A DNA stretch of 64,000 nucleotides, from the NCBI GenBank assembly GCA_964360335.1, contig CAYHVH010000001.1, forward strand, positions 23,426-87,425, written 5' to 3'. Shown one piece after another: positions 1-64,000 of the stretch; the first letter of the stretch is position 1; the number at the start of each line of letters is the position of its first letter. The notes under the pieces were generated by a model. That model had not been told where the DNA came from. It made no database searches and saw only the letters and a program-made list of their open reading frames with translations. The position numbers and the translations under genes are program-made. The DNA comes from an uncultured Candidatus Saccharibacteria bacterium. Lineage in GTDB: Bacteria; Patescibacteriota; Doudnabacteria; UBA920; 2-01-FULL-46-14.

Positions 1-46
1 GATTTCACTAAATTTTTAACTTCAATGACGTTATTCATACTTGTTC

Positions 47-132
47 TGTCATCCCGGCCAAGCCTGCCCCGTACTTGATACGGGGAGCCGGGATCCAGGA
101 AGTATGGATTCCGGATCAAGCCCGGAATGACA
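47..132. repeat. Family-B palindromic repeat, copy 1 (TGTCATCCCGGCC...GCCCGGAATGACA), overlapping the 3' end of the upstream ORF
   Basis: Terminal inverted repeat TGTCATCCCGG / CCGGAATGACA encloses a CCCCGTACTTGATACGGGG hairpin. Closely similar to copies at 48299-48324 and 49281-49325. Confidence 0.6.
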
Positions 133-481
133 ACTTGCGCGGTTTGGTTATATTTGGCTCCTTATCATATTTCGGTAAAACTATTTCCTTTATTTTTCCA
201 GACGGCCATTCGGCCACGGGAATACCTAAAGCATAGGCCAAAGCATTGGCTATGGCCACTCCGGTGCGCGTGGCAGAAAACGCCCCCGGGCCAGGATTAA
301 CGAGAATCTTAGTTAGCGCGGCGAGTTTAACTTTTTTCTTGCGCAAAAACTTCTCCAGTTCTGGAAGCAAGTTTTCCGAAAGACCTTCTACTGATTTTTC
401 CAGCCGAGCTAAAGTTTTCTGGTTTTCCAGAAGTGCAAGCGCCAAACGGCCCGATTGCGTTGTATCAATTAATAAATTCAT
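116..481 (-). CDS. Short TsaB/YeaZ-like protein (Kae1/TsaD-family inactive homolog), 121 aa
   Basis: N-terminus MNLLIDTTQSGRLALAL and a PGPGAFSATRTG motif resemble TsaB. The 3' end overlaps repeat copy B1, so the stop is likely supplied by the element. Confidence 0.4.
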   Translation of the reverse strand: MNLLIDTTQSGRLALALLENQKTLARLEKSVEGLSENLLPELEKFLRKKKVKLAALTKILVNPGPGAFSATRTGVAIANALAYALGIPVAEWPSGKIKEIVLPKYDKEPNITKPRKLSFRA

Positions 482-496
482 CCTATCTACTCACTA

Positions 497-1876
497 CTAT
501 CTACTAACTCCTAACTTTTTAAGTTCTTCCCTTGCCACCTCCCGCTCGTCCCAAGGCAGCTCCACACCGTCCACATTCAAGCTTTGCTCGTGCCCCTTGC
601 CCGTGATGGCCACCAAATCACCGCTTTTGGCTTGGTTGAGGGCAAATCTGATAGCTTCGCGGCGATCAGGGATGATAAACAAATCAGTATTAAGGCGCTT
701 GTTTTTTACGCCGGACGCAATTTCTTGGCAGATTTTCTCGGCTGGTTCCGACCGATTGTCCTCTCGGGTTAAAACTATGGAGTTGGCAAACTCGTCGGCG
801 GCGCTTCCCATCAGCGGCCGCTTGGTCGAATCACGCTCGCCGGCGGCGCCAAACACCATAATAATGCTGCCCGAAACTTTCGGCCGTAAAAACGACAGCA
901 ACTCTCGCAAGCCGTTCGGCGTATGAGCAAAATCCACCAGGACCAAAAAAGGCGCTTTGGTTTCCAAAAACTCCATCCGGCCGGAAACGGTTTTTATCTG
1001 ACTAAGCCCCTTTTGAATACTGGCCACTGGAATTTTGTAAGCTGTAGCTACGGCAATGGCCGCCAAGGCATTTTTGACATTAAACTGGCCGGGAAGGCTC
1101 AACTCTATGGGAAAGCCGCCTGCTGGAGTATGAACTGAGAGCTTGCTTCCTTCCAAACTTTCATTGATGTCGCTGGCCCAAATCTGTGCCCGACTACTGA
1201 AGCCGTAAGTAAGCAACCTCTCCTTTAATTCCTCCCCATCGCTTGGGGAGGAAGATCGGAAGGAAAGACCATCACCAGGAGACCCGCCTTCGGCAAGCTT
1301 CGGACGGGCAGGTGGGGAGAGGGGGAGAGAGGTCGAAATTAATTTCAATAGTTGTTCATAACTTTTATCCTCTCGGTTCAAAACCGCGTATTTCACATTT
1401 TTAAACACTTTTGCTTTTGCCCGCAAATACTCCCCATAAGTTTTATGATAATCCAAATGCTCGTGGGTGACATTGGTAATGACCGCCGTTTCAAAGGTAA
1501 TTCCCCATGTCCGGTATTGGTCTAAGGCGTGGGAGGTGACTTCCAAAACCGCGTACTGGGAGCCGGCTTTGACCATTTGCTGAAGCAGCCGTTGCAACAA
1601 AAAGGAGCTGGGCGTGGTGGTATGCAGGCCGGTGTCAAGCGCTTGTCGCCCGATCTGCGCATTAATTGTCGAGAGAAAAGACACTGGCAGCCCTGCGGCT
1701 TTCAAGATGCTCGCTACGAGATTAACCGTCGTGGTTTTGCCGTCAGTACCAGTGACCCCGATGACATGCAGTTTGCGGGACGGGAAGCCATAGATAAAAT
1801 TCGCGAGGATGGCTCCCGCGAGGTGGTAGTAATTGATAAGTTTTTGACCTAAAAATTTACGTAAAAAGTTTTTCAT
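497..1876 (-). CDS. murE: UDP-N-acetylmuramoyl-tripeptide synthetase (Mur ligase, MurE-like) carrying an in-frame repeat insertion
   Basis: P-loop GVTGTDGKTTT, Mur ligase middle and C-terminal domains, and a REDNRSEP motif (DNPR-like). 459 aa including a roughly 41-aa insert. Confidence 0.75.
   Translation of the reverse strand: MKNFLRKFLGQKLINYYHLAGAILANFIYGFPSRKLHVIGVTGTDGKTTTVNLVASILKAAGLPVSFLSTINAQIGRQALDTGLHTTTPSSFLLQRLLQQMVKAGSQYAVLEVTSHALDQYRTWGITFETAVITNVTHEHLDYHKTYGEYLRAKAKVFKNVKYAVLNREDKSYEQLLKLISTSLPLSPPARPKLAEGGSPGDGLSFRSSSPSDGEELKERLLTYGFSSRAQIWASDINESLEGSKLSVHTPAGGFPIELSLPGQFNVKNALAAIAVATAYKIPVASIQKGLSQIKTVSGRMEFLETKAPFLVLVDFAHTPNGLRELLSFLRPKVSGSIIMVFGAAGERDSTKRPLMGSAADEFANSIVLTREDNRSEPAEKICQEIASGVKNKRLNTDLFIIPDRREAIRFALNQAKSGDLVAITGKGHEQSLNVDGVELPWDEREVAREELKKLGVSR
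1213..1335. repeat. Family-A palindromic element inside murE, in frame (~123 bp)
   Basis: GCAACCTCTCC...CTCCCCATCGCTTGGGGAGG...GGAGAGAGGTCGAA. Encodes the loop SPGDGLSFRSSSPSDGEELKERLL. About 85% identical to the copy at 5981. Confidence 0.7.
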
Positions 1877-2008
1877 GAAACTTCCCTCCTCCCCAGGCGC
1901 CCGGCCTTCGTAGCCACTTCGGCGGAGTAGGCTGGGGAGGAGAAGGAGGAGAGGTCGAACTGTGGATCCTTGTATGCAACCTCTCTCCAGCTCTCCCCTC
2001 GCCAGGGG
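1872..2008. repeat. Family-A element, intergenic (murE start / ruvA stop), two units
   Basis: CCTCCTCCCCAGGCG...GGCTGGGGAGGAG...GGAGAGGTCGAAC and GCAACCTCTCTCCAGCTCTCCCCTCGCCAGGGGAGAGAG. Confidence 0.65.
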
Positions 2009-2021
2009 AGAGAGTTAAGCG

Positions 2022-2606
2022 TTATTGTTTCGCCAAAAGCCGCAACGCTTCCCGAATCCTTTCCTCGGAAGAGCTGAGGTTTTTCGGAATCTCCGCCAAA
2101 GCCTGCCGCGCCTCGGACCGGCTATAACCGAGCGCCAGCAAAACGTCCAGCACGTCGGCATGGGCTTTGGAGAGTTCGCGCAAGTCCTCTTCTTTGCCGC
2201 CCAAGTCCTCGCTGATCTTGTCTTTGAGCTCGACGATGAGCCGCTCGGCGGTCTTGCGGCCAATCCCCGAAACTTTGGTAAAAACGGCGGGGTCCTCATT
2301 AACAATTCCGGATTTGATCATCGCCAAGTCCGCCAGCGACATCACGGACAAAGCGAGCTTCGGTCCCACGCCCGAGACCGTGAGCAAGAGTTCAAAAAAC
2401 TCGAGCTCCGCAGTGCTGGTAAAACCATAAAGTGCGAGCTGGTCTTCGCGAACATGAGTATGAATATACAGCGAAAGTTTTTTGCCAACCTCCGAGGTCA
2501 AAGAAAGCTGGGGAATGACAAAAACTTTGTAGCCGACATAGTCGGTCGCCAGGATAATGTAGTTTTTGCGGATGGCTTTAACGGTGCCGGAGAGATAGCC
2601 GATCAT
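2022..2606 (-). CDS. ruvA: Holliday junction DNA helicase RuvA
   Basis: 194 aa. OB-fold N-terminus MIGYLSGTV, HhH motifs (LLTVSGVGPKLA, FTKVSGIGRKTAERL) and a C-terminal RuvB-binding domain. Confidence 0.85.
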   Translation of the reverse strand: MIGYLSGTVKAIRKNYIILATDYVGYKVFVIPQLSLTSEVGKKLSLYIHTHVREDQLALYGFTSTAELEFFELLLTVSGVGPKLALSVMSLADLAMIKSGIVNEDPAVFTKVSGIGRKTAERLIVELKDKISEDLGGKEEDLRELSKAHADVLDVLLALGYSRSEARQALAEIPKNLSSSEERIREALRLLAKQ

Positions 2607-2686
2607 GCAGGTATTATGCCTATTGAATAAGTTTTTTTCAATCTGCTAAAATGAAAGTTGACCCTGTCTAATCTAATGCTAATGCT

Positions 2687-2785
2687 GCCCTCTCCAGGCG
2701 TGGAGAGGGACTAAGGGAGAGGTCGCATTTGCGACATAATAAACGACCTCTCTTCCGGCCTCTCCCCACGCCTGGGGAGAGGAGA
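2687..2785. repeat. Family-A element, intergenic (ruvA / uvrB), two half-units; its 3' end GGAGAGGAGAAG lies at the Shine-Dalgarno position for uvrB
   Basis: CTCTCCAGGCGTGGAGAGGGACTAAGGGAGAGGTCGC ... CGACCTCTCTTCCGGCCTCTCCCCACGCCTGGGGAGAGGAGAAG, followed by the uvrB ATG at 2794. Confidence 0.65.
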
Positions 2786-2793
2786 AGTAGCTT

Positions 2794-4785
2794 ATGCAGA
2801 AATTCAAACTCGTCTCAAAATTTCAACCCGCGGGCGACCAACCCCAAGCGATTGAAAAACTCGTGGCTGGCATCAAAAAAGGCCATAATTTTCAAACCCT
2901 CCTGGGCGTTACCGGCAGCGGCAAGACTTTTACCATGGCCAACGTGATCCAGGAAATCCAAAAACCCACGCTGGTGATTTCCCATAACAAAACTTTGACT
3001 GCCCAGCTCGCCTCGGAATTCCAGGAATTTTTCCCGCAAAACGCCGTGCACTATTTCGTTTCCTATTACGACTACTACCAACCCGAGGCATATATTCCCC
3101 GCACTGACACTTATATTGAAAAAGAAACCGATATTAATGAGGAAATTGATAGGTTGCGAAATGCGGCCACCATGTCTTTACTGACCCGCAAAGACGTCCT
3201 GATTGTCGCCTCGGTATCCTGCATTTACGGCCTCGGCAACCCCAGCAACTATTTGGATTTGAGTCTGCTCCTCGAAACCGGCAAACCCTACAAGCGGGAA
3301 AAGCTTTTGCGGCGAATAGTGGATCTGCAGTACCTGCGCAATGACTTGGAACTGCGCCGAGGGACTTTCCGCTTGCGCGGCGACGTCTTGGAAATTGTGC
3401 CGGCGCACGAGGACCGAGTATTAAGATTGGACTTTTTTGGCGACACTCTGGAAAAAATCACGGAGTTCGAGGCGCTCACCGGCGAGGACGAAACAAAGCA
3501 CGACTCCTACCGCCTGTTTCCGGCCAAGCACTTCATCACCCCACACGACAAACTGCTTTTGGCCGCCGACAACATCCGCCAGGAACTGCGGGAGAGACTG
3601 CAGTATTTCAAAAGCCGCAATCTCCTTCTCGAAGCCCAGCGCATCGAACAGCGCACGAATTTCGACCTTGAGATGATGCTCGAGACCGGCTACGTCAACG
3701 GGATTGAAAATTACTCGCGACAGTTAGATTTCCGCAAACCGGGGGAACCACCCTCCACCCTCCTTGACTATTTTCCCGACGACTTTCTGTTGTTTATTGA
3801 CGAATCGCACATGACCGTGCCGCAAATTCGCGGGATGTATGAGGGAGATCACTCCCGCAAAAAAAACCTGGTCGACTACGGCTTTCGGCTGCCTTCGGCT
3901 CTGGACAACCGGCCTCTGAAATTTTCCGAGTTTTTGAAGAAAGTTGGCCGGGCGGTTTTTGTCTCGGCGACTCCGGCAGAATACGAAATCAACAAGTCCC
4001 GCCAAATCGTAGAACAGCTCGTGCGCCCGACGGGGCTCTTGGACCCGGAGGTTGAGGTCCGTCCAACCCGCCACCAGATTGACGACCTGCTCGAGGAGAT
4101 TCGGAAGCGCACCGACCAGGCCCAGCGCGTATTGGTAACGACTCTGACCAAAAAAATGGCCGAGGAACTCTCTGAGTACCTCAAGGAAATTGGGGTGAAG
4201 ACTCACTATCTGCACTCGGACATTGACACCTTTGAGCGCCTCGAGATCCTGCGCGATCTGCGCCTCGGAGTTTACGATGTAGTGGTGGGGATTAACCTTT
4301 TGCGGGAGGGCTTGGATCTGCCGGAAGTCTCCCTGATAGCGATCTTGGACGCTGACAAAGAAGGATACTTGCGCTCAAAAACCGCACTACTGCAGGTGAT
4401 GGGCCGCGCCGCGCGACATTTAGACGGCCACATCATCATGTACGCTGACCGCGTGACTGGCTCGATGCGCTCCGCCATGGACGAAGTCCAAAGACGCCGC
4501 AAAATCCAGGAGGAGTATAACCGGCGTCACGGCATTACCCCGCAGAGTATTATCAAAGAGGTCCGGGAAAGCCGTTTGGCGGGGGCAAAAATCGCTCCTG
4601 CAGAACAAAAAACTGAAATCGATTACGCCAAGCTCGACAAAAAAGAACTAAGATATTACCTTGAGGAGCTCAAAGACCGCATGGATTTGGCCTCAAAAAA
4701 TCTGGAATTTGAAAAAGCCGCCGCGCTAAGAGACGAGATCATCGAAATAAATAAAAGCCTCAAACGGACGAGGCATAAAGTTTGA
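2794..4785 (+). CDS. uvrB: Excinuclease ABC subunit B
   Basis: 663 aa. Walker A GVTGSGKT, helicase motifs, a UvrB interaction domain and a C-terminal UVR domain ([14 protein letters not shown]). Confidence 0.95.
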
Positions 4786-4850
4786 GCGATCCGAATGATC
4801 CTAATTTTCATCCGAATGTTCCAAATCAGGTAGATTGGGATCGCTTTTTT
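4786..4850 (+). terminator. Hairpin plus T-run after uvrB
   Basis: GCGATCC...GGATCGC stem followed by TTTTTTAT. Sits between convergent uvrB and rpsT. Confidence 0.45.
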
Positions 4851-5109
4851 ATATTTTCGCTATCGCCTGACTAAGCCGAGATTTCAATCGCGCGGCTTTG
4901 TTTTTGTGAATGACGTGCTTTTTCCAAGCCTTGTCGATTTGTTTGTAGGCAAGACTTAAGGCTTTGACCGCTTCTTCTTTCTTTTTCGCGGCCACGGCCT
5001 GGCGAACAGACTTTACCGCATCCTTGTACTTCCCAATAGTCACTAGGTTAATCGTCCGTCTGCGACGGCTCTGTCTCATCGCCTTGGCTGCAGATCGCGT
5101 AATCGGCAT
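4849..5109 (-). CDS. rpsT: 30S ribosomal protein S20
   Basis: MPITRSAAKAMRQSRRRRTINL...; 86 aa from an internal ATG. The longer 110-aa ORF has an implausible hydrophobic leader. Confidence 0.85.
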   Translation of the reverse strand: MPITRSAAKAMRQSRRRRTINLVTIGKYKDAVKSVRQAVAAKKKEEAVKALSLAYKQIDKAWKKHVIHKNKAARLKSRLSQAIAKI

Positions 5110-5177
5110 GATAGTAAAAAAATAAAATTCAAACGTTAAATGACGTAGCGTTACATTAGCAAAAAAGGGAAACCCGG

Positions 5178-6410
5178 TCAACCCCGGAACAGCTTGTAAA
5201 GTTTAAACAGCGCGTAAAATGCCCGATTCAAAACCAGATCCCGGGCGCCGACACCGTAGACTTCCTTGCCCGTCACTCCGGCCGTGACATACCGGGTTTT
5301 GAACCGGGTAATCCCAGCCCAAGGATGGTCTGGTTCGTTCGGCGGGGCGACGCCCCACAAATCATACCATTTTTTGCCGCGTTGTCTGCTTAATTTGATT
5401 GCTTCCCAAAGGACAAGGCTTGGAGCATTGGCGGTTCGCTCTTTGGCAGAAGAAGCCGCGTACAAATAAGTTCCGGAATCACCGAAAAGCATAATGACGG
5501 CGGCAGCCAGGATTTCGCCTTGATATTCGCCGACCAGAAGCTCGGCGTGGGGTGCAAGCGACCTCTCCTTTGGTCCCTCCCCACGCCTGGGGAGGGAAGA
5601 AGAAAATAAAGCTTCTACTTGCGGAGTATTTGACCCCTCCTCAACCCTCCCCTCCTGCCCGTCCGGCAGGCGGGCGTCAGGAGAGGGAGTCATGAAGATA
5701 TCACGGAATTTCATGAATCGCTCGCGCGGCCAAGATACAATCCCGTCTCGTTTGGTGGTTTCCTCCAAAAGCTTCAAGAAAATTTCAAAAGCCCCTTTGT
5801 CTTGAGTCGCTACTCGCACTTTTACTCCCCTGCGCTGGGCGAGGCGGATATTGTAGCGGGATTTTTCGTGCATATTCTCCAAGAGTTCTTCCTCGCTTCT
5901 GCTTAAATCCACCAAAATCGTGCGAGCTGGCTCCATCTGCCGAAGCAAAATCTCGGGCTTTCTGAAACCCAGACCTGCAAGCGACCTCTCCTTCAACTCC
6001 TCCCCATCGCCTGGGGAGGAAGAGACAGAAGGATGCGGCGGATTAATTCTCGCCAAAACGGATTTTTCCTGCCGGCCGATTTCTTTGATTTTTTCTATCA
6101 AGGCCTGCATACCCCCTCTCCACTCTCCCCCTAAGTTAGGGGGAGAAAAAGAGGGGGTACCGCCCAATTCATGATTCGTAATTCTTGATTCGTCGAAAAT
6201 CGGTCCCTTCGGCACTTCCAAATAAGTTCTGCCAAACGGCAGCCTTTTTATTACGACTTGCGCTAAAAGCTGGTTCTGGATATCGAAGCGATAAACTTTG
6301 TGGCCGAGAGCGGCTTGAAACTGCCCCCATTGCCAGGACTGGAGGAAAGAGGAAGGAGAAGAGTTCCTGGCTACAAATTCATTCCAATTATCTTTAGAAA
6401 GTAGATTCAT
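5178..6410 (-). CDS. FemAB-family peptidoglycan aminoacyltransferase (lipid II amino-acid transferase-like) carrying two in-frame repeat insertions
   Basis: FemAB/FemX-like N-terminus (SSFLQSWQWGQF) and C-terminal GNAT-like fold. 410 aa including inserts. Confidence 0.65.
   Translation of the reverse strand: MNLLSKDNWNEFVARNSSPSSFLQSWQWGQFQAALGHKVYRFDIQNQLLAQVVIKRLPFGRTYLEVPKGPIFDESRITNHELGGTPSFSPPNLGGEWRGGMQALIEKIKEIGRQEKSVLARINPPHPSVSSSPGDGEELKERSLAGLGFRKPEILLRQMEPARTILVDLSRSEEELLENMHEKSRYNIRLAQRRGVKVRVATQDKGAFEIFLKLLEETTKRDGIVSWPRERFMKFRDIFMTPSPDARLPDGQEGRVEEGSNTPQVEALFSSSLPRRGEGPKERSLAPHAELLVGEYQGEILAAAVIMLFGDSGTYLYAASSAKERTANAPSLVLWEAIKLSRQRGKKWYDLWGVAPPNEPDHPWAGITRFKTRYVTAGVTGKEVYGVGARDLVLNRAFYALFKLYKLFRG
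5566..5690. repeat. Family-A element, in frame in the FemAB-like gene (unit 1)
   Basis: GCGACCTCTCCTTTGGTCCCTCCCCACGCCTGGGGAGGGAAGAAG... Encodes ...SLPRRGEGPKERSLAP... Confidence 0.65.
5981..6160. repeat. Family-A element(s), in frame in the FemAB-like gene (unit 2 plus a nested palindrome)
   Basis: GCGACCTCTCCTTCAACTCCTCCCCATCGCCTGGGGAGGAAGAGACAGAAGG (encodes SPGDGEELKERSLAG) and CCCCCTCTCCACTCTCCCCCTAAGTTAGGGGGAGAAAAAGAGGGGG (encodes GTPSFSPPNLGGEWRGG). Confidence 0.65.
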
Positions 6411-6501
6411 AATTATACGCTCGCCATTCTGGAGTCCCGCCCTCTGGCGGGACGATAGAATCCTAGAGATCCTTCCCCCTCGACTACGCTCGGGGTCAGG
6501 A

Positions 6502-9276
6502 TTACACGGCTTGCCGTGTCATCTCTTCCCAATTATCGCCGAACTTGGCTTCCACGACGAGGGGAACTTTGAGTTTATAAATATTCTGCATGATTTTGGT
6601 AATTTTTCCGGCATAGTCATCAACTTTCTTTTCGGCTATTTCAAACACCAGCTCATCGTGAACCTGTAAGAGCAACCGGCAATCCTCGCGAGACGTCAAA
6701 TTTTCCTCCGCCAGTTTGTTCATCGCCAGTTTGATAATATCCGCCGAAAGCGATTGAAACGGCATGTTGATGGCCGCTCGTTCAGCAGCGGCGCGAACTG
6801 GCCACTGCGAAGAATTAATCTCGGGGAGATACCGGAGTCGCCCGAGTTCGTTTTTGACGTAGCCCGAGCGGCGCGTTTCCCCAACTATTTCCTCAAGGTA
6901 GTGAGTCAAGCTGTGATAGGTTTCGAAATATTTATCGATAAAATCTTGGGCTTCGCCTTGGGACACTCCTTTGATCCGGCTCTTGAGACCATAAGCGGAA
7001 AGGCCGTAGAGTACCCCGAAATTTATGGTCTTGGCATCTCGGCGCATTTCCGGGGTAATTTCGACCTCTCCTCCAGCTCCTCCCCTCGCCAGGGGAGAAG
7101 GGAGGGATTGAAAAATCTCGCGAGCTGTTGCTTCGTGAATGTCGCCGCCTTCGTGAAAAACTTTAATCATTTTCTCGTCGCCCGACAAATGGGCGGCCAG
7201 ACGAAGCTCAATCTGGGAGTAGTCCACGGACAGCAATTTATACCCTGTTTCGGCAACGAACGCCCCGCGGATTTTTCGACCAAACTCGGTGCGGATCGGA
7301 ATGTTCTGGAGATTCGGTTCGCTGGAGGACAATCGCCCGGTGGCAGTAACTGTCTGGTTAAAACTTGTGTGTAGCCGCCGCGTTTGAGGACTAACCAAAT
7401 CCGGCAAGGCATCTAGATAAGTATTTTTAAGTTTCGTTAATTCCCGCCATTCCGATATCAAATCAATAATCGGATGCAATCCTTTGAGCTTCTCGAGTTC
7501 CGTGGCCGCCGTGGACAGGCCGGTTTTGCCTTTTTTGAGCTCCTCGGTGGGAATCCCCAATTTCTCAAATAATATCTGTTTTAGCTGGATCGGGCTGCCG
7601 ATGTTAAATCTCTCGCCCGAAAGCCGGTAAATCTTCTGTTCGAGTTTCGAAATCTCCGCCGTGGCCTCGGCCGACAACTCCTTCAAGCACGACGGATTGA
7701 CCTTTACTCCCCAGCGTTCCATTTCCGCCAAAACTCTCACCAGCGGCATTTCGATCTCATAAAAAATTTTCTCTAAATCTTTACTTCTTAGCTCTTTTTC
7801 CAGTTTTTGTTTTAGCCGGAAAGTGTAGTCCACATCCTCGCAACAGTAAGCCGCGACCTCTCGGACCGGCACTTCGGCCATGCTAATCTCTTTTTTGCCT
7901 TCGCCAATCAAACTTTTAATCGGGGTTTTCCGGAAGCCAAACTCGGTAAAACTTAGGGTGTCCAAATCGAAATTCCGCGCCCCGGGGTTTAAAAGATAGG
8001 CGGCAATCATCGTGTCAAAAAACTCTCCTCCCAAAATCACTCCGGCCTTTTGCAAAATCAAATAATCATACTTGAGATTATGGCCGATTTTCAGAACTTC
8101 CGGATTCTGCAAAATTTCCGTGAGGGCCGGGGAAATCATCGCCGCCGGCAGGTAAAAGGCCCGGTTTTCTTGCCACGCCAACCCGAGGCCGAGAAGCTCA
8201 GCCTGCATCGGGTGAACCGAGGTCGTTTCGGTATCAATAGCGATTTGTTTCTGCCTCTCAAGCTCAGTAATGATGCTTTGGAATTTTTTCGGCGTATCAA
8301 GGAGCTGATAGTCAAATTCCTCCTCGCCCCCTCTGCTCCCTCGAGCTCTACTTAGGGCAGGCTCATGAGGGGAGTGGGGGATGTCAGTCTTTGGCAGTTT
8401 ATCCAAAAGTGAACGGAACTCCAGCTCCTGAAAAAGTTTAAAAACTTTCTGTTCATCATAAGCCAGAAGCCGGGCCTGGGTTAAATCCAGTTTCACCGGG
8501 AGGTTTTTGACGATTGTTGCCAATTTTTTGGAAATTTCCGCATCCGCCCGGTGTTCCAGAAGCAGTCGAGCGACGCGCGGCTTGAGCGCCGAGTGGTCTT
8601 TGCCGACTAAATATTTATAAATTCCTTCCAAGGTCTTAAATTTTTGCAGGAGCTCGGTCGCGGTTTTTTCCCCGATGCCTTTGACCCCGGGAATGTTATC
8701 CGAAGGATCACCGCGCAGGGCTTTAAAATCTAGAAGTTCCTCGGGTCTGAGGCCATATCGCTCCCGAACCGCCCCCACGTCATAAAGTTTGGTTTCGGTC
8801 AAGCCTTGCTTAGGAGCATAGACTTTCACCCGTTCGTCTACTAATTGCAGGGTGTCCAAATCCCCGGTTAAAATCACAGTATCCAAATCTTCCTGCTTCC
8901 GGGCTTTTTCGGCCAGAGTGCCAATCAAATCATCAGCTTCATAACTTTCCAGTTCATAGACTGGAAGATTAAAAGCTCTGACCAATTCTTTGACGCGGGG
9001 AATTTGCTCATAAAGTTCGGCGGGGGCTTTAATTCTTGTTGCCTTATAAGGCTCATAAATTTTTTCCCGGAAAGTTGGCGCCGGAAAGTCAAACGTCACT
9101 GCCACGTACTCGGGCCGCAGTTCTTTGAGGGCTTTCAAAAACAACAGGGCAAAACCGTAAACGCCGTTTACTGGCTCGCCCTTTTTGGTGGACAGGTGAG
9201 GAATCGCGTGAAAGCCGCGGTGGACCAAAGCATTGCCGTCTACCAATAATAAAACTGGTTTATCTTTGCTGGACAT
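6502..9276 (-). CDS. polA: DNA polymerase I
   Basis: 924 aa. 5'-3' exonuclease, 3'-5' exonuclease-like and polymerase domains (motif RRDAKTINFGVLYG, and the motif-C region SQIELRLAAHLSGDE). Two in-frame repeat insertions. Confidence 0.95.
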   Translation of the reverse strand: MSSKDKPVLLLVDGNALVHRGFHAIPHLSTKKGEPVNGVYGFALLFLKALKELRPEYVAVTFDFPAPTFREKIYEPYKATRIKAPAELYEQIPRVKELVRAFNLPVYELESYEADDLIGTLAEKARKQEDLDTVILTGDLDTLQLVDERVKVYAPKQGLTETKLYDVGAVRERYGLRPEELLDFKALRGDPSDNIPGVKGIGEKTATELLQKFKTLEGIYKYLVGKDHSALKPRVARLLLEHRADAEISKKLATIVKNLPVKLDLTQARLLAYDEQKVFKLFQELEFRSLLDKLPKTDIPHSPHEPALSRARGSRGGEEEFDYQLLDTPKKFQSIITELERQKQIAIDTETTSVHPMQAELLGLGLAWQENRAFYLPAAMISPALTEILQNPEVLKIGHNLKYDYLILQKAGVILGGEFFDTMIAAYLLNPGARNFDLDTLSFTEFGFRKTPIKSLIGEGKKEISMAEVPVREVAAYCCEDVDYTFRLKQKLEKELRSKDLEKIFYEIEMPLVRVLAEMERWGVKVNPSCLKELSAEATAEISKLEQKIYRLSGERFNIGSPIQLKQILFEKLGIPTEELKKGKTGLSTAATELEKLKGLHPIIDLISEWRELTKLKNTYLDALPDLVSPQTRRLHTSFNQTVTATGRLSSSEPNLQNIPIRTEFGRKIRGAFVAETGYKLLSVDYSQIELRLAAHLSGDEKMIKVFHEGGDIHEATAREIFQSLPSPLARGGAGGEVEITPEMRRDAKTINFGVLYGLSAYGLKSRIKGVSQGEAQDFIDKYFETYHSLTHYLEEIVGETRRSGYVKNELGRLRYLPEINSSQWPVRAAAERAAINMPFQSLSADIIKLAMNKLAEENLTSREDCRLLLQVHDELVFEIAEKKVDDYAGKITKIMQNIYKLKVPLVVEAKFGDNWEEMTRQAV
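7061..7106. repeat. Family-A element in frame in the polA fingers region
   Basis: TCGACCTCTCCTCCAGCTCCTCCCCTCGCCAGGGGAGAAGGGAGGG. Encodes SLPSPLARGGAGGEVE immediately upstream of the RRxxKxxNFG O-helix. Confidence 0.65.
8318..8385. repeat. Degenerate family-A-like palindromic insert in the polA interdomain linker
   Basis: CCCCCTCTGCTCCCTCGAGC...GAGGGGAGTGGGGG. Encodes HSPHEPALSRARGSRGGEEE. Confidence 0.4.
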
Positions 9277-9379
9277 ATCTTCATGCTATCAAAAAATCGC
9301 CCCCAAGGCGACAGCTGGAAATTTCCAATTTCTAAACAACCTCCAAATCCCAACGACCAAAATTAGAAATTTTTTTGAA

Positions 9380-11050
9380 CTATTCCTCCGTCACCCGCCA
9401 GACTTCAGGGAGATCGGTAATTCCCTCCAAGGCCTTCAAGATCCCGTCCTGCTGCATAGTCAGCATCCCGGATGCGACCGCCGCTTTTTTGATTTCCAGA
9501 GTCGAGGCCTGTTGAAAAATCAGGCTTTCGATTTTTTCGTCCACGGCAAAGACCTCAAAGGCCCCGATGCGGCCCCGGTAGCCCAAATCATGGCACTCCG
9601 GACAGCCTCTGCTATGATAAAAAATTAGGTGCTCTGGTACGGTTACCGCCGCCTGGGGAGGAATTCGGGAAAGGGCAAGTTTAACCTGCTGCAGTTCCTC
9701 ACTACCGGGCCGGTAGGGCTCCTTGCAGTGCGGACAAATTTTCCGCAACAAGCGCTGGGCAATCAGGGCATTCAGAGCGGGAGCTAAGGTTACCGGCTTT
9801 ACTCCCAAATCCAAGAGCCGGGGAATGGCCCCAGCCGCGTCATTGGTATGCAGGGTGGAGAGCACGACATGGCCGGTCAGGGCGGCTTGGCTCGCGGTTT
9901 CGGCCGTTTCGTAATCGCGGATTTCTCCAACCATGACAATATCAGGATCCTGCCGGAGAATCGACCGCAGACCACTGGCAAAATCTACGCCGCTCGTGTG
10001 GTCAATCGGCGTCTGAACGATACCCTCCAACTGGTACTCCACCGGATCCTCCAGGGTAATAATTTTCACTCCGGGTTTGTTGAGGTGATTTAAAAAGGAA
10101 TATAAGGTCGTGGTTTTCCCCGAACCAGTCGGCCCGGTCGTCAAAGTCATGCCGTTGGGTTTTTTTAGTTCATGATTCACCACCTTCAGAGCCTGACCGT
10201 GCAACCCCAGTTTTTCGATGTCCAAGCCCACCTCCTGCATCCCCAAAATTCTCATCACTACAGACTCGCCGTGCGCCGAGGGCAACACCGAAACCCGAAT
10301 TTCCAAATTTCGCTCCGGCAACTTCACGGTAAATCTGCCGTCTTGGGCGACCGCCGTGACGTTAAGCTTCAGATTCGACAAAAGTTTGATCCGGGAAAGC
10401 AAAGAGTGTTGCAGACCGAGTGGAAAATCCAAAATTTCCGCCAATACCCCGTCCACCCGAAACCGGACCTTGAGTTGAGTTTTTTCCGGCTCGAGATGGA
10501 CATCCGAGGCCCGCATGATGATAGCCGCGCCAAGCATCAAGCCCACAAGCTCACTCGCAGAAATCGAGAGCAGGGATTCCCCCAAAGTCGGCAGGGCCTT
10601 GAATTTCTCCAGGACTTCCCGGCCGAGGGTTACCGCGACCTCGTGTTTGAGCGACAAAAAGGCGGGCAGAATTTTCTTGTACTGTTGCAGAGCGGCCGCG
10701 AGGGCCGTGCGCGCAACCAAATAAATCTGAACTTGGAATTTCCGCTTGGCCAATTGGGCGAGCAGAAGCTTGAGGCTCGGGTTTTGCGGTTCGGTAATTG
10801 CAACCTTCAGGAGCAAGCCGTCTTTGAAGAATGGCACGGCCGCGGCGGCAACGGCTTGTTCATACGGCACCAAATCCAAAGCCTCCTCGTCAATTGGTAG
10901 GCCCATGAGGTCAAAATATGGAAGAGAAAGAGCGGCGGCACGCCGTTGCGCTTCCTGCTCCTCGAACTTCCGATTGAGATCAGTGAAAACCCGCTGTACT
11001 CCCGCCCCGCCGTCCGGGGCCGGGACGTGTTTGCCTACTCCCGGAGCCAT
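9380..11050 (-). CDS. Type II secretion / type IV pilus assembly ATPase (GspE/PilB family)
   Basis: 556 aa. Walker A GPTGSGKTTT, GspE N-terminal domain, and a C-terminal CxxC...CxxC zinc motif (CPHC...CPEC). Confidence 0.85.
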   Translation of the reverse strand: MAPGVGKHVPAPDGGAGVQRVFTDLNRKFEEQEAQRRAAALSLPYFDLMGLPIDEEALDLVPYEQAVAAAAVPFFKDGLLLKVAITEPQNPSLKLLLAQLAKRKFQVQIYLVARTALAAALQQYKKILPAFLSLKHEVAVTLGREVLEKFKALPTLGESLLSISASELVGLMLGAAIIMRASDVHLEPEKTQLKVRFRVDGVLAEILDFPLGLQHSLLSRIKLLSNLKLNVTAVAQDGRFTVKLPERNLEIRVSVLPSAHGESVVMRILGMQEVGLDIEKLGLHGQALKVVNHELKKPNGMTLTTGPTGSGKTTTLYSFLNHLNKPGVKIITLEDPVEYQLEGIVQTPIDHTSGVDFASGLRSILRQDPDIVMVGEIRDYETAETASQAALTGHVVLSTLHTNDAAGAIPRLLDLGVKPVTLAPALNALIAQRLLRKICPHCKEPYRPGSEELQQVKLALSRIPPQAAVTVPEHLIFYHSRGCPECHDLGYRGRIGAFEVFAVDEKIESLIFQQASTLEIKKAAVASGMLTMQQDGILKALEGITDLPEVWRVTEE

Positions 11051-11113
11051 TTTTTGTTTCCCGCTTAACGCTAACGCTTAAGTCAGTATAGCGAAAAAAA
11101 CAGGAATACCCAA

Positions 11114-12286
11114 CTAGACCACGATTTGCGCCCGGAGTTTCTGCAATTTTTCCAGGACGTCTTTCTCCACCTCCAAGAGGCTTTGCCCCTGAACCCGGAA
11201 GGTGCCAAGCGAGCCGTTGAGCATTTGGCCGGCGAGAGCGGCCGTAACCACCTGGGCCTTGATGCTGGGATGGAGATGAAAATAGCCGACGATCTCCTGT
11301 CCGTTGACTTCTGCCAAAAACAAAATGATTTTTCGTCCCGCCAAGTTCGCCACCAGCTCCTTCATCACGCCGTAAATATCGTCCGGACTGGCGCCCGCCT
11401 TCTCTAAATCGGTAGCGGTCACCAAAGAATAGGTCAAACCCAATTCTTCTACCTCGCGCACCCGCGCCAAGGCGCGTCCCCAAAGTTTGAGAAGGGAAAT
11501 GTTCTTGGTCTTGTAGAGTTCCCGGATAATCTCCTGGTGCTTGCCGCCCTGGGCGATGAGGTTACTGGCCTTCAAAAAGGCCCGGGGGGTAGTTTTGACA
11601 TGCTGAAAACTGTTGGTCTCCACAATGATGCCGGTCAAAAGATTTGTGGCGATTGCCTCGTCAATCAAGCCAGCTTCGAAATTCTCCAGCAAACTCACTA
11701 AAATCTCCGAGGTGGCGGTCGCCGTCAAATCCACCAGATTGATCTCCCCATAATGCTCGTTGTTGGGGTGGTGATCGATGTTGATAATGGCCGTTTCAAA
11801 AAACAGGTCAGTGTTTTTCTCGTAGATCTGGCCCAAGTGCTCCAGAGAAGGGGTATCCAAAGTGACAATCAAATCATAAGGAAATTTTGCGTTGCGGAAA
11901 GAGACATCCTGGGGCGTAAACTTGCCGTCTTTCGGTTTCAGAAAAATATCCACCCGCTCAGGTTCCACCTCGTAGGAAAGCTCGTCCAGATGCGCGGCGG
12001 TGGTCTTTAAGGAAATAACAAAGCTTTGGAAAACCTGGAGATCTTTTTTAAGCTCTTCGATACCGGACAGAAAACCAAAAGGACTCAAATTGCTGGCCGC
12101 ACAAACAATCTCCGGGTTCTTTTCCAATTTTTTAAAAAAAGCAAATAAGGCCAAACCCGCTCCTAAGGCGTCGCCGTTGGGGTTCTGCGGCAAAGCCAGG
12201 AGGATCCGGTTTGCTTTGCCAATCGCGTCAATGACTTGTTTTTCGATTTGTTCTACCACAGTTGTTCTGTCATAAAAAATCGTCAA
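11114..12286 (-). CDS. DHH/DHHA1-family phosphoesterase (NrnA-like nanoRNase / pAp phosphatase)
   Basis: 390 aa. DHH motif (NIDHHPNNE) and a C-terminal DHHA1 domain. Confidence 0.7.
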   Translation of the reverse strand: MTIFYDRTTVVEQIEKQVIDAIGKANRILLALPQNPNGDALGAGLALFAFFKKLEKNPEIVCAASNLSPFGFLSGIEELKKDLQVFQSFVISLKTTAAHLDELSYEVEPERVDIFLKPKDGKFTPQDVSFRNAKFPYDLIVTLDTPSLEHLGQIYEKNTDLFFETAIINIDHHPNNEHYGEINLVDLTATATSEILVSLLENFEAGLIDEAIATNLLTGIIVETNSFQHVKTTPRAFLKASNLIAQGGKHQEIIRELYKTKNISLLKLWGRALARVREVEELGLTYSLVTATDLEKAGASPDDIYGVMKELVANLAGRKIILFLAEVNGQEIVGYFHLHPSIKAQVVTAALAGQMLNGSLGTFRVQGQSLLEVEKDVLEKLQKLRAQIVV

Positions 12287-12415
12287 TCCTGATAACTTTC
12301 GCGGAAAAATTCCGAAAGAGTTATCGGATTACTATAGATTAAGCGATTTGGGTCGTCAAGTGGTGTGGATAGCTTTGTGGATTTCTGCTAAGATTAGCCC
12401 ACTGAAAGCCAAAAA

Positions 12416-12844
12416 ATGATTAAGATTGTTTCCCGGTCAGAGAGAGAAACCAGGAGTTTGGCTCAAGACTTGGCCCGCCGCCTGAAAGGTGGGGAAATTC
12501 TTACCCTTCAGGGACCCTTAGGGAGCGGCAAGACCTGCTTTGTTAAAGGCCTCGCCCAGGGCTTGGGGATTAAAACCCGGATCATGAGTCCGACCTTTGT
12601 CCTGATGCGGTCCTACCACTTCGGAAAAAAGAAAGAGCGGGTGTTCTACCACTTTGATCTTTACCGGCTCAAAAAGTCCGGGGAGCTCCTAGAACTGGGA
12701 TTCCCAGATGTCCTCCGGAATCCGCAGAGCATTATCGCCATCGAGTGGCCCGAAAAAACTCGCAGACTGTTGCCCCCTTGGGTTATCCGGCTAAACTTTG
12801 CCCATGGTCGGCATCCCCGGGAAAGGATTATTCGCATATGGTAA
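12416..12844 (+). CDS. tsaE: tRNA threonylcarbamoyladenosine biosynthesis protein TsaE
   Basis: 142 aa. P-loop GPLGSGKT and the YjeE-family motif. Confidence 0.85.
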   Translation: MIKIVSRSERETRSLAQDLARRLKGGEILTLQGPLGSGKTCFVKGLAQGLGIKTRIMSPTFVLMRSYHFGKKKERVFYHFDLYRLKKSGELLELGFPDVLRNPQSIIAIEWPEKTRRLLPPWVIRLNFAHGRHPRERIIRIW

Positions 12845-14169
12845 AAAAAATCCTTATTCTTCTGCTGCTATTTTTGTTCACCGAGGTTACCGCGGTCGCG
12901 GTCGTGCTTAGAAACTTTGGCCCGCAGCGACAATTCTTTATCCCAAAACCCCAGAGCGAATATGACAATCCGGAGGGGAACCAAAGTCTCGAATCTTCCT
13001 GGCCGGAAAGCTTAAACCTGGTTGCGGCCGGGAAAACCTGGCGCCTGCCAAAATCTCAACTTCAGACTTGGCGGCAGCCTTCGGGCACGCTCCGCCTGCA
13101 CCAGGTCGTGCTCTCCTCCCTCACTACCTACTTCTACCGCCAAACTGCAACGGCCCATCCCTGGACGAGTTATGATTTTTTTGCTACGGTCAAAGGCCTG
13201 GAGCTAAGTGAGGGGGCTCTGGGAACCTATCTCGTGGACCGAGCGAACGAGATTAATCGCTCCCCGGAAGAGCCGAGGCTGAAGATTGAAGATAACCGGG
13301 CCACGGTTTTCGTCCCCCCCCAAACCGGACAAAACCTCGATCTCTTGGCGACTCGCCGAAAGTTGGCTGCGGCTTTGCTGACTGGAGTCGGAGCGGTATC
13401 TCTACCTGTCCTGGTCCAAGAGCCGCAAACTAACTTGGGAGATTTAAATTCCCTGGGAATCAAAACACTGCTGGCGCGGGGCCAAACGGACTTTTCCGGC
13501 TCGTCTCCCTCCCGGATCCAAAACATCAAGGTCGGCGCTGCGCGTTTCCAAGGTTTGCTCATCAAGCCAGGCGAAGAATTTTCGTTTAACGCTCGGCTAG
13601 GCCCGATTGATGCCGCCCACGGCTATTTGCCGGAGCTCGTGATCAAACCGGAAGGTACTGTGCCGGAATTCGGCGGCGGCTTGTGCCAAGTCTCTTCCAC
13701 GGCGTTCCGGGCCGCTTTCTTTACGGGGCTGCCGATTACCGAGCGCCGCAATCATTCTTATCCGGTACGCTACTACGAGTGGCTGGGCGACGACCAGCCA
13801 CGGGCGGTGGGACTGGACGCGACCATTTACCCGGGCTACCAGGATCTGAAGTTCACGAACGATACCCCCGGCACGATCCTGGTCTGGACAAAAATCGAAA
13901 GCAATCGGCTGTACTTTGATTTCTACGGGACTACCGACGGCCGGGAGGTCCTTGTGGACGGACCGCATCCTTATGACCGCCAACTCGACGGAGCCGTTAA
14001 ATCCACGGTCACCCGCACCGTGATTCATCCCAACCAGGAACCGCAAAAGTTAATTCTTAATTCCCGCTATGTCTCGCCCAACAAATATCCACGGGTCTAC
14101 GAATATCCAAAGCCCGCCACTCCCACCTCCACCGCCGTCTCCCTCCCGGCCGAGACCATTACCAATTAA
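12838..14169 (+). CDS. VanW-family protein (membrane-anchored)
   Basis: ATG at 12838 overlaps the tsaE stop. N-terminal TM helix, then VanW domain (FGGGLCQVSSTAFRAAFFTGLP). Confidence 0.7.
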   Translation: MVKKILILLLLFLFTEVTAVAVVLRNFGPQRQFFIPKPQSEYDNPEGNQSLESSWPESLNLVAAGKTWRLPKSQLQTWRQPSGTLRLHQVVLSSLTTYFYRQTATAHPWTSYDFFATVKGLELSEGALGTYLVDRANEINRSPEEPRLKIEDNRATVFVPPQTGQNLDLLATRRKLAAALLTGVGAVSLPVLVQEPQTNLGDLNSLGIKTLLARGQTDFSGSSPSRIQNIKVGAARFQGLLIKPGEEFSFNARLGPIDAAHGYLPELVIKPEGTVPEFGGGLCQVSSTAFRAAFFTGLPITERRNHSYPVRYYEWLGDDQPRAVGLDATIYPGYQDLKFTNDTPGTILVWTKIESNRLYFDFYGTTDGREVLVDGPHPYDRQLDGAVKSTVTRTVIHPNQEPQKLILNSRYVSPNKYPRVYEYPKPATPTSTAVSLPAETITN

Positions 14170-14181
14170 CTTCTAAAAAAC

Positions 14182-15663
14182 ATGAAAATTTCAGTTATCT
14201 CTAAACCTTTAGAAAAACTCTCTGCCGAGCTCTTGGTGACTTTTGCCGTCGAGGACAAACTCCTGCCTGAAGAAAAACTGGCGGACCGCTTCTTGGCTGG
14301 CCGGGTGGCGAAGCTTCGCCAGTCCAAAGATTTTCACGGCGAGGCCAACCAAACTCGTTTAATTTTTGCTACGGGGTCAACCCCGCGCATCCTCTTGGTC
14401 GGCCTCGGTAAACAAAAGGTCTTGACTCTCGAAACCATCCGGGAAGCCGCGGCTGCCGCCGGGAGTGAGCTCAAACGCCTACCGGTGAAGCACGCGGCCT
14501 TTCTTCTCCCGAGCTTGCCTAGCCTCTCCCCCCAGACTCTGGCCCAAGCGGTGACGGAAACCGTTCTCCTCGCTAACTACGAATTTCCTTATTACAAGCG
14601 GCCTGGCAAGGACCGCGCCAAGCTCGAGAATCTGGAACTAGTCACTGCTCCCAAAGATGTCGCTCGCGTCAAGGCCGGAAGTATCACTGGCCAAATTCTG
14701 GCAGAAGCGATAATGGCCGTGCGCGATTTGGGCAACCACCCCAGCAATGTTGCCACTCCCACTCATCTCGCGGAGCATGCTAAGCGAATCGCCAAGGGTA
14801 ACAAAAACCTCAAGGTAAAAATTTTGCACCGGCCAGAAATCAAAAAAGAAAATATGGGAGCGCTCCTGGCTGTTTCGCAAGGCTCGGACGAGGAGCCGAA
14901 GTTTATCATTTTAGAGTATCACGGCCGCGGCGACGGCCCGAGAGTAGTCCTCGTCGGCAAGGGCATCACCTTTGACAGCGGTGGAATTTCTCTCAAGCCA
15001 GGGGAAAAAATGGAAGAGATGAAATATGACATGGCTGGGGCGGCCACCGTGATGGGGGTCATAAAAGCCGCCTGCGAACTCGGACTCCCTCTTAACCTGG
15101 TGGGGCTCATTCCGGCCACCGAAAACCTGCCCTCTGGTAAAGCCAGCCGGCCAGGAGATATTGTCAAAAGTCGCTCGGGCAAGACCATTGAAATCATCAG
15201 TACGGATGCGGAGGGTCGGCTGGTGCTCTCAGATGCTCTGGACTATGCCAAAAAATACAAACCTGATTTGGTGATTGACTTTGCGACTTTGACGGGTGCC
15301 ATTGTGGTAGCCCTGGGCGATGATTTGATAGGGGCGTTTACCAACCGGGAGCGGTTTGTCCCCCAGCTCAAAGCGGCGGCCGAGGCGACCGGGGAGCCGC
15401 TATGGCCCATGCCGCTTTATCGAGGATACGAAGAATTTATCAAAAGCGACTTTGCCGATATTCGCAATCTTGGCAGCACAACTAAGTACGGCGATGCCAT
15501 CAACGCCGCGCTGTTCCTGCAAAACTTCGTGGACTATCCGTGGATTCACCTGGACATTGCCGGGGTCGCCTGGACGACGCGCGAAAAACCCTACCGGCCG
15601 AAAGGTGCCACCGGCACTGGCTTGCGCCTCGCGATTGAATTTCTGAAAAATTTTAGGAAATAA
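14182..15663 (+). CDS. pepA: Leucyl aminopeptidase (M17 family)
   Basis: 493 aa. M17 catalytic motifs (VGKGITFDSGGISLKP, NTDAEGRL). Confidence 0.9.
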   Translation: MKISVISKPLEKLSAELLVTFAVEDKLLPEEKLADRFLAGRVAKLRQSKDFHGEANQTRLIFATGSTPRILLVGLGKQKVLTLETIREAAAAAGSELKRLPVKHAAFLLPSLPSLSPQTLAQAVTETVLLANYEFPYYKRPGKDRAKLENLELVTAPKDVARVKAGSITGQILAEAIMAVRDLGNHPSNVATPTHLAEHAKRIAKGNKNLKVKILHRPEIKKENMGALLAVSQGSDEEPKFIILEYHGRGDGPRVVLVGKGITFDSGGISLKPGEKMEEMKYDMAGAATVMGVIKAACELGLPLNLVGLIPATENLPSGKASRPGDIVKSRSGKTIEIISTDAEGRLVLSDALDYAKKYKPDLVIDFATLTGAIVVALGDDLIGAFTNRERFVPQLKAAAEATGEPLWPMPLYRGYEEFIKSDFADIRNLGSTTKYGDAINAALFLQNFVDYPWIHLDIAGVAWTTREKPYRPKGATGTGLRLAIEFLKNFRK

Positions 15664-15698
15664 CGGCCAAATCAAACTAATCTCCAAATTTCCTTTCG

Positions 15699-15726
15699 TA
15701 AAATACCCGCCATGGCGGGTATTTTA
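15699..15726 (+). terminator. Perfect palindrome TACCCGCCATGGCGGGTA flanked by A/T runs; a bidirectional intrinsic terminator after pepA
   Basis: AAAATACCCGCCATGGCGGGTATTTTAC. Confidence 0.6.
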
Positions 15727-15802
15727 CAACATAAGTCCATATTGTCTACGTTTTTATGTAATTACATAATGTTGTAGACAAGCGAATTTAGCAAAAAGTA
15801 AA

Positions 15803-15838
15803 AAAGGAGACAGACTACAACGCGGTCTGTCAGCGCTT
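15803..15838 (-). repeat. 36-bp hairpin repeat copy 1 (AAAAAGGAGACAGACTACAACGCGGTCTGTCAGCGCT); terminator of the minus-strand RibA-like gene
   Basis: Identical copy at 17683-17717. On the minus strand it reads GACAGACCGCGTTGTAGTCTGTC then TCCTTTTT. Confidence 0.7.
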
Positions 15839-15846
15839 CTTTGGGG

Positions 15847-16731
15847 CTACCCCGGCCAATCAGAGTAATCCCAGCCATCTGCAAGGGGAAGGTGTATGTT
15901 GTGTCCGTGGAGAGATTTTGTCGAAAGCTCAAGTCTGTTAAAGTCATTAACTTCTGCCTGAAGGGGCACCCATTGTACTGCAAATCCTTCTTGCTTGAGG
16001 CGGTTGATTTTCCGAGGGTTATTCGTGGCGGCAATCAGACCGATTTTTGTGATATCGAAGTGTTTGAGGATTACCATCTGATCTTCCAGCTCGTCCCACT
16101 CCGGACGGCTGGAAATTCTGACAAACGGCTCCCACCAGCGGTCTATCTTGGCCGGGTCGGGGTCAAGGCCTTTTCGAATGGCGACTATTTCCGCCATTGT
16201 ATCAATCAGCGCGTGGTTCCTCGGCCCCAGTCCTTTTCCAACATGATGCAGAGCGAGAATAATCATCCCGGGGTGACCTTCTCCCCAGCTGTTGGAAACC
16301 CGCTGCTTTGCCATCTCGAACTGATCACCGCAATCACACGTTACCGCCCCTTCAACAATGCCATTAAGGCACATCGATTGGAGACGAACGACTACTGCCT
16401 CGGTTTGGAGGCTGCTGTCATTCCCCAGCCAAAGCACCCGATATTCCCGCTCTGGATGATAACAATAACCAGCGATTTCCGGTGGCTGGCTGTCCCTTTT
16501 CGCAACGTCTGACCCTCCCCAAAAACGGAAATGGGCCTTATTGAACAAGACCGCCCTTTCCTCACGACCCCCCAAGCGGCCGAGCGACCACCATTTCCGA
16601 TGACTTTCTGATCGTCGCAACCGCAACCACTCGTGATAGGGCCCAATCATCTCGAAGCCTTGCTCTTGGTTGGTCACAATACCCTCTAGCTTACCCCAAA
16701 AATCCTGACTGCCCCCCTTATTGTCACTCAT
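15847..16731 (-). CDS. GTP cyclohydrolase II (RibA)-family protein with an N-terminal extension
   Basis: 294 aa. VRLQSMCLNG...CDCGDQFE matches the RibA zinc site (HSECLTG...CDCGFQ). GMIILALHHVGKGLG matches GILLYHRQEGRNIG. AATNNPRKINRLKQEGF matches LTNNPKKVEILTEAG. Confidence 0.6.
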   Translation of the reverse strand: MSDNKGGSQDFWGKLEGIVTNQEQGFEMIGPYHEWLRLRRSESHRKWWSLGRLGGREERAVLFNKAHFRFWGGSDVAKRDSQPPEIAGYCYHPEREYRVLWLGNDSSLQTEAVVVRLQSMCLNGIVEGAVTCDCGDQFEMAKQRVSNSWGEGHPGMIILALHHVGKGLGPRNHALIDTMAEIVAIRKGLDPDPAKIDRWWEPFVRISSRPEWDELEDQMVILKHFDITKIGLIAATNNPRKINRLKQEGFAVQWVPLQAEVNDFNRLELSTKSLHGHNIHLPLADGWDYSDWPG

Positions 16732-16829
16732 TGGGTGTCCTCCTTAATGATTTCGAACATTCGATTCTAGCTGAAACTTACAAACTAGTCAATATTAACC
16801 GACTTCTCAATCTTTTAAACATCAAGTGT

Positions 16830-16885
16830 TGACTTATTTTAGCCAAAAATCTATACTATAATTGTTGTCGGATATTACCGACAAT
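16830..16885 (+). promoter_or_regulatory. Sigma-70-like promoter (TTGACT-N17-TATACT) followed by a 20-bp palindromic operator TTGTCGGATATTACCGACAA overlapping the TrmB start; related half-site at ~16772-16790
   Basis: Read directly from the sequence. The second site CTAGTCAATATTAACCGACT shares the ATATTA(A)CCGAC core. Confidence 0.5.
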
Positions 16886-17653
16886 ATAACGGAAAGCTCC
16901 TACATGCCCCTTGAAATAGATTTGAAACAATTTGGTTTTGACGAGAAAAAAGCCAGGATTTACCTGGCAGTCTTAGAGCTGGGTGAGGCAAAAGCAGCCG
17001 AGGTTGCCAAAAAGTCCGGGATAGAAAGACCAACGTGTTATGACATTTTAAATAAACTGGTCCAAGATGGACTTATTAGCTTCTTCGATAAAAGAGGAGT
17101 CAAGCATTTCGTGGCCGAGGACCCAGAAAAAATCCAAGTCCGGCTCGCAGAAAAAGAAAGGGCTCTTAATCAATTATTGCCGGAATTAAAATCGGTTTAT
17201 AATAGCCTAAAAACAAAACCCAAAATCAAATTCTTTGAAGGCCTTGCGGGAATTAAAACAATCCTGGAAGACACGCTTACTCCCCACGATAAACAGCTCT
17301 TGGGCATTTTATCAATGCGGGATCTCTATGAAATTCCGGGGAAAGAATTTATGGACAACTATGTTAAGAGGAGAATTGAAGCAAAAGTTAAACTCCGGGT
17401 TATTCGGTCAAGGATTAAAGAGGTTGGGGAGACTTGGCCTACTAATCCAAAAGAATACCGAGAATTGCGCTACGCTCCGGAAAAATTATCCTTCCCCGTA
17501 ACAATCTACATTTATGATAATAAGGTTGGAATAATCGGCACCAAAAAAGAAAACTTCGGCATGCTCATTGAGTCAGAGGAATTTTTTGAAACCTTCAAGA
17601 ATCTATTCGAAGTTTTGTGGCTCGTATCAAAAGCTGGGCCGACAAAAGATTAA
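16862..17653 (+). CDS. TrmB-family transcriptional regulator (winged-HTH)
   Basis: N-terminal TrmB HTH (GFDEKKARIYLAVLELGEAKAAEVAKKSGIERPTCYDILNKL). The real start may be the internal Met (MPLEID). AT-rich gene. Confidence 0.7.
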   Translation: MLSDITDNITESSYMPLEIDLKQFGFDEKKARIYLAVLELGEAKAAEVAKKSGIERPTCYDILNKLVQDGLISFFDKRGVKHFVAEDPEKIQVRLAEKERALNQLLPELKSVYNSLKTKPKIKFFEGLAGIKTILEDTLTPHDKQLLGILSMRDLYEIPGKEFMDNYVKRRIEAKVKLRVIRSRIKEVGETWPTNPKEYRELRYAPEKLSFPVTIYIYDNKVGIIGTKKENFGMLIESEEFFETFKNLFEVLWLVSKAGPTKD

Positions 17654-17682
17654 ATTTTCTGGACTAGGAAAAGGGGATAAAA

Positions 17683-17717
17683 AGGAGACAGACTACAACG
17701 CGGTCTGTCAGCGCTAA
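17683..17717 (-). repeat. 36-bp hairpin repeat copy 2; terminator of the minus-strand OMP-like gene
   Basis: Identical to 15803-15838. On the minus strand the hairpin is followed by TCCTTTTTAT. Confidence 0.7.
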
Positions 17718-18295
17718 AAACGAACAGTGGTGATGACGTAGGTCCGGAAGAAACGCGGCTCGCCTTGGTTGCGGAAATGGTAAGTCCCAGTTACCCAAAG
17801 GGTAACAGGACCTCGGTTTACGAGCCGAAAGCTGAGTCGCGAGCCACCGCCGTAGGAATCACGCCCACGCTTGTGAAGGTTTTCCGTCTCCACCCCAATC
17901 TTCCATCTGTCGCTTAACCGATAGTCAAATATGACGACTTCGGAAAAACTCCTGCGACTGGAAACGGGATACAACTCAAGGTAGAGATTGGCGCGTTTGC
18001 CGAAATCCCGGTTGAAACGGAAATTGAGCTGCCACTGGTGTCCCTTGGTGCTCCACTGCCGCTGGACGAGTGTCTCGAGCCACCAGTTATTGCGCTTGTA
18101 TCCCAGTCCGCCGAAGAGGTTGATGTTGTCTGGCTGCGCCTGCCGTACATTGCCAATCATCCACCCTGCAAGAAACCAGTTCTCGCCCAGCTTTTTGGTG
18201 ATATGCACTGGCGTCCGCAACTGAACAACATGATCCTGGGCCAAGAGGGGAGAGCCAAAAAGAAGAGCGAGTATCAGCAGCGTTGCTTTGCCCAT
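17714..18295 (-). CDS. Secreted beta-barrel-like protein (OmpW/OMP-beta-barrel-like), 193 aa
   Basis: Signal peptide MGKATLLILALLFGSPLLAQ, alternating amphipathic beta-strand pattern, and a C-terminal aromatic residue (..TTVRF). Confidence 0.4.
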   Translation of the reverse strand: MGKATLLILALLFGSPLLAQDHVVQLRTPVHITKKLGENWFLAGWMIGNVRQAQPDNINLFGGLGYKRNNWWLETLVQRQWSTKGHQWQLNFRFNRDFGKRANLYLELYPVSSRRSFSEVVIFDYRLSDRWKIGVETENLHKRGRDSYGGGSRLSFRLVNRGPVTLWVTGTYHFRNQGEPRFFRTYVITTVRF

Positions 18296-18395
18296 TATTC
18301 CTCCTTGACTTAACCTTTGACAGATTAAGGGGGGAGCATATATTATCTATATGGAGTGGTCAATACCACCACGAGGTGATAATTAACACCACAAA

Positions 18396-19148
18396 ATGTA
18401 TCAAGAAACGTTTGAGAGCTTAGGTTTAAGCCCCAATGAAGCGAAAATCTACGAAGCCCTGGTGGAAAAAGGGGAGTCCTCGGTAAGCGGGGTGGCGGTT
18501 GCTGCAGGCGTGCACCGCCGCAATGCCTACGATGCCATTCGGCGCCTCATTGATAAGGGCCTGTGCTTTGAAATCTTTTCTTCTGGAGAAAATCGATACA
18601 ATGCGGTCGATCCGGATAAACTCACTGAACTTGTGGCCGAGAGGCAGCAAAAATTAGAAAGTATTCTTCCGGAGCTAAAAAAGAAGTTTACCAAACGCAT
18701 TGCCCCCGAGGAAGCCTACATTTACCGGGGGTACGAGGGCCAAAAAAATATCTGGCGCGATTTGCTGCGGGTCGGGGGCGAGAGCTACGTGGTGGGGGCA
18801 AAAGGCGGATGGTTTGAGCCGAACTTGCAGGCAAGCCGTATCGAATTTTTCAAAGAAGCCAACCGAAAAAAAATCAAATTCTTTCAGCTTTTCGACCATG
18901 AAATAAAAATTCAATTTCCGCGGTTCGTCAAAGACTATCCCGGGACGCTTAAATCTCGGTATTTGCCCAAGGAATACTCCACTAATTCGCTGATTCATGT
19001 CTTTGGGGACTACTTCATTACCTATACGGGCTTGGAACTTATGAGGCTAAGTGAAAAAACAGTATTTTTTGTGATCAAAAGCCGCGACCTCGCGGAAAGC
19101 TACCGGACCTGGTTTTGGTACATGTGGGAACAATCTTCGGAAAAGTAG
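18396..19148 (+). CDS. TrmB-family transcriptional regulator (second paralog)
   Basis: N-terminal HTH (LGLSPNEAKIYEALVEKGESSVSGVAVAAGVHRRNAYDAIRRLIDKGL). Upstream TTGACA-N16-TATATT and palindromes GTGGTCAATACCAC / GGTGATAATTAACACC. Confidence 0.7.
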   Translation: MYQETFESLGLSPNEAKIYEALVEKGESSVSGVAVAAGVHRRNAYDAIRRLIDKGLCFEIFSSGENRYNAVDPDKLTELVAERQQKLESILPELKKKFTKRIAPEEAYIYRGYEGQKNIWRDLLRVGGESYVVGAKGGWFEPNLQASRIEFFKEANRKKIKFFQLFDHEIKIQFPRFVKDYPGTLKSRYLPKEYSTNSLIHVFGDYFITYTGLELMRLSEKTVFFVIKSRDLAESYRTWFWYMWEQSSEK

Positions 19149-19222
19149 CCCTTCGACCCAGCCTTCGCTAAAGCTTCGGCGGGCAGGCAAGCCTGGGGGT
19201 AATATGCTAAAATGAAACCGCG

Positions 19223-20251
19223 ATGATTAACAAAACCTCCAAACCAAAAAGCCGGGTGGTGACGGCCAAAGAGGAGGTCGCGGACCGCGAGCTGGATTTA
19301 ACGCTGCGGCCGAAAACGCTCGAAGAATACATCGGCCAGAAAAAAATCAAAGAACACCTGGCGATTTTTTTGGGGGCGGCGAAAAAACGCAAGGAGCCGA
19401 TGGAACACGTTCTGGTCTACGGCTCCCCGGGCTTGGGCAAAACCACGCTCGCCCACGTGCTGGCGAAAGAAATGGGAGTGGCCATCAAGGTCACTTCAGG
19501 GCCAGCCATCGAACGAGCCGGGGATTTGGCCAGCCTGCTAACCAATCTCCAGGATCATGACGTTCTGTTTATCGACGAAGTCCACCGCTTGCCCCGGGTG
19601 GTCGAAGAAATTCTCTATCCGGCCATGGAAGACTTTCGGTTTGACATTATCTTGGGCAAGGGGCCCGGGGCGCGCTCGGTCAGGCTAGAGCTGCCGCGCT
19701 TCACCATCATCGGGGCGACGACCCGCATCGGCCTGATTTCTGCCCCCCTGCGCGACCGGTTCGGCGTGACTTTGAAACTCGATTACTACGAACCGCAGGA
19801 AATCGAACAAATTATCGCCCGGTCGGCCAAAATTTTGGCCATTAAAATTGCGGAGGGCGCGATTCGGGAGATCGGCCACCGCGCCCGCTTTACGCCCCGC
19901 ATCGCCAACCGGCTCTTGCGTCGCGTCCGAGATTTTGCCCAAATGCGCGGCGACGGAACGATTACTGAAGATTTGGCCAACACTGCTCTGGAACTTTTAG
20001 AGGTGGACGCTTTGGGTTTGGATCGCAACGACCGACAATTTCTCCTGGCGCTGATTGAAAAGTTTCACGGCGGGCCGGTCGGCTTGGGCTCCCTGGCGGC
20101 CGCTACCAGTGAAGAAGAGGATACCATTGCCGATGTCTACGAGCCATATCTGCTAAGATTGGGGATGCTGTCCCGCACTGCCAAAGGGCGAATGGCCACC
20201 CCGAAAGCCTACAATCACCTCGGCCGGAAACCGGAGCGTTCCCTACTATGA
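19223..20251 (+). CDS. ruvB: Holliday junction branch migration ATPase RuvB
   Basis: 342 aa. AAA+ motifs: Walker [10 protein letters not shown] and Walker B FIDEVHRL. Confidence 0.95.
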
Positions 20252-20454
20252 TCAAACTCCTAGCAGAAATCCTTTTTTACGCCTTGATGCTCCTCCTGGC
20301 GGTTTACAGCGCCGTCATGATTTACGTCTTATTGCGGTTCGGGGAATCAAAGATTTTCGGTTTCGTCCTGTCGGCGTTTTATTTCCTTTTGATGGTTAGT
20401 TTTTACGCCGCGGCTTCCGTGCAGTTTGAAAATCTCCCATTTCCCGAAATATGA
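20248..20454 (+). CDS. Small two-TM membrane protein
   Basis: 68 aa, hydrophobic, translationally coupled to neighbours by ATGA overlaps. Confidence 0.35.
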
Positions 20455-21014
20455 GTAAATTTCTCGCGAAGCGAAAATATCTCTTTCCCGGCCAGCAGGC
20501 CCAAGAAAAGATTTATCTGGTCACCCGGCGACACTGGATCGTACTTATGAAAGAGGTTGCCGTCTGGCTGTTGTTTGTGGCAATTCTCCTGGTGGCCGAT
20601 AATTTCCTAACGCCGCGGTTTCCGATTCTGAACGAGTCCCCTTATGCCCAAATCTTGGGTCTCCTCAAAACGGTTTATATGATGTTTCTGCTGGCTGCCC
20701 TGTTTTCCATCTGGATTTTGTACTACCTCAACTACCAAGTCGTTACGAACGAGCGAATTGTCGACGTCACCCAAACCAACCTCTTGCACCACACCACTTC
20801 CGAATTTCACTTAAGCCGGACCCAAGATGTCACGGCCGAGATCCGAGGAATTTTTGGAAACTTTTTCAACTACGGAAACGTCTATGTTCAGACGGCAGGG
20901 GAGACGGTCCGGTTTGAATTTGACCGCGTTCCCAATCCCCATCAGGTCGAAAAATTAATCCTCGACCTCTACGAGCGCCTGCCGGACAGCCAAAAGCGCC
21001 CAAAGGAATGGTAA
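20451..21014 (+). CDS. Membrane protein with a bacterial PH (bPH_2 / YdbS-YdbT-like) domain
   Basis: 187 aa. Two TM helices followed by a PH-like domain (KIYLVTRRHW...TNERIVDVTQ). Confidence 0.5.
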   Translation: MSKFLAKRKYLFPGQQAQEKIYLVTRRHWIVLMKEVAVWLLFVAILLVADNFLTPRFPILNESPYAQILGLLKTVYMMFLLAALFSIWILYYLNYQVVTNERIVDVTQTNLLHHTTSEFHLSRTQDVTAEIRGIFGNFFNYGNVYVQTAGETVRFEFDRVPNPHQVEKLILDLYERLPDSQKRPKEW

Positions 21015-21442
21015 GGAGAACCACAGTTGCGGTTTCGGGGGGCTTTGATCCCGTGCATAGCGGGCACATCAGTCTGTTTCGCGAAGCCAAAAAGCTTGGG
21101 GACCGTTTGGTCGTGATTTTGAACAACGACCATTGGCTAAAGAAAAAGAAGGGATATGTGTTTATGCCACAGAAAGACCGAGAGGCGGTTCTCCGGGCCA
21201 TCAGGTATGTCGATGACGTCAAAGTTACCGCTCATCCCAAAAATTCCGACGACATATCGGTCTGCCAGATACTCAAGCGACTCCGGCCCAATATTTTCGC
21301 CAACGGGGGAGATCGCCTGCCCAGCAATATTCCGGAATATGACCTCTGCGAAAAACTGGGAATCAAAATGGTTTTCAAGGTTGGCGGGGAAAAAGCGCAA
21401 AGTTCCAGCGAACTTGTGAGGCAAGTAAGAAGCCGCAAATAA
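21008..21442 (+). CDS. Cytidylyl/adenylyl-transferase (HIGH-motif nucleotidyltransferase; RfaE-domain-II / TagD-like)
   Basis: 144 aa. GGFDPVHSGH signature. Confidence 0.65.
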   Translation: MVRRTTVAVSGGFDPVHSGHISLFREAKKLGDRLVVILNNDHWLKKKKGYVFMPQKDREAVLRAIRYVDDVKVTAHPKNSDDISVCQILKRLRPNIFANGGDRLPSNIPEYDLCEKLGIKMVFKVGGEKAQSSSELVRQVRSRK

Positions 21443-22858
21443 ATGTCTCTCGGACGCCGGATCTTTTATAACACCATCGCACAAACCCTCGGCAAAGCCG
21501 GGGCGATTGTTATTGGGCTTGTTACCATTGCTTTCTTAAGTCGCTACCTTCAGGAATCTGGCTTCGGGCAGTATGCCACCGTGATTGCTTTCTTGGGTTT
21601 TTTTGTGGTCCTGGCCGATCTGGGGCTTTACTTATATGTGGTCAGGGAAATTAGTAAGCCCGAAACCAACCACCCAAAAATTTTAAGCAACGCTTTGGGC
21701 TTAAGACTGGTGGCCTCGCTCGTGGCACTGGTCATCGGGGCGATAATTGCTCTCCTCTTTCCTTATGACCCGCTGGTCAAAAAGACCATGTTCGTGGGGA
21801 TTGGAGCCTTTTTATTCGCCTCCCTGAATCAGTCCTTAATCGGCGTTTTTCAAAAACATCTCGTCCAGCATCTAGTAGTCTTCTCCGAAACGGTTGGGCG
21901 GGCGGTTAATCTCCTCTTGGTCTATCTTTTTATCCGAGCTTCCCTGTCGCTTCCTTTTTTTGTTTTGGCCCTGCTTTTGGCCAACGCCGTAATTTTTTCG
22001 CTGACGCTCAAGTTTGCGCGCCGTTATGAGTATTTTGGGATTGCTTTTGATCTAGAATTTTGGAAAAAAATCTTGGCGGCCACCTGGCCCCTCATCTTCT
22101 CGGTCGTTTTGAATCTTCTTTACTTCAAGGCCGATACCATCATTCTTTCGATATTCCACCCCCAAGCCGTGGTCGGGATCTATAGCCTGCCCTATAAAAT
22201 TTTGGAGGGGTTGCTGGCTTTCCCGGCGATGTTTGTGGGATTGATCATGCCATTGCTCTCGTCTTCCGCTTTTGTCGACTGGAAAAAGTTTCAATATTAC
22301 CTCCAGCGCGCCTTTGATGCTCTAGCTTTGATGGCCACTCTAGTCGTGGTAGTAACCCTCTTTTTTGCTCACGAGATAGTTGATCTTCTTAGAGGAGAAC
22401 AACCCTATCTTGATTCTCCAGCTCTCTTACAAATTCTCATTTTGCCTGCCGCGACCATCTTTTTAGGCACACTCTTCGGCTACGCGGTTGTGGCCGTAAA
22501 TCAGCAAAAAGCCATGATTAAAGGGTACTTGTTGGGGGCGATTGTTGGTTTAATCTTATATTTTGCTTTCATCCCTCAATTTGGCTATTGGGGAGCGGCT
22601 TGGGGCACGGTCGTTACCGAAATTGTGGTCGCCAGTTTTGCCTATTTCTTGGTGAAAAAATCAGTGGGTCGGGGGCTCTCCTGGCAAATTCTCGGGCGCA
22701 CCGTCCCGGCAGTCCTTCTGATGATCTTATTTTTCTATTTTGTGTCCATCCAGTGGCTTCTGGAAATTGGGCTGGGTTTCTTTATTTATGTGCTGGGGCT
22801 CATGCTCTTCCGGGCCATACCCTATTCCTTCGTCCGAGAGCTTTTGTTCCGCAAATGA
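21443..22858 (+). CDS. Polysaccharide biosynthesis / export flippase (Wzx/MOP superfamily)
   Basis: 471 aa with roughly 12-14 TM helices; N-terminus RIFYNTIAQTLGKAG. Confidence 0.7.
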   Translation: MSLGRRIFYNTIAQTLGKAGAIVIGLVTIAFLSRYLQESGFGQYATVIAFLGFFVVLADLGLYLYVVREISKPETNHPKILSNALGLRLVASLVALVIGAIIALLFPYDPLVKKTMFVGIGAFLFASLNQSLIGVFQKHLVQHLVVFSETVGRAVNLLLVYLFIRASLSLPFFVLALLLANAVIFSLTLKFARRYEYFGIAFDLEFWKKILAATWPLIFSVVLNLLYFKADTIILSIFHPQAVVGIYSLPYKILEGLLAFPAMFVGLIMPLLSSSAFVDWKKFQYYLQRAFDALALMATLVVVVTLFFAHEIVDLLRGEQPYLDSPALLQILILPAATIFLGTLFGYAVVAVNQQKAMIKGYLLGAIVGLILYFAFIPQFGYWGAAWGTVVTEIVVASFAYFLVKKSVGRGLSWQILGRTVPAVLLMILFFYFVSIQWLLEIGLGFFIYVLGLMLFRAIPYSFVRELLFRK

Positions 22859-23997
22859 AAATTTATTTTTTTAAATTCCCCCTGGGAGCTTCGCTCGGCG
22901 GAGCAGAATTCCATTCCTTGCAACTGGCCGAATATTTCCAAAGGCAAGGGCATGAAGTTCAGCTCTTTAGTTCGGACCGCCGGCTGTTCCGGCTCTTCGA
23001 ACAGCGCCGCTTGCCAAGAAGACGATTATTCGTGGGCTACGAGCCGACCAGCAAACCTGCCCTGCTGCTTTGGCCGCTAACTTACTTTCTGGCCAAACGA
23101 AAATTCCTAAAAATTCTGGCGGCTGTCCCAAACGGCAGCGTGTTCCTTTTTCAGAGTTTAACCGAAAAATTGATTCTGACCGGCCCTGCCCTCAAACACG
23201 GGGTAAAAATTTTCTGGCTTGAGCATAAAATCCCGGGCCGCTGGCTTTGGCAAAACCCCCTAAAATTCTGGTATCTTAAGTTGTCAAGACTGGTTCAGTT
23301 GGTGACTGTGTCGAATTTTGCCAAGCAAGAATTTATTAAACTCGGTGTCCCTGCAAAGAATATTCAAATAATCTACCCCGGCATAAAAACGGGCGGCCTT
23401 GAGCGACCGCCTTTTACCCGCTCCTACACCATCGGCCTTTTGTCGCGGCTCGAACCCGAGAAGGGAATATTAGATTTTCTGCAAATCCTTGGCCCTTATC
23501 TCAAAAAACGCCCGAATTGGCAAGTCCTGGTTGCCGGAACGGGAAGTCAGAATTCCCAAATCCAGAAACTCATTACCGAAACTGCTCTGACAAACCAAGT
23601 CCGACTCTTTGGGTTTGTATCCTCTTTAGACGACTTTTTCTCCCAAATTGCGGTTTTGGTTTATCCCTCCCTTGTCCCCGAATCTTTTGGCCTAAGTATC
23701 GCCCAGGCTCAAGGGCGGGGTATTCCAGTGGTCGCCTCGAGCCGCGGGGCCTTGTCGGAAAGTGTCACGCATCAAAAAACTGGCTTTCTGGTAGAGCCGG
23801 GGAGTCCTGGGCAGTGGGTGGCCTATCTCGAAAAACTAACAAACCCTAAAATCTACCAAGAGATGTCGGCACAAGCCAGGCTGGCCGCGGTAAACTTTGC
23901 CGAAGAGAAAATGTTCACCGCTTTCCACAAACTTTTTTTTCCAGCTAAAATCGGTAAATCACTCGCTTCACCGCTTGGTGGCCGACAGTCTGATTGA
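22855..23997 (+). CDS. Glycosyltransferase family 1
   Basis: Starts MKIYFFKFPLG; the ATG overlaps the flippase stop (ATGA). C-terminal GT1 motif (ESFGLSIAQAQGRGIPVVAS). Confidence 0.75.
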   Translation: MKIYFFKFPLGASLGGAEFHSLQLAEYFQRQGHEVQLFSSDRRLFRLFEQRRLPRRRLFVGYEPTSKPALLLWPLTYFLAKRKFLKILAAVPNGSVFLFQSLTEKLILTGPALKHGVKIFWLEHKIPGRWLWQNPLKFWYLKLSRLVQLVTVSNFAKQEFIKLGVPAKNIQIIYPGIKTGGLERPPFTRSYTIGLLSRLEPEKGILDFLQILGPYLKKRPNWQVLVAGTGSQNSQIQKLITETALTNQVRLFGFVSSLDDFFSQIAVLVYPSLVPESFGLSIAQAQGRGIPVVASSRGALSESVTHQKTGFLVEPGSPGQWVAYLEKLTNPKIYQEMSAQARLAAVNFAEEKMFTAFHKLFFPAKIGKSLASPLGGRQSD

Positions 23998-24235
23998 TGA
24001 CCTTCAGAATTTTTGCCTCATGGAGCCGGAGTTCATTGGCCATCACGGCGCTTCGGGTTTTGACGGTGAGGGTTTTTTTCTGGAGACTGACTGGCCTGAT
24101 CGCCTCGGATTCGGGGATCAAATTTTTTATTTCCGCCCGATAGAGATCGAAAATTCGCACGATTTCCAGCTGCCGCGAAAGCTCGTCTTTGCGGCTGAAT
24201 TTGCCCTGGAGCGTTTCCCCTAATTTTTTAAACAT
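23945..24235 (-). CDS. DUF721 (DciA-like) protein downstream of recF
   Basis: 96 aa. Conserved position after recF in the dnaA-dnaN-recF cluster. Confidence 0.55.
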   Translation of the reverse strand: MFKKLGETLQGKFSRKDELSRQLEIVRIFDLYRAEIKNLIPESEAIRPVSLQKKTLTVKTRSAVMANELRLHEAKILKVINQTVGHQAVKRVIYRF

Positions 24236-25358
24236 TTATCGCGGTCGAAGTTACTGCTCCCTGATTGACGGCATAGACCTGCGCCCTTTTCGGCAAAAAA
24301 TCCTGAACCTCTTCGAGATGAATAGTAGTGAGAAATACCTGTTTCAGGATGGACAAAAAGCCGGTTAATTTTTTCTGGTGCTCAAAATCAAACTCGGAAA
24401 AGATATCATCCAAAAGCATGATTGGGGATTCTCCGGTTTGCTCCTCCAGATATTGCTTTTCCGTAAACTTTAGCGCCAGGGTCAAGCTCCGCATCTGCCC
24501 ACGAGAAACAAACCCAACCACGTCCTTGCCCTGAAGCAGGGTCGCAAAGTCATCGCGGTGCGGCCCGAGAAGAGTGGTACCGCGCTGCCGTTCGGTTTGG
24601 CGCAAACTGCGAAGCTTTTCGAGAAATTCCTGCTTGTTCACCGCTCCAGACATACGATAAACAAACTTCACTTCCGTAAGTTCGGGGGATAGGGAAGCGA
24701 TAATGGCGGGAAGGGAAGCGTTCAAATATTTTAAGAGGTTGTCTCGGTGCTGACAGATGAGGCTGCCAAACTCCGCCAATTTTTCATCCCAAATGTCCAT
24801 CTCTGGAAGCCCGAGTTTTTCATCATCGATACGCTCCCGGCCTTGACCGGAAATCTTTTGCCAGAGCTCATTGCGCTGCCGTAAACTTTTTTCATACTGC
24901 TGTTGAGCATATCGATATTGCCGAGTACCGAGCGACAGGGTTTCGCTTAGAAACCGCCGCCGGTTGCTAGGGGACCGCGTTAAGATATTCAAGTCCTGGG
25001 GCACGAAACTGACAATGGGCAGGATCCCGGCATACTTGCTGCGCGGTGTTTCTTGGCCATTAACTTTGAGTTTGTAAATTGGCCGTGTCTCTCTATATTC
25101 TGCGTAAACCTCCTGAACGACCGGTTCCCGGTTTTCCAACTCTATTTTTGCGCGCAAAAAATTTCGCCCTTCCAAAAACAACTGCCCAAATTTGCTTTCG
25201 GGAAACTTTCGCAGCGTGCTCCCGAAATATATACCCTCCAAAAAATTGGTTTTTCCGGCACCATTCGGCCCCGTTAAAACTACAAAGCCCTGATCGAGAT
25301 GCAAATCAAGGCTTTGAAAGTTTCGAAAGTTTTGGAATAGGAGCCGGGCAATATGCAT
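24228..25358 (-). CDS. recF: DNA replication and repair protein RecF
   Basis: 376 aa. Walker A GPNGAGKTN and the SMC-like signature. Confidence 0.9.
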   Translation of the reverse strand: MHIARLLFQNFRNFQSLDLHLDQGFVVLTGPNGAGKTNFLEGIYFGSTLRKFPESKFGQLFLEGRNFLRAKIELENREPVVQEVYAEYRETRPIYKLKVNGQETPRSKYAGILPIVSFVPQDLNILTRSPSNRRRFLSETLSLGTRQYRYAQQQYEKSLRQRNELWQKISGQGRERIDDEKLGLPEMDIWDEKLAEFGSLICQHRDNLLKYLNASLPAIIASLSPELTEVKFVYRMSGAVNKQEFLEKLRSLRQTERQRGTTLLGPHRDDFATLLQGKDVVGFVSRGQMRSLTLALKFTEKQYLEEQTGESPIMLLDDIFSEFDFEHQKKLTGFLSILKQVFLTTIHLEEVQDFLPKRAQVYAVNQGAVTSTAINV

Positions 25359-25360
25359 TT

Positions 25361-26455
25361 TCAGATCTTGATCGGCATGACGATATAGAGGTAGTTGTCC
25401 CTCCCTGCCGGTACCAAGGCCGCAGGAGACGAAGAGTTGATGACTCTTAAAGAAACCTGCTCGTCTGGTAAATTATTCAGGCACTCCAGGAGATAGCGGT
25501 AGTTGAAAACTGCCGCATTTTTTTCGCCCGTTAATTCCCCGAACAGGCGAATTTCGCTCCCTCCCACCTGGACCGCTTGGGACTTGATTACCACCTGCTT
25601 CCCTGGCGGATTGAGTTCCAGCTCAATGTTGTTGGTGTCCCCGGCGAAAAGGCTTGCCGCCTTCAAAGCCTGTACAAATTCGCCCCGCTTGAGCTCTGCC
25701 TGGGTTGTGAAGTTTTGAGGGACTATCTGTTTGTAATCTGGATACTGGCCCTCGATCAGACGCGAAATAAGTTCAACCTCCTCGGTTCTCAAACAAATTT
25801 GCCCTTCCTTGAGAAAGACCTCGATTGTTCCCTCCCCCATGCTTCTACTTGCTTCATTGACGGCGCGGGTTGGGACAATCACCTGGCGGTTGCTACCCAC
25901 CTCTTCCCCAAGTGGGATTTTTACTTCTGCCAAGCGGTAGCGGTCGGTGGTAGCCAGGGTTAGCCCTTTCCCCTCAAAACTAAACAACACCCCAGAAATT
26001 TCCGGCTGGGTTTCGGAAAAGGCCGCGGCAAATCCTACCTCCCCAACTCCTTCCCGAAGCGCTTTCCCTGAGAGTTTGGTATAAACCCCGCCTTCCCCCC
26101 CGGGAATGAGGGGAAAGTCTTCTACCCCCAAGCCGTTGATATGAGTTTTGGCGTTTTCCCCTTCCAGCAACAGGTCGGTTTTTTCTGTGGAGATAGTGAG
26201 CTTTTCCGTTAGCAAATTAGCCACGAGTTCGTTGAGTAATTTCGCCGGTACCGTAAGCTCCCCGTCTTCTACTACTTTCCCCCCCACCCAAGTATTAACC
26301 GCCATCTCTAGATTTGTGGTGGTGAGTTTGAGGCGACCCTTCTCTGTGCGGAGCAAAATATTGTTGAGAATGGGTAGGGCGTTCCCTCCCCCAATAATCC
26401 GCGAGCAGATCTGTAAGCCAGCATTGAGGTTTTTTTTTGTACACTGCATTTTCAT
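25361..26455 (-). CDS. dnaN: DNA polymerase III beta sliding clamp
   Basis: 364 aa, three-domain clamp architecture, immediately downstream of dnaA. Confidence 0.9.
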   Translation of the reverse strand: MKMQCTKKNLNAGLQICSRIIGGGNALPILNNILLRTEKGRLKLTTTNLEMAVNTWVGGKVVEDGELTVPAKLLNELVANLLTEKLTISTEKTDLLLEGENAKTHINGLGVEDFPLIPGGEGGVYTKLSGKALREGVGEVGFAAAFSETQPEISGVLFSFEGKGLTLATTDRYRLAEVKIPLGEEVGSNRQVIVPTRAVNEASRSMGEGTIEVFLKEGQICLRTEEVELISRLIEGQYPDYKQIVPQNFTTQAELKRGEFVQALKAASLFAGDTNNIELELNPPGKQVVIKSQAVQVGGSEIRLFGELTGEKNAAVFNYRYLLECLNNLPDEQVSLRVINSSSPAALVPAGRDNYLYIVMPIKI

Positions 26456-26499
26456 AAAAGTGATTGTTTCTAAAGAAGAAGTTTTAGTAAGGAGTAATT

Positions 26500-26660
26500 A
26501 TAGTAATTGCTGGGGGAATGTGGGAAAGGGGGAGATTCTGCTGCTAGCGCCCGTCCCCAGTTCGCGGCCGGTGGGGAAGGTGGTGACAGGGGTGGGGAGA
26601 GATTGGGGGGGAAGGAAACAAGGACAGGATCTTTCCCCCAATCCCCCCACAGTTAATCCA
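26500..26660. repeat. G-run-rich palindromic spacer between dnaA and dnaN (GGGGA/TCCCC hairpins), possibly related to family A
   Basis: GATTGGGGGGGAAGG...CTTTCCCCCAATCCCCCC (roughly 13-bp stem), plus GTCCCCAG...GGTGGGGAAGG and GGGGTGGGGAGAG. Confidence 0.4.
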
Positions 26661-28017
26661 TATAGATTCGGTTGGTAATCAGGCTTATTTCATGTTTGAG
26701 GGCTTCCTTTTCCTTTCCTACCCTTTGGACTTTGTCAATGGCGTGGATGACTGTGGTGTGGTCGCGCCCGCCGAAAATTTCCCCTATCATCGGTAGACTG
26801 GTCTCGAGTTCTTTCCTGATAATATACATCGCCACCTGGCGGGGGAGGACGTACTCTTTTTTGCGGGATTGTTTGACGAGGTCGTCAATTGTCACATTGT
26901 AGAAGTCCGCCACGACCTCCATAATTTTTTTTGCCGAGGCCATCCGTTTTTTTGGAGGGAAAACAATGTTGGCAAGGATATTTTTCACCTTGTCCAAGGT
27001 TGGGGAGGTGTTGTTGAGCTGACAAAAAACCATCAGGCGGTTAAGCGAGCCCTCGAGTTCGCGAATGTTAGTCTCCACGGTTTGGGCAATATACTCAAGC
27101 ACCCCTGGCCCAACATCGTAACCTCGCTCTTTGGCTTTTGAGCGCAAGATTGCAAGCCGAGTTTCGAAGTCCGGCGGCTGGACGTCTGCAATCATCCCCC
27201 ATTCAAAGCGGGAAACCAGCCGCTCTTCAATGGCAGGGATTTCCTTTGGTAAACGGTCCGAAGATAGCACTATTTGTTTGTTGATTTGATGTAAGGCGTT
27301 GAAGGTGTGAAAAAATTCTTCCTGGGTTTGTTCCTTGCCTGCCAAAAATTGTACGTCATCGATGAGGAGGACGTCTACCCCCCGATAGAGATTTTTAAAA
27401 GTTTCCCCTTTGTTGTAGCGAACCGCTTGAATGAATTCATTGGTAAATTTTTCCGTGGTGACATACAAAACTTGCTTGGCCACCCCACTATTTAAAAAAT
27501 CATTCCCGATCGCCTGCAGGAGGTGGGTTTTTCCCAGACCGACCCCGCCGTAAATGAACAACGGGTTGTAAGCCCTTCCCGGATTTTTGGTTACTCCCTG
27601 AGCGGCGGCAACGGCCAATTCGTTGTTGCCACCAACAATAAAGTTCAAGAAAGTGTATTTTGGGTTAAGCCCCGTGCTGAGGGAGGAAGACTTGACGGTT
27701 GGGGTATGTTCGGGCGAAGCGGGAAGTGACACAATCCTGGGAGGAGGTTCGGCCGCCCGGCGGTTATAGCCACCGGTAATTTGGTATTCGATTTGTTTGA
27801 TTTCGGGGTTAACAGCGCGGATAGCCCGCAGAATTGCCTGATGGAACTTGTTCATCAGCCATTCTTTGGTAAAGGCGTTGGGCACACCAATAACCACTTT
27901 TCCCGAACTTTGTTCCAAAATTGCGGTGTTTTTAAACCAGGTGGTGAAGCTCGCCTTGGACAGGGAGAGCTCAAGGTTTCCCAGAACCGCCTGCCAGATT
28001 TGTTTAGTGGAGTTCAC
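26653..28017 (-). CDS. dnaA: Chromosomal replication initiator DnaA
   Basis: AAA+ motifs (GGVGLGKTHLL, LIDDVQF) and a C-terminal DnaA-box-binding domain. The real N-terminus (IWQAVLGNLELSLSKASFTTWF) implies a GTG start near 28017. The longer ORF extension to 28233 is rejected. Confidence 0.85.
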   Translation of the reverse strand: MNSTKQIWQAVLGNLELSLSKASFTTWFKNTAILEQSSGKVVIGVPNAFTKEWLMNKFHQAILRAIRAVNPEIKQIEYQITGGYNRRAAEPPPRIVSLPASPEHTPTVKSSSLSTGLNPKYTFLNFIVGGNNELAVAAAQGVTKNPGRAYNPLFIYGGVGLGKTHLLQAIGNDFLNSGVAKQVLYVTTEKFTNEFIQAVRYNKGETFKNLYRGVDVLLIDDVQFLAGKEQTQEEFFHTFNALHQINKQIVLSSDRLPKEIPAIEERLVSRFEWGMIADVQPPDFETRLAILRSKAKERGYDVGPGVLEYIAQTVETNIRELEGSLNRLMVFCQLNNTSPTLDKVKNILANIVFPPKKRMASAKKIMEVVADFYNVTIDDLVKQSRKKEYVLPRQVAMYIIRKELETSLPMIGEIFGGRDHTTVIHAIDKVQRVGKEKEALKHEISLITNRIYMD

Positions 28018-28211
28018 TTTTGTACCCCATTCTTTTTGCTTATGTTTTTCCCTTGCTGCTATTCTAACAGAATGGTTATCAACATGTAAAATAATAGGAA
28101 ATCCCCAGGAATAAGCCAAAAAAAGGATTGTATGTGGATAGGGTGTGTAAAACCAGTGCATCAAATTTTTGAATTGGCCAAATTCGATTTGGGAAGGTAT
28201 AATTAGAAAAG
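28018..28211. promoter_or_regulatory. AT-rich dnaA/rpmH divergent intergenic region with DnaA-box-like 9-mers (candidate oriC / dnaA promoter)
   Basis: TTATCAACA and TGTGGATAG are each one mismatch from the TTATCCACA box. The region is AT-rich. Confidence 0.4.
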
Positions 28212-37781: not shown

Positions 37782-38768
37782 CTAGCGGGTTACGCTAAGC
37801 TTTGCGGTTTCGCTAAAACCAGCGCCTTTGGTCTCAAAACCAAAAATTTTTATCTCGTATTCGCCCGGCTCTTTGGGCGCCGAGAACCGAAACTGAAAAG
37901 GCGCGCTCCGGTCCAAGAGGTCTAAGTTTGGCATCACGAGCTTGACGCTCACAAGTTCAATGCCCGCTACCGGCCGGACCTCCAGAGTTACTTCCTCGGT
38001 GGGGTAAAACGGCTTTTTGCTTAGGTCGGTAACCAGCAAGACACCGCCGGCCGGCCGGCTGCTGAGCCCCTTGATAAGTGAATCTTGGCTGATGATGAGG
38101 TCGGCCGGCAGCCGGTTTTCCGAAGACACAACCTGGAGGCCTTGCTTCAGAGTTCCGAGGTTCGTTTCCAACAAAAAGGACAGCGAATAGTGCAAGGCCG
38201 GCTCGCCCAAAGGAGTATAGAGGTAGGGCTCATTGGTTTTGGGATCACGGGGGAGGGCAACCAGCAATTCCTGATCTACGAGTGTGGTCAGGCTTTGGGG
38301 GTAGAATTTATTAGTTTCATAGTAACTCTCCAGGGCAGTTTGGAGATTTTGGACAGCAACGATTCTTTGCCGGTCGCGGATCCCTTCCGGTTGTTCCTGG
38401 GCCGGAGTTTGATTTTGGGTTGCGTTCGCAGGCGGCTTTAGAGTTTGGGTGGCCGCCGGCGGCAAGTCATTCTTTTTTTGGAAGAATTTTTGGTAGGTAA
38501 GGAGCCCGCCATAACCAAGGATAGGAAGAGCGATTAAAATTACCAAAACCGTAATTAAGGGTTTGCCATATTTGCCCAAAAAGCCGCCGGCTTTTGGCAG
38601 ATTCCCCGTGAGTGCTTCCTCTGGGGCGAGCATCTCGACTTCGAAAATTGCTTGCTCAATTTCCGTTTCCTGCCAGCCAGCCGCCCGCAAGGCCTGCCGG
38701 ATTTGCTCTTCCGGAAAACCCGCGGCCAAGTTTTGTTTGATGTATTTAAGGAGTATTTGCTCGGGCAT
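37782..38768 (-). CDS. Hypothetical single-pass membrane protein with a cytoplasmic N-terminal domain and an extracellular C-terminal domain
   Basis: 328 aa, TM at roughly residues 70-92, Q/P-rich linker, no recognisable catalytic motif. Confidence 0.45.
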   Translation of the reverse strand: MPEQILLKYIKQNLAAGFPEEQIRQALRAAGWQETEIEQAIFEVEMLAPEEALTGNLPKAGGFLGKYGKPLITVLVILIALPILGYGGLLTYQKFFQKKNDLPPAATQTLKPPANATQNQTPAQEQPEGIRDRQRIVAVQNLQTALESYYETNKFYPQSLTTLVDQELLVALPRDPKTNEPYLYTPLGEPALHYSLSFLLETNLGTLKQGLQVVSSENRLPADLIISQDSLIKGLSSRPAGGVLLVTDLSKKPFYPTEEVTLEVRPVAGIELVSVKLVMPNLDLLDRSAPFQFRFSAPKEPGEYEIKIFGFETKGAGFSETAKLSVTR

Positions 38769-38786
38769 ATTGGGAAGCGCTTAGCT

Positions 38787-38862
38787 TGGTGGGCCAGGAT
38801 GGATTCGAACCATCGACCCCGGCTTTATAAGAGCCGTGCTCTAACCGCTGAGCTACTGGCCC
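38787..38862 (-). tRNA. tRNA-Ile with anticodon UAU (CCA encoded)
   Basis: GGGCCAGTAGCTCAGCGGTTAGAGCACGGCTCTTATAAAGCCGGGGTCGATGGTTCGAATCCATCCTGGCCCACCA. Clean cloverleaf. Anticodon loop is CTTATAA. Overall similarity to tRNA-Ile. Confidence 0.75.
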
Positions 38863-38883
38863 TGGCTTATTTTACCATAAACT

Positions 38884-41391
38884 TCAAACAATTGCGGCAG
38901 AGGCCACACTATCGCCTGGCTCCAGTTTGATGACCCTCACCCCTTGGGTTGCCCGGCCTAAGGTCGAGACTGGCCCTAGGGCGGTGCGCAAAGTCTGGCC
39001 GGTTTTGGAGATGACTACCAGATCGGCTTCTTTGGCGCGGCTGACAATATGCATTACCATGATTCGCCCGGTTTTTTTGGTAAGGTTCATGGTTTTGATC
39101 CCGGAACCGCCTCGGTGCTGGATTTTGTATTCCTGTAGCGGTGTTTTTTTACCTAAGCCCAGTTCCGAGATGACCAGCACCTGGAGATTTTTGGACTCCT
39201 GCCGCTTCTCAATCACATCCAGACTCATTACTTCATCGTTTTTCTTTAAGCGAATGCCCCGCACGCCGCTGGCCGCCCGGCCCATGGGTCGGACGTCAGT
39301 CTCTCTGAACCGGATGGCTTGCCCCCCGCCGGTAGTAATCATAATTTCGTCCGTTCCCGAGGTGAGCATGACCCATTTTAGTTCGTCGTCTTTCCGAAGT
39401 TTGATAGCAATTAGCCCAGAGCGACGGACCTTGACAAACTCTGCCACCGTGGTTTTCTTCACGGTGCCAAATCTGGTACCCATGAGGAGGTATTTGTATT
39501 TGGTTCGCTCGCCTTTACCGAAAGTCAGCACCGCGGTGGCGGCTTCCTGTGGACCTAACTCCAGAAAATTCACCAGGGCTTGCCCCTTGGCGATGCGCGA
39601 GGCCTCGGGGAGTTCGTAAACCTTGGTCTGAAACACCCGGCCCCGGTTGGTGAAAAACAGGATGTCGTCATGGGTCTCGGCAGAAAGCAATTTGTTAACC
39701 ACATCCTGTTCTTTGGTGGTAATGCCGATCACGCCTTTTCCGCCGCGCCCCTGCTTGCGGTAGGTGTCGGGCGGCAGACGTTTGACGTACCCGGACTTGG
39801 TCACGACGATAATCGCTTCCTCGTTGGCAATCAAATCTTCCACCTTGAATTCCCCGACCGCCTGTTTAATCATCTGGGTGCGGCGTAAATCTCCGTATTT
39901 TTCTTTGAGTTCCGCCAGTTCCCGTTTGATGACGGCGTCGATTTTTTTGGGCGAGCGCAAAAGTTCTTCTAGTTCTTTGACGAGCACGCGTTTTTCTTTG
40001 AGTTCCTCCTCGACTCTCCGGCGTTCCAGCCCGGCTAAAGCCTGAAGTTTCATTTCCAAAATGGCGGTGGCTTGTTTTTCCGACAGCTTGAACTTTTTTT
40101 GCAGCTCCCGGTGGGCCTGCTCTTTGGTATCGGCTTGTTTGATGGTTTTGATAACCGCATCGATGTGATCCAGGGCAATCTTTAGCCCTTCCAGGATGTG
40201 GGCCCGGTCCTCGGCTTTGGTGAGGTCAAATTGGGTGCGGCGGGTGACGACCTTGCGGCGGTGGGCGATATAAGCTTCCAGAATCATCTTCAGGTTTAAA
40301 ATCCGCGGCTCAATGCCGTCTACCAAGGCGAGCATGTTGAGGTGGAAGGTGTCCTGCAGCTGGGTATATTTGAAGAGCTGGTTTAAGACCTTATTCGACA
40401 GGGCGTCTTTTTTGAGTTCCACGACGATGCGTACCCCCTCTTTGTCGGATTCGTCCCGTAAGTTTTTAACCCCCTCAATTTTTTTATCCCGGATGAGTTC
40501 CGCAAACTTTTCCAAAAGTGAGGCCTTGTTGACTCGATAGGGGATTTCCGTGATTAAAATTTGATAAGCGCCGTCCCGACTCTCCACAATTTCGGTTTTG
40601 GCCCGCACCGTGACGCTGCCTTTGCCGGTGGCATAGGCGCTTTGGATGGCGTTCCAGTCGTAGATAATGCCGCCGGTCGGAAAGTCCGGGCCCAACACAA
40701 AATTCATCAGGTCCTCGCTGGTGAGCTTCGGGTCGTCAATCAGGGCGGCCGTGGCTTCCACAATTTCTTTGAGGTTGTGCGGCGGGATGTCGGTCGCCAT
40801 CCCCACCGCAATTCCCAAGGTGCCGTTCAGCAGGAGGTTGGGGAGTTTGGCTGGCAGTACTGTCGGTTCCTTTTTGGTGGCATCGTAGTTGTCCATCCAG
40901 TCAACCGTGTTTTTTTCAAGGTCGGCGAGGAGTTCCAAAGACAGAGGAGCCAGCCGGCATTCCGAATAGCGCATGGCCGCCGGTGCATCCCCGTCCAGAG
41001 AACCAAAGTTACCCTGCCCGTCCACTAGGGGATAGCGCATTGCAAAGTCCTGGGCCAGTCTGACGAGCGAATCGTAGACTGCCACGTCTCCGTGCGGGTG
41101 ATATTTTCCCAAAACTTCCCCGACCACGGTGGCTGATTTGCGGTAGCGACCGCCGGCGTTTAGGCCGAGTTCGCTCATGGCAAAGAGCACGCGCCGGTGC
41201 ACGGGTTTCAAGCCGTCGCGCACATCGGGTAGCGCGCGCGACACAATTACGCTCATCGCGTAGTCCAGGTAGGACTCCCTCATTTCTTCTTCAATTACCC
41301 GCGGTTTGACATAGCCAATTTCCCGACCCGTGGGGGGATTGTCGGCAGGCGGGGATTGACCGGTGGATTTTTTTAGCTTCGGTTTTTTCAT
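38884..41391 (-). CDS. gyrA: DNA gyrase subunit A
   Basis: 835 aa. Active-site region ([10 protein letters not shown]), QRDR-like segment, and C-terminal beta-pinwheel repeats. Confidence 0.95.
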
Positions 41392-41398
41392 AAACTAC

Positions 41399-41629
41399 CT
41401 AAGGCTGGGTCTGCTGCGGAATGATATTTTTCAGATTTTTTAAATTTTCCCAGACCGGCGCCAGTTTGTTTGGCTCACTGGCGGCTGGGGGTTTGCGAAA
41501 CTGGAGAGTCAAAATCCAAAACCCGAGGAGGAGAATTGCGGCGGTAATGGCCACTCGGCGCAAAAGTTTAAGCTTTTCCTCATAGGGTCGGTTTTGCAGC
41601 GCGATCAGTTTTTTACGCAGCCAGTTCAT
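41399..41629 (-). CDS. Small single-TM protein
   Basis: 76 aa with a central hydrophobic helix. Confidence 0.35.
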   Translation of the reverse strand: MNWLRKKLIALQNRPYEEKLKLLRRVAITAAILLLGFWILTLQFRKPPAASEPNKLAPVWENLKNLKNIIPQQTQP

Positions 41630-41635
41630 CTCAAA

Positions 41636-42313
41636 TCAGCGTTGCGGCGAAAGGACGACCACCTGGGTGGTTTCGCCAAGCTCCTGGAGGTTTGATTTTT
41701 TCAAAGTCAATTTTTCCTGCGCCGTTTCTTTGGCGGAGCCGATTTCTTTTAAGAAGTGTTCGACCTTGTCCTGGGGCAGGAGCAGGCCTTTTTGCGCGTA
41801 ATGCAAGGGGATGACGAGGTGAGGTTCGATCTGGTTAACGATCGTGACTGCTTCTTCGGCATCACAAACGGTTTTGCCCCCCACGGGGATGAGCAGGATG
41901 TCTATCTCGCCGAGTTCTTCAAGTTGCGAATCAGTCAGCTCCTTTTGTTTAAGGCTTCCCAAGAATCCCAGACGGATATCTTCCATCCGTACCGCGTAAA
42001 TCGTGGTAAAATCAAAGCCATTATCGTTATGTTTGGGATCGCCGGTCGCCGCCACGCCGTGGATAAACAAGCCCCTGACGTCCAATTCTCCCGGCCCGTC
42101 CGCAACAAAAATTTTATCTCCGCCGAGAGACGTCAGGTTGTTGTAGGCCGGGTTTTTAATATTGGAAACCACTGCGATATCGGTCTGCATCCGGGGGGGA
42201 GTGAGGCCTACGCTTTTGGAAAAAGGATCGGTGACGACGGTCAGATTGCCGGACGAGATTTTGCAGCAGGAAAGGCCAAACCAAGTGATTACCATAGGAT
42301 AATTATATCGCAA
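41636..42313 (-). CDS. MBL-fold metallo-hydrolase
   Basis: 225 aa. Histidine/aspartate motif region typical of metallo-beta-lactamase-fold proteins. Confidence 0.7.
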   Translation of the reverse strand: MRYNYPMVITWFGLSCCKISSGNLTVVTDPFSKSVGLTPPRMQTDIAVVSNIKNPAYNNLTSLGGDKIFVADGPGELDVRGLFIHGVAATGDPKHNDNGFDFTTIYAVRMEDIRLGFLGSLKQKELTDSQLEELGEIDILLIPVGGKTVCDAEEAVTIVNQIEPHLVIPLHYAQKGLLLPQDKVEHFLKEIGSAKETAQEKLTLKKSNLQELGETTQVVVLSPQR

Positions 42314-42462
42314 GACTTGATTTTTTTCCAGGTGTTTGCTAGGCTAAGCTGGCCAGAAAAATCAAAGATTCCGGACGAGCTTTTAAGCCACAATTTGAAG
42401 TTTTAACCCTTAACCCTTGTTTTAGGCAGTTTGCGGATACCATCAGGGTATCCGTTTAAAAT

Positions 42463-43632
42463 ATGAGCGAGACTTTGCAATCCATGAACGATTTGCTGGC
42501 CGCCACCGCGGCTGGTAAGCTCCGGATTTTACAGGAAGGCGACGTGATCAAAGGCCGCATTTTGAGCGTGGGTAAAAACGAGGTTTATGTGGATGTCGAA
42601 GGAGTCGGCATCGGCGTGGTGCGGGGCCGGGAGCTGTATGACGATGAACAAATTCTCTCCTCGCTGCAAGCCGGTAGTGAGGTTTACGCTTCGGTCATTG
42701 ATATTGAAAACAAAGAAGGCAATATCGAACTGTCATTCCGCAAAGCCGGCCAGGAACGGGTCTGGCAGGCGCTTCGGGAGAAGCTTTTGAATAAAGAAGT
42801 GGTCACGACCAAGATTTTAGAGGCGAATAAGGGCGGCCTGATGGTAAAAATCAACAACGTCCTCGGTTTTTTGCCGGTTTCCCAGCTAGCACCTTCGCAC
42901 TATCCCCGGGTGGAGGATGGGGACAAAAATAAAATTTTAAGCGTTTTGCGCAGCTTCGTCGGGCAAGATTTTCCGGTCCGGATTATTACGGCCGAGCCGC
43001 AGGGGGAAAAGTTGATTGTCTCGGAACGGGCGGTTATTGAGGAAGAGTTGCTGAAAAAGATCGGCAAGCTCACCGTCGGTTCAGTGGTGGAGGGAGCGGT
43101 CACGGGAGTCGTCGATTTCGGCGCGTTTGTGAAGTTTGATGACGAGCTGGAAGGCCTGGCTCATATTTCCGAGCTTGCGTGGCAGCGGATTGAGGATCCC
43201 AAAGACATCGTTAAAGTCGGGGATAAAGTCAAAGCGCAAATCATCGCCATTGAAAATGACCGGATCAGTCTCTCCCTGAAGCGGCTCCTCAAGGATCCGT
43301 GGGAAGATGCCGTAAAAAAGTACCAGATTGGGCAGGTCATTAAAGGCAAGGTTTTGAAACTTGCCCCCTTTGGCGCTTTTGTGGAGCTCGATCCGGACAT
43401 TCACGGGCTCGCCCACTTGGGGGAGCTCTCCGAGGAAAAAATTGCTGACCCGAGCGCCGTCTTGAAGGAAGGAGAAGAGCGAGAGTTCAAAATCATCTCC
43501 ATCGAGCCGCAGGAGCACCGCTTAGGCCTCTCGCTCAAGGCTTTAAAAAGCGGGGGCAAAACCCCGGAGTCGCCGGAGCCGGCAGCAGCCGAGGCCAGTC
43601 CCGCGCCGTCGTCAGCCGAAACACCGGTTTAG
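42463..43632 (+). CDS. rpsA: 30S ribosomal protein S1 (four S1 domains)
   Basis: Repeated S1 OB-fold domains (GxV.G.V..I...G.FV). Confidence 0.85.
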   Translation: MSETLQSMNDLLAATAAGKLRILQEGDVIKGRILSVGKNEVYVDVEGVGIGVVRGRELYDDEQILSSLQAGSEVYASVIDIENKEGNIELSFRKAGQERVWQALREKLLNKEVVTTKILEANKGGLMVKINNVLGFLPVSQLAPSHYPRVEDGDKNKILSVLRSFVGQDFPVRIITAEPQGEKLIVSERAVIEEELLKKIGKLTVGSVVEGAVTGVVDFGAFVKFDDELEGLAHISELAWQRIEDPKDIVKVGDKVKAQIIAIENDRISLSLKRLLKDPWEDAVKKYQIGQVIKGKVLKLAPFGAFVELDPDIHGLAHLGELSEEKIADPSAVLKEGEEREFKIISIEPQEHRLGLSLKALKSGGKTPESPEPAAAEASPAPSSAETPV

Positions 43633-43840
43633 GGTTTTAGTAACGAAATTTCGCGCGAGCTAATAAAGCTCCCCAGCCTGAAGGCTGGTATATTCCTTGA
43701 GCCTCTGGCTCTGCGGAATACGTCGCCGCATCGGCATTCGCCGATTCATTGCGGCTCCCGGAGCTGTGTTATCCCCTCCGCTTCGCTCCGGGCTTGGCTT
43801 CATCTCCGCGCTTGAAAGCGCGGAGTATTCGCCTAAGGGA

Positions 43841-43893
43841 TAATAAAAAAGCCCGAGAAGGGGTTTTCCGTTGCCGCCCTGCCTTCTCCGGGA
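43841..43893 (-). terminator. Intrinsic terminator of the minus-strand CBS gene
   Basis: On the minus strand: CCCGGAGAAGGCAGGGCGGCAACGGAAAACCCCTTCTCGGGC followed by TTTTTTATTAT. Confidence 0.5.
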
Positions 43894-43894
43894 T

Positions 43895-44572
43895 TTAGAG
43901 GATACGAATGCGAATGATTACCGCTAACGATATTATTATTCCAATGACCAGAAAAGCAATCAGAGCGAAGTACCAAAATCGCGCCCGAGCTTGGCTGACC
44001 ACCACGTATTTCTTTTCCACCTCCTCGATGAGTTTGGGAATTTCGGTTTCCTCAGTCAGAGACGGACGAGGTTTGATCGGCTCCAGTGGATTGGTAAGAG
44101 ATTTGAGGATGTCGTATTTGGAAACCACCCCGACTAAGGTTTTAAAGTCATCAACTACCGGCAGCAGATCTTCATGGCGAAGTAAAAAGGCCTCTGCCGC
44201 TTTTTCCAAGCTGGTATTGGATACCAGGTACAGCGGCTCGCGGTTCATCACGTCGGAGGCTTTGAGTTTGTACAGGGCTTTGAGTTTTTTGTCTACCGTC
44301 GTGAGGTCTTCTCCGTGGATCATGTGGAGATTAGCCAGCAGATTGATCGCGGTCGGCAAATAGATGCCTTTGGAATCCAGGAGTTCTTTCATGGTAATCA
44401 TTCCCCGTAATTTGCCATCTTTGTCCACTACCGGCACGCCGTTAAAATTTTTCTCGAGCATAGCCTTGGCCACGTCCAAAACATTGTCCTCGGCCTGGGC
44501 CGCCAGGATTTTCGTGGTCATAATCTCTTTGACTTGGATTTCCGAGAGACCTTTGGGCATTGCTAAGCACAT
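43895..44572 (-). CDS. CBS-pair domain protein with a C-terminal TM anchor
   Basis: Two CBS motifs and a C-terminal hydrophobic helix. Confidence 0.7.
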   Translation of the reverse strand: MCLAMPKGLSEIQVKEIMTTKILAAQAEDNVLDVAKAMLEKNFNGVPVVDKDGKLRGMITMKELLDSKGIYLPTAINLLANLHMIHGEDLTTVDKKLKALYKLKASDVMNREPLYLVSNTSLEKAAEAFLLRHEDLLPVVDDFKTLVGVVSKYDILKSLTNPLEPIKPRPSLTEETEIPKLIEEVEKKYVVVSQARARFWYFALIAFLVIGIIISLAVIIRIRIL

Positions 44573-44737
44573 TATATAGTGTTGCCCTCACCACCCGCAA
44601 ACTTTATAATTATCCTGCTGGCCTGGTAGCTCGTACCTTCGGTAGATGCCCCGCAGGGGCACAAGTGGCCCCGAAGAACAGCATAGCTCTGTCTACGGGG
44701 TAAATAAGGGAGCGGTCTGCTGCCCGCCACAGCCTGA

Positions 44738-44808
44738 GGCGTGATGGCCGAGTAGTTAGGCAGAGGTCTGCAAAACCTCTCACACGGGTGCAAATCCCGT
44801 TCACGCCT
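44738..44808 (+). tRNA. tRNA-Cys (GCA)
   Basis: GGCGTGA/TCACGCC acceptor, anticodon loop CTGCAAA, discriminator U. The D-arm and T-loop (TGCAAAT) are somewhat atypical. Confidence 0.6.
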
Positions 44809-44878
44809 GAGGCGATGGCAGGCGGGCAAAACCGCTTGACAACAGGTGCGATTCCCGTCCGGCCTTTTAGTGGAACGA

Positions 44879-44966
44879 GCCGAGGTGGTGAAACCGGCAG
44901 ACACTAGGGACTTAAAATCCCTTGGGGGAATACCCCGTGCGGGTTCGAATCCCGCCCTCGGCACCA
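44879..44966 (+). tRNA. tRNA-Leu (UAA), type II with a long variable arm; CCA encoded
   Basis: GCCGAGG...CCTCGGC acceptor, anticodon loop CTTAAAA, variable hairpin GGGGGAATACCCC, T-arm GCGGGTTCGAATCCCGC. Confidence 0.85.
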
Positions 44967-45053
44967 GATGAGAGTTCCCCAGAACCGGGTTTTTTTAGGA
45001 AATCCGTGACCCGAAAGGGATTGAGGATTTAGCCTCTGACGTATTATTTTTTT

Positions 45054-45383
45054 ATGTCAATTGCAATTACTTTTGAAGAATTTAAAAAATTAGACCTGCG
45101 TATCGCGCTTGTGGTTGAAGCGACTCCGGTGGAGGGCTCGGAAAAACTCGTAAAACTCAAAATCGACACCGGCGACGGCGAGCGGCTACTTGTGGCGGGC
45201 ATTGCGCAATATTATGCTCCCGAAGAATTGGTCGGCCGTCGCATTGTGCTGGTGGCAAACTTGGAACCGAAAATTTTCATGGGCGTTGAAAGCCAGGGGA
45301 TGTTGCTCGCGGCCGAAGGCCCCGAGGGGCCGGTGCTTTTAATGCCGGATCGCGAAGTTCCGCCCGGTTCCCGAATCCGCTAG
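45054..45383 (+). CDS. tRNA-binding domain protein (CsaA/Trbp111-like, Myf domain)
   Basis: LDLRIALVVEATPVEGSEKLVKLKIDTGDGERLLVAGIAQYY. Confidence 0.75.
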   Translation: MSIAITFEEFKKLDLRIALVVEATPVEGSEKLVKLKIDTGDGERLLVAGIAQYYAPEELVGRRIVLVANLEPKIFMGVESQGMLLAAEGPEGPVLLMPDREVPPGSRIR

Positions 45384-45393
45384 GCGCCACACT

Positions 45394-45422
45394 TGACGAA
45401 AAGTCCAAAATCAGGTAAGATA
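45394..45422 (+). promoter_or_regulatory. Sigma-70-like promoter TTGACG-N17-TAAGAT driving a ~170-nt structured leader that ends in a GCAGGTTTCGCCACCTG plus T6 terminator/attenuator
   Basis: Read directly. The leader contains a TCCCGACTTGTCGGGA hairpin and a CGCGTC...GACGCG helix. Confidence 0.5.
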
Positions 45423-45590
45423 GAGTGCTAACTAAATAATGTGAGCTGTGAAGCGCGTCGAATTGGTCACCTTCCCGACTTGTCGGGATAAGACGCGTGG
45501 AGCTTTAGGGTGAAACCGGCACTCGTATTTTGCAGAGCAGGTTTCGCCACCTGTTTTTTAGTTAGCGCAACAACCAAACAGGAGGCGAAG

Positions 45591-46145
45591 ATGTGGTGGA
45601 AAAAACCGCGGTGGTTTTTCACAGGGTTATACTTGGTATTCGTTGAGGTCTTTATTCACGGCCGGGATGTCCGCGAGGGGTATTCTAAAGATATTCTGTC
45701 CGGACTTTATAATCAGCGGGCTATTCTAGAACTTGCAGTTCGAGCATTAGCGGATGCTAGGCGCGTCGGCAAATGGCTTGCGGTCGTGCACATTGATCTT
45801 GATCACTTCAAAGCCTACAATGACCAGTTTGGTCATTTACGGGGCAACGAAGTGATTCGGCAGTTTGGTCGAATCTTGACTTCTGGCTTGCGGCCGACGG
45901 ATTGGGCTGGCAGATTTGGCGGAGACGAATTTCTGCTGATTCTCCCCGGCGCCGATCCTTATGAGGCCAGCTGTGTAGTACAGAGGCTTAAGCAACTTGG
46001 TCCTCAAATTCCCTTCAGCTTTGGGGTACACAGTGAGCTTGTGATGCGAGGAAGCCAAGTCACGCTCGAGCATTTTATCGAGCGGGCAGACCAAGAAATG
46101 TACGCTCATAAACGGTCCAAGCAACAATTCGCAGTCCAAGTGTAA
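45591..46145 (+). CDS. GGDEF-domain diguanylate cyclase (single N-terminal TM helix)
   Basis: RFGGDEFLLIL active-site motif. AGGAGG SD precedes the ATG at about 45591. Confidence 0.8.
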   Translation: MWWKKPRWFFTGLYLVFVEVFIHGRDVREGYSKDILSGLYNQRAILELAVRALADARRVGKWLAVVHIDLDHFKAYNDQFGHLRGNEVIRQFGRILTSGLRPTDWAGRFGGDEFLLILPGADPYEASCVVQRLKQLGPQIPFSFGVHSELVMRGSQVTLEHFIERADQEMYAHKRSKQQFAVQV

Positions 46146-46212
46146 GTGGTCTTCCGGCCGGAAAGGTGCAAACCTTTCCGGCCGCGTTTTTTTTCGATAT
46201 AATTGCAATACT

Positions 46213-48270
46213 ATGGCTGACCTTGTGAAACTCAAAGAACTCGCCAGGCTCGTTCGTTACTATATTCTGGTCTCGACCACGGCCGCGGGGTCCGGGCACC
46301 CAACATCTTCGCTGTCTGGCGTGGAACTGATGACGGCATTGATGTTTGGCGGCTATTTTCGCTTTGACTTGAATCGTCTGGGATACGCAAACAATGACCG
46401 GCTGATTTTCTCCAAAGGCCATGCCTCGCCCCTCTTCTATGCGCTGTGGGCAGCGGCTGGCGCGCTGACGGAAAAAGAGCTTTTGACTTTGCGCAAATTT
46501 GGCAGCCCTTTGGAGGGGCATCCTACCCCGGCATTTCCCTATACCGAAGCGGCGACAGGCTCTTTGGGACAAGGGTTGTCAATTGGCGTGGGCATGGCCC
46601 TTAATGCCAAGCTTGACCGGCTTCCCTATCGCACTTATGTGCTTTTGGGGGACAGTGAAATGGCCGAGGGCTCGCAATGGGAGGCGATTCAGCTCGCCGC
46701 GTACTATAAACTTGATAATTTGGTCGGCGTTCTCGATGTCAATCGTTTGGGTCAACGAGGGCAGACGATTTACGGGCATGATATTAAAGCTTATCAGAAA
46801 CGCATCGCGGCGTTCGGGTGGAAGACTATAGTCGTGAATGGGCATAATTTGAATGAGATTTTGAAAGCGTACAAACAGGCGACCCCCTCTTCATCTCCCC
46901 CTATCCCGTTTGACGGGACAGGGGGAGAAAAGAGAGGGGGTGGAAGGCCGGTGATGATCATTGCCAAAACCATTAAAGGTAAAGGAGTTTCATTTATCGA
47001 AAACAAAGAAGGCTGGCATGGGAAGGCGCTTTCCCCGGAGGATTTGAGGAAGGCACTACGAGAATTGGGGAAAGTCGACAAGAAGATGCGAGGAGAGATG
47101 GCAAAGCCGGAGAGAATTAGTAGACCGGAGACAGTAGATAGTAGATCGGAAAGCAAAGAAAAAATTAATTACAAAATCGGAGAAGAGGCGGCAACAAGGA
47201 AGGCTTACGGTAACGCCCTAGTCAGGATTTATCCGAAGTTTCCGAATATCGTAGTCCTCGACGCCGAGGTTTCCAATTCAACTTACGCGGAGATATTCAA
47301 GGAAAAATATCCGGACCGGTTTTTGGAGATGTTTGTGGCGGAGCAGAATATGGTGGGTGCGGCTCTTGGTCTTTCGCGGCGCGGCAAGATCCCGTTTGTT
47401 TCGACCTTTGCCGCGTTCCTGACGCGCGCTTTTGACCAAATCCGAATGAGCCAGTATTCGGCCGCCAACATCAAGTTTGTGGGCTCGCACGCCGGGGTGT
47501 CCATCGGCGAGGACGGGCCGTCGCAGATGGGCCTCGAGGATTTGGCAATGTTTCGCAGTATTTTAGGAAGCGTGGTTTTGTATCCTTCGGATGCGGTTTC
47601 AACCGATAAGCTTGTGGAAGCGGCAGCTAAGCACAAAGGCATTGTCTATATCAGAACAACGCGAATGGAAACCCCGGTGCTTTATTCCCCGGGGCAGGAG
47701 TTCAAAATCGGCGGGAGTAAAGTTTTGCGCCATAGCCGGAAAGACGTGGCGACAGTGCTGGCGGCCGGGATAACATTGCATGAAGCGTTGGCCGCTTATG
47801 AAGAACTCAAGAAGCAAGGGGTTTTGATTCGGGTGATTGACTTGTACAGCATCAAACCGATTGATAAAAAGACATTGACGCAGGCTGCCAAAGAAACGGG
47901 AGCGATAATCACGGTCGAGGACCATTATCCCGAGGGCGGGATTGGGGAAGCGATTAGAAGCGCTCTTTCTGACCTCCCTCCCCAAAGCATGGGGAGGGAT
48001 AAAGGGAGAGGTTTTCCGCCAGCCCGCCCCGCTTCGCTTGGCGAGGCCGGGGAGGCGGATCCGCCTTGGGCAGAGAAACTCCCTGGTAAAACCGACCTCT
48101 CTCCTTCTCTCCCCATCACCTGGGGAGAGGGTAGGATTATCTCTTTAGCGGTGCGCAAAATGCCGCGAAGCGGCAAACCGCAGGAGCTTTTGGATTATGA
48201 AGAGATATCGCGCGATGCTATTATTAAGGAAGTAAAGAGAATTGTTTCTAAATCGTCACCTCGAATTTAA
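46213..48270 (+). CDS. tkt: Transketolase (full length) carrying 2-3 in-frame repeat insertions
   Basis: ThDP-binding motifs (GHPTPAF..., LLGDSEMAEGSQWEA), pyrimidine-binding and C-terminal domains. 685 aa. Confidence 0.9.
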   Translation: MADLVKLKELARLVRYYILVSTTAAGSGHPTSSLSGVELMTALMFGGYFRFDLNRLGYANNDRLIFSKGHASPLFYALWAAAGALTEKELLTLRKFGSPLEGHPTPAFPYTEAATGSLGQGLSIGVGMALNAKLDRLPYRTYVLLGDSEMAEGSQWEAIQLAAYYKLDNLVGVLDVNRLGQRGQTIYGHDIKAYQKRIAAFGWKTIVVNGHNLNEILKAYKQATPSSSPPIPFDGTGGEKRGGGRPVMIIAKTIKGKGVSFIENKEGWHGKALSPEDLRKALRELGKVDKKMRGEMAKPERISRPETVDSRSESKEKINYKIGEEAATRKAYGNALVRIYPKFPNIVVLDAEVSNSTYAEIFKEKYPDRFLEMFVAEQNMVGAALGLSRRGKIPFVSTFAAFLTRAFDQIRMSQYSAANIKFVGSHAGVSIGEDGPSQMGLEDLAMFRSILGSVVLYPSDAVSTDKLVEAAAKHKGIVYIRTTRMETPVLYSPGQEFKIGGSKVLRHSRKDVATVLAAGITLHEALAAYEELKKQGVLIRVIDLYSIKPIDKKTLTQAAKETGAIITVEDHYPEGGIGEAIRSALSDLPPQSMGRDKGRGFPPARPASLGEAGEADPPWAEKLPGKTDLSPSLPITWGEGRIISLAVRKMPRSGKPQELLDYEEISRDAIIKEVKRIVSKSSPRI
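46880..46945. repeat. Family-A-type nested palindrome in frame in tkt
   Basis: CGACCCCCTCTTCATCTCCCCCTATCCCGTTTGACGGGACAGGGGGAGAAAAGAGAGGGGGTGG. Encodes TPSSSPPIPFDGTGGEKRGGG. Confidence 0.65.
47970..48140. repeat. Composite family-A insertion (three palindromic units, ~171 bp) in frame in the tkt C-terminal domain
   Basis: TGACCTCCCTCCCCAAAGCATGGGGAGGGATAAAGGGAGAGG ... GGCGGATCCGCC ... CCGACCTCTCTCCTTCTCTCCCCATCACCTGGGGAGAGGG. Encodes a 57-aa loop. Confidence 0.7.
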
Positions 48271-48298
48271 TTCGGGAACCAGGATTAAAACTTCTGGA

Positions 48299-48324
48299 TT
48301 CCCCGATTAAATCGGGGAATGACA
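48299..48324. repeat. Family-B repeat, copy 2 (partial: TTCCCCGATTAAATCGGGGAATGACA) upstream of glpX
   Basis: Shares the ...CGGGGAATGACA terminus with copies at 47-132 and 49281-49325. Confidence 0.5.
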
Positions 48325-48328
48325 AAGA

Positions 48329-49279
48329 ATGCAAATGGATCGAAATTTGGCTTTAGAATTTGTGCGCGTCACCGAAGCGGCGGCAATTGCCGCCTCCTCC
48401 TGGATTGGCCGCGGCGACAAAAACGCCGCTGATCAGGCCGCGGTTGACGAGATGCGCGCGCGGTTCAACCAGATTGATTTTGCCGGTACGATCGTTATCG
48501 GCGAGGGAGCCAAGGACGAAGCTCCGGAGCTTTACACCGGCGAGAAAGTCGGCACCGGCAAAGGCCCGGAAATGGATCTGGCCGTTGATCCTCTGGAAGC
48601 CACGGACAGTGTGGCCCACGGCCGCTACAACGCGATTTCCGTGATTGTCGCCGGGCCCAAAGGGTCACTCCTTTCTGCGCCGGATACTTATATGAATAAA
48701 CTGGCCGTAGGCAAAGCCGCTGCTAAAGTCGTGGATTTGGATTTTCCCGTAAAACAGAATATTGAGCGCGTGGCCAAGTCCTTGGGCAAAGACATTGGGG
48801 AAATTACGGTCGTGGTTTTGGACCGCGAGCGGCATGAGGGGTTGATCAAGGAAATTCGCGCTGCCGGCGCGCGGGTGCGCACCATCACTGACGGCGACGT
48901 GGCGGGCGCTATCGCTCCGTGCCTGCCCGAGTCGGGGATCGATATGCTTTTGGGAATTGGCGCCTCGACAGAAGCAGTGCTCGCCGCCGCGGCCATGAAA
49001 ATCCTGGGCGGCGAGCTTTTCTGCCGGTTTGCGCCTAAGAATGAGAAAGATCAGAAAGCAATTTTGGAGGCCGGGATCAAAGATCTAAATAAAGTCTACT
49101 CTGCTGAGGACTTGGCAAAGGGCAAGCAGTTAACCTTTACTGCCACGGGCGTGATTGACGGGCCGCTTTTAGAGGGAGTGCGGTTTGCGAAGCACCGCAT
49201 CATCACCCATTCGGTCGTGATGCGCGGGTCGTCTGGTACAATACGGTACATCACCACTCATCATCATACTACTAAGTAA
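48329..49279 (+). CDS. glpX: Fructose-1,6-bisphosphatase class II (GlpX)
   Basis: 316 aa. GlpX N-terminal signature (RVTEAAAIA..GRGDKNAAD.AAV). Confidence 0.85.
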   Translation: MQMDRNLALEFVRVTEAAAIAASSWIGRGDKNAADQAAVDEMRARFNQIDFAGTIVIGEGAKDEAPELYTGEKVGTGKGPEMDLAVDPLEATDSVAHGRYNAISVIVAGPKGSLLSAPDTYMNKLAVGKAAAKVVDLDFPVKQNIERVAKSLGKDIGEITVVVLDRERHEGLIKEIRAAGARVRTITDGDVAGAIAPCLPESGIDMLLGIGASTEAVLAAAAMKILGGELFCRFAPKNEKDQKAILEAGIKDLNKVYSAEDLAKGKQLTFTATGVIDGPLLEGVRFAKHRIITHSVVMRGSSGTIRYITTHHHTTK

Positions 49280-49280
49280 T

Positions 49281-49325
49281 TGTCATTCCGGCCAAAGTTT
49301 ACCCCGCACTTGATGCGGAATGACA
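49281..49325. repeat. Family-B repeat, copy 3 (TGTCATTCCGGCCAAAGTTTACCCCGCACTTGATGCGGAATGACA)
   Basis: Near-identical to the 5' half of copy 1, plus the terminal inverted repeat. Confidence 0.6.
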
Positions 49326-49369
49326 GGCAGGTACAAGTAAGTATTAATTACGTAATTAAATAAGTATTT

Positions 49370-50284
49370 ATGAAAAACTTAGGCTATAGTAAACCGCTTT
49401 TCATCCTTGCTTTTGATCACCGCTCGTCCTTTTTTAAGATGTTCGGCTACAAAGAGCCGCTGACCGCGGAGCAGGCTAGAGAAATTAGCGAGGCTAAGTG
49501 GCTGGTCTATGAGGGGTTTAAACAGGCCGTGGCCAAAGACTTTCCGCCGAAAGAAAACGCGGGAGTGTTGGTGGATGAACAGTTTGGGAAAAAGGTACAC
49601 CGTGAGGCTCAACCCGCCGGTTATTTGACGCTTTTGACTCAAGAGAAAAGCGGGCAAGATGAGTTTGACTTTGAGTATGGCGAACAGTTTGCCGAGCATA
49701 TTGAAAATCTTAAACCCAGATTTGCCAAGGTCCTGATTCGCTACAACCCGGAAAGTGATAAAGAGATGAATTTAAGGCAGCGAGAAAGGCTTAAGATTTT
49801 GAGTGGCTGGTGCCATGAGAAAGGTTACAAGTTTTTGATAGAGCCACTCATTCCGGCGACAGAGCAACAGCTTGCCGGGGTCGGAGGGGACCAGGCGCGT
49901 TATGATAACGAACTAAGGCCCGGGCTAATGGTCAAAATGATAGCCGAGCTGCAGGCAGGTGGAGTGGAGCCGGATATCTGGAAGATTGAAGGCCTTGAGG
50001 ATCCGAAACATTACGAAGAGGTGGTGCGCCAAGCCCGGACCGGCGGCCGGGGAGGAGTCTCGGCCGTGGTTTTGGGTCGCGGCGCGGATGCCGCGCAGGT
50101 GGAGAAATGGCTCAAGGCCGGAGCGAAAGTGAAAGGGATTATCGGGTTTGCCATCGGCCGGACGATTTTCTGGGAACCACTCTTGTCGTGGAAAGAGGGG
50201 AAGACGAGTCGAGAGGAAACCGTCAGGAAGATCGCGGAGAATTATAAACATTTTTACAAGGTGTTTGTTAGTAGCACAAAATAG
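49370..50284 (+). CDS. Class I aldolase of the DeoC/LacD superfamily (DUF2090-type; putative fructose-bisphosphate aldolase)
   Basis: 304 aa. FILAFDHRSSF N-terminal motif typical of LacD/DUF2090 TIM-barrel aldolases. Sits between glpX and tal. Confidence 0.6.
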   Translation: MKNLGYSKPLFILAFDHRSSFFKMFGYKEPLTAEQAREISEAKWLVYEGFKQAVAKDFPPKENAGVLVDEQFGKKVHREAQPAGYLTLLTQEKSGQDEFDFEYGEQFAEHIENLKPRFAKVLIRYNPESDKEMNLRQRERLKILSGWCHEKGYKFLIEPLIPATEQQLAGVGGDQARYDNELRPGLMVKMIAELQAGGVEPDIWKIEGLEDPKHYEEVVRQARTGGRGGVSAVVLGRGADAAQVEKWLKAGAKVKGIIGFAIGRTIFWEPLLSWKEGKTSREETVRKIAENYKHFYKVFVSSTK

Positions 50285-50297
50285 TCTGAACCAGAAG

Positions 50298-50921
50298 TTG
50301 ATAGAGAATATTCACAAGTGTTTGCGTACGGTGGTTTCCCAATTTTATTACCGTCCATTTTTGTTTTTTAACGAAATCGGTTTTCATACTTACTGCTACG
50401 CAGTTTTCTATCGCAACCCCGTTTTCGCTAAACTTTTTACAACCCGTGACGGCAAAAACACCAACCTTATCCACCCTGAGTACGGTTCAATAAAAACTAA
50501 AATCGGCGGGAAGGGCAGGGCTTGGTATGATTTAGTTATCCTTAATCCCCGGTTCGTACAAGACAACGATCTTGAAAGAGTCGCCAACAATTATGGAACA
50601 GCGACGAGTTATAAACCGGATGACCTAATGGCGGTTCTAGAATTTAAGTACCTTAGATCTTCTTCTAAAGAATACGTTAGGCAACTGCAAAAAGATTATC
50701 ATTCCTTATCTAACGCTGTTGAAGCACTGAACAAATATATGATTGTTTTTGCCGATGTTAAAAGTCCTTTTGATTATTTTTCGGGTATGCAGTGGGACGA
50801 CCACACAAAACTCGTTTATACGGTTGTTGATTTTAGTCAAATTGGACGAAAGCAGATCAAAGTGCTTATTAAGCCTGATAATTTCTTAAAATTACCGGGA
50901 CAGTGGCTGGCGACGGTCTAA
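50298..50921 (+). CDS. Hypothetical protein in an AT-rich segment; start uncertain (TTG/GTG candidates, or internal ATG near 50628); possible PD-ExK-like motif
   Basis: Marked drop in GC. ...KPDDLMAVLEFKYL... is a PD-(D/E)xK-like pattern. Otherwise no recognisable family. Confidence 0.3.
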   Translation: MIENIHKCLRTVVSQFYYRPFLFFNEIGFHTYCYAVFYRNPVFAKLFTTRDGKNTNLIHPEYGSIKTKIGGKGRAWYDLVILNPRFVQDNDLERVANNYGTATSYKPDDLMAVLEFKYLRSSSKEYVRQLQKDYHSLSNAVEALNKYMIVFADVKSPFDYFSGMQWDDHTKLVYTVVDFSQIGRKQIKVLIKPDNFLKLPGQWLATV

Positions 50922-50930
50922 AAATGCCAT

Positions 50931-51827
50931 ATGAGGCCCTCAAATTTAAAAACCCGCATCTTTCTTGACTCTGGGGATCCGAACGAAACGCGTGAAGTCA
51001 TAAAGTTTCTCGGGTTTTTGGACGGTCAGACGACTAATCCCAGCTTAATTGCCAAGAACCCGGAAACGACCGGCAAGAAATTTTCCCAAAAAGAGATTTT
51101 GGAATTTTATAAAAAAGTCGTGGTTGAGGTTTCCGCTCTGATCCCCGCCGGTTCCGTATCAGTTGAGGTTTACGCTGACCCTTCGACAAGCTCAGGGGAT
51201 ATGTTAGAACAAGGTCGAGATTTTTTTTCTTGGATTCCAAACGCACACATCAAATTTCCGACAACCAAAGAGGGCCTGAAGGCCGCTGAAATTGCCGTTA
51301 AAGAAGGCATGCGCGTCAATTTGACTTTGTGCTTTTCCCAGGAGCAGGCGGCGGCCGTGTACGCGGCAACGAGGGGAGCAAAAAAAGGGCAGGTCTTTGT
51401 TTCGCCGTTTGTCGGGCGGCTGGATGATCGGGGGGAGAACGGGATGCAGCTCGTTGAGAATATTATCAAAATGTATCGGGCGGGAGACGGGCATGTGGAG
51501 GTGCTGACCGCGAGCGTACGGAATCTCAATCATTTGCAGTACGCAATTCAGCTCGGTTCCGACATCCTGACCGCGCTGTTGAAGGTTTTGAAGGAGTGGG
51601 CCGACTCCAATTTCCCTCCCCAGGCGTGGAGAGCCCCCTTCTCTATCCCTCCCCAGGCGAGGGGAGGGATTAAGGGAGAGGTCGAAACGGCAAAGGAGTT
51701 GAAGCCAATACCCTACCGCGAGGTTTCTCTTGACAATCCCTGGCAGGACTACGACATTCGTCATGAGCTGACCGACGTCGGCATTGAAAAGTTTGCCGCG
51801 GATTGGAACGCGCTTATCAAGCCATAA
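50931..51827 (+). CDS. tal: Transaldolase / fructose-6-phosphate aldolase family (TalC/MipB-type) with an in-frame repeat insertion
   Basis: DSGDPNE..., FPTTKEGLKAAE..., NLTLCFS motifs. 298 aa. Confidence 0.85.
   Translation: MRPSNLKTRIFLDSGDPNETREVIKFLGFLDGQTTNPSLIAKNPETTGKKFSQKEILEFYKKVVVEVSALIPAGSVSVEVYADPSTSSGDMLEQGRDFFSWIPNAHIKFPTTKEGLKAAEIAVKEGMRVNLTLCFSQEQAAAVYAATRGAKKGQVFVSPFVGRLDDRGENGMQLVENIIKMYRAGDGHVEVLTASVRNLNHLQYAIQLGSDILTALLKVLKEWADSNFPPQAWRAPFSIPPQARGGIKGEVETAKELKPIPYREVSLDNPWQDYDIRHELTDVGIEKFAADWNALIKP
51611..51685. repeat. Family-A element in frame in tal
   Basis: ...CCCTCCCCAGGCGTGGAGAG...CCCTCCCCAGGCGAGGGGAGGGATTAAGGGAGAGGTCGAA. Encodes FPPQAWRAPFSIPPQARGGIKGEVE. Confidence 0.7.
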
Positions 51828-51857
51828 AATAATATTCTTCGAACGGTATTTAACAAT

Positions 51858-52916
51858 ATGATGCGCGACGCGATTCTCAGTTTTCCGAAGCAGTTCCGGT
51901 TCGTCCCGAAGGTGGAAAACGGGCCGGTGAAAAAATACAAAAAATACATTGTCGCCGGCATGGGCGGTTCGCACCTCGCCGCGGATATTTTGAAGACTTT
52001 AAAACCGGAATTGGATATCATCGTACATAGTGATTACGGATTGCCGGCTTTTCTCGACCCCTCCCGGCCTTCGGCCACCCTCCCCTCGTCAGGAGAGGGG
52101 GGAAGTAAGGAAAAACGTCTGGAGAGGCGAATTTCGCAAACTTTGCTCATCGCGAGTTCCTATTCGGGTAATACTGAAGAGACACTGGATGCATTTGAAC
52201 AAGCAAGAAGTAAAGGAATCGCAGTGGCGGCGATTGCGGTTGGCGGCAAGCTTCTGGAACTGGCCAAGCAGTATCAAACTCCTTATGTTCAGATGCCGGA
52301 TACGGGGATTCAGCCCCGTTCGGCCCTGGGCTTCAATTTGCGAGCGCTTCTGAAAATCATGAAGCAAGGCGAGCTCCTCAGGCAGAGCCGGGAGCTGGCT
52401 AAAAGTTTGCAGCCTAAGAATATCGAGGAAAAAGGCCGAGCGCTCGCGCAAAAGCTAAAGAGTCGGATGCCGGTAATTTACGCGTCGCAAAAAAACTATT
52501 CGCTCGCCTATAACTGGAAAATCAAATTTAACGAGACGGGCAAAATCCCGACCTTTTACAATATTTTTCCGGAACTGAATCACAACGAGATGTCCGGATT
52601 TTCCGCCGCAGGCGGACCCGCCTCTGGCGGGGACGCACCCGATCCTAAAAGTTTGTCAGAAAAATTTTATTTTCTCTTTTTGCATGACAGCAGCGATCAC
52701 CCGCAAATCCAAAAGCGAATGGACGCAACCGCGAAACTTTATCGGGAGCGCGGTTTGCCAGTGGAAATTTTACCGATTCAGGGGGAGAACGCCATGCACA
52801 AAATCTTCTCCTCACTGGTCCTTGCCGACTGGGCGGCACTTTACACGGCCGAGGGATATGGGTTTGAGGCCGAACGGGTGCCGATGGTGGAGGAGTTCAA
52901 GAAACTGATTAAGTGA
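51858..52916 (+). CDS. Bifunctional phosphoglucose/phosphomannose isomerase (archaeal-type SIS-domain PGI/PMI) with an in-frame repeat insertion
   Basis: Two SIS domains (VAGMGGSHLAADIL...; ...LIASSYSGNTEETL). 352 aa. Confidence 0.7.
   Translation: MMRDAILSFPKQFRFVPKVENGPVKKYKKYIVAGMGGSHLAADILKTLKPELDIIVHSDYGLPAFLDPSRPSATLPSSGEGGSKEKRLERRISQTLLIASSYSGNTEETLDAFEQARSKGIAVAAIAVGGKLLELAKQYQTPYVQMPDTGIQPRSALGFNLRALLKIMKQGELLRQSRELAKSLQPKNIEEKGRALAQKLKSRMPVIYASQKNYSLAYNWKIKFNETGKIPTFYNIFPELNHNEMSGFSAAGGPASGGDAPDPKSLSEKFYFLFLHDSSDHPQIQKRMDATAKLYRERGLPVEILPIQGENAMHKIFSSLVLADWAALYTAEGYGFEAERVPMVEEFKKLIK
52054..52110. repeat. Family-A-like palindrome in frame in the PGI/PMI gene
   Basis: CTCGACCCCTCCCGGCCTTCGGCCACCCTCCCCTCGTCAGGAGAGGGGGGAAG. 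Encodes DPSRPSATLPSSGEGGSKE. Confidence 0.6.
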
Positions 52917-52927
52917 CGGAAGTGCAT

Positions 52928-54607
52928 ATGAAAAAGTTTAACCTTGTCGTGTTCGGAACCTTGGTTGTCGTCGGGGCAATTTGGATAACGCTCAATTATT
53001 TACCCCAGCTCGTCGGTTTCATCAAGGGCATTCGGCCGGTCATCACCCCACCGCCGCGGGATATCAGCCGCCCCGGGGTCAATGATACTGACTTGCCTTT
53101 GAACCTGCCGGATAATTTCGGTATCTCGATTTTCGCTTCGGGAGTTGAGGGCGCGCGCGTCTTGACCTGGGACCCAATGGGGCGGCTGCTGGTTTCCCTG
53201 ACGAGCGAAGGCCGGGTGGTCGCTTTGCCGGACGAAAACGTTGACCATAAAGCCGATAAGGTGCTGGTGGTTACGGAGGGACTCAATCGGCCGCATGGCT
53301 TGGCCATGGACTGCGAGGGTAATGCGGCGGTCCAACAATGTAAGCTCTACATCGGCGAAACGAATCAAGTCAGTGTTTTTGATTATAACCAGAGCGAAGC
53401 TCGCGTCACTAATAAAAGAAAGTTAGTCGATTTGCCCTCCGGGGGAGGACATTTCACGAGAACTATTGCCTTTGGCCCGGACCAGAGGCTGTATGTGTCC
53501 ATCGGCTCGTCCTGCAATGTCTGCAACGAATCAGACGACCGCCGGGCCAAGATTTTCTCGATGAACAAGGACAGCAGCGATTTCCGCGAGTATGCGCGTG
53601 GGCTGCGAAACGCCGTATTTTTCACGTGGAGCTATGTGGACGGACGGATGTGGGCCACGGAAATGGGCCGTGATCATTTGGGCGACGACTTGCCGCCGGA
53701 TGAAATCAACCTTATCCGGGAAGGAGGGAATTACGGCTGGCCGACTTGCTACGGCAAAAACATTCACGATACCGATTTTGATAAAAATACCTACATTCGC
53801 AATCCTTGTGAGGAGCCGACGGAAACCGGCAGCCATGTTGATCTTCCCGCGCACTCCGCGCCTTTGGGGCTGGCTTTTGTTCCGGAAGAGGGCTGGCCCG
53901 AGGAGTATTGGTACGATTTGATTGTCGCTTACCACGGTTCGTGGAATAGAAGCGAGCCCACGGGCTACAAACTGGTGCGCGTCAAACTCGATGCCCAAGG
54001 AAATTACGAAGGGACGGAGGACTTCATTACCGGTTGGCTGGAAGGGGGTACAGCGCTGGGGCGGCCGGTGGACGTACTCATCCAGCCGGGGGGCGTGATG
54101 TATGTTTCGGACGACAAAGCCGGGGTAGTTTATCGCGTGACCTATGGGCATGATATTAGTACTCAAAGCTTCGAAGACTGCCTGGCCGCCGGCTACCCGG
54201 TAATGGAATCGTATCCGCGCCAGTGTCGGCTGCCTAGTGGAAAAACTCTAGTCGAGGACATCGGTAACGAGCTCGAGAAACAGGATTTGATTCGGATTAG
54301 CACCCCGCGGCCGAATCAAGAAGTCAAGAGCCCGCTTCTGATCGAGGGAGAAGCGCGCGGCACTTGGTTTTTCGAGGCGTCTTTTCCCGTGAGGCTTCTG
54401 GATGAAGAAGGAAAGGAGATTGCGATTGGGATCGCCCAAGCGCAAGGGGAGTGGATGACCGAAGAGTTTGTGCCGTTTGCGTTGAGTTTGAATTTTTCTA
54501 AGCCGGGAACCGCGAAAGGGACGTTGGTTTTGGAGAAAGATAATCCCTCTGGTCTCCCGGCAAATGCCGATGAATTACGGATTCCCGTGCGGTTCCAACC
54601 CCAATGA
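52928..54607 (+). CDS. PQQ-dependent sugar (glucose/sorbosone) dehydrogenase-like beta-propeller with an N-terminal TM anchor and a C-terminal Gmad2-type Ig-like domain
   Basis: GSDH-family motifs (GLNRPHGLA, LYVSIGSSCNVC, REGGNYGWPTCYG). The track start at 52913 is GTG; the ATG at 52928 (MKKFNL) is more likely. Confidence 0.65.
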   Translation: MKKFNLVVFGTLVVVGAIWITLNYLPQLVGFIKGIRPVITPPPRDISRPGVNDTDLPLNLPDNFGISIFASGVEGARVLTWDPMGRLLVSLTSEGRVVALPDENVDHKADKVLVVTEGLNRPHGLAMDCEGNAAVQQCKLYIGETNQVSVFDYNQSEARVTNKRKLVDLPSGGGHFTRTIAFGPDQRLYVSIGSSCNVCNESDDRRAKIFSMNKDSSDFREYARGLRNAVFFTWSYVDGRMWATEMGRDHLGDDLPPDEINLIREGGNYGWPTCYGKNIHDTDFDKNTYIRNPCEEPTETGSHVDLPAHSAPLGLAFVPEEGWPEEYWYDLIVAYHGSWNRSEPTGYKLVRVKLDAQGNYEGTEDFITGWLEGGTALGRPVDVLIQPGGVMYVSDDKAGVVYRVTYGHDISTQSFEDCLAAGYPVMESYPRQCRLPSGKTLVEDIGNELEKQDLIRISTPRPNQEVKSPLLIEGEARGTWFFEASFPVRLLDEEGKEIAIGIAQAQGEWMTEEFVPFALSLNFSKPGTAKGTLVLEKDNPSGLPANADELRIPVRFQPQ

Positions 54608-54876
54608 AAAGGTTCATTTATATAATCGCTTTTACGTTTTTGGGGATTCTCGTGCAGTTTATGCTGCACGCCATCCTGGAGATTTGGTATCTGCAATATC
54701 TCTTGGCGGATTTTCCAAAGTTTGGCTTCGGGCTTTCCTGGCAGCAGTGGTTTATCATTCATCACTTGAGCGCAATTGTTCTGTTCTTTGCCGGTCTGCT
54801 GTTCGGTTTTTGGCAGGGCATGTATTGGTGGGAACAAATTTACGTACGGCACCGTTACAGTAAAAAATCTTCTTGA
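54604..54876 (+). CDS. Small three-TM membrane protein
   Basis: 90 aa, hydrophobic, overlaps the upstream stop (ATGA). Confidence 0.35.
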   Translation: MKRFIYIIAFTFLGILVQFMLHAILEIWYLQYLLADFPKFGFGLSWQQWFIIHHLSAIVLFFAGLLFGFWQGMYWWEQIYVRHRYSKKSS

Positions 54877-54886
54877 AGGAGGGTAC

Positions 54887-54915
54887 TTGACAAACTTCCG
54901 GGGGCGGGTAAGATA
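54887..54915 (+). promoter_or_regulatory. Candidate rpoB promoter TTGACA-N17-AAGATA
   Basis: Read directly. An AGGAGG SD follows at roughly 54980. Confidence 0.4.
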
Positions 54916-54992
54916 GGAGTATGGACAATAGGGGAATATGGTAGAGCCATTAATTTGGCCCTCTTTGCTTTTGTAGCAAAGGAGGTATTTTT

Positions 54993-57900
54993 ATGTCATC
55001 TAAAAAAAGCCAAACCGCCAATTTACCCATCAGGAAGAGCGTTACTGCCAAGCGCAACCGCTTTACGGCTACGACGGAAGTGGTGGAACTGCCGAATTTG
55101 ATCGAGATTCAAACCCAGTCCTACCGCTGGTTTTTTGAAAAAGGTTTGAAAGAGCTTTTTGAAGAGGTCAGCCCGGTCAAAGATTTTACGGGCAAAAATT
55201 TAGAGCTGCATTTCGGACAATACTTTTTGGACAAACCGAAATTTACCGAACTTGTGGCCAAGGAGCGCAATACGACCTACGAGGCGCCGCTTTACGTTCA
55301 AGTGAAACTCTTGAACAAGGCCAAGAACAAAACCAAAACCCAGGATGTTTACCTGGGCGATTTTCCGTTAATGACCAACCGCGGCACGTTTGTGATTAAC
55401 GGGGTGGAACGGGTAGTGGTCTCGCAGCTCATTAAATCGCCGGGAGTATTTTTCAGCGCGGTTTATGGCCGCGGCCGCAACTACTATGGCGCCAAGGTCA
55501 TCCCCAATCGGGGAGCGTGGTTGGAACTTGACACTGATCTCAACGGCGTGATTGGCGTGAAAATTGACCGCAAGCGCCGAATTCCGATTACCGCGCTGCT
55601 GCGGGTTTTCGGCCTTTCGGCAGACGAAGACATTCTGGCGGCGTTTGCGGATGTTGATACCAACCCCGATCTTAAATACCTGCAAAATACTTTGGAGAAA
55701 GATCTCTCCAAAAACGCCGATGAAGGGTTCAAAGAGGTTTATAAAAGAATCCGGCCGGGGGATCTGGCCACCGTAGACAACGCGCGGTCCCTGATCGAAG
55801 CCATGTTTTTTAACTTTGACCGTTATGACCTCTCTTTGGTCGGCCGCTACAAGTTCAACCAGCGGCTCGGAGTCAAAGGACGCTCAGACCGGATTTTGAC
55901 CCGCGAAGATTTGGTGGCAGTGGTCCGGGAGATTGTCCGCTTGAACAACTCCCAGGAGCCGCCGGATGACATCGATCATTTAGCGAATCGCCGAGTGCGG
56001 GCGGTGGGGGAGCTCATTCAGACAAAGTTTCGGGTGGGTTTGGCACGGATGAGCCGAATCGGCAAAGACCGAATGAGTCTGGCGGATTTGGAAACGGTCA
56101 TGCCGGCCCAGCTCATCCACGTCCGGCCGATTGTGGCGGTGATGCAGGAGTTCTTTTCTTCTTCCCAGCTTTCGCAATTTATGGATCAGACTAATCCTTT
56201 GGCCGAGCTTGAGCACAAACGGCGGCTGTCCGCGATGGGCCCCGGCGGGCTGTCGCGGGAACGGGCCGGTTTTGAGGTGCGCGATGTCCACCGGTCGCAT
56301 TACGGACGGCTCTGCCCGATTACCACGCCGGAAGGCCCGAACATTGGGCTAGTGGCCCATTTGGCATCCTATGCACGGATTAACGAATTTGGCTTTCTTG
56401 AAACTCCTTACCGGAAGGTGATCAAAGAAGGAGAGAGGCGGCGGGTAACCAATGACATTGTTTATTTAGATGCTTACGAAGAGGGACAGTATATCATTGC
56501 CCAGGCCAACACCAGAACAGACGAACAGGGTTATTTTTTGGAAGAGCGAGTTTCCGTGAGAGTCCACGGCGAGCCTTCTCTGGCCCCGACCTCCGAGATT
56601 GACTATATGGAAGTTTCTCCCAAACAGATTGTCTCGATTACTACTTCCTTGATTCCTTTTTTGGAACACGATGACGCCAACCGGGCGCTAATGGGCAGTA
56701 ACATGCAGCGGCAAGCCGTCCCCTGTATCCGGCCCCAAGCCCCGCTGGTGGGGACGGGGGTGGAAGAAAAAGCCGCTTTTGATTCGGGCCAGATTATAGT
56801 TTGCGACGCATCGGGAACGGTGACTTCAGTAACCGGCGAGAAAATTGTGGTGACCGGCGAGGACGGGACCAAACGGGAATATCTTTTAAAGAAGTTTTTG
56901 CGTTCAAATACCAGTACTAGTATCAATCAAAAACCGATTGTCCGGCGGGGCGAGAAGGTCGTCCGGGGCCAGGCTTTGGCGGATGGGCCGGCGACCGCTT
57001 CGGGTGAACTGGCTTTGGGACAAAACCTTCTGGTGGCGTTTATGTCTTGGGGCGGCTATAACTACGAAGATGCGGTGATTATTTCCTCGCGCGTCGTCCA
57101 GGACGATCGGTTTAGCTCGATTCATATCGAGGATTTCAAGGTTGACGTCCGGGATACTAAATTGGGCCCGGAGATTGTGACCCGGGATATCCCGAATGTC
57201 GGAGAGGAAAAATTGAAAGATTTGGATGAAAACGGGGTTGTCCGCATCGGTGCCCAAGTCAAGGCCGGCGATATTTTGGTCGGCAAGATTACTCCCAAAG
57301 GGGAAACAGATCTCACGGCCGAGGAAAAACTTTTACGTGTGATCTTCGGCGAAAAAGCCCGCGACGTCAAGGACACCTCTTTGACTTTACCCCATGGGGA
57401 ATACGGCAAAGTCGTCAACATCCGGGAATTTTCCCGGGAGCGAGGGGACAAATTGCCCTCCGGCGTAATTCGCTCCATCCAAGTTTCGGTGGCCGTAGTG
57501 CGGAGAATTTCCATGGGCGACAAGATGGCGGGGCGGCACGGGAACAAGGGTGTGATTTCCACCATCGTGCCGGCAGAGGATATGCCGTTTATGGCTGACG
57601 GAATGTCCGTGGACATCATTCTCAATCCGCTGGGGGTGGCCTCGCGCATGAATCTGGGACAAATTTTAGAAACCCACCTGGGGTTAGCCGCCCATAAACT
57701 GGGATATCAAGTCGTCAGCCCCGCGCTCGACGGAGTGCCGGAGGCAGTCATCAAGCAGGAGCTTATAAGGGCGGGCTACACGCCAGACGGCAAAGTGATT
57801 TTGTATGATGGGAAAACGGGAATGCCCTTCGCCGAGAAAGTTACGGTGGGTTATATCTACATGATGAAATTGCACCACCTTGTGGACGATAAAATGCACG

Positions 57901-58292
57901 CCCGTTCGACCGGCCCATATTCGCTCATTACCCAGCAACCGCTGGGCGGGAAAGCGCAGTTTGGGGGTCAGCGATTTGGCGAGATGGAAGTCTGGGCCTT
58001 GGAGGGTTACGGGGCGGCGCATACCTTGCAGGAAATGTTGACAATCAAATCGGATGACGTGGTCGGCCGATCCAGGACTTACGAGTCTATTGTTAAAGGG
58101 GAACCAATTAAAACCCCGAACATTCCTGAATCTTTCCGGGTTTTGGTTAAAGAGCTGCAGTCTCTGTGTCTGGATGTCAATCTGGTGGGCGAAGAACAAA
58201 AGCCGGACACGGAAGGGGAAGTGCAAGAGCTGGTTGCTCCGGTTTCCGAGGAGCGAGAGAAAAAGCGGGAAAAAACCCCAGCCGAAGCCTAG
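54993..58292 (+). CDS. rpoB: DNA-directed RNA polymerase subunit beta
   Basis: 1099 aa; conserved beta-subunit blocks throughout. Confidence 0.97.
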
Positions 58293-58305
58293 GATCAACC
58301 AAAAG

Positions 58306-61300
58306 ATGTTTCAAAAAACTTCGGAATTCAAAGCCGTCCAAGTGAAACTCGCTTCCCCCGAGCAGATTTTGAATTGGTCTTATGGTGAGGTAACCAAGCC
58401 GGAAACGATTAATTATCGAACCCAGCGTCCGGAAAAGGACGGCTTGTTTGATGAGAAAATTTTCGGGCCGGTCAAGGACTGGGAGTGTTATTGCGGGAAA
58501 TATAAACGGATTCGTTACAAAGGTATCATTTGCGACAAATGCGGCGTGGAAGTAACCCGCGCCCAGGTGCGGCGGGAACGGATGGGGCACATCAAACTGG
58601 CCGTACCGGTGGCCCATATTTGGTTTTTGCGCGGTGTGCCTTCGCGCCTGGGCTTGATTTTGAACCTCTCCGTCCAAGATTTGGAAAAAGTTATTTATTT
58701 CGCCTCTTATATTATCACCGAGGTCAAGGAAGACGCGCGGGCGGAAACATTGAACCAGATTGAAAAAGAATTCAAACTCAAGAAAAAGGAAATCGAGGGG
58801 CGTTACGAGAAGCTTTTCTCGAAGGCCAAGGGGGCAAAGCCTCCGACTGGGGCCGACCAGGAAGTTTGGGGCGCCCAGGTCGAAACCGAAATTGTGAAGC
58901 TTCGGGAAAACCAGCAGCACGAAGTTGTGGCCTTGGAGAAAATTCGCGATTTGGCCCGCTCGGAACTTAAAAGTCTCAAAAAGCTGCAGGTGATTTCTGA
59001 ACTAGAATACCGGGATTTGTCTCTGAAATACGGACCGGTTTTCAAAGCCAGCATTGGCGCCGAGGCGATTTGGCAGACTGTCAAAGACCTCGATTTGGAA
59101 AAACTGGTTCAGGAATTGGAGCAGGAATTGGGCAGAGCAGAGGGGGCAATAAGGCGGAAGATTATCAAACGTTTGAAGCTTGGGAAATCCTTATTGAAGG
59201 GTGGCATGCGGCCGGAATGGACGCTGATCACCGTTTTGCCGGTGATTCCTCCTGATCTAAGACCCATGGTCCAGTTGGATGGCGGCCGGTTTGCCGCTTC
59301 AGATTTAAATGATCTCTACCGCCGGGTCATCAATCGGAACAATCGTCTGAAACGGCTTTTAGAGATCAACGCTCCCGAAGTTATTACCCGCAATGAAAAA
59401 CGAATGTTGCAGGAAGCGGTGGATGCGCTAATTGACAATTCCATCCGGCACGGCAAGGAGGTTACTGCCTCCACCGGCCAGCGCCGAAAACTCCGCTCGC
59501 TGGCGGACATGCTCAAAGGCAAGCAGGGACGGTTCCGCCAGAATTTGCTTGGGAAAAGGGTGGATTATTCCGGGCGCTCGGTAATCGTGGTCGGGCCGGA
59601 GTTGAAACTCCATCAGTGCGGCTTGCCGAAACGCATGGCTTTGGAATTATTCAAACCGTTCGTGATTTCCAAACTGATTGCCCGCGAGTATGCCCACAAT
59701 GTCCGGTCCGCCAACCGACTGATTGAGCAGCAGCGTTCGGAAGTCTATGATATTTTGGAGGAGGTCACCAAAGACCATTATGTCCTTTTAAATCGCGCCC
59801 CGACCTTGCACCGCCTCGGCTTTCAAGCATTTCAGCCGGTGTTGATTGAGGGCAAAGCCATCCAGATTCATCCCATGGTCTGCCAGGCTTTCAATGCCGA
59901 TTTTGACGGAGACCAGATGGCGGTTCACGTGCCTTTAACCTCCCAAGCCCAGCAGGAAGCTAGGGAGCTCATGGTTTCTTCTCATAACTTACTGAAGCCG
60001 GCTTCGGGGGAGCCGATTATGACTCCCGATAAGGACGTGGTACTCGGTTGCTATTACATTACCTATTTTCGGATCGGGGCCTTGGGAGAAAACAAGATTT
60101 TTAGCGACGAACAGGAAGCCATTCTGGCTTATCAGTCCGGGGCCGTGTCGATTAATGCCAAGATCAAGGCCCGGATTCAGGGGAAGCTTTTAGAAACCTG
60201 TGTCGGGCGGATTTTGTTCAACCAGCTTCTTCCTCAAGAGCTCCAGTTTGTTAACGAGGTCACGGACAAGAAGCGGTTACGCCAGGTGGTGCGGGAGTGC
60301 TACCGCAATTTTGGTACGGAGCGCACAGCGGTTTTGATTGATGAGATTAAAAAGATTGGTTTTTCCCACCTTACCCAGTCAGGGTTGTCGTGGGGGATGG
60401 ATGATTTGCGGGTGCCGGTGATCAAACAGAAATTACTCCAAAGCGCCGACGAGGCCGTACAGCGGACCTACGAGCAGTATCAGGAGGGGCTACTGACCAA
60501 CGCGGAACGCTATAACCGGGTGGTCGAGATTTGGGCCGAAGTTCGAGACAAGATCACCGACGAAGTTACGAAGTCCCTCGACCAATACGGACCAGTTTAT
60601 TCGATGGTCGTTTCCGGCGCGCGCGGTTCCCTGTCGCAGGTTTCGCAGATGACCGGGATGAAAGGTTTGGTCGTCAATCCGGCCGGCGACGTCATTGAGC
60701 TGCCGGTCCGGGACAGCTTCAAAGAGGGTTTGAGCATTTTGGAATACTTTATTTCTACACACGGTTCGCGCAAAGGGATGAGCGATACGGCCTTGCGGAC
60801 TGCAGACGCCGGTTATCTCACTCGCCGGTTGGTGGATGTGGCGCAGGACGTGGTGGTCAACGAAGAAGATTGCGGCACGAAGTCCAGCATTGTAATTAAT
60901 CGCCAAGCGACGGCACAGATGGGAAAGACCGTGACCGAGCGGCTTTTCGGGCGAGTGTTGGCTCGGGATGTAGTTCACCCCCAGAGCCGCAAGACCTTGG
61001 CGAAACGCGGCCAGATTATCGATGATGTTTTGTCCCGGGATTTGGACAAGAGCGGGGCGGAAGAAATCTTGGTTCGTTCCGTACTGCATTGCACCCTGAA
61101 GCGGGGGGTTTGCATCAACTGTTATGGTTTTGATCTGGGTTACAACCGACCCGTGGAGCTGGGTGCGGCAGTAGGGATTATTGCGGCTCAGGCCATTGGG
61201 GAGCCGGGAACGCAATTGACTATGAGAACCTTCCATACCGGAGGAGTCGCTGGGTTGGACATCACTCAGGGTTTACCGCGGGTTGAGGAGCTATTCGAGG

Positions 61301-62205
61301 CGCGGGAACCCAAAGGGCAGGCGGTCGTTTCGGAAATCGACGGGCTCGTCTACACGTCGCGGCCGAATTCCAAGGAGCTCGTCATTCGGATCGAGGCCGA
61401 GGATTTGCAAAAAGACGAATATCTCTTGCCGCCGGGGAAACTGCCCCAGATTACCGATGGCGAGAAAGTCAAAAAGGGAGAGCCGATTTTGCTCGACCAA
61501 GAGGGCCAGACTTTAAAGGCCAAAAATTCCGGAGTTGCAAAGCTGGAAACCGGCCCAGACGGCCAAAAAAAGCTGGTGGTGATCCGGGAGTCGGAAAATT
61601 TCCGCGAATACGTGGTGTCCTCAGCCGTTACGCTACTTCTGAAGGATGGGGATTTGGTTGCCAAGGGGCAGCAGCTAACCGAGGGTAATCTCAATTTGCA
61701 TCAGATTATGCAGTTGCGCGGGATTGAAGCCTGTCAGAATTATGTTATCCGCGAAGTGCAGAATATTTATTCGTCGCAAGGACAGAATATTGCCGATAAA
61801 CACATCGAGATTATCGTTCGCCAGATATTTTCGAAGCTGCGGATTGTTGACCCCGGCGATTCCGAGTATTTGGTCGGCGATATTGATGACCGGCTGCGCT
61901 TGGATGAGATGAATAAAGAAATCGGCAAGCGGGGCGGCCGGAAAGCCCAGACCGAACAGTTGCTTTTGGGAATTACCAAAGCTTCACTGAATACCGAGTC
62001 TTTCCTGGCGGCCGCTTCTTTTCAGGAAACAACCCGGGTCCTGATTGAAGCCGCGGTCACCGCAAAAACCGATTATCTGCGGGGCTTAAAGGAAAACGTA
62101 ATTATTGGGAAACTGATTCCCGCCGGTACCGGTTTTAGCAAAGAGCGCTTGGTCAACCTGACGGAGCAGGTTACCCCCGCGAGTGAGCTGATGGCCGAAG
62201 AATAA
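58306..62205 (+). CDS. rpoC: DNA-directed RNA polymerase subunit beta'
   Basis: Starts MFQKTSEFKAVQVKLASPEQI. Zn finger CGKYKRIRYKGIICDKCGVEV and the NADFDGD catalytic motif. The track ORF's 5' extension into rpoB is rejected. Confidence 0.97.
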   Translation: MFQKTSEFKAVQVKLASPEQILNWSYGEVTKPETINYRTQRPEKDGLFDEKIFGPVKDWECYCGKYKRIRYKGIICDKCGVEVTRAQVRRERMGHIKLAVPVAHIWFLRGVPSRLGLILNLSVQDLEKVIYFASYIITEVKEDARAETLNQIEKEFKLKKKEIEGRYEKLFSKAKGAKPPTGADQEVWGAQVETEIVKLRENQQHEVVALEKIRDLARSELKSLKKLQVISELEYRDLSLKYGPVFKASIGAEAIWQTVKDLDLEKLVQELEQELGRAEGAIRRKIIKRLKLGKSLLKGGMRPEWTLITVLPVIPPDLRPMVQLDGGRFAASDLNDLYRRVINRNNRLKRLLEINAPEVITRNEKRMLQEAVDALIDNSIRHGKEVTASTGQRRKLRSLADMLKGKQGRFRQNLLGKRVDYSGRSVIVVGPELKLHQCGLPKRMALELFKPFVISKLIAREYAHNVRSANRLIEQQRSEVYDILEEVTKDHYVLLNRAPTLHRLGFQAFQPVLIEGKAIQIHPMVCQAFNADFDGDQMAVHVPLTSQAQQEARELMVSSHNLLKPASGEPIMTPDKDVVLGCYYITYFRIGALGENKIFSDEQEAILAYQSGAVSINAKIKARIQGKLLETCVGRILFNQLLPQELQFVNEVTDKKRLRQVVRECYRNFGTERTAVLIDEIKKIGFSHLTQSGLSWGMDDLRVPVIKQKLLQSADEAVQRTYEQYQEGLLTNAERYNRVVEIWAEVRDKITDEVTKSLDQYGPVYSMVVSGARGSLSQVSQMTGMKGLVVNPAGDVIELPVRDSFKEGLSILEYFISTHGSRKGMSDTALRTADAGYLTRRLVDVAQDVVVNEEDCGTKSSIVINRQATAQMGKTVTERLFGRVLARDVVHPQSRKTLAKRGQIIDDVLSRDLDKSGAEEILVRSVLHCTLKRGVCINCYGFDLGYNRPVELGAAVGIIAAQAIGEPGTQLTMRTFHTGGVAGLDITQGLPRVEELFEAREPKGQAVVSEIDGLVYTSRPNSKELVIRIEAEDLQKDEYLLPPGKLPQITDGEKVKKGEPILLDQEGQTLKAKNSGVAKLETGPDGQKKLVVIRESENFREYVVSSAVTLLLKDGDLVAKGQQLTEGNLNLHQIMQLRGIEACQNYVIREVQNIYSSQGQNIADKHIEIIVRQIFSKLRIVDPGDSEYLVGDIDDRLRLDEMNKEIGKRGGRKAQTEQLLLGITKASLNTESFLAAASFQETTRVLIEAAVTAKTDYLRGLKENVIIGKLIPAGTGFSKERLVNLTEQVTPASELMAEE

Positions 62206-62282
62206 ATTCGGTCAGCGCCAGCCCTAATTGACTTTCCTCTAAAAGCCTCTGCCAGTCCGCTTTTTCTAAAATCCGGTTCCAT

Positions 62283-64000
62283 TTATCTTAGTTGCTGAAG
62301 TTTGGCCTCGAGTTTTTCCTGGCGGTCTTTTAGAACTTCAAAGTCGGCCCTAATTTTCGCCACGACTTCGGCGGGGGCTTTCTCGAGGAAGTCTTTTTTC
62401 TTAAGTTGCGCGTTCAACTTTTCCGCCACGACAGCCGTTTCCTCGAGCTCCTTTTCGGTTAAATGCTCTTCTTTTTGAGGATCAAAGTCAGGGATAATGA
62501 GGTAAACGCGGGTGTTCTCCCAGAGAAAGTAAGGCATTTTTTTATCTCCGGGTATTGCCTCAAAGTTTACCTTAACTCTGGCGAGTTTTTCGATGTTCGG
62601 TACTTGCTCCGCAAGCCACAGCTCGGGTTTCGGGTCGGCAACGTAACAGGCAAAAATTTCGGCCGGCTCCTGGCGGTATTCGCTGCGTAAATTGCGCAGC
62701 CCCGTAATTAGTGCCTGTAACATTGAGAATTTTGCGATTGCCTGCCCGCCCAAATTTCTTTTGGAAGTTGGGGCGGGTGAAGGATATTCCTGAATCATTA
62801 GCAATTCTTTGGAGAACTGCGACCAGAGGTGTTCGGTCACAAACGGGATGAAAGGGTGCCAGAGTTTGAGTAACTGTGGGAGGATGTAGAGCAAAACCTC
62901 CTGTTTGTTTTTTTCAATTTTACTGATTTCCAAATACCAGTCCGCAAATTTATTCCAGGTAAAGTCTAGCAGGAGTTCGCCGGCCTGGCCATATTGGTAG
63001 CTGTTGAAATTTTTCTGAACCTTGGCTATCAAATTCTGCAGTTCGGCGAGGATCCACTGGTCAGAGAGGGTTTGGGATTTTAACATTTCCTTCTCCCCGG
63101 CTTTAAGAGGCGGCTTCCGGACATCAGTTGCGTAAGACAAAATGAAGCGGGAGATGTTCCAAAGCTTATTGACGAAGTTTCGATAGTTCTGGATTTTTTC
63201 CTCGGAGATTTTGGTATCGTTTCCCGGAGTGGTACCGAGAATCAGAGAAAGCCGTAGCGCATCAGTGCCGTAGTTTTCAATTATTTCCAGGGGATTTACG
63301 GCATTCCCTCTGGACTTGCTCATCTTTTTTCCCTCGAAGTCCCGCACTAAGCCGTGGAGGTATACGTGCCGGAAAGGGACATCTTCCAGGACGAAGCCGG
63401 TCATGATAATCATCCGCGCGACCCAAAAAAACAAAATATCATAGCCGGTTTCGAGGATGCTGGTCGGGTGGAAGATTTTCAGGTCCTCGGTCTCCTTCGG
63501 CCAGCCGAGCGTGGAAAAAGTCCAGAGACTACTGGAGAACCACGTATCCAGGGTATCGGGGTCTTGGCTAAGTTTGGTAGAGCGGCATTGCGGGCAAAGG
63601 GTGGGCGTTTCAACCTCGACGATTGTTTGTTGGCATTCTTCGCAATACCATACCGGAATGCGGTGGCCGAACCAGATTTGTCGGCTGATATTCCAGTCCC
63701 GCAGATTTTCCATCCAATTCAAGTAGACTTTGACAAATCGCTCGGGGATGATCTTAATCGCCCCGCTGTTGACGGCGGCCGTGGCAATTTCTTTGAGGGA
63801 GGCCTGTTCATTTATTTGTAGCAGCTTACGAAAATTTTGATTTTTGATATTTAATTTTTGATTTACATTTATGAACCACTGTTTGGAAATAAGGGGTTCC
63901 ACTATTGTGGCGCAGCGGTAACAAAAACCGACATTGTGGGTGATATCCTCGGTTTTCTGCAGGAAGCCGCCGTCAGTCAAGGCCTTGGTGATTTTTTCCC
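62283..64000 (-). CDS. valS: Valyl-tRNA synthetase, C-terminal part (gene continues beyond the window)
   Basis: KMSKS (KKMSKSRGN), anticodon-binding domain, and a C-terminal coiled coil. Confidence 0.9.
   Translation of the reverse strand, partial: EKITKALTDGGFLQKTEDITHNVGFCYRCATIVEPLISKQWFINVNQKLNIKNQNFRKLLQINEQASLKEIATAAVNSGAIKIIPERFVKVYLNWMENLRDWNISRQIWFGHRIPVWYCEECQQTIVEVETPTLCPQCRSTKLSQDPDTLDTWFSSSLWTFSTLGWPKETEDLKIFHPTSILETGYDILFFWVARMIIMTGFVLEDVPFRHVYLHGLVRDFEGKKMSKSRGNAVNPLEIIENYGTDALRLSLILGTTPGNDTKISEEKIQNYRNFVNKLWNISRFILSYATDVRKPPLKAGEKEMLKSQTLSDQWILAELQNLIAKVQKNFNSYQYGQAGELLLDFTWNKFADWYLEISKIEKNKQEVLLYILPQLLKLWHPFIPFVTEHLWSQFSKELLMIQEYPSPAPTSKRNLGGQAIAKFSMLQALITGLRNLRSEYRQEPAEIFACYVADPKPELWLAEQVPNIEKLARVKVNFEAIPGDKKMPYFLWENTRVYLIIPDFDPQKEEHLTEKELEETAVVAEKLNAQLKKKDFLEKAPAEVVAKIRADFEVLKDRQEKLEAKLQQLR

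Follow-up and report, generated by a model that had tools for sequence, protein, structure and literature searches.

A predicted divergent class II c-di-GMP riboswitch in the leader of a stand-alone GGDEF gene from a CPR bacterium

The c-di-GMP-II riboswitch class (RF01786) was reportedly described by Lee et al. in 2010, and its crystal structure, 3Q3Z, is said to come from Smith et al. in 2011. The motif survey of Weinberg et al. in 2017 is said to include c-di-GMP-II-GAG and c-di-GMP-II-GCG, two class II variants with altered conserved nucleotides. Riboswitches of the c-di-GMP-I class (GEMM-I, RF01051) are often found upstream of genes encoding GGDEF or EAL domains. In C. difficile, all four class II switches were reported to be ON switches, and those of class I to be mostly OFF switches (PMC6200980). 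Riboswitches and second-messenger circuits are hardly charted in the CPR/Patescibacteria, and our literature search found no paper linking CPR, c-di-GMP, and riboswitches.

The locus analyzed here is located in a stretch of DNA of 64,000 nucleotides, hereafter called the window, in which GyrA is 79–83% identical to proteins named Candidatus Doudnabacteria, and the host is therefore a CPR bacterium. An intergenic gap of 207 nt (45384–45590) separates a gene encoding a tRNA-binding domain (45054–45383) from a GGDEF gene located on the forward strand (45591–46145, +; ATG at 45591–45593, stop at 46145). The latter, which is the gene proposed to be regulated, encodes a stand-alone protein of 184 aa matching Pfam PF00990 (E = 6e-29). 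As read from the translation, its GGDEF motif is intact, and an RxxD site (RPTD) is found five residues upstream of this motif. The gene is followed by a strong intrinsic terminator (46155–46194, +; 13-bp stem and U8, −26.5 kcal/mol), and the promoter described below, the single gene, and this terminator together form a one-gene unit. A transketolase gene, used as a synteny anchor in this work, lies downstream of the GGDEF gene. A reading of the window made from the sequence alone (the sequence-only reading) had proposed that a riboswitch-type cis-regulatory leader, with c-di-GMP as a candidate ligand, precedes the GGDEF gene, and this proposal is supported by a sub-threshold aptamer match and by conserved leaders in syntenic relatives. 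We consider that the leader is a divergent class II c-di-GMP riboswitch, most likely an OFF switch acting on a one-gene diguanylate cyclase operon, and we give this reading a probability of roughly 0.55.

The sequence-only reading had suggested an Rfam scan of the leader. When such a scan was performed under permissive conditions (E ≤ 10) over positions 44500–46500, the RF01786 model aligned over its full length (model positions 1–84 of 84) with positions 45434–45530, with a score of 26.9 bits (E = 0.0058) that is about half of the Rfam gathering score of 53.5 bits for this family. Besides this match, only two tRNAs and noise were obtained over the same region at the same threshold, and tRNA was alone among the Rfam families in reaching its gathering score in the whole 64-kb window. 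No T-box or leader-peptide signature was found in the leader. For the window, as for each of the orthologs described below, the Rfam clan member with the best score was RF01786, the tool used keeping the best-scoring clan family at each site. The low score is mainly due to an inserted hairpin, to a weak and interrupted P1, and to changes in the junctions; the Infernal alignment places an 18-nt insertion at the TCCCGAC hairpin.

The predicted aptamer, of the c-di-GMP-II type (45434–45530, +), comprises P1 (45434–45438/45526–45530 and 45441–45443/45520–45522), P2a (45444–45446/45502–45504), a kink-turn-like loop, and P2b (45453–45459/45492–45498). The loop is made of a UGU bulge and GA (45447–45451) opposite GGA (45499–45501), and the sequence thus reads as a kink-turn signature, AGC-UGU-GA opposite GGA-GCU, with a 3-bp stem, a 3-nt bulge, and tandem G-A/A-G pairs. 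The G and the A of the tandem pair are found in 121 and 119, respectively, of the 122 canonical class II members.

A pseudoknot is absent from the covariance model, yet its two strands are fully complementary in the leader. The 5′ strand UUGG-UCACC, located in the P2 loop (45463–45471, +), can form nine pairs, including two G-U pairs, with the 3′ strand GGUGA-AA-CCGG (45509–45519, +), if the AA bulge is excluded. The 3′ strand is invariant in all orthologs and contains the AACCGG core, which is intact in the window and which, according to a mapping to the contacts seen in 3Q3Z, probably lines the ligand pocket in canonical members. No further copy of the aptamer core was found in the window or in the related Doudnabacteria loci, where GGTGAAACCGG was otherwise found only inside tRNA-Leu.

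The N-N′ pair of the pseudoknot is U-A in the window, whereas it is G-C in the Rfam consensus (GGGCAC/GUGC). The UGGUCACC/GGUGAAACCGG pairing was found at at least 119 loci in species-representative genomes, compared with an estimated three or so expected by chance, and hosts of the U-A pseudoknot include Thermomicrobiales, Dehalococcoidales, Binatia, Actinomycetota, Halanaerobiales, CPR2, and others. An Rfam scan of 20 of these loci gave RF01786 as the best match in every case (20/20), with 13 of the 20 at or above the gathering score. The U-A version therefore belongs to ordinary class II, and the copy found in the window is probably a divergent relative of it.

The conservation of the leader was analyzed in related loci. 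The protein search retrieved a sole close relative of the GGDEF protein (89% identity), encoded on a contig of 763 nt (L001) that carries the 3′ half of the leader. The GGDEF match that came next after L001 (P0004) was rejected as an ortholog; it sits in an unrelated two-component context. Synteny with the transketolase gene led independently to three other loci (L122, L123, and L134), at each of which a leader preceding a small GGDEF gene is found together with a tRNA-binding gene, and a fourth leader type (L124) was added by a metagenome scan. The full-length leaders come from related metagenomic genomes, L123 and L124 being from samples of the aquifer type. The set consists of four distinct full-length leader types, one near-duplicate, and fragments. 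The cassette was not found near gyrA in L137, L138, and L139, which were reached through GyrA synteny, and L135 and L136 were considered to be devoid of it because their tRNA-binding gene directly adjoins the transketolase gene.

The nucleotide identity between leaders ranged from 67 to 97%, versus 29 to 56% for the GGDEF proteins; L123 and L134, for example, share leaders that are 97% identical and GGDEF proteins that are 56% identical. The absence of conservation in relatives had been put forward in the sequence-only reading as an observation that would speak against a regulated leader, and the leader is conserved in the syntenic relatives. The orthologs matched RF01786 over its full length with scores of 33.0, 33.2, 38.6, and 38.6 bits, all below 53.5 bits. 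All the helices can be formed in every ortholog when pairing is assessed sequence by sequence. In a MAFFT alignment (A1) of only five rows, 91.4% of the cells were paired, versus 31–41% for slid partners, and the covariation score was higher than those of all 500 shuffles. A search for covariation in homologous leaders, also suggested earlier, thus revealed compensatory changes, with five pairs changed on both sides in this alignment: one in P2a, one in P2b, and three in the inserted hairpin. Helix 3 scored 40% in the column count because MAFFT mis-registers alignment A1; the mis-registration concerns the P1 GUG and the GCGAA block, and P1 and the Shine-Dalgarno sequestor described below were, thus, judged by explicit pairing in each sequence.

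These data bear on the idea that the leader does not sense any metabolite, and is a look-alike or a relic acting through a protein, through RNase processing, or through mRNA stability. The sub-threshold Rfam score would be in line with this idea, as would a helix at the extreme 5′ end of the transcript (P0, see below) that resembles a stability element. However, full-length alignments with the model were obtained in all orthologs, the covariance model plays no part in the complementarity of the pseudoknot strands, a kink-turn signature is present, compensatory changes occur, the leader is conserved far better than the coding sequence, and no other Rfam family matches it. We therefore regard this explanation as scarcely credible, and a class II aptamer remains our preferred reading of the 5′ part of the leader.

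This aptamer departs from the canonical class II members at several positions. An inserted hairpin, termed 'P3' here (UCCCGAC-UU-GUCGGGA; 45473–45488, +), separates the pseudoknot 5′ strand from the P2b 3′ strand. The two hairpins previously proposed in the leader were both recovered by an inverted-repeat search, and correspond to this insertion (TCCCGAC/GUCGGGA, 45473–45479/45482–45488) and to P2b (CGCGTC/GACGCG, 45454–45459/45492–45497). Compared with its counterpart in L122 (GUCCGAU/AUCGGAC), the inserted hairpin of the window has three pairs changed on both sides, and across the clade the insertion amounts to 12–16 nt followed by UAA. No insertion was found at this site among the riboswitch-like (~38–43 nt) U-A matches listed; four longer matches to the U-A pattern were read as chance hits in unrelated sequence.

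The junction between P1 and P2a is also variable in length. It is made of 0 nt in the window and in L122, which have an identical junction sequence; L123 and L134 have the single A of the canonical members, and L124 has 3 nt. The unpaired A between P1 and P2a, found in 104 of the 122 canonical members, is missing in the window (as aligned by Infernal), in L122, and in L001. The strand that follows P2a, A-R-U-G in canonical members (A in 120/122 and U in 111/122), is UUAGG in the window and L122, UGAGG in L001, AAGG in L124, and AAGUG in L123 and L134. The UUAGG of the window contains an AG outside the canonical register, and three of the 122 canonical members are likewise without the U. According to a review, the ligand in 3Q3Z is contacted by A13, A14, U37, G39, U60, A61, and C68–A74 (PMC7288161), and, according to our mapping, the deviations at the junction and after P2a would fall on the A13 and A61 contacts.

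The subclade formed by the window, L122, and L001 has lost the unpaired A and rewritten the strand after P2a, and may therefore be a specificity variant of class II, with a remodelled pocket that senses another ligand, such as the breakdown product pGpG, a guanine nucleotide, or another cyclic dinucleotide. A different node of nucleotide signalling would then be linked to the cyclase in a CPR bacterium with a presumably minimal genome. Within the subclade, these deviations are maintained, and the two strands concerned (canonical in 104/122 and 120/122 members) are, by the same mapping, those that contact the ligand in 3Q3Z (PMC7288161). Nevertheless, we consider another ligand to be unlikely: the AACCGG core is intact, as is the pseudoknot, RF01786 is still the best family of the clan, the regulated gene makes c-di-GMP, and L123 and L134, at the same locus and with the same platform, keep the canonical A and A-G-U. 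Because these two leaders retain the canonical letters in an otherwise shared context, we infer that c-di-GMP is the ligand of the whole clade.

Upstream of the aptamer, a sigma-70-type promoter (45393–45421, +) is formed by a −35 hexamer TTGACG (45393–45398), a spacer of 17 nt, and a −10 hexamer TAAGAT (45416–45421). The sequence-only reading had described this TTGACG-N17-TAAGAT promoter as near-consensus. The hexamers are indeed present, but this term was generous since they match 9 of the 12 consensus positions, and such matches are not rare, three of equal quality being found in 2.2 kb versus 1.6 expected. The hexamers are equally placed in five orthologous leaders (TTGACA-N17 followed by TAAGAT, TAATAT, or TACAAT), and the distance from the −10 hexamer to a GCUAAC sequence is 5 nt in every orthologous leader. 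Transcription would thus start at about position 45427, giving a predicted leader of ~164 nt (45427–45590). The fold of the leader is more stable than those of shuffled sequences (z = −2.54; 3 of 200 shuffles were equally stable).

The region between the aptamer and the GGDEF gene contains a switching segment (45537–45559, +) that carries a terminator-like hairpin, the 3′ strand of an anti-sequestor, and the 5′ strands of a Shine-Dalgarno sequestor; within it, positions 45540–45556 have three mutually exclusive pairing partners. The anti-sequestor, or antiterminator, is formed by GGUGAAACC (45509–45517) and GGUUUCGCC (45540–45548), in a duplex of about −18.8 kcal/mol. It is present in the unconstrained optimum, with a probability of 0.97 in the window, and, of the four leader types folded, three gave a pairing probability of 0.97–0.999. 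Both strands are invariant in the orthologs, their presence having been a condition of the pattern that retrieved L124.

The terminator-like hairpin, GCAGGU-UUCGCC-ACCUGU (45537–45554; arms 45537–45542/45549–45554), has five Watson-Crick pairs and one G-U pair (−6.4 kcal/mol, versus −26.5 kcal/mol for the terminator that follows the GGDEF gene), and is followed by six U (45554–45559). This hairpin, previously noticed with its six U upstream of the AGGAGG, begins 43 nt ahead of the Shine-Dalgarno sequence, and its U-tract stops 20 nt short of that sequence. All orthologs retain the hairpin, and the six U are found only in the window, L122, and L001; a U-tract is absent at the hairpin in L123, L134, and L124. 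A scan with a terminator consensus listed the homologous hairpin of L122 but not that of the window. The claim that the leader contains an intrinsic terminator therefore holds as far as the presence of the hairpin and of the six U is concerned, although the hairpin is weak and its U-tract is restricted to one subclade, and the terminator is the least secure part of the riboswitch reading. Since the U-tract is found only in the window, L122, and L001, termination, if real, would be an addition of this subclade to a shared translational mechanism.

The third partner is located around the start of the GGDEF gene. The 5′ strands of the sequestor (45542–45548 and 45550–45556, +; UUUCGCC.CCUGUUU) can pair with 3′ strands located at 45576–45590 (+), namely AAACAGG (45576–45582) and GGCGAAG (45584–45590), which enclose the AGGAGG Shine-Dalgarno sequence (45580–45585). 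The resulting 7+7-bp hairpin (−18.6 kcal/mol) was found as an inverted repeat of 21 nt with 81% complementarity. Equivalents exist in all six sequences, with energies of −12.7 to −19.4 kcal/mol, and covariation is seen in the outer pairs, with UU/AA in the window, CG/CU in L123, and UG/UG in L124. This sequestor had been overlooked in the sequence-only reading; it is stronger than the hairpin proposed there and universally conserved.

Another long-range helix, P0, can form between GUGCUAACUAAA (45425–45436, +; core GCUAAC at 45427–45432) and UUUAGUUAGCGC (45557–45568, +; core GUUAGC at 45561–45566). It reaches 12 bp in the window, where it was detected as an inverted repeat, and is present in the minimum-free-energy fold. 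No covariation was found for P0 because its 6-bp core is invariant in five orthologs. Because the loop of the Shine-Dalgarno sequestor contains the P0 3′ strand, P0 and the sequestor are mutually exclusive in nested folds. As a guess, P0 may protect the 5′ end or lock the ON state.

Thermodynamic folds, which ignore the pseudoknot, the ligand, and the folding kinetics, gave results that differ between orthologs. When the pseudoknot strands were withheld from pairing, the terminator-like hairpin formed in the window, L122, and L124, and the sequestor was the optimum in L123, L134, and L124. In the window and L122, the sequestor was 1.9–2.8 kcal/mol above the optimum, and this holo-like optimum consisted of P0 and the hairpin and left the Shine-Dalgarno sequence open. 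For L122, the terminator-like hairpin was favored even in the unconstrained ensemble (P = 0.75).

A mechanism can be proposed from these alternative pairings. Without ligand, GGUGAAACC would pair with GGUUUCGCC (45540–45548), the Shine-Dalgarno sequence would be open, the small hairpin would be blocked, and the cyclase would be made. With c-di-GMP bound, the pseudoknot of the aptamer would retain GGUGAAACCGG, and, because this strand would then be engaged, segment 45540–45556 would be freed. During transcription, the freed segment would allow GCAGGU/ACCUGU to form ahead of the six U, leading to premature termination, in the window/L122/L001 subclade only. In the full-length RNA, it would instead pair with AAACAGG-A-GGCGAAG and bury the Shine-Dalgarno sequence. 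As the freed segment would enter either the hairpin with its U-tract or the sequestor, both read-outs predict repression by the ligand, and less cyclase would be made, which would amount to a homeostatic negative feedback. The RxxD site of the enzyme may provide a second layer of feedback. It is from this model that we infer the OFF polarity.

In another possible explanation, the same aptamer acts in the same OFF direction by a purely translational route, and the six U do not belong to a terminator but pair with AAA in the sequestor and with UAAA in P0. We hold this explanation to be possible, albeit clearly less probable than not. All six sequences contain the sequestor and only three the U-tract, the hairpin is predicted at −6.4 kcal/mol versus −18.6 kcal/mol for the sequestor, each of the six U is paired in one or the other of the predicted full-length folds, and the hairpin of the window was not flagged by the terminator scan. 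On the other hand, a G+C-containing stem of 5–6 bp followed by six U constitutes a minimal intrinsic terminator, and the site of L122 was flagged. Moreover, the holo-like optimum of the window and L122 leaves the Shine-Dalgarno sequence open and would be repressive only if termination occurs.

The opposite polarity was also considered. Both CAGGU and (AA)ACAGG are complementary to ACCUGU(UU). On ligand binding, the aptamer might allow ACCUGU to be taken up into the small hairpin and so kept away from the Shine-Dalgarno sequence, which it would block if free, thereby producing an ON switch. The characterised class II riboswitches are ON switches (PMC6200980), and in 68 of 120 canonical members the terminator arm starts inside the 3′ end of the aptamer, in accordance with ON-type logic. 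However, the full sequestor also needs UUUCGCC (45542–45548), a strand that becomes available only once GGUGAAACC is held by the aptamer, and ligand binding should therefore strengthen sequestration rather than relieve it. The hairpin is also three times weaker than the sequestor, and it carries a U-tract in the window/L122/L001 subclade. An ON switch thus appears very unlikely at this locus, and a c-di-GMP-responsive OFF switch remains the reading that we favor.

If this OFF switch is real, a second messenger would directly control its own synthase in a presumably reduced genome, with a predicted polarity opposite to that of the characterised class II riboswitches. An RNA that scores below the Rfam threshold and yet appears to be under strong purifying selection suggests that standard annotation misses a clade-specific form of class II. 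With its inserted hairpin and a junction that varies in length (0, 1, or 3 nt), the clade may be seen as a natural test of what the class II pocket tolerates. Finally, the three-way contest for a single segment of 17 nt would be a compact arrangement, able in principle to act at the level of transcription as well as of translation.

Compared with known systems, the leader resembles c-di-GMP-II in the order and geometry of P1, P2a, the kink-turn (3-nt bulge and GA/GGA), and P2b, in the pseudoknot between the P2-loop UGGNCACC and GGUGN'AACCGG with its AACCGG core, and in its 5′-leader position, its platform overlapping the aptamer, and its link to c-di-GMP biology. It differs from c-di-GMP-II by a 16-nt hairpin and UAA between the pseudoknot 5′ strand and P2b, and by the lack of an unpaired A at the P1/P2a junction together with the replacement of A-R-U-G by UUAGG after P2a. 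It also differs in that its hairpin is separate from the aptamer, with the anti-sequestor in between and a Shine-Dalgarno sequestor in addition, hence the predicted OFF behavior, and its host is a CPR bacterium. Three features set the clade apart from canonical class II: the hairpin added within the pseudoknot loop, the alteration of the P1/P2a junction, and the expression platform.

The leader shares with c-di-GMP-I (GEMM-I, RF01051) the sensing of c-di-GMP, which is a prediction here, but the two folds are unrelated, and no RF01051 match was found in the leader at E ≤ 10. As in c-di-GMP-II-GAG and c-di-GMP-II-GCG, which belong to the same clan (CL00127), the leader deviates at junction positions; it differs from these variants in its clan score, RF01786 being the best of the clan in the window and in the orthologs. 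Taken together, these comparisons point to a clade-specific variant of a known riboswitch class, with an unusual host and an unusual predicted polarity.

In two relatives (loci L135, 2653-4944, and L136, 2654-4989) in which transketolase is 67% identical, the gene of this enzyme directly follows the gene encoding a tRNA-binding domain protein. As these two genes abut in the relatives, the unit composed of the promoter, the putative c-di-GMP-II riboswitch, the GGDEF gene, and the terminator acts as an insertable or deletable cassette. The transketolase ORF of the window (46213-48270, forward strand) encodes 685 aa, against 610-660 aa in its homologs. Either translation may really begin downstream of the first ATG of the ORF, or insertions may account for the greater length.

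Elsewhere in the window, a gene encoding a type II/IV secretion ATPase (T2SSE; 9380-11050) adjoins a gene encoding a DHH-family phosphoesterase (11114-12286), both on the reverse strand. The ATPase carries an N-terminal MshEN domain (Pfam, E = 1.7e-11), a domain capable of binding c-di-GMP in other bacteria. Inspection by eye of residues 1-150 of this protein did not reveal RLGxx...Q, the c-di-GMP-binding motif of MshEN domains. The MshEN ATPase and the DHH phosphoesterase could both belong to the signalling circuit of the cyclase, the former as an effector and the latter as an enzyme that degrades nucleotides.

The 11-mer GGTGAAACCGG of the aptamer pseudoknot strand (45509-45519) was also found 600 nt upstream, at 44887-44897, in the D-arm region of a tRNA-Leu gene, a recurrence that looks like a coincidence. 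Among the tRNA genes, ARAGORN also reported a tRNA-Ile with a genome-encoded TAT anticodon (38787-38862, reverse strand), which is uncommon, since AUA is decoded in most bacteria by a tRNA whose CAU anticodon carries lysidine. The cumulative GC skew reaches its minimum at approximately 24-32 kb of the window, where a cluster of dnaA, dnaN, and a recF-like (SMC_N) gene is located (24228-28233, reverse strand); the chromosome probably has its origin of replication here.

In a relative, the Doudnabacteria-like GyrA homolog P0211 (1283 aa) contains two additional Pfam domains, PF14528 and PF14890, which are intein and homing-endonuclease families, and its gene may be a gyrA containing an intein. 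Finally, two or three canonical class II aptamers were found within a few kb of each other in several genomes matched by the U-A pseudoknot pattern (loci L057 (3274-3358), L013, L020, L071, L082, L084, and L110), and some of these multi-copy aptamers look like tandem or repeated units.

What the first reader, a model, noticed from the sequence alone, without database searches (positions are those of the whole stretch)
46213..48270. Transketolase carries a composite 171-bp triple-palindrome insert plus a second nested-palindrome insert
The region 47970-48140 holds three successive hairpin units: CCTCCCCAAAGCATGGGGAGG, GGCGGATCCGCC-centred, and CTCTCCCCATCACCTGGGGAGAG. Together they encode 57 residues (DLPPQSMGRDKGRGFPPARPASLGEAGEADPPWAEKLPGKTDLSPSLPITWGEGRII) inside the C-terminal domain. 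The copy at 46880-46945 adds TPSSSPPIPFDGTGGEKRGGG before the PSLL...KT strand. This suggests elements can insert next to or into existing copies, piling up in tandem.
Basis: seen in the sequence. Interest (0 to 1): 0.65.

Follow-up and report, generated by a model that had tools for sequence, protein, structure and literature searches.

The report
Palindromic repeats translated inside transketolase gene
Two short, GC-rich, hairpin-forming repeat elements sit in frame inside the transketolase gene of a groundwater Candidatus Doudnabacteria genome and probably add floppy surface loops to the enzyme; this resembles the Rickettsia palindromic elements, but the repeat family appears to be undescribed.

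Summary
ORF 46213-48270 is an intact transketolase carrying two palindromic in-frame inserts, 46882-46944 and 47971-48141. Both are absent from about 95% of 120 homologues and from a syntenic relative. A second, independent assembly reproduces both inserts exactly. In an AlphaFold model both are low-confidence loops between a helix and a strand.

They belong to a dispersed repeat family. About 13 A-type units and 2 B-type units occur in this 64-kb window, mostly in frame inside housekeeping genes. The 171-bp insert is not three elements piled in tandem. It aligns end to end with the family's roughly 95-130-bp inverted doublet, with about 60 nt of unique GC-rich hairpins added in the spacer. 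Growth by nesting is supported, because other copies differ by extra hairpins placed in their loops.

The B-type scaffold recurs at 50 metagenome loci with 29 different apical mini-hairpins, and all five apical base pairs covary.

I found no transposase, no Rfam family and no paper describing these sequences.

Best reading: REP/RPE-like non-autonomous palindromic elements that are tolerated and translated in surface loops. I class this as a new variant of a known kind, of moderate interest.

The parts
46213..48270 (+). Transketolase ORF (685 aa; family norm is 610-614 aa), intact and carrying both inserts
   Evidence: Pfam Transketolase_N, Transket_pyr and Transketolase_C; the C-domain match breaks at aa 587. 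The model matches human transketolase with TM 0.90-0.92 and 45-46% identity. The window sequence keeps every residue invariant among 120 homologues.
46882..46944 (+). Insert 1: 21 codons (TPSSSPPIPFDGTGGEKRGGG). A B-type three-tier nested palindrome spans 46882-46941.
   Evidence: Absent from 113 of 120 homologues and from the syntenic relative L123. pLDDT is below 50 for residues 227-242, between helix 213-222 and strand 247-252.
46882..46890 (+). Insert 1 outer stem, 5' arm ACCCCCTCT. It pairs with AGAGGGGGT at 46933-46941.
   Evidence: Fold. The same arms occur in the FemAB copy at 6111-6158.
46894..46928 (+). Insert 1 middle stem (TCTCCCCCT / ACAGGGGGAGA) enclosing the apical module
   Evidence: (I2). 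This is the scaffold CTCCCCCTAT...ACAGGGGGAGAAA found at 50 metagenome loci.
46905..46917 (+). Insert 1 apical mini-hairpin CCCGT-TTG-ACGGG, the variable module
   Evidence: The P0005 orthologue has TTCGC-AGA-GCGAA at the same place. There are 29 distinct apical modules, and all 5 apical pairs covary.
47971..48141 (+). Insert 2: 57 codons. An A-type inverted doublet with an expanded spacer.
   Evidence: Absent from 114 of 120 homologues and from L123. pLDDT is below 50 for residues 589-639, between helix 577-584 and strand 642-645.
47975..47999 (+). Left-unit hairpin TCCCTCCCC-AAAGCA-TGGGGAGGGA
   Evidence: (I13); nhmmer E = 8e-11 against the unit model.
48004..48015 (+). Left-unit tail GGGAGAGGTTTT (family consensus GGGAGAGGTCG). 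It pairs with 48088-48104.
48016..48087 (+). Unique GC-rich core. TCCGCC...GGCGGA encloses a further hairpin, followed by the GGCGGATCCGCC palindrome (48054-48065).
   Evidence: No other copy in the window or in fetched loci.
48088..48104 (+). Right-unit tail AAAACCGACCTCTCTCC (family consensus CGACCTCTCC)
48107..48129 (+). Right-unit hairpin CTCTCCCC-ATCACC-TGGGGAGAG
   Evidence: nhmmer E = 1.4e-9.
2688..2782 (+). Reference full-length A-type doublet (intergenic, just upstream of uvrB) with an 18-nt spacer
   Evidence: (I1).
1885..2014 (+). A-type doublet (between the Mur ligase and ruvA genes) with 33 extra nt nested in the left hairpin loop
6111..6158 (.). Second B-type copy in the window, in frame in a FemAB-family gene and lacking the apical module

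Best explanation
Both inserts are copies of a family of short, non-autonomous, GC-rich palindromic repeats. These repeats have colonised this Candidatus Doudnabacteria genome, including the coding sequence of housekeeping genes.

Insert 1 is a B-type element, a 60-nt three-tier hairpin. Insert 2 is an A-type head-to-head doublet, organised like a REP dimer, REPIN or MITE, whose spacer has acquired about 60 nt of further GC-rich mini-hairpins.

What is shown:
- The elements lie in frame with no stop codon.
- They replace short helix-to-strand loops that sit on the surface of the transketolase fold.
- They are absent from most orthologues.
- The same units occur in unrelated genes and in intergenic DNA.
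- The hairpin structure, but not the sequence, of the apical module is conserved across copies.

What is inferred:
- The elements are transcribed and translated into disordered Pro/Ser/Gly/Glu/Arg-rich loops that the enzyme tolerates. Only in-frame, stop-free copies in permissive loops survive selection.
- They move or are copied as single-stranded hairpins through a trans-acting activity not encoded nearby. This could be an HUH-type tyrosine transposase, as proposed for REPs, or replication-associated template switching.
- The single-stranded loops of resident hairpins are preferred landing sites, which would explain the nested growth.
For: Real insertions:
- Alignments A1 and A2 and the length counts at the two sites.
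- Empty sites for both TK inserts, and for the transaldolase and PGI inserts, in the syntenic relative L123.
- Gaps at the same two places against solved human transketolase.

Not an artefact:
- The independent assembly L001 is identical across both inserts despite 16 SNPs elsewhere.
- L125, a third assembly, reproduces the Mur ligase gene and its insert.

A repeat family:
- Motif enrichment of 11 against 0.12 expected.
- nhmmer finds 11 strong units plus weaker ones.
- Hosts are Mur ligase, FemAB (3-4 copies), PolA, RuvC, transaldolase and PGI.
- The doublet alignment A3 includes a Saccharibacteria copy.

Surface loops: pLDDT is below 50 only at 227-242 and 589-639 plus three short segments. 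Each insert lies between a helix and a strand, and the fold matches human TK.

Translated rather than removed: all 11-13 genic copies in the window keep the host frame. With no constraint on length, the chance of this is about (1/3)^11 (my calculation).

Structure under constraint:
- The B-type scaffold occurs at 50 metagenome loci with 29 apical variants, nearly all of them mini-hairpins.
- 5 of 5 apical pairs change on both sides, 97.8% of cells are paired, and 0 of 500 shuffles reach the observed covariation score.
- 104 of 129 GTDB motif hits have the complementary upstream arm, against 18% in the control.

Other hosts: the same element lies in frame in a class-I aminoacyl-tRNA synthetase, GT4 glycosyltransferases and a CCA-adding-type enzyme on other contigs.

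Precedent:
- Intragenic REPs and RPEs encode 20-82 aa, are often dimers, and the CGTC class has no dedicated transposase (PMC3733652).
- RPEs insert in frame (PMC10969869).
Against: - No transposase was found. Pfam annotation of about 50 window genes shows none. There is none in 7.5 kb beyond the left end. No protein family recurs next to 119 element-bearing loci.
- No target-site duplication or precise boundary can be defined. The nearest empty site is only 71% identical at the nucleotide level.
- Mobility itself is inferred from distribution. No presence/absence polymorphism was seen within a population.
- Translation is inferred. There are no RNA or peptide data.
- The core of insert 2 is unique, so 'nested element' is not proven for it.
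- The orientation bias in the window (6 of 6 single units read hairpin then GGAGAGGTCG in the coding sense) does not hold in other CPR loci, where the split is 2 against 3.
Confidence: 0.75

Rival explanations
1. Serial pile-up: three independent elements inserted next to each other in tandem at site 2.
For: Three separable hairpin modules exist. Nested or adjacent growth is seen in other copies.
Against: The two outer modules are in inverted orientation with 12-17 nt of extra complementarity. They align end to end with the canonical doublet seen three more times, including in another CPR lineage. The centre has no second copy.
Confidence: 0.12
2. The segments are intervening sequences removed after transcription or bypassed by the ribosome, and so do not reach the protein. 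This would be intron-like, similar to bulge-helix-bulge splicing or gene-60-type bypassing.
For: The RNA hairpins are very stable (-94 kcal/mol for 47966-48142). CPR bacteria are known, from my own knowledge, for intervening sequences in rRNA genes.
Against: Every genic copy keeps the reading frame and lacks stop codons, which removal or bypassing would not require. There is no Rfam intron or ribozyme match. At 63 and 171 nt the inserts are far too small for group I or II introns or for inteins.
Confidence: 0.05
3. The inserts are host-beneficial loop extensions, selected for a protein-level role such as interaction surfaces, solubility or charge. Their palindromic nature would then be incidental.
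For: Sites 1 and 2 carry inserts in several related lineages: P0001, P0005, P0007 and P0116. The gene remains intact.
Against: The same nucleotide units occur in unrelated proteins, in both orientations and several frames, and in intergenic DNA. Covariation preserves base pairing, not the peptide. The segments are predicted disordered. The closest relatives function without them.
Confidence: 0.05
4. Local de novo palindrome formation by replication template switching or fold-back synthesis, with no transposition involved.
For: The apical modules are perfect mini-hairpins with unrelated sequences. Intrastrand templated repair tends to perfect palindromes (established knowledge). No transposase and no target-site duplication were found.
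Against: This cannot explain identical 25-40-nt scaffolds at unrelated loci and in different CPR lineages. Examples are ACCCCCTCTTCATCTCCCCCTATCC shared with L081, and the right unit differing at only one position between window 1885-2014 and Saccharibacteria L025 (my count on the aligned sequences).
Confidence: 0.08
5. Assembly or sequencing artefact, meaning a collapsed or chimeric hairpin region.
For: Short-read metagenome assemblies at low coverage (cov 4-6) can mis-join repeats.
Against: Separate assemblies give the identical sequence. Unrelated metagenomes show palindromic inserts at the same two loops in orthologues. The reading frame is preserved.
Confidence: 0.02

Closest known systems
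Rickettsia palindromic elements (RPE-1 to RPE-10)
   Same: Short palindromic repeats inserted in frame into unrelated housekeeping genes of a small, gene-dense genome. They encode extra peptide segments compatible with the protein fold, and copies also occur between genes (PMC10969869; PMC3733652).
   Different: The sequences are unrelated: GC-rich polypyrimidine/polypurine arms here, in a different phylum (Ca. Doudnabacteria). The architecture is modular and nested, with a variable, covarying apical hairpin. The A-type tail motif is found in many phyla.
REP elements of the GTAG and CGTC super-families, and their head-to-head dimers (REPINs/BIMEs)
   Same: A hairpin of about 8 bp with a 5-nt loop. 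Predominantly head-to-head dimers able to fold into a larger hairpin. Intragenic copies where dimers encode 20-30 aa and clusters 43-82 aa, several of them in replication and repair genes. The CGTC class has no dedicated transposase (PMC3733652). In this window PolA and RuvC are hosts, and doublets abut uvrB and ruvA.
   Different: There is no GTAG or CGTC tag next to the stem. The conserved flank is CGACCTCTCC / GGAGAGGTCG, separated from the stem by 2-5 nt. The stems lack the A/T first pairs of CGTC REPs. Most copies here are intragenic rather than extragenic.
Bacterial MITEs (for example Correia, ERIC, RU-1/2/3)
   Same: Non-autonomous, 50-200 bp, with terminal inverted repeats. They are occasionally fused in frame with host ORFs (PMC10969869).
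   Different: No target-site duplication can be recognised and no parent insertion sequence with matching ends was found.
Small dispersed repeats (SDR) of Nostoc and related cyanobacteria
   Same: Very small hairpin-forming repeats that are found inserted within copies of themselves, with compensatory changes supporting a shared secondary structure. This comparison rests on my own recollection of Elhai et al. 2008 and was not retrieved here.
   Different: SDRs are 21-27 nt, were reported only from cyanobacteria, and were not described as in-frame inserts in housekeeping proteins.

Membership tests
Rickettsia palindromic elements (RPE) | Palindromic repeat inserted in frame in protein-coding genes, adding a peptide segment | tested here: met
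Rickettsia palindromic elements (RPE) | Inserted peptide lies at the protein surface and is compatible with the fold | tested here: met
   Both inserts are low-pLDDT loops between a helix and a strand, while the rest of the model matches human TK at TM 0.9. This rests on a prediction, not an experiment.
Rickettsia palindromic elements (RPE) | Sequence homology to one of the RPE families of Rickettsia | not tested
The GC-rich composition (62%) and the CPR host make homology unlikely, so I treat this as an analogue, not a member.
REP super-families (GTAG / CGTC; Di Nocera 2013) | Short stem-loop (stem 5-13 bp, loop 2-20 nt) present in many dispersed copies | tested here: met
   A-type stem of 7-9 bp with a 5-6-nt loop. 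There are 11 strong units in 64 kb.
REP super-families (GTAG / CGTC; Di Nocera 2013) | Unpaired GTAG or CGTC tetranucleotide directly at one end of the stem | tested here: not met
   The flank is CGACCTCTCC / GGAGAGGTCG, set 2-5 nt away from the stem. No GTAG or CGTC tag is present (definition from PMC3733652).
REP super-families (GTAG / CGTC; Di Nocera 2013) | Predominantly head-to-head dimers that can fold into a larger hairpin | tested here: met
   Doublets at 2688-2782, 1885-2014 and 47971-48141, and in L025.
REPIN / REPtron | Association with a RAYT (HUH Y1 transposase) gene flanked by the repeats | tested here: inconclusive
   None found in the window, in the 7.5 kb beyond it, or in about 0.8 Mb around 119 element-bearing loci.
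MITE | Terminal inverted repeats and a size of 50-500 bp | tested here: met
MITE | Target-site duplication, and a cognate autonomous insertion sequence with the same ends | tested here: inconclusive
   No direct repeat is visible at the element ends and no parent insertion sequence was found. The exact boundaries cannot be fixed without a near-identical empty site.
Intein or self-splicing intron | Conserved splicing motifs or a ribozyme core, and adequate size | tested here: not met
   The inserts are 21 and 57 codons. No Rfam family reaches its threshold, and Pfam shows only transketolase domains.
Transketolase (host gene) | N-terminal ThDP-binding, pyrimidine-binding and C-terminal domains, with family-invariant residues retained | tested here: met

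The most novel reading that the evidence does not exclude
The two inserts may be members of an undescribed class of structured hairpin mobile elements that is widespread in Candidate Phyla Radiation genomes. Its A-type tail motif also occurs in Chloroflexota, Bacteroidota, Cyanobacteria, Armatimonadota and other phyla. On this reading the elements have no linked transposase, preferentially persist inside coding sequence, and grow by nesting new mini-hairpins into the loops of resident copies. The covarying apical stem would be the structure recognised by an unknown trans-acting machinery. Such elements would be a significant source of the loop insertions and disordered segments that set CPR proteins apart from their homologues.
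Probability: 0.3. Interest if true: 0.8.

Novelty: new variant of a known kind. Interest (0 to 1): 0.55.

Why it matters
Candidate Phyla Radiation genomes are small and almost fully coding, so a selfish repeat has few places to land except inside genes. This locus shows how such repeats can persist there. They are free of stop codons, keep the reading frame, and sit in loops that tolerate extra residues.

If the family is as general as the metagenome and GTDB hits suggest, three consequences follow. It would explain many unexplained insertions in CPR proteins. It would mislead gene callers, alignments and structure predictions. It would also provide a natural map of permissive insertion sites in core enzymes such as transketolase.

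The covarying apical hairpin and the absence of any linked transposase pose a concrete, testable question about how REP-like elements are mobilised.

Tried and rejected
- Rfam, at gathering thresholds on the whole window and in permissive mode on 46700-48300: only tRNAs and sub-threshold generic hairpin (miRNA) models.
- Literature search by sequence strings and by topic: nothing describes these units.
The single hit was a thymidylate-kinase-like protein and therefore spurious.
- Extending the contig: the right-end protein is not on record. The left end gave 7.5 kb with no transposase.
- Viral contigs: only 3 motif hits, about chance level.
- Orientation rule relative to the coding sense: 6 of 6 in the window but 2 against 3 in other CPR loci, so I dropped it.
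- 'Stop-free by design': 63% of element frames are open against 48% for random window segments. This is too weak to use as evidence.
- A C-type family defined by TCCGCC...GGCGGA: 2 hits against 0.39 expected, not significant.
- Copies of the insert 2 core elsewhere: none.
- tblastx of CPR loci against the window for taxonomy: uninformative. Taxonomy came from RpoB instead.
- Cluster-member lookup for organism names: none returned.
- Orthology among metagenome B-type loci, to look for in-place apical turnover: they are different loci.
Full report
**What is there.** ORF 46213-48270 (+) encodes a 685-aa transketolase with the three Pfam domains. The C-terminal domain match stops abruptly at residue 587. 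The protein belongs to the short, human-type transketolases. It shows 45-46% identity and TM 0.90-0.92 to human TK structures. The 120 best homologues are typically 610-614 aa long.

**Position of the inserts.** Alignment with 16 and then 119 homologues shows that the extra length sits at two points.
- Site 1 lies between AYKQA and RPVMIIAKT. It has 12 residues in 113 of 120 sequences and 28 in the window.
- Site 2 lies between GGIGEAIRSALS and IISLAVRK. It has 12 residues in 114 of 120 sequences and 62 in the window.

In nucleotides the inserts are 46882-46944 (21 codons) and 47971-48141 (57 codons). Each replaces about 5-7 ancestral loop residues, so the net gains are +16 and +50 aa. The phrase 'PSLL...KT strand' is a misreading of RPVMIIAKT.

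**More than chance, and not an artefact.** As single-stranded DNA, 46878-46948 folds into a three-tier hairpin at -25.6 kcal/mol (z = -7.5). Region 47966-48142 folds into a four-way structure at -48.9 kcal/mol (z = -4.9). None of 200 shuffles does as well in either case. As RNA the larger region reaches -94 kcal/mol.

The exact 685-aa protein is also encoded on an independently assembled ENA contig from Hainich groundwater (well H51, 0.1-µm fraction). That contig matches window 43213-51270 with 16 SNPs, yet is identical through both inserts. A third assembly reproduces the Mur ligase gene and its insert. Orthologues from unrelated metagenomes (P0001 from Rifle groundwater, P0005, P0007) carry palindromic inserts at the same two loops.

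A syntenic relative, L123 (GCA_041493695.1), shares the gene order RuvC...GyrA...TK-glpX-DUF2090-TAL-PGI-RpoB. It has empty sites for both TK inserts and also for inserts in transaldolase and PGI. It contains no A-type unit in 21.9 kb.

**Organism.** RpoB from the window is 85-86% identical to Candidatus Doudnabacteria MAG proteins. It is found exactly on a 134,858-bp NCBI/ENA contig. The host is therefore a CPR (Patescibacteria) bacterium.

**The repeat family.** CTCCCC-N(2-14)-GGGGAG occurs 11 times in the window against 0.12 expected. An nhmmer profile of the unit finds 11 strong and several weaker copies.

The A-type unit is an 8-bp hairpin (CCCTCCCC-AGGCG-TGGGGAGGG) followed by ATTAA-GGGAGAGGTCG. 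Two units head to head, with an 18-20-nt spacer, form a doublet of roughly 95-130 bp. This is seen intergenically at 2688-2782 and 1885-2014, and also in a Saccharibacteria MAG (L025).

The B-type unit is ACCCCCTCT-n-CTCCCCC-loop-GGGGGAG-n-AGAGGGGGT. It occurs at TK 46882-46941 and FemAB 6111-6158, against 0 expected by chance.

Apart from two intergenic doublets and a G/C-rich hairpin in the dnaA-dnaN spacer, the copies lie in frame inside a Mur ligase, a FemAB-family gene (3-4 copies), PolA, RuvC, transaldolase, PGI (two inserts) and transketolase.

**What the 171-bp insert is.** Alignment A3 shows that insert 2 matches the canonical doublet from end to end.
- The left unit is hairpin 47975-47999 plus tail 48004-48015.
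- The right unit is tail 48088-48104 plus hairpin 48107-48129.
- The two tails pair with each other in the predicted fold.
- The only difference is about 60 extra nt of GC-rich hairpins in the spacer (core 48016-48087, including GGCGGATCCGCC). This core has no other copy in the window or in any fetched locus.

So the 'three successive hairpins' are one inverted doublet with an expanded centre, not a tandem pile-up.

**Evidence for nesting.** Growth by nesting is nevertheless well supported elsewhere.
- The 1885-2014 doublet carries 33 extra nt inside the left hairpin loop, right after AGGCG.
- Similar loop expansions occur in the Mur ligase copy and in Saccharibacteria and Doudnabacteria loci.
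- B-type copies exist with and without an apical mini-hairpin.

**Structure conservation.** A metagenome scan used the B-type middle stem with an unconstrained 9-25-nt centre. It returned 50 loci with 29 different centres, almost all of them perfect 4-6-bp mini-hairpins.

In a gap-free alignment of 13 distinct copies, all five apical pairs change on both sides. 97.8% of cells are paired, and 0 of 500 shuffles reach the observed covariation score. Slid registers drop to 52-65% paired. These copies sit at different loci.

At TK site 1, the window and P0005 share the scaffold but have different apical stems: CCCGT/ACGGG against TTCGC/GCGAA. Nucleotide identity between these two genes is 68% overall but 87-90% around insert 1. 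That could reflect constraint on the palindrome or recombination. I did not resolve which.

**Distribution.** Of 129 usable hits, 104 have the complementary arm upstream, although the pattern did not require it. The control figure is 18%.

The genomes come from Chloroflexota (one MAG has dozens of copies, some in frame in a Lon protease), Saccharibacteria, Doudnabacteria, Bacteroidota, Armatimonadota, Cyanobacteria, Bipolaricaulota and others. The remaining 25 or so hits, in Streptomyces and similar genomes, look like chance matches. My rough estimate for chance hits in 596 Gb is of the order of 20.

B-type copies on other contigs lie inside a class-I aminoacyl-tRNA synthetase, GT4 glycosyltransferases and a CCA-adding-type enzyme. 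Viral contigs gave only 3 hits.

**Effect on the protein.** In the AlphaFold model (mean pLDDT 78.9, pTM 0.81) the segments with pLDDT below 50 are 227-242 and 589-639, which are the two inserts, plus three short segments. Each insert connects a confidently modelled helix to a strand. Solved human TK has short loops at these positions. The window sequence retains every residue that is invariant among the 120 homologues.

All genic copies in the window preserve the frame and lack stops. Removal at the RNA level, or ribosomal bypassing, would not require this. I therefore infer that the inserts are translated into disordered Pro/Ser/Gly/Glu/Arg-rich surface loops that are tolerated rather than functional.

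**Mechanism.** What is shown is a dispersed family with a conserved hairpin structure, head-to-head dimers, nested variants, and presence/absence between related lineages.

What is inferred is mobility as a single-stranded hairpin through a trans-acting enzyme, or through replication template switching. Loops of resident hairpins would be the preferred targets.

I found no transposase in the window, in 7.5 kb beyond it, or recurrently near 119 other loci. No target-site duplication is visible. The within-window orientation bias (6 of 6) is not upheld in other CPR loci.

**Comparison with known systems.** The behaviour matches the Rickettsia palindromic elements, which insert in frame into housekeeping genes (PMC10969869). 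It also matches the intragenic REPs described by Di Nocera et al. (PMC3733652):
- dimers predominate;
- dimers encode 20-30 aa and clusters 43-82 aa;
- many hosts are replication and repair genes;
- the CGTC class has no dedicated transposase.

The defining GTAG or CGTC tag is absent here. The composition and host are unlike RPEs. Rfam has no matching family, and text searches for the sequences found nothing relevant.

I therefore file this as a new variant of a known kind: REP/RPE-like intragenic palindromic elements. Its distinctive features are the CPR host, the modular nested architecture with a covarying apical module, and a tail motif shared across phyla.

**Verdict.**
- Observation: confirmed.
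The inserts are composite and nested, but not piled in tandem.
- Interest: moderate (0.55). The general phenomenon has been known since the RPE work. The family, its structural constraint, its apparent lack of a transposase and its prevalence in CPR proteins are worth a dedicated census.

Noticed in passing
window 5178-6410 (-), inserts at about 5558-5606, 5632-5697, 5981-6030 and 6111-6158: A single FemAB-family gene carries three to four separate in-frame palindromic inserts: two A-type units, one GC-rich hairpin and one B-type unit. This is the densest host in the window.
   Followed up: partly
window 52058-52123 and 52596-52640 (PGI gene 51858-52916): The PGI gene has two in-frame inserts that are absent from the L123 orthologue. 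The second consists of two adjacent mini-hairpins, TCCGCC-GCA-GGCGGA and CCCGCC-TCT-GGCGGG. Its start, TTTTCCGCC, matches the start of the core of TK insert 2.
   Followed up: partly
window 2688-2782, upstream of uvrB (ATG at 2794): The intergenic doublet ends 12 nt before the uvrB start codon. Its purine-rich right end (GGGGAGAGGAGAAG) sits where a Shine-Dalgarno sequence would be expected, so the element may supply or mask the ribosome-binding site.
   Followed up: no
window 26456-26652 (between dnaA 26653-28233 and dnaN 25361-26455, both on the - strand): The dnaA-dnaN spacer is a usual place for a replication origin. It holds a long G-rich/C-rich hairpin (about 26587-26651; the spacer folds at -69.5 kcal/mol as RNA). 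The hairpin resembles the repeat family only weakly.
   Followed up: no
window 48364-48487 (5' part of the glpX gene, 48329-49279): Of the 16 SNPs between the window and the independent assembly L001, 14 cluster in 124 nt of glpX. This suggests a recombination tract or a strain-variable patch. The single SNP in transketolase (47586) is synonymous.
   Followed up: no
window 46816-46965 compared with L002 (P0005 transketolase): Nucleotide identity between the two transketolase genes is 68% overall but 87-90% in the 60-nt windows around insert 1, including about 40 nt of host flank. This may reflect recombinational spread of the element together with its flanks, or simply constraint. It remains unresolved.
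   Followed up: partly
L124 6799-6846 (P0007 transketolase, site 2): A more distant orthologue carries a single A-type unit (GACCTCTCCCCTTATCCCTCCCCAGGCCTGGGGAGGG) that starts at the same codon (GAC CTC) as the window's insert 2. Closer relatives have empty sites. This suggests either a hot spot or a preferred GACCTC-like target.
   Followed up: partly
window 47118-47150 (transketolase inter-domain linker): A 12-nt direct repeat spaced 21 nt apart (TAGTAGACCGGA / TAGTAGATCGGA) lies in the variable, low-confidence linker (residues about 303-313). It may be a small in-frame duplication unrelated to the palindromes.
   Followed up: no
L017 (Chloroflexota MAG LAG bin19), and L048, L053, L062, L093, L118: This Chloroflexota genome carries very many copies of the hairpin + GGGGGAGAGGTCG unit, often in tandem arrays spaced 45-60 nt apart. 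These include in-frame copies inside a Lon protease (DLSPDPSPTKGGEI... repeated).
   Followed up: partly
L134, L137, L138, L148, L153, L155, L160, L169 (several labelled human gut metagenome contigs): The B-type middle stem CTCCCCCTAT...ACAGGGGGAGAAA, with a 17-nt apical hairpin (ATTTTGCTGCGCAAAAC), recurs with identical 16-nt flanks on both sides on eight contigs, several of them labelled human gut metagenomes. These flanks differ from the groundwater copies.
   Followed up: no

Follow-up and report, generated by a model that had tools for sequence, protein, structure and literature searches.

Introduction

The PD-(D/E)xK nucleases form a very large and well-known superfamily. Some of its members, such as Shedu SduA, NucC, Can2/Card1, and HamA, are defence nucleases that work without a methylase. 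They are located in defence islands and carry sensor or regulatory domains, or are accompanied by partner genes (cyclases, CARF, HamB). Other described enzymes are the BamHI-like type IIP restriction endonucleases, including OkrAI (3odh), BstYI (1sdo), BamHI (1bam), and BglII (1d2i), which consist of one compact domain of ~200 aa. Free-standing homing genes are exemplified by the seg and mob genes of phage T4, and I-Ssp6803I is a homing enzyme of the PD-(D/E)xK type.

Here, an ORF of an ultra-small CPR bacterium from groundwater is described that lies between the aldolase and transaldolase genes of a sugar-phosphate operon, within a 64-kb stretch of DNA that was analysed as a whole and is hereafter called the window. 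The ORF is probably a horizontally acquired, solitary accessory gene that encodes a one-domain PD-(D/E)xK DNA endonuclease. In size and predicted core its product resembles the BamHI-like enzymes, whereas the surroundings of its distant relatives recall those of the defence nucleases, and its solitary position between conserved genes recalls that of homing genes.

An AT-rich gene within a sugar-phosphate operon

Positions 50285-50930 constitute the entire gap between the aldolase stop codon and the transaldolase ATG (Table 1). The only plus-strand ORF occupying this gap belongs to a frame that extends over 50148..50921 and ends with the stop codon at 50919-50921. The genes of the cluster are co-directional, in the order tkt-glpX-aldolase-[ORF]-tal-pgi, which was confirmed by Pfam, including the GlpX FBPase and the bacterial PGI. 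The original prediction had described an AT-rich gene that fills the space between the aldolase stop and the tal start within this cluster and has no conventional ATG near its 5' end, and this description proved accurate in gene order, extent, composition, and start region.

The GC content of 50298-50921 is 0.394, with a GC3 of 0.409, as compared with a mean of 0.509 for the 64-kb window (sd 0.035, calculated over 624-nt segments) and with GC3 values of 0.57-0.64 for the genes adjoining the ORF. Just 0.36% of the 624-nt segments in the 64 kb have a GC content as low as that of the ORF, and the lowest value in the whole 64 kb, 0.381, belongs to the segment that starts at 50238. The ORF is compositionally foreign to the window.

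An in-frame ATG is absent near the 5' end of the ORF, and four other codons are candidate starts (Table 1). TTG 50298 is the earliest canonical start past the aldolase stop, whereas the public annotation (P0001, 196 aa) begins at GTG 50331. The stretch IENIHKCLRTV, encoded 5' of this GTG, is kept among the homologues and forms a helix that is modelled with confidence, which puts the true start no later than 50298. The homologues themselves begin with an ATG located some residues upstream of the equivalent stretch.

Table 1. Features of the ORF and of its surroundings, with positions numbered along the window.
Feature	Position	Strand	Remarks
Strong terminator-like hairpin	46155..46184	+	13-bp stem and T-run; directly before tkt
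DUF2090/DeoC-family aldolase	49370..50284	+	Upstream boundary; stop 13 nt ahead of TTG 50298
Weaker terminator-like site	50043-50067	+	10 pairs, poor T-tail; within the aldolase gene
Candidate starts	TTG 50265, CTG 50286, TTG 50298, GTG 50331	+	TTG 50265 lies within the aldolase 3' end
PD-(D/E)xK nuclease ORF	50298..50921	+	207 aa plus stop; predicted stand-alone nuclease; start uncertain
E26 codon	50373..50375	+	N-terminus of helix 26-39, motif FFNE/FFTE; 90% conserved; putative metal or water ligand
H59-P-E61-Y62 motif	50472..50483	+	Strand 58-63; H 92%, E 90%, Y 79% conserved
D78 codon	50529..50531	+	WYDLVILNP, strand 76-82; 98% conserved; predicted 'D' of PD-(D/E)xK
E115-F-K117	50640..50648	+	VLEFKYL, strand 110-119; E 88%, K 63% conserved; predicted '(D/E)xK'
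D133 codon	50694..50696	+	Helix 125-138, after the ExK strand; 81% conserved
Transaldolase	50931..51827	+	Downstream boundary; ATG 9 nt past the ORF stop

The spaces of 13 nt on the 5' side and 9 nt on the 3' side of the ORF leave no room for a promoter, which implies expression by operon read-through. From tkt to pgi, no terminator-like site comparable to the hairpin at 46155..46184 was found on the plus strand. As the cluster thus contains no strong internal terminator, transcription of the ORF by read-through of tkt-glpX-aldolase-ORF-tal-pgi is probable, and the ORF is probably cotranscribed with the sugar-phosphate operon. Translational coupling to the operon would also be possible. An Rfam scan of positions 49800-51400 gave no match.

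Contigs of the same groundwater population, from four samples, are 99.7-100% identical, and all four carry the ORF. No polymorphism was found inside the ORF among these four contigs, and no presence/absence variation was seen in the species.

A widespread family of hypothetical proteins

In a word-indexed search covering 5.8 billion proteins, only the copy from the same population and four clusters with 51-59% identity were retrieved. The alignment of these close homologues has more than 70 invariant columns. Values of dN/dS were between 0.10 and 0.18 in the homologue pairs with computable dS; they were drawn only from pairs of homologues because dS was saturated in every pair that included the window gene. 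Sequence comparison thus indicates that the ORF is a real gene under purifying selection.

An exhaustive HMM search with the close alignment yielded 160 cluster representatives at E<=1e-3, of which 33 were at E<=1e-10; most of the 160 are 170-260 aa long. A profile built from 113 members retrieves 387 proteins. Longer versions, of ~300 aa, occur in Planctomycetes (Brocadiaceae B188_28370 and Novipirellula aureliae Q31b_42890) and in Kineococcus. The family ranges over CPR bacteria, Planctomycetes, Actinobacteria, and others, with a sporadic distribution. All 387 proteins are labelled 'hypothetical' and none has a precomputed Pfam domain.

In agreement with the original prediction that the protein has no recognisable family signature, single-sequence scans of the window protein against Pfam, PADLOC, and NCBIfam gave no match, and the scan against PHROGs gave one weak match only (E 0.099). 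When the 113 aligned members were compared with Pfam, PADLOC, and PHROGs, only single matches at chance level were obtained; those in PADLOC-DB v2 were limited to three single-member matches. No family relative was found in IMG/VR with two sub-alignments, nor in INPHARED phages and PLSDB plasmids by tblastn with two family members. Judged from these searches, the family appears to be undescribed in the libraries covered (Pfam, PADLOC, and PHROGs, and also NCBIfam for the window protein).

Predicted structure and active site

Sequence searches of PDB yielded no meaningful match, either for the single protein or for the family profile, and no solved relative was detected. AF2 produced a model with pLDDT 94.8 and pTM 0.90 when supplied with the 113-sequence alignment, as compared with a pLDDT of 47 with the six close sequences only. 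The order of elements in the N-terminal part of the model is helix 2-18, helix 26-39, and strands 58-63, 76-82, and 110-119, followed in the C-terminal part by helix 125-138 and strands 143-152, 170-178, and 186-192. The predicted core is alpha-beta-beta-beta-alpha-beta, with E26 on helix 1, D78 on strand 2, and E115-x-K117 on strand 3. The top BFVD matches carry the annotation PD-(D/E)XK nuclease or restriction endonuclease. Foldseek gave no significant match in PDB (best E 0.06); among solved structures, the greatest similarity, although below significance, is to compact BamHI-type type IIP enzymes of ~200 aa.

A stretch resembling a PD-ExK core had been noted in the original prediction as a possible clue to this protein. 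The AF2 model agrees in having a restriction-endonuclease fold and not an unrelated one, and the EFK part of the proposed motif, E115-F-K117, was retained. The 'PDD' part, at 107-109, was not: it is kept only in the six closest sequences. Since 'PDD' is conserved in the closest subfamily only, D78, which lies one strand before the ExK, is almost certainly the aspartate of the active site, as judged from the alignment.

Family-wide conservation (Table 1) was calculated from the 113-sequence alignment. ExK is invariant across the close subfamily and subgroup A4, whereas K117 is replaced in about one third of the distant members. H-x-E-Y constitutes an extra, family-specific motif beside the active-site strands, and the overall catalytic signature of the family reads E...HxEY...D...ExK. 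By strand order, the catalytic-type residues would be equivalent to E77, D94, E111, and E113 of BamHI. The predicted fold, together with the motif, places the window protein in the PD-(D/E)xK superfamily.

The aldolase-tal junction in related genomes

The junction was compared in four relatives that possess the same aldolase, and the ORF is missing from this site in all four. In L033 (GCA_964349925.1; aldolase 69% identical), the order is tkt-glpX-aldolase-tal and no nucleotide separates the TAA of the aldolase gene from the ATG of tal. The closest relative, a Candidatus Doudnabacteria (L032; 72%), has the order tRNA_bind-tkt...aldolase...tal in common with the window, and its junction holds five other genes, namely two unknowns, a SAM-methyltransferase, HicB, and HicA. 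The HicAB pair is unrelated to the ORF. A 232-aa protein of this junction was considered as a divergent homologue and was rejected (hhalign probability 0.1). In a Candidatus Buchananbacteria (L012; 64%), the junction contains an unrelated hydrophobic extension of 120 aa, a membrane peptide, with a GC content of 0.425 as compared with 0.54-0.60 in its flanks. An unrelated 125-aa ORF follows the aldolase in the remaining relative (L034), after which synteny breaks.

The ORF is thus not a gene conserved at this position with normal GC in the relatives, since one of them shows direct abutment and others carry different inserts. In the other relatives compared, the junction repeatedly carries different, AT-richer accessory DNA, and it is perhaps simply a permissive site. 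The insert of the window consists of little more than the ORF. Target-site duplications or terminal repeats that could be considered credible were not found around it. A 12-nt near-repeat, TGRGGATCCGAA, which occurs within aldolase and tal, was evaluated as an insertion scar and is probably due to chance. Neither a methyltransferase or immunity gene nor an integrase, a flanking repeat, or another hallmark of a mobile element is present in the 64-kb window. In particular, a motif screen for DNA-MTases among the window ORFs, which is a weak test, gave no convincing candidate.

Family members in other genomic contexts

The neighbourhoods of ~12 family members were inspected. Close homologues have a GC content of 0.25-0.32, mostly below that of their own flanks. 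None of them is located at an aldolase-tal junction, and no association with sugar genes was seen among the homologues inspected. The neighbours of close homologues include an NfeD/S49 peptidase, a Bro-N protein, and a beta-helix protein; other close homologues lie on short contigs, beside neighbours without known function.

Two comparisons between contigs are informative on the mobility of these genes. The L028/L029 and L030 contigs are 99.8% identical across the family gene, which is itself the same in L029 and L030; from 74 nt downstream of it, L029 has a DUF5655 nuclease and L030 a reverse transcriptase, after which similarity resumes. The family genes of L010 and L011 differ in 1/663 nt, whereas the upstream neighbour is only 83% identical (45/259 nt differ). 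Near-identity between L010 and L011 spans the gene plus ~78 nt upstream and ~25 nt downstream, and beyond this the downstream flank cannot be aligned. This pattern appears to be the footprint of a recently transferred 760-nt one-gene unit in diverged flanks.

Distant members on long contigs were found in mobile or defence regions. The Brocadia neighbourhood (P0179) contains an integrase fragment, an Eco57I-type methylase, a BsuBI/PstI endonuclease, a DUF5655 protein, the family member, and a DUF2726 protein; its DUF5655 is homologous to that adjoining the family gene in L029 (E 2e-32). A resolvase, YhcG, and an M78 peptidase are found nearby on the P0260 contig, and the Novipirellula island (P0178) harbours an integrase, AlpA, TraG, two WYL regulators, and REase-ARP. 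A 289-aa gene upstream of the Novipirellula member was compared with the DUF5655 neighbour and with the family, and is unrelated to both. A further distant member lies in a region of many tiny unknown ORFs and a PIN protein. In the contexts inspected, the family is thus an accessory one with links to mobile or defence regions, its distant members being in defence islands or integrative elements.

The suggestions in the original prediction of a horizontal insertion and of a connection with mobile or defence elements are thus supported by the anomalous GC content of the ORF, by the AT-rich close homologues, by the distant homologues located in restriction-modification or integrase islands, and by the one-gene footprint in L010/L011. 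The ORF had also been regarded as a possible remnant, which it is not: the protein is full length and all its conserved residues are intact. A truncated remnant is instead present in L031, another metagenome contig, where the family copy stops after ~58 residues.

Possible functions

In the predicted nuclease, D78 and E115, plus E26 or E61, would bind Mg2+, while K117 would activate or position the attacking water for the cleavage of double-stranded DNA; E26, E61, and H59 may have auxiliary roles in the active site. The ORF would represent mobile accessory cargo, either a self-sufficient nuclease directed against foreign DNA or a selfish, homing-like nuclease, and would stand outside sugar-phosphate metabolism despite its place in the operon.

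That the protein is a solitary defence nuclease, derived from a defence island and acting on phage or plasmid DNA, is a tentative possibility; it might act like a restriction enzyme, perhaps one that depends on modification, as type IV enzymes do, or as a self-contained, Shedu-like effector. Distant members of the family are found among restriction-modification genes, DUF5655 and DUF2726 nucleases, WYL regulators, REase-ARP, and a reverse transcriptase; a homologous DUF5655 nuclease adjoins both a close and a distant member; the structural neighbours are restriction enzymes; and CRISPR is mostly missing from CPR bacteria. Frequent horizontal transfer, restriction genes included, has been reported in groundwater Patescibacteria (PMC12455944), and such an acquisition would therefore be unsurprising in itself. 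On the other hand, PADLOC gave no meaningful match for the window protein or its 113 relatives, the 207-aa protein is a single domain with neither a methyltransferase nor a sensor domain, and the window copy is located in a housekeeping operon, not in an island. Nor is any six-bp palindrome missing from the 64 kb; GATC occurs at 0.70 of its expected frequency (z -5.0) in this small 64-kb sample, a mild depletion that is common and non-specific. Somewhat more doubtful is a free-standing homing-type endonuclease that cuts the gene-less aldolase-tal junction, or another conserved site, the gene being copied in by repair. As insertion destroys its own target, such an enzyme would require no methylase, and a partner gene is indeed lacking. 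A precise single-gene insertion between conserved stop and start codons, at a junction that is empty in L033, would be expected of such a gene, and the 760-nt unit of L010/L011, which in both has the same position beside an upstream neighbour of just 83% identity, is like a co-conversion tract; the degenerate copy in L031 and the sporadic distribution point in the same direction. However, no close homologue lies at an aldolase-tal junction, the homologues being in unrelated sites, and the unrelated inserts at the L032 and L012 junctions might indicate that the site is just permissive. Moreover, distant members reside in defence islands or as ICE cargo and not between conserved genes, the family was not found in the viral collections searched, and the protein does not resemble any known family of homing endonucleases. 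The broader proposal that the family is an unrecognised class of self-mobilising one-gene PD-(D/E)xK cassettes of homing type in cellular genomes, which insert precisely at operon stop/start junctions and here ride on the read-through of a CPR sugar-phosphate operon, is unlikely.

Two further explanations separate the gene from mobile cargo. Fixation of the gene in the sampled population would suit a housekeeping nuclease of the lineage, for repair or recombination (a Holliday-junction resolvase, or a mismatch- or structure-specific enzyme), located in the operon by chance. This is very improbable: the gene is missing from all four syntenic relatives, has foreign composition, and has only five close clusters among the 5.8 billion proteins, and its best structural matches are restriction enzymes rather than resolvases. 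The position inside a sugar-phosphate operon might instead suggest that the product is an SfsA-like DNA-binding protein, non-catalytic or regulatory and linked to sugar metabolism, or that the gene is a functionless passenger in decay, but this is barely credible, because the residues of catalytic type are all intact and conserved, dN/dS is well under 1, the homologues have no association with sugar genes, and the ORF, unlike the L031 remnant, is full length. A horizontally acquired, solitary nuclease gene is thus the preferred reading.

Significance

The family constitutes an undescribed group of at least 160-387 members that a confident model places in the restriction-endonuclease fold. It is a new sequence family inside a very large, well-known superfamily and leaves the current understanding of that superfamily unchallenged. 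Compact enzymes of ~200 aa that resemble BamHI might offer new specificities, which gives them practical interest, and the presence of solitary nucleases is relevant to the way in which CPR bacteria, being poor in CRISPR, deal with foreign DNA. The aldolase-tal junction of this conserved CPR operon is a recurrent landing site, occupied by a nuclease, by a HicAB-plus-methyltransferase block, or by a membrane peptide, and illustrates how streamlined genomes may house acquired genes without separate promoters. For annotation purposes, the ORF should not be counted as a gene of the pentose-phosphate or gluconeogenesis pathways.

Comparison with known systems

The ORF differs from a toxin-antitoxin module in that no small antitoxin or immunity gene adjoins it; the 13 and 9 nt around it leave no space for an antitoxin gene.

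With the BamHI-like type IIP enzymes, the window protein shares the compact single domain of ~200 aa and, according to the model, would share the core topology, in which helix 1 and strands 2 and 3 bear acidic residues. Identity to these enzymes is just 8-11%, however, and no sequence-profile relation to any PDB chain was found. The family also has an additional conserved motif, H-x-E-Y, on its first strand, and the neighbours of the window ORF are the aldolase and the transaldolase instead of the adjacent methyltransferase of BamHI-like restriction-modification systems. As neither sequence homology nor an adjacent methylase was found, the ORF is not demonstrably a member of the BamHI family or of a restriction-modification system.

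Like Shedu SduA, NucC, Can2/Card1, and HamA, distant members of the family are located in defence islands. Whereas those nucleases have sensor or regulatory domains or partner genes, the window protein consists of nothing but one domain of 207 aa, lacks a PADLOC match, and is not accompanied by a partner gene within the window.

Free-standing homing genes differ from the ORF family in that searches of phage and viral collections did not retrieve the latter and that its homologues lie at unrelated sites. Several features are nevertheless common to both: a single nuclease gene lies between conserved genes and is missing at the same site in relatives, its spread is sporadic, and some copies are degenerate while others are near-identical although their flanks have diverged.

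Aldolase-tal junction and its neighborhood

The junction between the aldolase gene and tal, where the window carries the predicted nuclease gene, is a recurrent landing site. Table entries for this junction come from L032, a Candidatus Doudnabacteria relative, from L012, a Candidatus Buchananbacteria relative, and from L034, a relative which has the same aldolase and in which synteny is broken downstream. In L032, moreover, an additional gene (145 aa) separates tkt from glpX, and tal is followed by a bAvd/23S-IVP gene.

A cassette swap was observed adjoining a close nuclease homologue on two other contigs (L029 1891-3001 vs L030 997-2618). The two contigs fill one and the same slot differently: in one it is occupied by a DUF5655 protein whose N-terminus is NucS-like, in the other by a reverse transcriptase together with a 119-aa ORF. 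The flanks of the swap are 99.8% identical on one side, and on the other similarity returns over 64 nt. The distant nuclease member from Brocadia is likewise adjoined by a homologous DUF5655 gene.

Coordinates of insertions, repeats and variants
Feature	Contig	Position	Location or content
Inserts at aldolase-tal junction	L032	5937-8280	two unknown genes, SAM-methyltransferase, HicB/HicA toxin-antitoxin pair
Insert at aldolase-tal junction	L012	5901-6260	120-aa hydrophobic extension, AT-rich, fused to aldolase ORF
Locus at aldolase-tal junction	L034	5923-6300	
Variant cluster	window	48364-48487	5' part of glpX
Palindromic repeat	window	47976-48140	in tkt
Palindromic repeat	window	51600-51690	in tal
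Palindromic repeat	window	52078	in pgi
Palindromic repeat	window	36170-36215	in RuvC-like ORF
Palindromic repeats	window	5555-5600 and 5980-6030	in ORF 5178-6410
Palindromic repeats	window	2714-2790; 1214-1335; 7062	

Composition and population variation

Besides the nuclease ORF, the sole compositional outlier in the 64 kb is the stretch 16579-17813 of the window (GC 0.404, with a minimum of 0.383 in 624-nt windows), containing an ORF of 263 aa (16862-17653, + strand) whose N-terminus is similar to that of ORF 18396-19148. No other 4-bp palindrome is as strongly depleted across the whole window as GATC, with 195 sites observed vs 279 expected under a Markov model (ratio 0.70, z -5.0). A GATC-specific restriction system encoded at some place in the genome may account for this depletion.

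Compared with L001, a contig of the window's own groundwater population, the window shows 20 differences over 9.5 kb, 14 of which fall inside a 124-nt stretch in the 5' part of glpX. These clustered differences are mostly synonymous G/C swaps, and the segment looks like a short recombination tract derived from a diverged allele.

Dispersed palindromic repeat

A GC-rich palindromic repeat of ~45 nt, which may be more unusual than the nuclease finding, is scattered across the window in both orientations. Its layout is CGACCTCTCC..CCCTCCCCA(N4-6)TGGGGAGGGA, and the core CGACCTCTCYYT occurs 12 times in the window vs 1.07 expected. Several copies lie within housekeeping ORFs, where they are read in frame as protein. 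The window transketolase has insertions of ~50 aa and ~16 aa exactly at repeat sites, both absent from three orthologues, and tal carries a 33-nt pair, tandem and inverted. Rickettsia palindromic elements are known for in-frame insertion into genes, and the window repeat appears to resemble them in landing in frame within genes.

Follow-up and report, generated by a model that had tools for sequence, protein, structure and literature searches.

We put at roughly 70% the chance that the inserts carried by the adjacent transaldolase (tal) and PGI/PMI (pgi) genes are two of approximately 16 copies, within the 64-kb stretch of DNA analyzed here (the window), of a short dispersed triplex-type DNA repeat whose DNA structure is maintained. 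What shows the kind of element involved is a mirror symmetry that went unremarked in a preliminary description of this region. The repeat is a variant of a known triplex-type architecture, which here, unlike in Escherichia coli, lies mostly in frame inside housekeeping genes.

The host of the window is a groundwater ultra-small bacterium (CPR genomes are ~1 Mb). On the plus strand, the open reading frame at 50931–51827 encodes a transaldolase of 298 aa (Pfam TAL_FSA, 6.7e-47), and the one at 51858–52916 encodes a bacterial bifunctional PGI/PMI of 352 aa (Pfam bact-PGI_C, 2.5e-39); the mean pLDDT of the AlphaFold models is 92.7 and 90.9, respectively. The preliminary description had proposed that each of these genes carries an element of one family, and profile searches confirm that both are real (E=1e-14 for tal, E=5e-05 for pgi). 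The inserts had been correctly recognized, although their positions were one base off in tal and two bases off in pgi: the tal insert peptide FPPQAWRAPFSIPPQARGGIKGEVE is encoded by 51612–51686, with GGGAGAGGTCGAA at 51674–51686, and the pgi insert peptide DPSRPSATLPSSGEGGSKE by 52056–52112.

The consensus unit opens with a pyrimidine arm (approximately TCCCTCCCC) and a loop of 4–6 nt. The complementary purine arm (GGGGAGGGA) follows, and after a 3-nt spacer comes another purine stretch, the tail (AGGGAGAGG), which repeats the purine arm in mirror order and is closed by TCGAA. Of 78 parsed copies, 72 show an exact mirror between the final triplet of the purine arm and the opening triplet of the tail, with five arm/tail triplet types (GGA/AGG, AGG/GGA, GAA/AAG, GAG/GAG, and GGG/GGG); a mirror model leaves 6 mismatches versus 134 for a direct-repeat model, a covariation that amounts to about five subfamilies, each made up of copies related by descent, and to few independent events. 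In the hairpin, 96.7% of cells are paired and compensatory changes occur at five of 10 pairs, a result matched by none of 500 shuffles. The patterns by which copies were picked for these covariation counts already fix some stem and tail positions; the pair that closes the loop (T-A/A-T) lay outside that selection and covaries as well. Fold z-scores (ViennaRNA, hairpins only) range from −2.6 to +1.0, and are weak because shuffled purine/pyrimidine-rich sequence folds too; they were not used as evidence. A long-palindrome model, with the tail paired to an upstream outer arm, was rejected: a Watson-Crick partner is possible in only seven of 77 copies, so palindromy does not account for the tail. 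Conservation in the flank profile of 83 copies extends from −5 to +4 only, and the ends of the unit are sharp (YYYCC...GGTYGAA). At the level of sequence, this is the architecture of a class-II purine-motif “intrastrand triplex,” as in BoxC/PIT/TMECO. The triplex fold itself we infer from the symmetry, and the covariation between arm and tail indirectly supports the triad scheme of the predicted triplex.

The tal gene contains a truncated first unit (51611–51633, + strand; nhmmer E=1.3e-4) laid out as pyrimidine arm, loop, and partial purine arm (TTTCCCTCCCC-AGGCGT-GGAGAG), which forms a direct repeat (D7) with the complete unit that follows (51646–51686, + strand, sense to tal; nhmmer, 49.7 bits). 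In all three relatives, the tal element begins at the codon where this truncated unit begins; L118 has a single unit in tal, as against 1.5 in the window. The sequence of the complete unit, TCCCTCCCCAGGCGAGGGGAGGGATTAAGGGAGAGG, divides into the pyrimidine arm TCCCTCCCC (51646–51654), the loop AGGCGA, the purine arm GGGGAGGGA (51661–51669), the spacer TTA, and the mirror tail AGGGAGAGG (51673–51681), followed by TCGAA. The ITxF class-II definition (Holder 2015) calls for three consecutive blocks of 6–15 nt each, namely a pyrimidine stem, its purine complement, and a further purine stem, with at most one mismatch and with both loops of 1–6 nt; at a stem length of 9 nt, the tal unit has no Watson-Crick mismatch and one triad mismatch, and its loops of 6 and 3 nt lie inside the 1–6 nt limit, as do those of most copies. 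The pgi unit (52053–52112, − strand, antisense to pgi) is degraded, with a profile score of 18.8 bits and a fold z-score of about 0. Read on the minus strand, it comprises the pyrimidine arm CCCTCTCC, the loop TGACGA, the purine arm GGGGAGGG, a 12-nt mini-hairpin (TGGCCGAAGGCC) that replaces the 3-nt spacer, the tail GGGAGGGG, and TCGAG. In blocks of 8 nt, it has one Watson-Crick mismatch and no mirror or triad mismatches, and its second loop, the self-paired mini-hairpin, exceeds the published 1–6 nt. On the plus strand, the pgi copy reads CTCGACCCCTCCC..., a direct repeat (D8) of the polA copy (7059–7124). Both inserts had been taken to run opposite to the copies in minus-strand genes; this is so for tal, which is reverse-complementary to them, but the pgi copy shares their absolute orientation and is therefore antisense to its host.

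The dispersed unit of 40–60 bases occurs in 16 copies in the window, 10 of which served to build the family profile (nhmmer), and strict triplex-motif criteria pick out seven loci in the window (tal and six more) as against none in 50 Markov simulations. A Mur ligase gene holds a sense copy (1210–1264, − strand; nhmmer, 46.3 bits; triplex motif present) and an antisense variant copy (1301–1340, + strand; inverted repeat I11), which together form an outward-facing inverted pair. Further inverted pairs occupy the Mur ligase/ruvA spacer (1925–2017, with 1925–1961 on the + strand and 1972–2017 on the − strand; repeat and profile search) and the ruvA/uvrB spacer, where the tails of the units at 2671–2730 (+) and 2740–2797 (−) lie face-to-face (I5; 50.1 and 49.3 bits; triplex motif present). 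FemAB carries two copies at 5553–5696 (− strand; 61.8 bits), the first canonical (5553–5614) and the second a variant with a nested GC hairpin (5626–5696), and a third at 5977–6036 (− strand; 44.3 bits). The polA copy (7057–7111, − strand; profile search, triplex motif present) lies in the fingers loop before the O-helix, and its orthologous insert is kept in L090. In ruvC, the copy (36169–36228, − strand; 58.8 bits, triplex motif present) sits in the turn of the first beta-hairpin and adds 16 residues relative to 1hjr. The transketolase C-terminus has one sense copy (47958–48014) and one antisense copy (48088–48134), both located by profile search at a triplex-motif locus. An Rfam scan returned three tRNAs only. 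The hosts in the window are thus seven gene types (Mur ligase, FemAB, PolA, RuvC, transketolase, transaldolase, and PGI) plus two intergenic spacers, and the earlier view of one dispersed element, in frame in unrelated genes, stands. So does the remark that no function is targeted: we see nothing that points to such targeting, and intragenic REPs are comparable in this respect (PMC3733652).

Twelve of the 16 window copies are intragenic and in frame, and so are 55 of the 94 from related CPR loci. The average density given in the preliminary description (roughly one copy per 4–5 kb) agrees with the 16 copies in 64 kb (~1 per 4 kb), but the copies are clumped: 10 of the 16 copies fall within 1.2–7.1 kb, where uniform spacing would place ~1.5. 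There are no copies at 7.2–36.1 kb or after 52.2 kb in the window, nor any in the 7 kb past its left end (L115); related genomes suggest roughly one copy per 5–13 kb. The implied rule that the strand of the element follows that of the gene had to be rejected, with nine sense and three antisense intragenic copies in the window (pgi, tkt-2, and murE-2; not significant) and 28 sense versus 27 antisense copies in related CPR genomes (60 loci). Around the dnaA/yidC origin region, there is no clear orientation bias by replication arm.

The closest known system is BoxC/PIT/TMECO (Hoyne & Maher 2000; Holder et al. 2015, PMC4666352), which shares the order and sizes of its parts with the CPR unit: a 9-nt C stem, a 3–6-nt loop, a 9-nt G stem, a 3-nt loop (TTA or CCG), and another 9-nt G stem (PMC4666352). 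Both have TTA and CCG second loops, G.G-C and A.A-T triads, and often one mismatch, and both are multi-copy, without strand bias, frequently in close inverted pairs, and without an associated mobility gene. CD and NMR show a stable triplex for TMECO as a single-stranded oligonucleotide, whereas no such signal came from its double-stranded form, and DMS footprinting in vivo lent no support to a stable triplex (PMC4666352). The TMECO consensus (CCCTCNCCC-N3-6-GGGNGAGGG-N3-GGGNGAGGG) has no match in the window, and the CPR unit has the conserved TCGAA end in addition. TMECO is “always intergenic” in E. coli K-12 (PMC4666352), in contrast to the mostly intragenic CPR copies, and its loci are unstable when strains of E. 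coli are compared; several CPR copies, by contrast, have stayed at orthologous sites over deep divergence. The arms of the CPR unit are asymmetric, and therefore natural variation separates mirror repeats, which covary, from direct repeats; this provides a sequence-based test of triad pairing that is impossible with the symmetric E. coli consensus.

Two other families invite comparison. Rickettsia palindromic elements (RPEs; Ogata et al. 2000; PMC10969869), like the CPR inserts, are palindromic, occur in frame in many unrelated housekeeping genes of a small genome, occupy fold-compatible positions, and include insertions common to several species (PMC10969869); the CPR repeat, too, sits in frame in unrelated genes at positions that the protein structure permits. 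However, RPE-1 is ~100–150 bp long with a described conserved peptide (PMC10969869), whereas the CPR unit is ~40–60 bp, is read in any frame, and has a mirror-repeat purine tail; the phylum also differs, and the sequences are set apart on the basis of published length and consensus description. Intragenic REPs of the GTAG/CGTC superfamilies are hairpins of 20–40 bp, mostly singletons and inverted dimers (Di Nocera et al. 2013, PMC3733652), of which a minority lie inside ORFs, where they encode 20–30 residues; they hit many gene classes, often DNA-repair genes and notably uvrA/B, polA, and recBCD (PMC3733652). CPR copies similarly occur in polA and ruvC and in the uvrB and ruvA spacers, but the intragenic fraction is far higher. 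By alignment and flank profile, the CPR unit has no GTAG/CGTC (TGTC/CCTC) tag at its stem, the stem having YYY as its 5′ flank and the mirror tail as its 3′ flank; its stem start lacks the A/T pairs typical of CGTC REPs, and its tail is a 9-nt mirror repeat plus TCGAA rather than CCA. A literature search linking CPR or Patescibacteria with REP, REPIN, RAYT, or MITE yielded nothing relevant. REPINs are said to be REP doublets that form hairpins. Close inverted pairs resembling them are found in the window at 1210–1340, 1925–2017, 2671–2797, and 47958–48134, but, unlike in REPINs, single CPR units predominate and are conserved alone.

In the explanation we favor, one strand would fold as a hairpin, with the tail lying antiparallel along the purine arm through G.G-C and A.A-T triads. 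The fold may form for short periods when replication, repair, or transcription exposes single-stranded DNA, and might either give the element a role at the DNA level or lead to local rearrangement. Such folding or rearrangement could explain why tal has a partly duplicated unit, why hairpins are nested and copies lie in inverted pairs, and why relatives reuse the same loops. The best-surviving alternative, which we nonetheless consider unlikely, is a non-autonomous transposon (MITE, REP, or REPIN) moved in trans, for example by a RAYT or an IS200/IS605-type HUH hairpin-recognizing enzyme; the tail would then serve for cleavage or as a guide rather than as a third strand, and the intragenic copies would be the survivors of random insertion. 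HUH transposases such as IS608 read hairpins plus nearby bases via non-canonical pairing, which counts for this alternative, as do the dispersal of copies with sharp, conserved ends, the REPIN-like close inverted pairs that make up half of the window copies, the nested and tandem copies, and the presence of different units in the same loop in different lineages. Against it, a Pfam scan of the ~50 window genes revealed no transposase, RAYT (Y1 transposase) genes included, and the tag of RAYT-type REPs is missing. There were no copies in 2.9 million viral contigs, and the copies that were checked are old, being common to relatives at 61–77% protein identity. The flanks of 83 copies contain neither a target-site duplication nor a target motif, a result that also speaks against the target-site preference by local sequence raised in the preliminary description. 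As for MITEs in particular, which are marked by terminal inverted repeats and a target-site duplication, an outer arm matches the tail in only seven of 77 copies, and there are no flanking direct repeats. Mobility genes near TMECO were likewise not found by Holder et al. (PMC4666352).

It is considerably less probable that the element works at the RNA level, with the hairpin acting in mRNA (through stability, pausing, or local translation rate) and the potential for a DNA triplex being incidental. The hairpin is strong and covarying, REPs are often transcribed and are believed to work as RNA (PMC3733652), and the pyrimidine-rich strand could in principle make a pyrimidine-motif RNA triplex. 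However, the random orientation relative to the host (28:27) means that half of the transcripts carry the complement, RNA reportedly does not form purine-motif triplexes (PMC4666352), and a simple hairpin leaves unexplained a conserved mirror tail for which 70 of 77 copies offer no Watson-Crick partner.

The intragenic copies leave the host frame open and lie in disordered surface loops, sites at which additional residues are tolerated. Most of 120 tal and 120 pgi homologs lack the tal and pgi inserts. The positions concerned are surface loops modeled at low confidence, and solved structures have either no such loop or a much shorter one. In tal, the insert spans protein residues ~231–258 (pLDDT 46–70, AlphaFold); in pgi, it corresponds to query residues 64–93, versus two residues in PDB 1tzb, and residues 71–80 have a pLDDT of 65. 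Inserts that are in frame, stop-free, and in exposed loops, with recurring peptides such as GGIKGEVE and LPRRGEGIRERS, could suggest selection for the peptides themselves, as flexible Pro/Gly/Glu-rich linkers or interaction motifs, or mere convergence of low-complexity sequence. We think this very improbable: the same DNA is used in all three frames and on both strands to give unrelated peptides, and therefore the constraint is on the DNA, with the peptide as a by-product. The tal site in L004 keeps the DNA, with the element starting at the same codon but in a shifted reading frame. Moreover, the intergenic copies are the same in sequence, nucleotide identity between copies reaches 95% (I2), and third codon positions are conserved. 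To judge from these comparisons, the feature that is maintained is nucleotide structure, not the encoded peptide.

Orthologous copies bear on how this structure has been kept. The pgi copy occurs at the identical codon in L003, L004, and L117, and third positions are 68–77% identical within the insert versus 45–48% elsewhere; pgi orthologs show compensatory changes both in the mini-hairpin, where GGCC/GGCC is replaced by GCCC/GGGC, and in the main stem, where CTCCCC/GGGGAG is replaced by CTCTCC/GGAGAG. For the ruvC copy, 37 of 40 nt match between the window and L119, the stems are identical, and every difference lies within the two loops; third positions match at 12 of 13 sites, versus 42% in the remaining gene. 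In general, the stems of orthologous copies are unchanged where synonymous sites elsewhere in the gene are saturated. This pattern could reflect selection, but it could instead result from gene conversion among copies or from repeated hot-spot insertion of similar units, and loop-masked neighbor-joining trees of tal and pgi are star-like and poorly resolved between a single ancient insertion and recurrent ones. In one homolog (P0127), the pgi sequence “DLSRP..TRG” resembles a deletion remnant, which favors an old pgi insertion. That purifying selection acts on the DNA structure of triplex-type units within the essential genes of CPR bacteria, and so keeps the units there, is accordingly a tentative proposal, to which we give a low likelihood. 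If it were true, the mirror-arm covariation would provide, for the first time, comparative (phylogenetic) evidence for the formation and importance of a purine-motif intrastrand DNA triplex in vivo; the triplex might, for example, bind a protein, signal recombination or repair, or impose a programmed pause, and the cell would be accepting 15–25 extra enzyme residues as the price of keeping the units.

An assembly or binning artefact, in the form of repeat-induced chimeras in metagenome assembly, is barely credible. GC-rich hairpins can disturb short-read assembly, and N gaps do occur in the L001 scaffold, at other places in pgi and in rpoC. Across the elements, however, the three assemblies, which come from different samples, are identical at every base (the window is 100% identical to L002 and 99.7% to L001, with every difference outside the elements), host reading frames remain open, and orthologous copies come from unrelated projects (Logan, NCBI, and ENA). 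The split of pgi in L001, considered as a polymorphism, is a scaffold N gap.

On the favored reading of a maintained DNA repeat, many CPR/Patescibacteria enzymes would carry loop inserts of 12–30 residues, rich in Pro/Gly/Ser/Glu, that originate from DNA repeats and are not lineage-specific functional motifs; these should be masked in alignments and phylogenies and in the interpretation of structures. Triplex-type repeats have hitherto been seen as intergenic curiosities that destabilize E. coli genomes, and finding the same architecture common in the coding sequence of CPR bacteria, kept at orthologous sites, calls this “instability only” view into question.

A second GC-rich hairpin insert in pgi (SAAGGPASGGDAPDP; 52602–52646, + strand) is unrelated to the pgi unit, and we do not count it as a family member. 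It has no counterpart in most homologs, a pLDDT of 52–60, and one copy only within the window, and it occurs at the same site in P0126, P0130, P0140, and P0142–P0146.

The element forms a dispersed repeat family whose intragenic copies lie in frame in protein loops, and it shows both hairpin and mirror covariation. Repeat finding, a hand-seeded 14-copy alignment, and a profile search show that the family is real and has about 16 members in the window, including one in the transaldolase ORF (tal; 50931-51827; 49.7 bits, E=1e-14) and a weak one in the bacterial PGI/PMI ORF (pgi; 51858-52916; 18.8 bits, E=5e-05). Both inserts are present as first described, with coordinates corrected by one base in tal (51612-51686, with GGGAGAGGTCGAA at 51674-51686) and by two in pgi (52056-52112), and because two further assemblies from other samples are identical across both genes, they are not an assembly artefact. 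The intragenic hosts are Mur ligase (two copies), FemAB (three), PolA, RuvC, transketolase (two), transaldolase (1.5 units), and PGI; the intergenic copies form two inverted pairs, one in the spacer on each side of ruvA. About one copy per 4 kb, close to the density originally proposed, is correct as a window average and wrong as an even spread, given strong clumping: 10 copies are packed into 1.2-7.1 kb, and none occurs within 7.2-36.1 kb or in the 7 kb past the left end. The preliminary description also had both copies opposed in orientation to those in minus-strand genes, which holds for tal, whose copy ends ...GGGAGAGGTCGAA on the plus strand, is the reverse complement of those copies, and is thus sense to its host. 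In pgi, the copy starts CTCGACCCCTCCC... on the plus strand and directly repeats the one in polA (7059-7124), which makes it antisense to pgi. Orientation relative to the host carries no signal, with 9 sense versus 3 antisense among intragenic window copies and 28 versus 27 across 60 loci in related CPR genomes.

The unit reads YYYCC-CTCCCC, a 4-6-nt loop, GGGGAG-xyz, a 3-nt spacer, zyx-GAGAGG, and TYGAA, and sequence conservation ends at most 5 nt beyond it on either side. A local-sequence target preference, raised as a possibility at the outset, finds no counterpart at the flanks, where we saw neither a target motif nor a target-site duplication. The hairpin is well supported by the alignment (96.7% of cells paired, compensatory changes in 5 of 10 pairs), at a level reached by none of 500 shuffles, and the loop-closing pair covaries too, though it played no part in copy selection. 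The tail is the reverse of the purine arm, not its complement, and covaries with it: GGGAGGGG tails go with GGGGAGGG arms and GAGAGG tails with GGAGAG arms, and 72 of 78 parsed copies, spanning five triplet types, are exact mirrors at the three variable bases. An upstream arm with which the tail could form Watson-Crick pairs is present in only 7 of 77 copies, and a direct-repeat model leaves 134 mismatches in the 78 parsed copies versus 6 for the mirror model. A purine-motif triple helix (G.G-C, A.A-T) is coded in just this way, by a purine tract that runs antiparallel to a hairpin's purine strand and has the same bases. Under strict triplex criteria (blocks of 9 nt with no more than one mismatch apiece, and short loops), seven window loci were recovered, the tal copy among them, and none in 50 simulations.

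The elements are inserts in permissive loops. Compared with 120 homologues each, the tal segment from '...KEW..G(L/F)' to 'LKPIPY' has 29 residues in the window versus the usual ~13, and the pgi 'GLPx...LxIASSYSG' loop has 33 versus 7-11. Relative to solved structures, the pgi insert stands in place of two residues of 1tzb, the tal insert falls within a clade-specific segment absent from 1wx0, the ruvC copy lengthens the turn of the first beta-hairpin in 1hjr by 16 residues, and the polA copy adds ~10 ahead of the O-helix of Taq polymerase. AlphaFold models gave pLDDT values of 92.7 overall and 46-70 over the insert for tal, and 90.9 and 65 for pgi. The element is read in all three frames and on both strands, and the host frame stays open through every intragenic copy. 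Only one copy has a frame that would expose TAA in the consensus spacer ATTAA, and it carries ATAAA instead, which points to translation running through the element.

Comparison of orthologous sites places the constraint on the element at the nucleotide rather than the peptide level. In ruvC, the window copy and that of L119, a locus from another genome with 72% protein identity, share all three stems and match at 37 of 40 nt, with differences confined to the two loops; third positions match at 12 of 13 versus 42% in the rest of the gene. In pgi, the window and loci L003, L004, and L117 share, at one and the same codon and in antisense orientation, an unusual sub-variant in which a mini-hairpin replaces the spacer, with compensatory changes in both the mini-hairpin and main stem and third-codon identity of 68%-77% versus 45%-48% elsewhere. 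The pgi homologue P0127 retains 'DLSRP..TRG', apparently the remnant of a deletion. In tal of L003, L004, and L118 (66%-77% protein identity), the element starts at the same codon in the same orientation as in the window, and its content differs: a truncated plus a full unit in the window, one short unit in L118, a full unit and a degenerate hairpin in L003, and in L004 one unit, read in another frame, whose loop encloses a second, nested hairpin. The syntenic locus L090 conserves the polA insert and has different or fewer units at the Mur ligase and FemAB sites. Since site contents are conserved at some loci and changed at others, some copies are old, with their structure frozen, and others undergo turnover. 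This pattern could owe something to selection on DNA structure, to gene conversion between copies, or to hot-spot loops being hit repeatedly, and the tal and pgi trees are too poorly resolved to separate them.

Other repeat-like inserts occur in these genes. FemAB carries at 6111-6158 a different triplex-type palindrome, TCTCCCCCT-AAGTT-AGGGGGAGA-AAA-AGAGGGGGT, which satisfies the triplex criteria on both strands and codes part of an N-terminal insert, SFSPPNLGGEWRGG, absent in the L090 orthologue. Within transketolase (46213-48270), insert sites vary by lineage, because a further repeat-like stretch, SSSPPIPFDGTGGEKRGGG, is missing in two orthologues and the ~50-residue insert with IPPQAWGG in L070 (1784-3916) sits elsewhere. 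A second, unrelated GC-rich double-hairpin insert in pgi (52602-52646; SAAGGPASGGDAPDP; CCGCC-GCAG-GCGG and CCCGCC-TCT-GGCGGG; pLDDT 52-60) is single-copy in the window, missing in most PGI homologues, and found at the same site in several CPR relatives. The tal loop holds unrelated GC-rich or AT-rich repeat-like peptides in other CPR lineages. The interval from ruvC to yebC contains an AT-rich inverted repeat, AAATTTTAAATCACAAATTCTAAA... (36316-36415); similar AT-rich repeats (L117, 9157-10011) encode 'KFQISNFKFQ'-like peptides and fill the tal loop in other CPR lineages, which suggests that a second family of in-frame repeats exists.

The finding holds up and has greater specificity than the preliminary description gave it, and its parts are known. 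The triplex-type architecture has already been described in E. coli as BoxC/PIT/'TMECO', CCCTCNCCC-N3-6-GGGNGAGGG-N3-GGGNGAGGG, with second loops TTA or CCG, frequent inverted pairs, no strand bias, no mobility genes nearby, and a tie to local genome instability (Holder et al. 2015; PMC4666352). TMECO single strands form a stable triplex in vitro; no triplex signal came from the duplex or from footprinting in vivo (PMC4666352). The CPR consensus falls outside the TMECO pattern, and whereas TMECO is always intergenic in E. coli K-12 (PMC4666352), 12 of the 16 window copies are intragenic. In-frame residence in genes is shared with Rickettsia palindromic elements (RPEs; PMC10969869) and with intragenic GTAG/CGTC REPs, often in uvrA/B, polA, and recBCD (PMC3733652); the GTAG and CGTC tags that are the REP hallmark are absent from the CPR unit. 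Judged by its sequence, the element is a triplex-type (BoxC/PIT-like) repeat that behaves like RPEs or intragenic REPs. It may form a transient intrastrand triplex on single-stranded DNA, with polymerase stalling, slippage, and repair as possible consequences, a proposal in keeping with the partial duplications, nested hairpins, and inverted pairs. The window encodes no transposase, and no viral copies were found. Such a repeat has apparently not been reported in this phylum, and our literature search found no paper linking such repeats to CPR; new are the high intragenic fraction (55/94 in relatives), the natural mirror covariation of arm and tail, and the conservation of stems at orthologous coding sites. 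The architecture is widespread, since a pattern scan with each species represented by a single genome had, among the matches listed, many CPR MAGs and, as multi-copy repeats, the same layout in Anaerolineae, Bradyrhizobium, Nostoc/Scytonema, Ignavibacteria, and others. Among those matches (loci L006-L114), Anaerolineae MAG H39_480 has, for example, the multi-copy arm/loop/arm/spacer/mirror-tail repeat CTCCCCTCCCCGAATTCGGGGAGGGGTTGGGGGAGAGGT.

The organism is a groundwater ultra-small bacterium of the CPR/Patescibacteria; contigs of 0.1-µm filtrates from the Hainich aquifer also carry its exact tal protein, and the nearest named homologues are from Wildermuthbacteria, Doudnabacteria, and similar groups. 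The window holds ordinary housekeeping genes and spans a replication-origin-like region (24228-29623; minus-strand recF-like, dnaN, and dnaA genes and a plus-strand yidC starting at 28931), because the dnaA-dnaN-recF/yidC cluster (24-30 kb) and a gene-strand switch coincide with the cumulative GC-skew minimum at ~28-30 kb. A tRNA-Ile gene at 38787-38862 (minus strand) has the anticodon TAT (UAU); in most bacteria, AUA is decoded by a lysidine-modified CAT tRNA. At 15801-15837 and 17679-17715, a 37-nt sequence that contains a hairpin, GACAGAC...GTCTGTC, is repeated perfectly in direct orientation; its two copies flank a 1.9-kb segment with a GTP-cyclohydrolase-II-like gene and a TrmB-family regulator.
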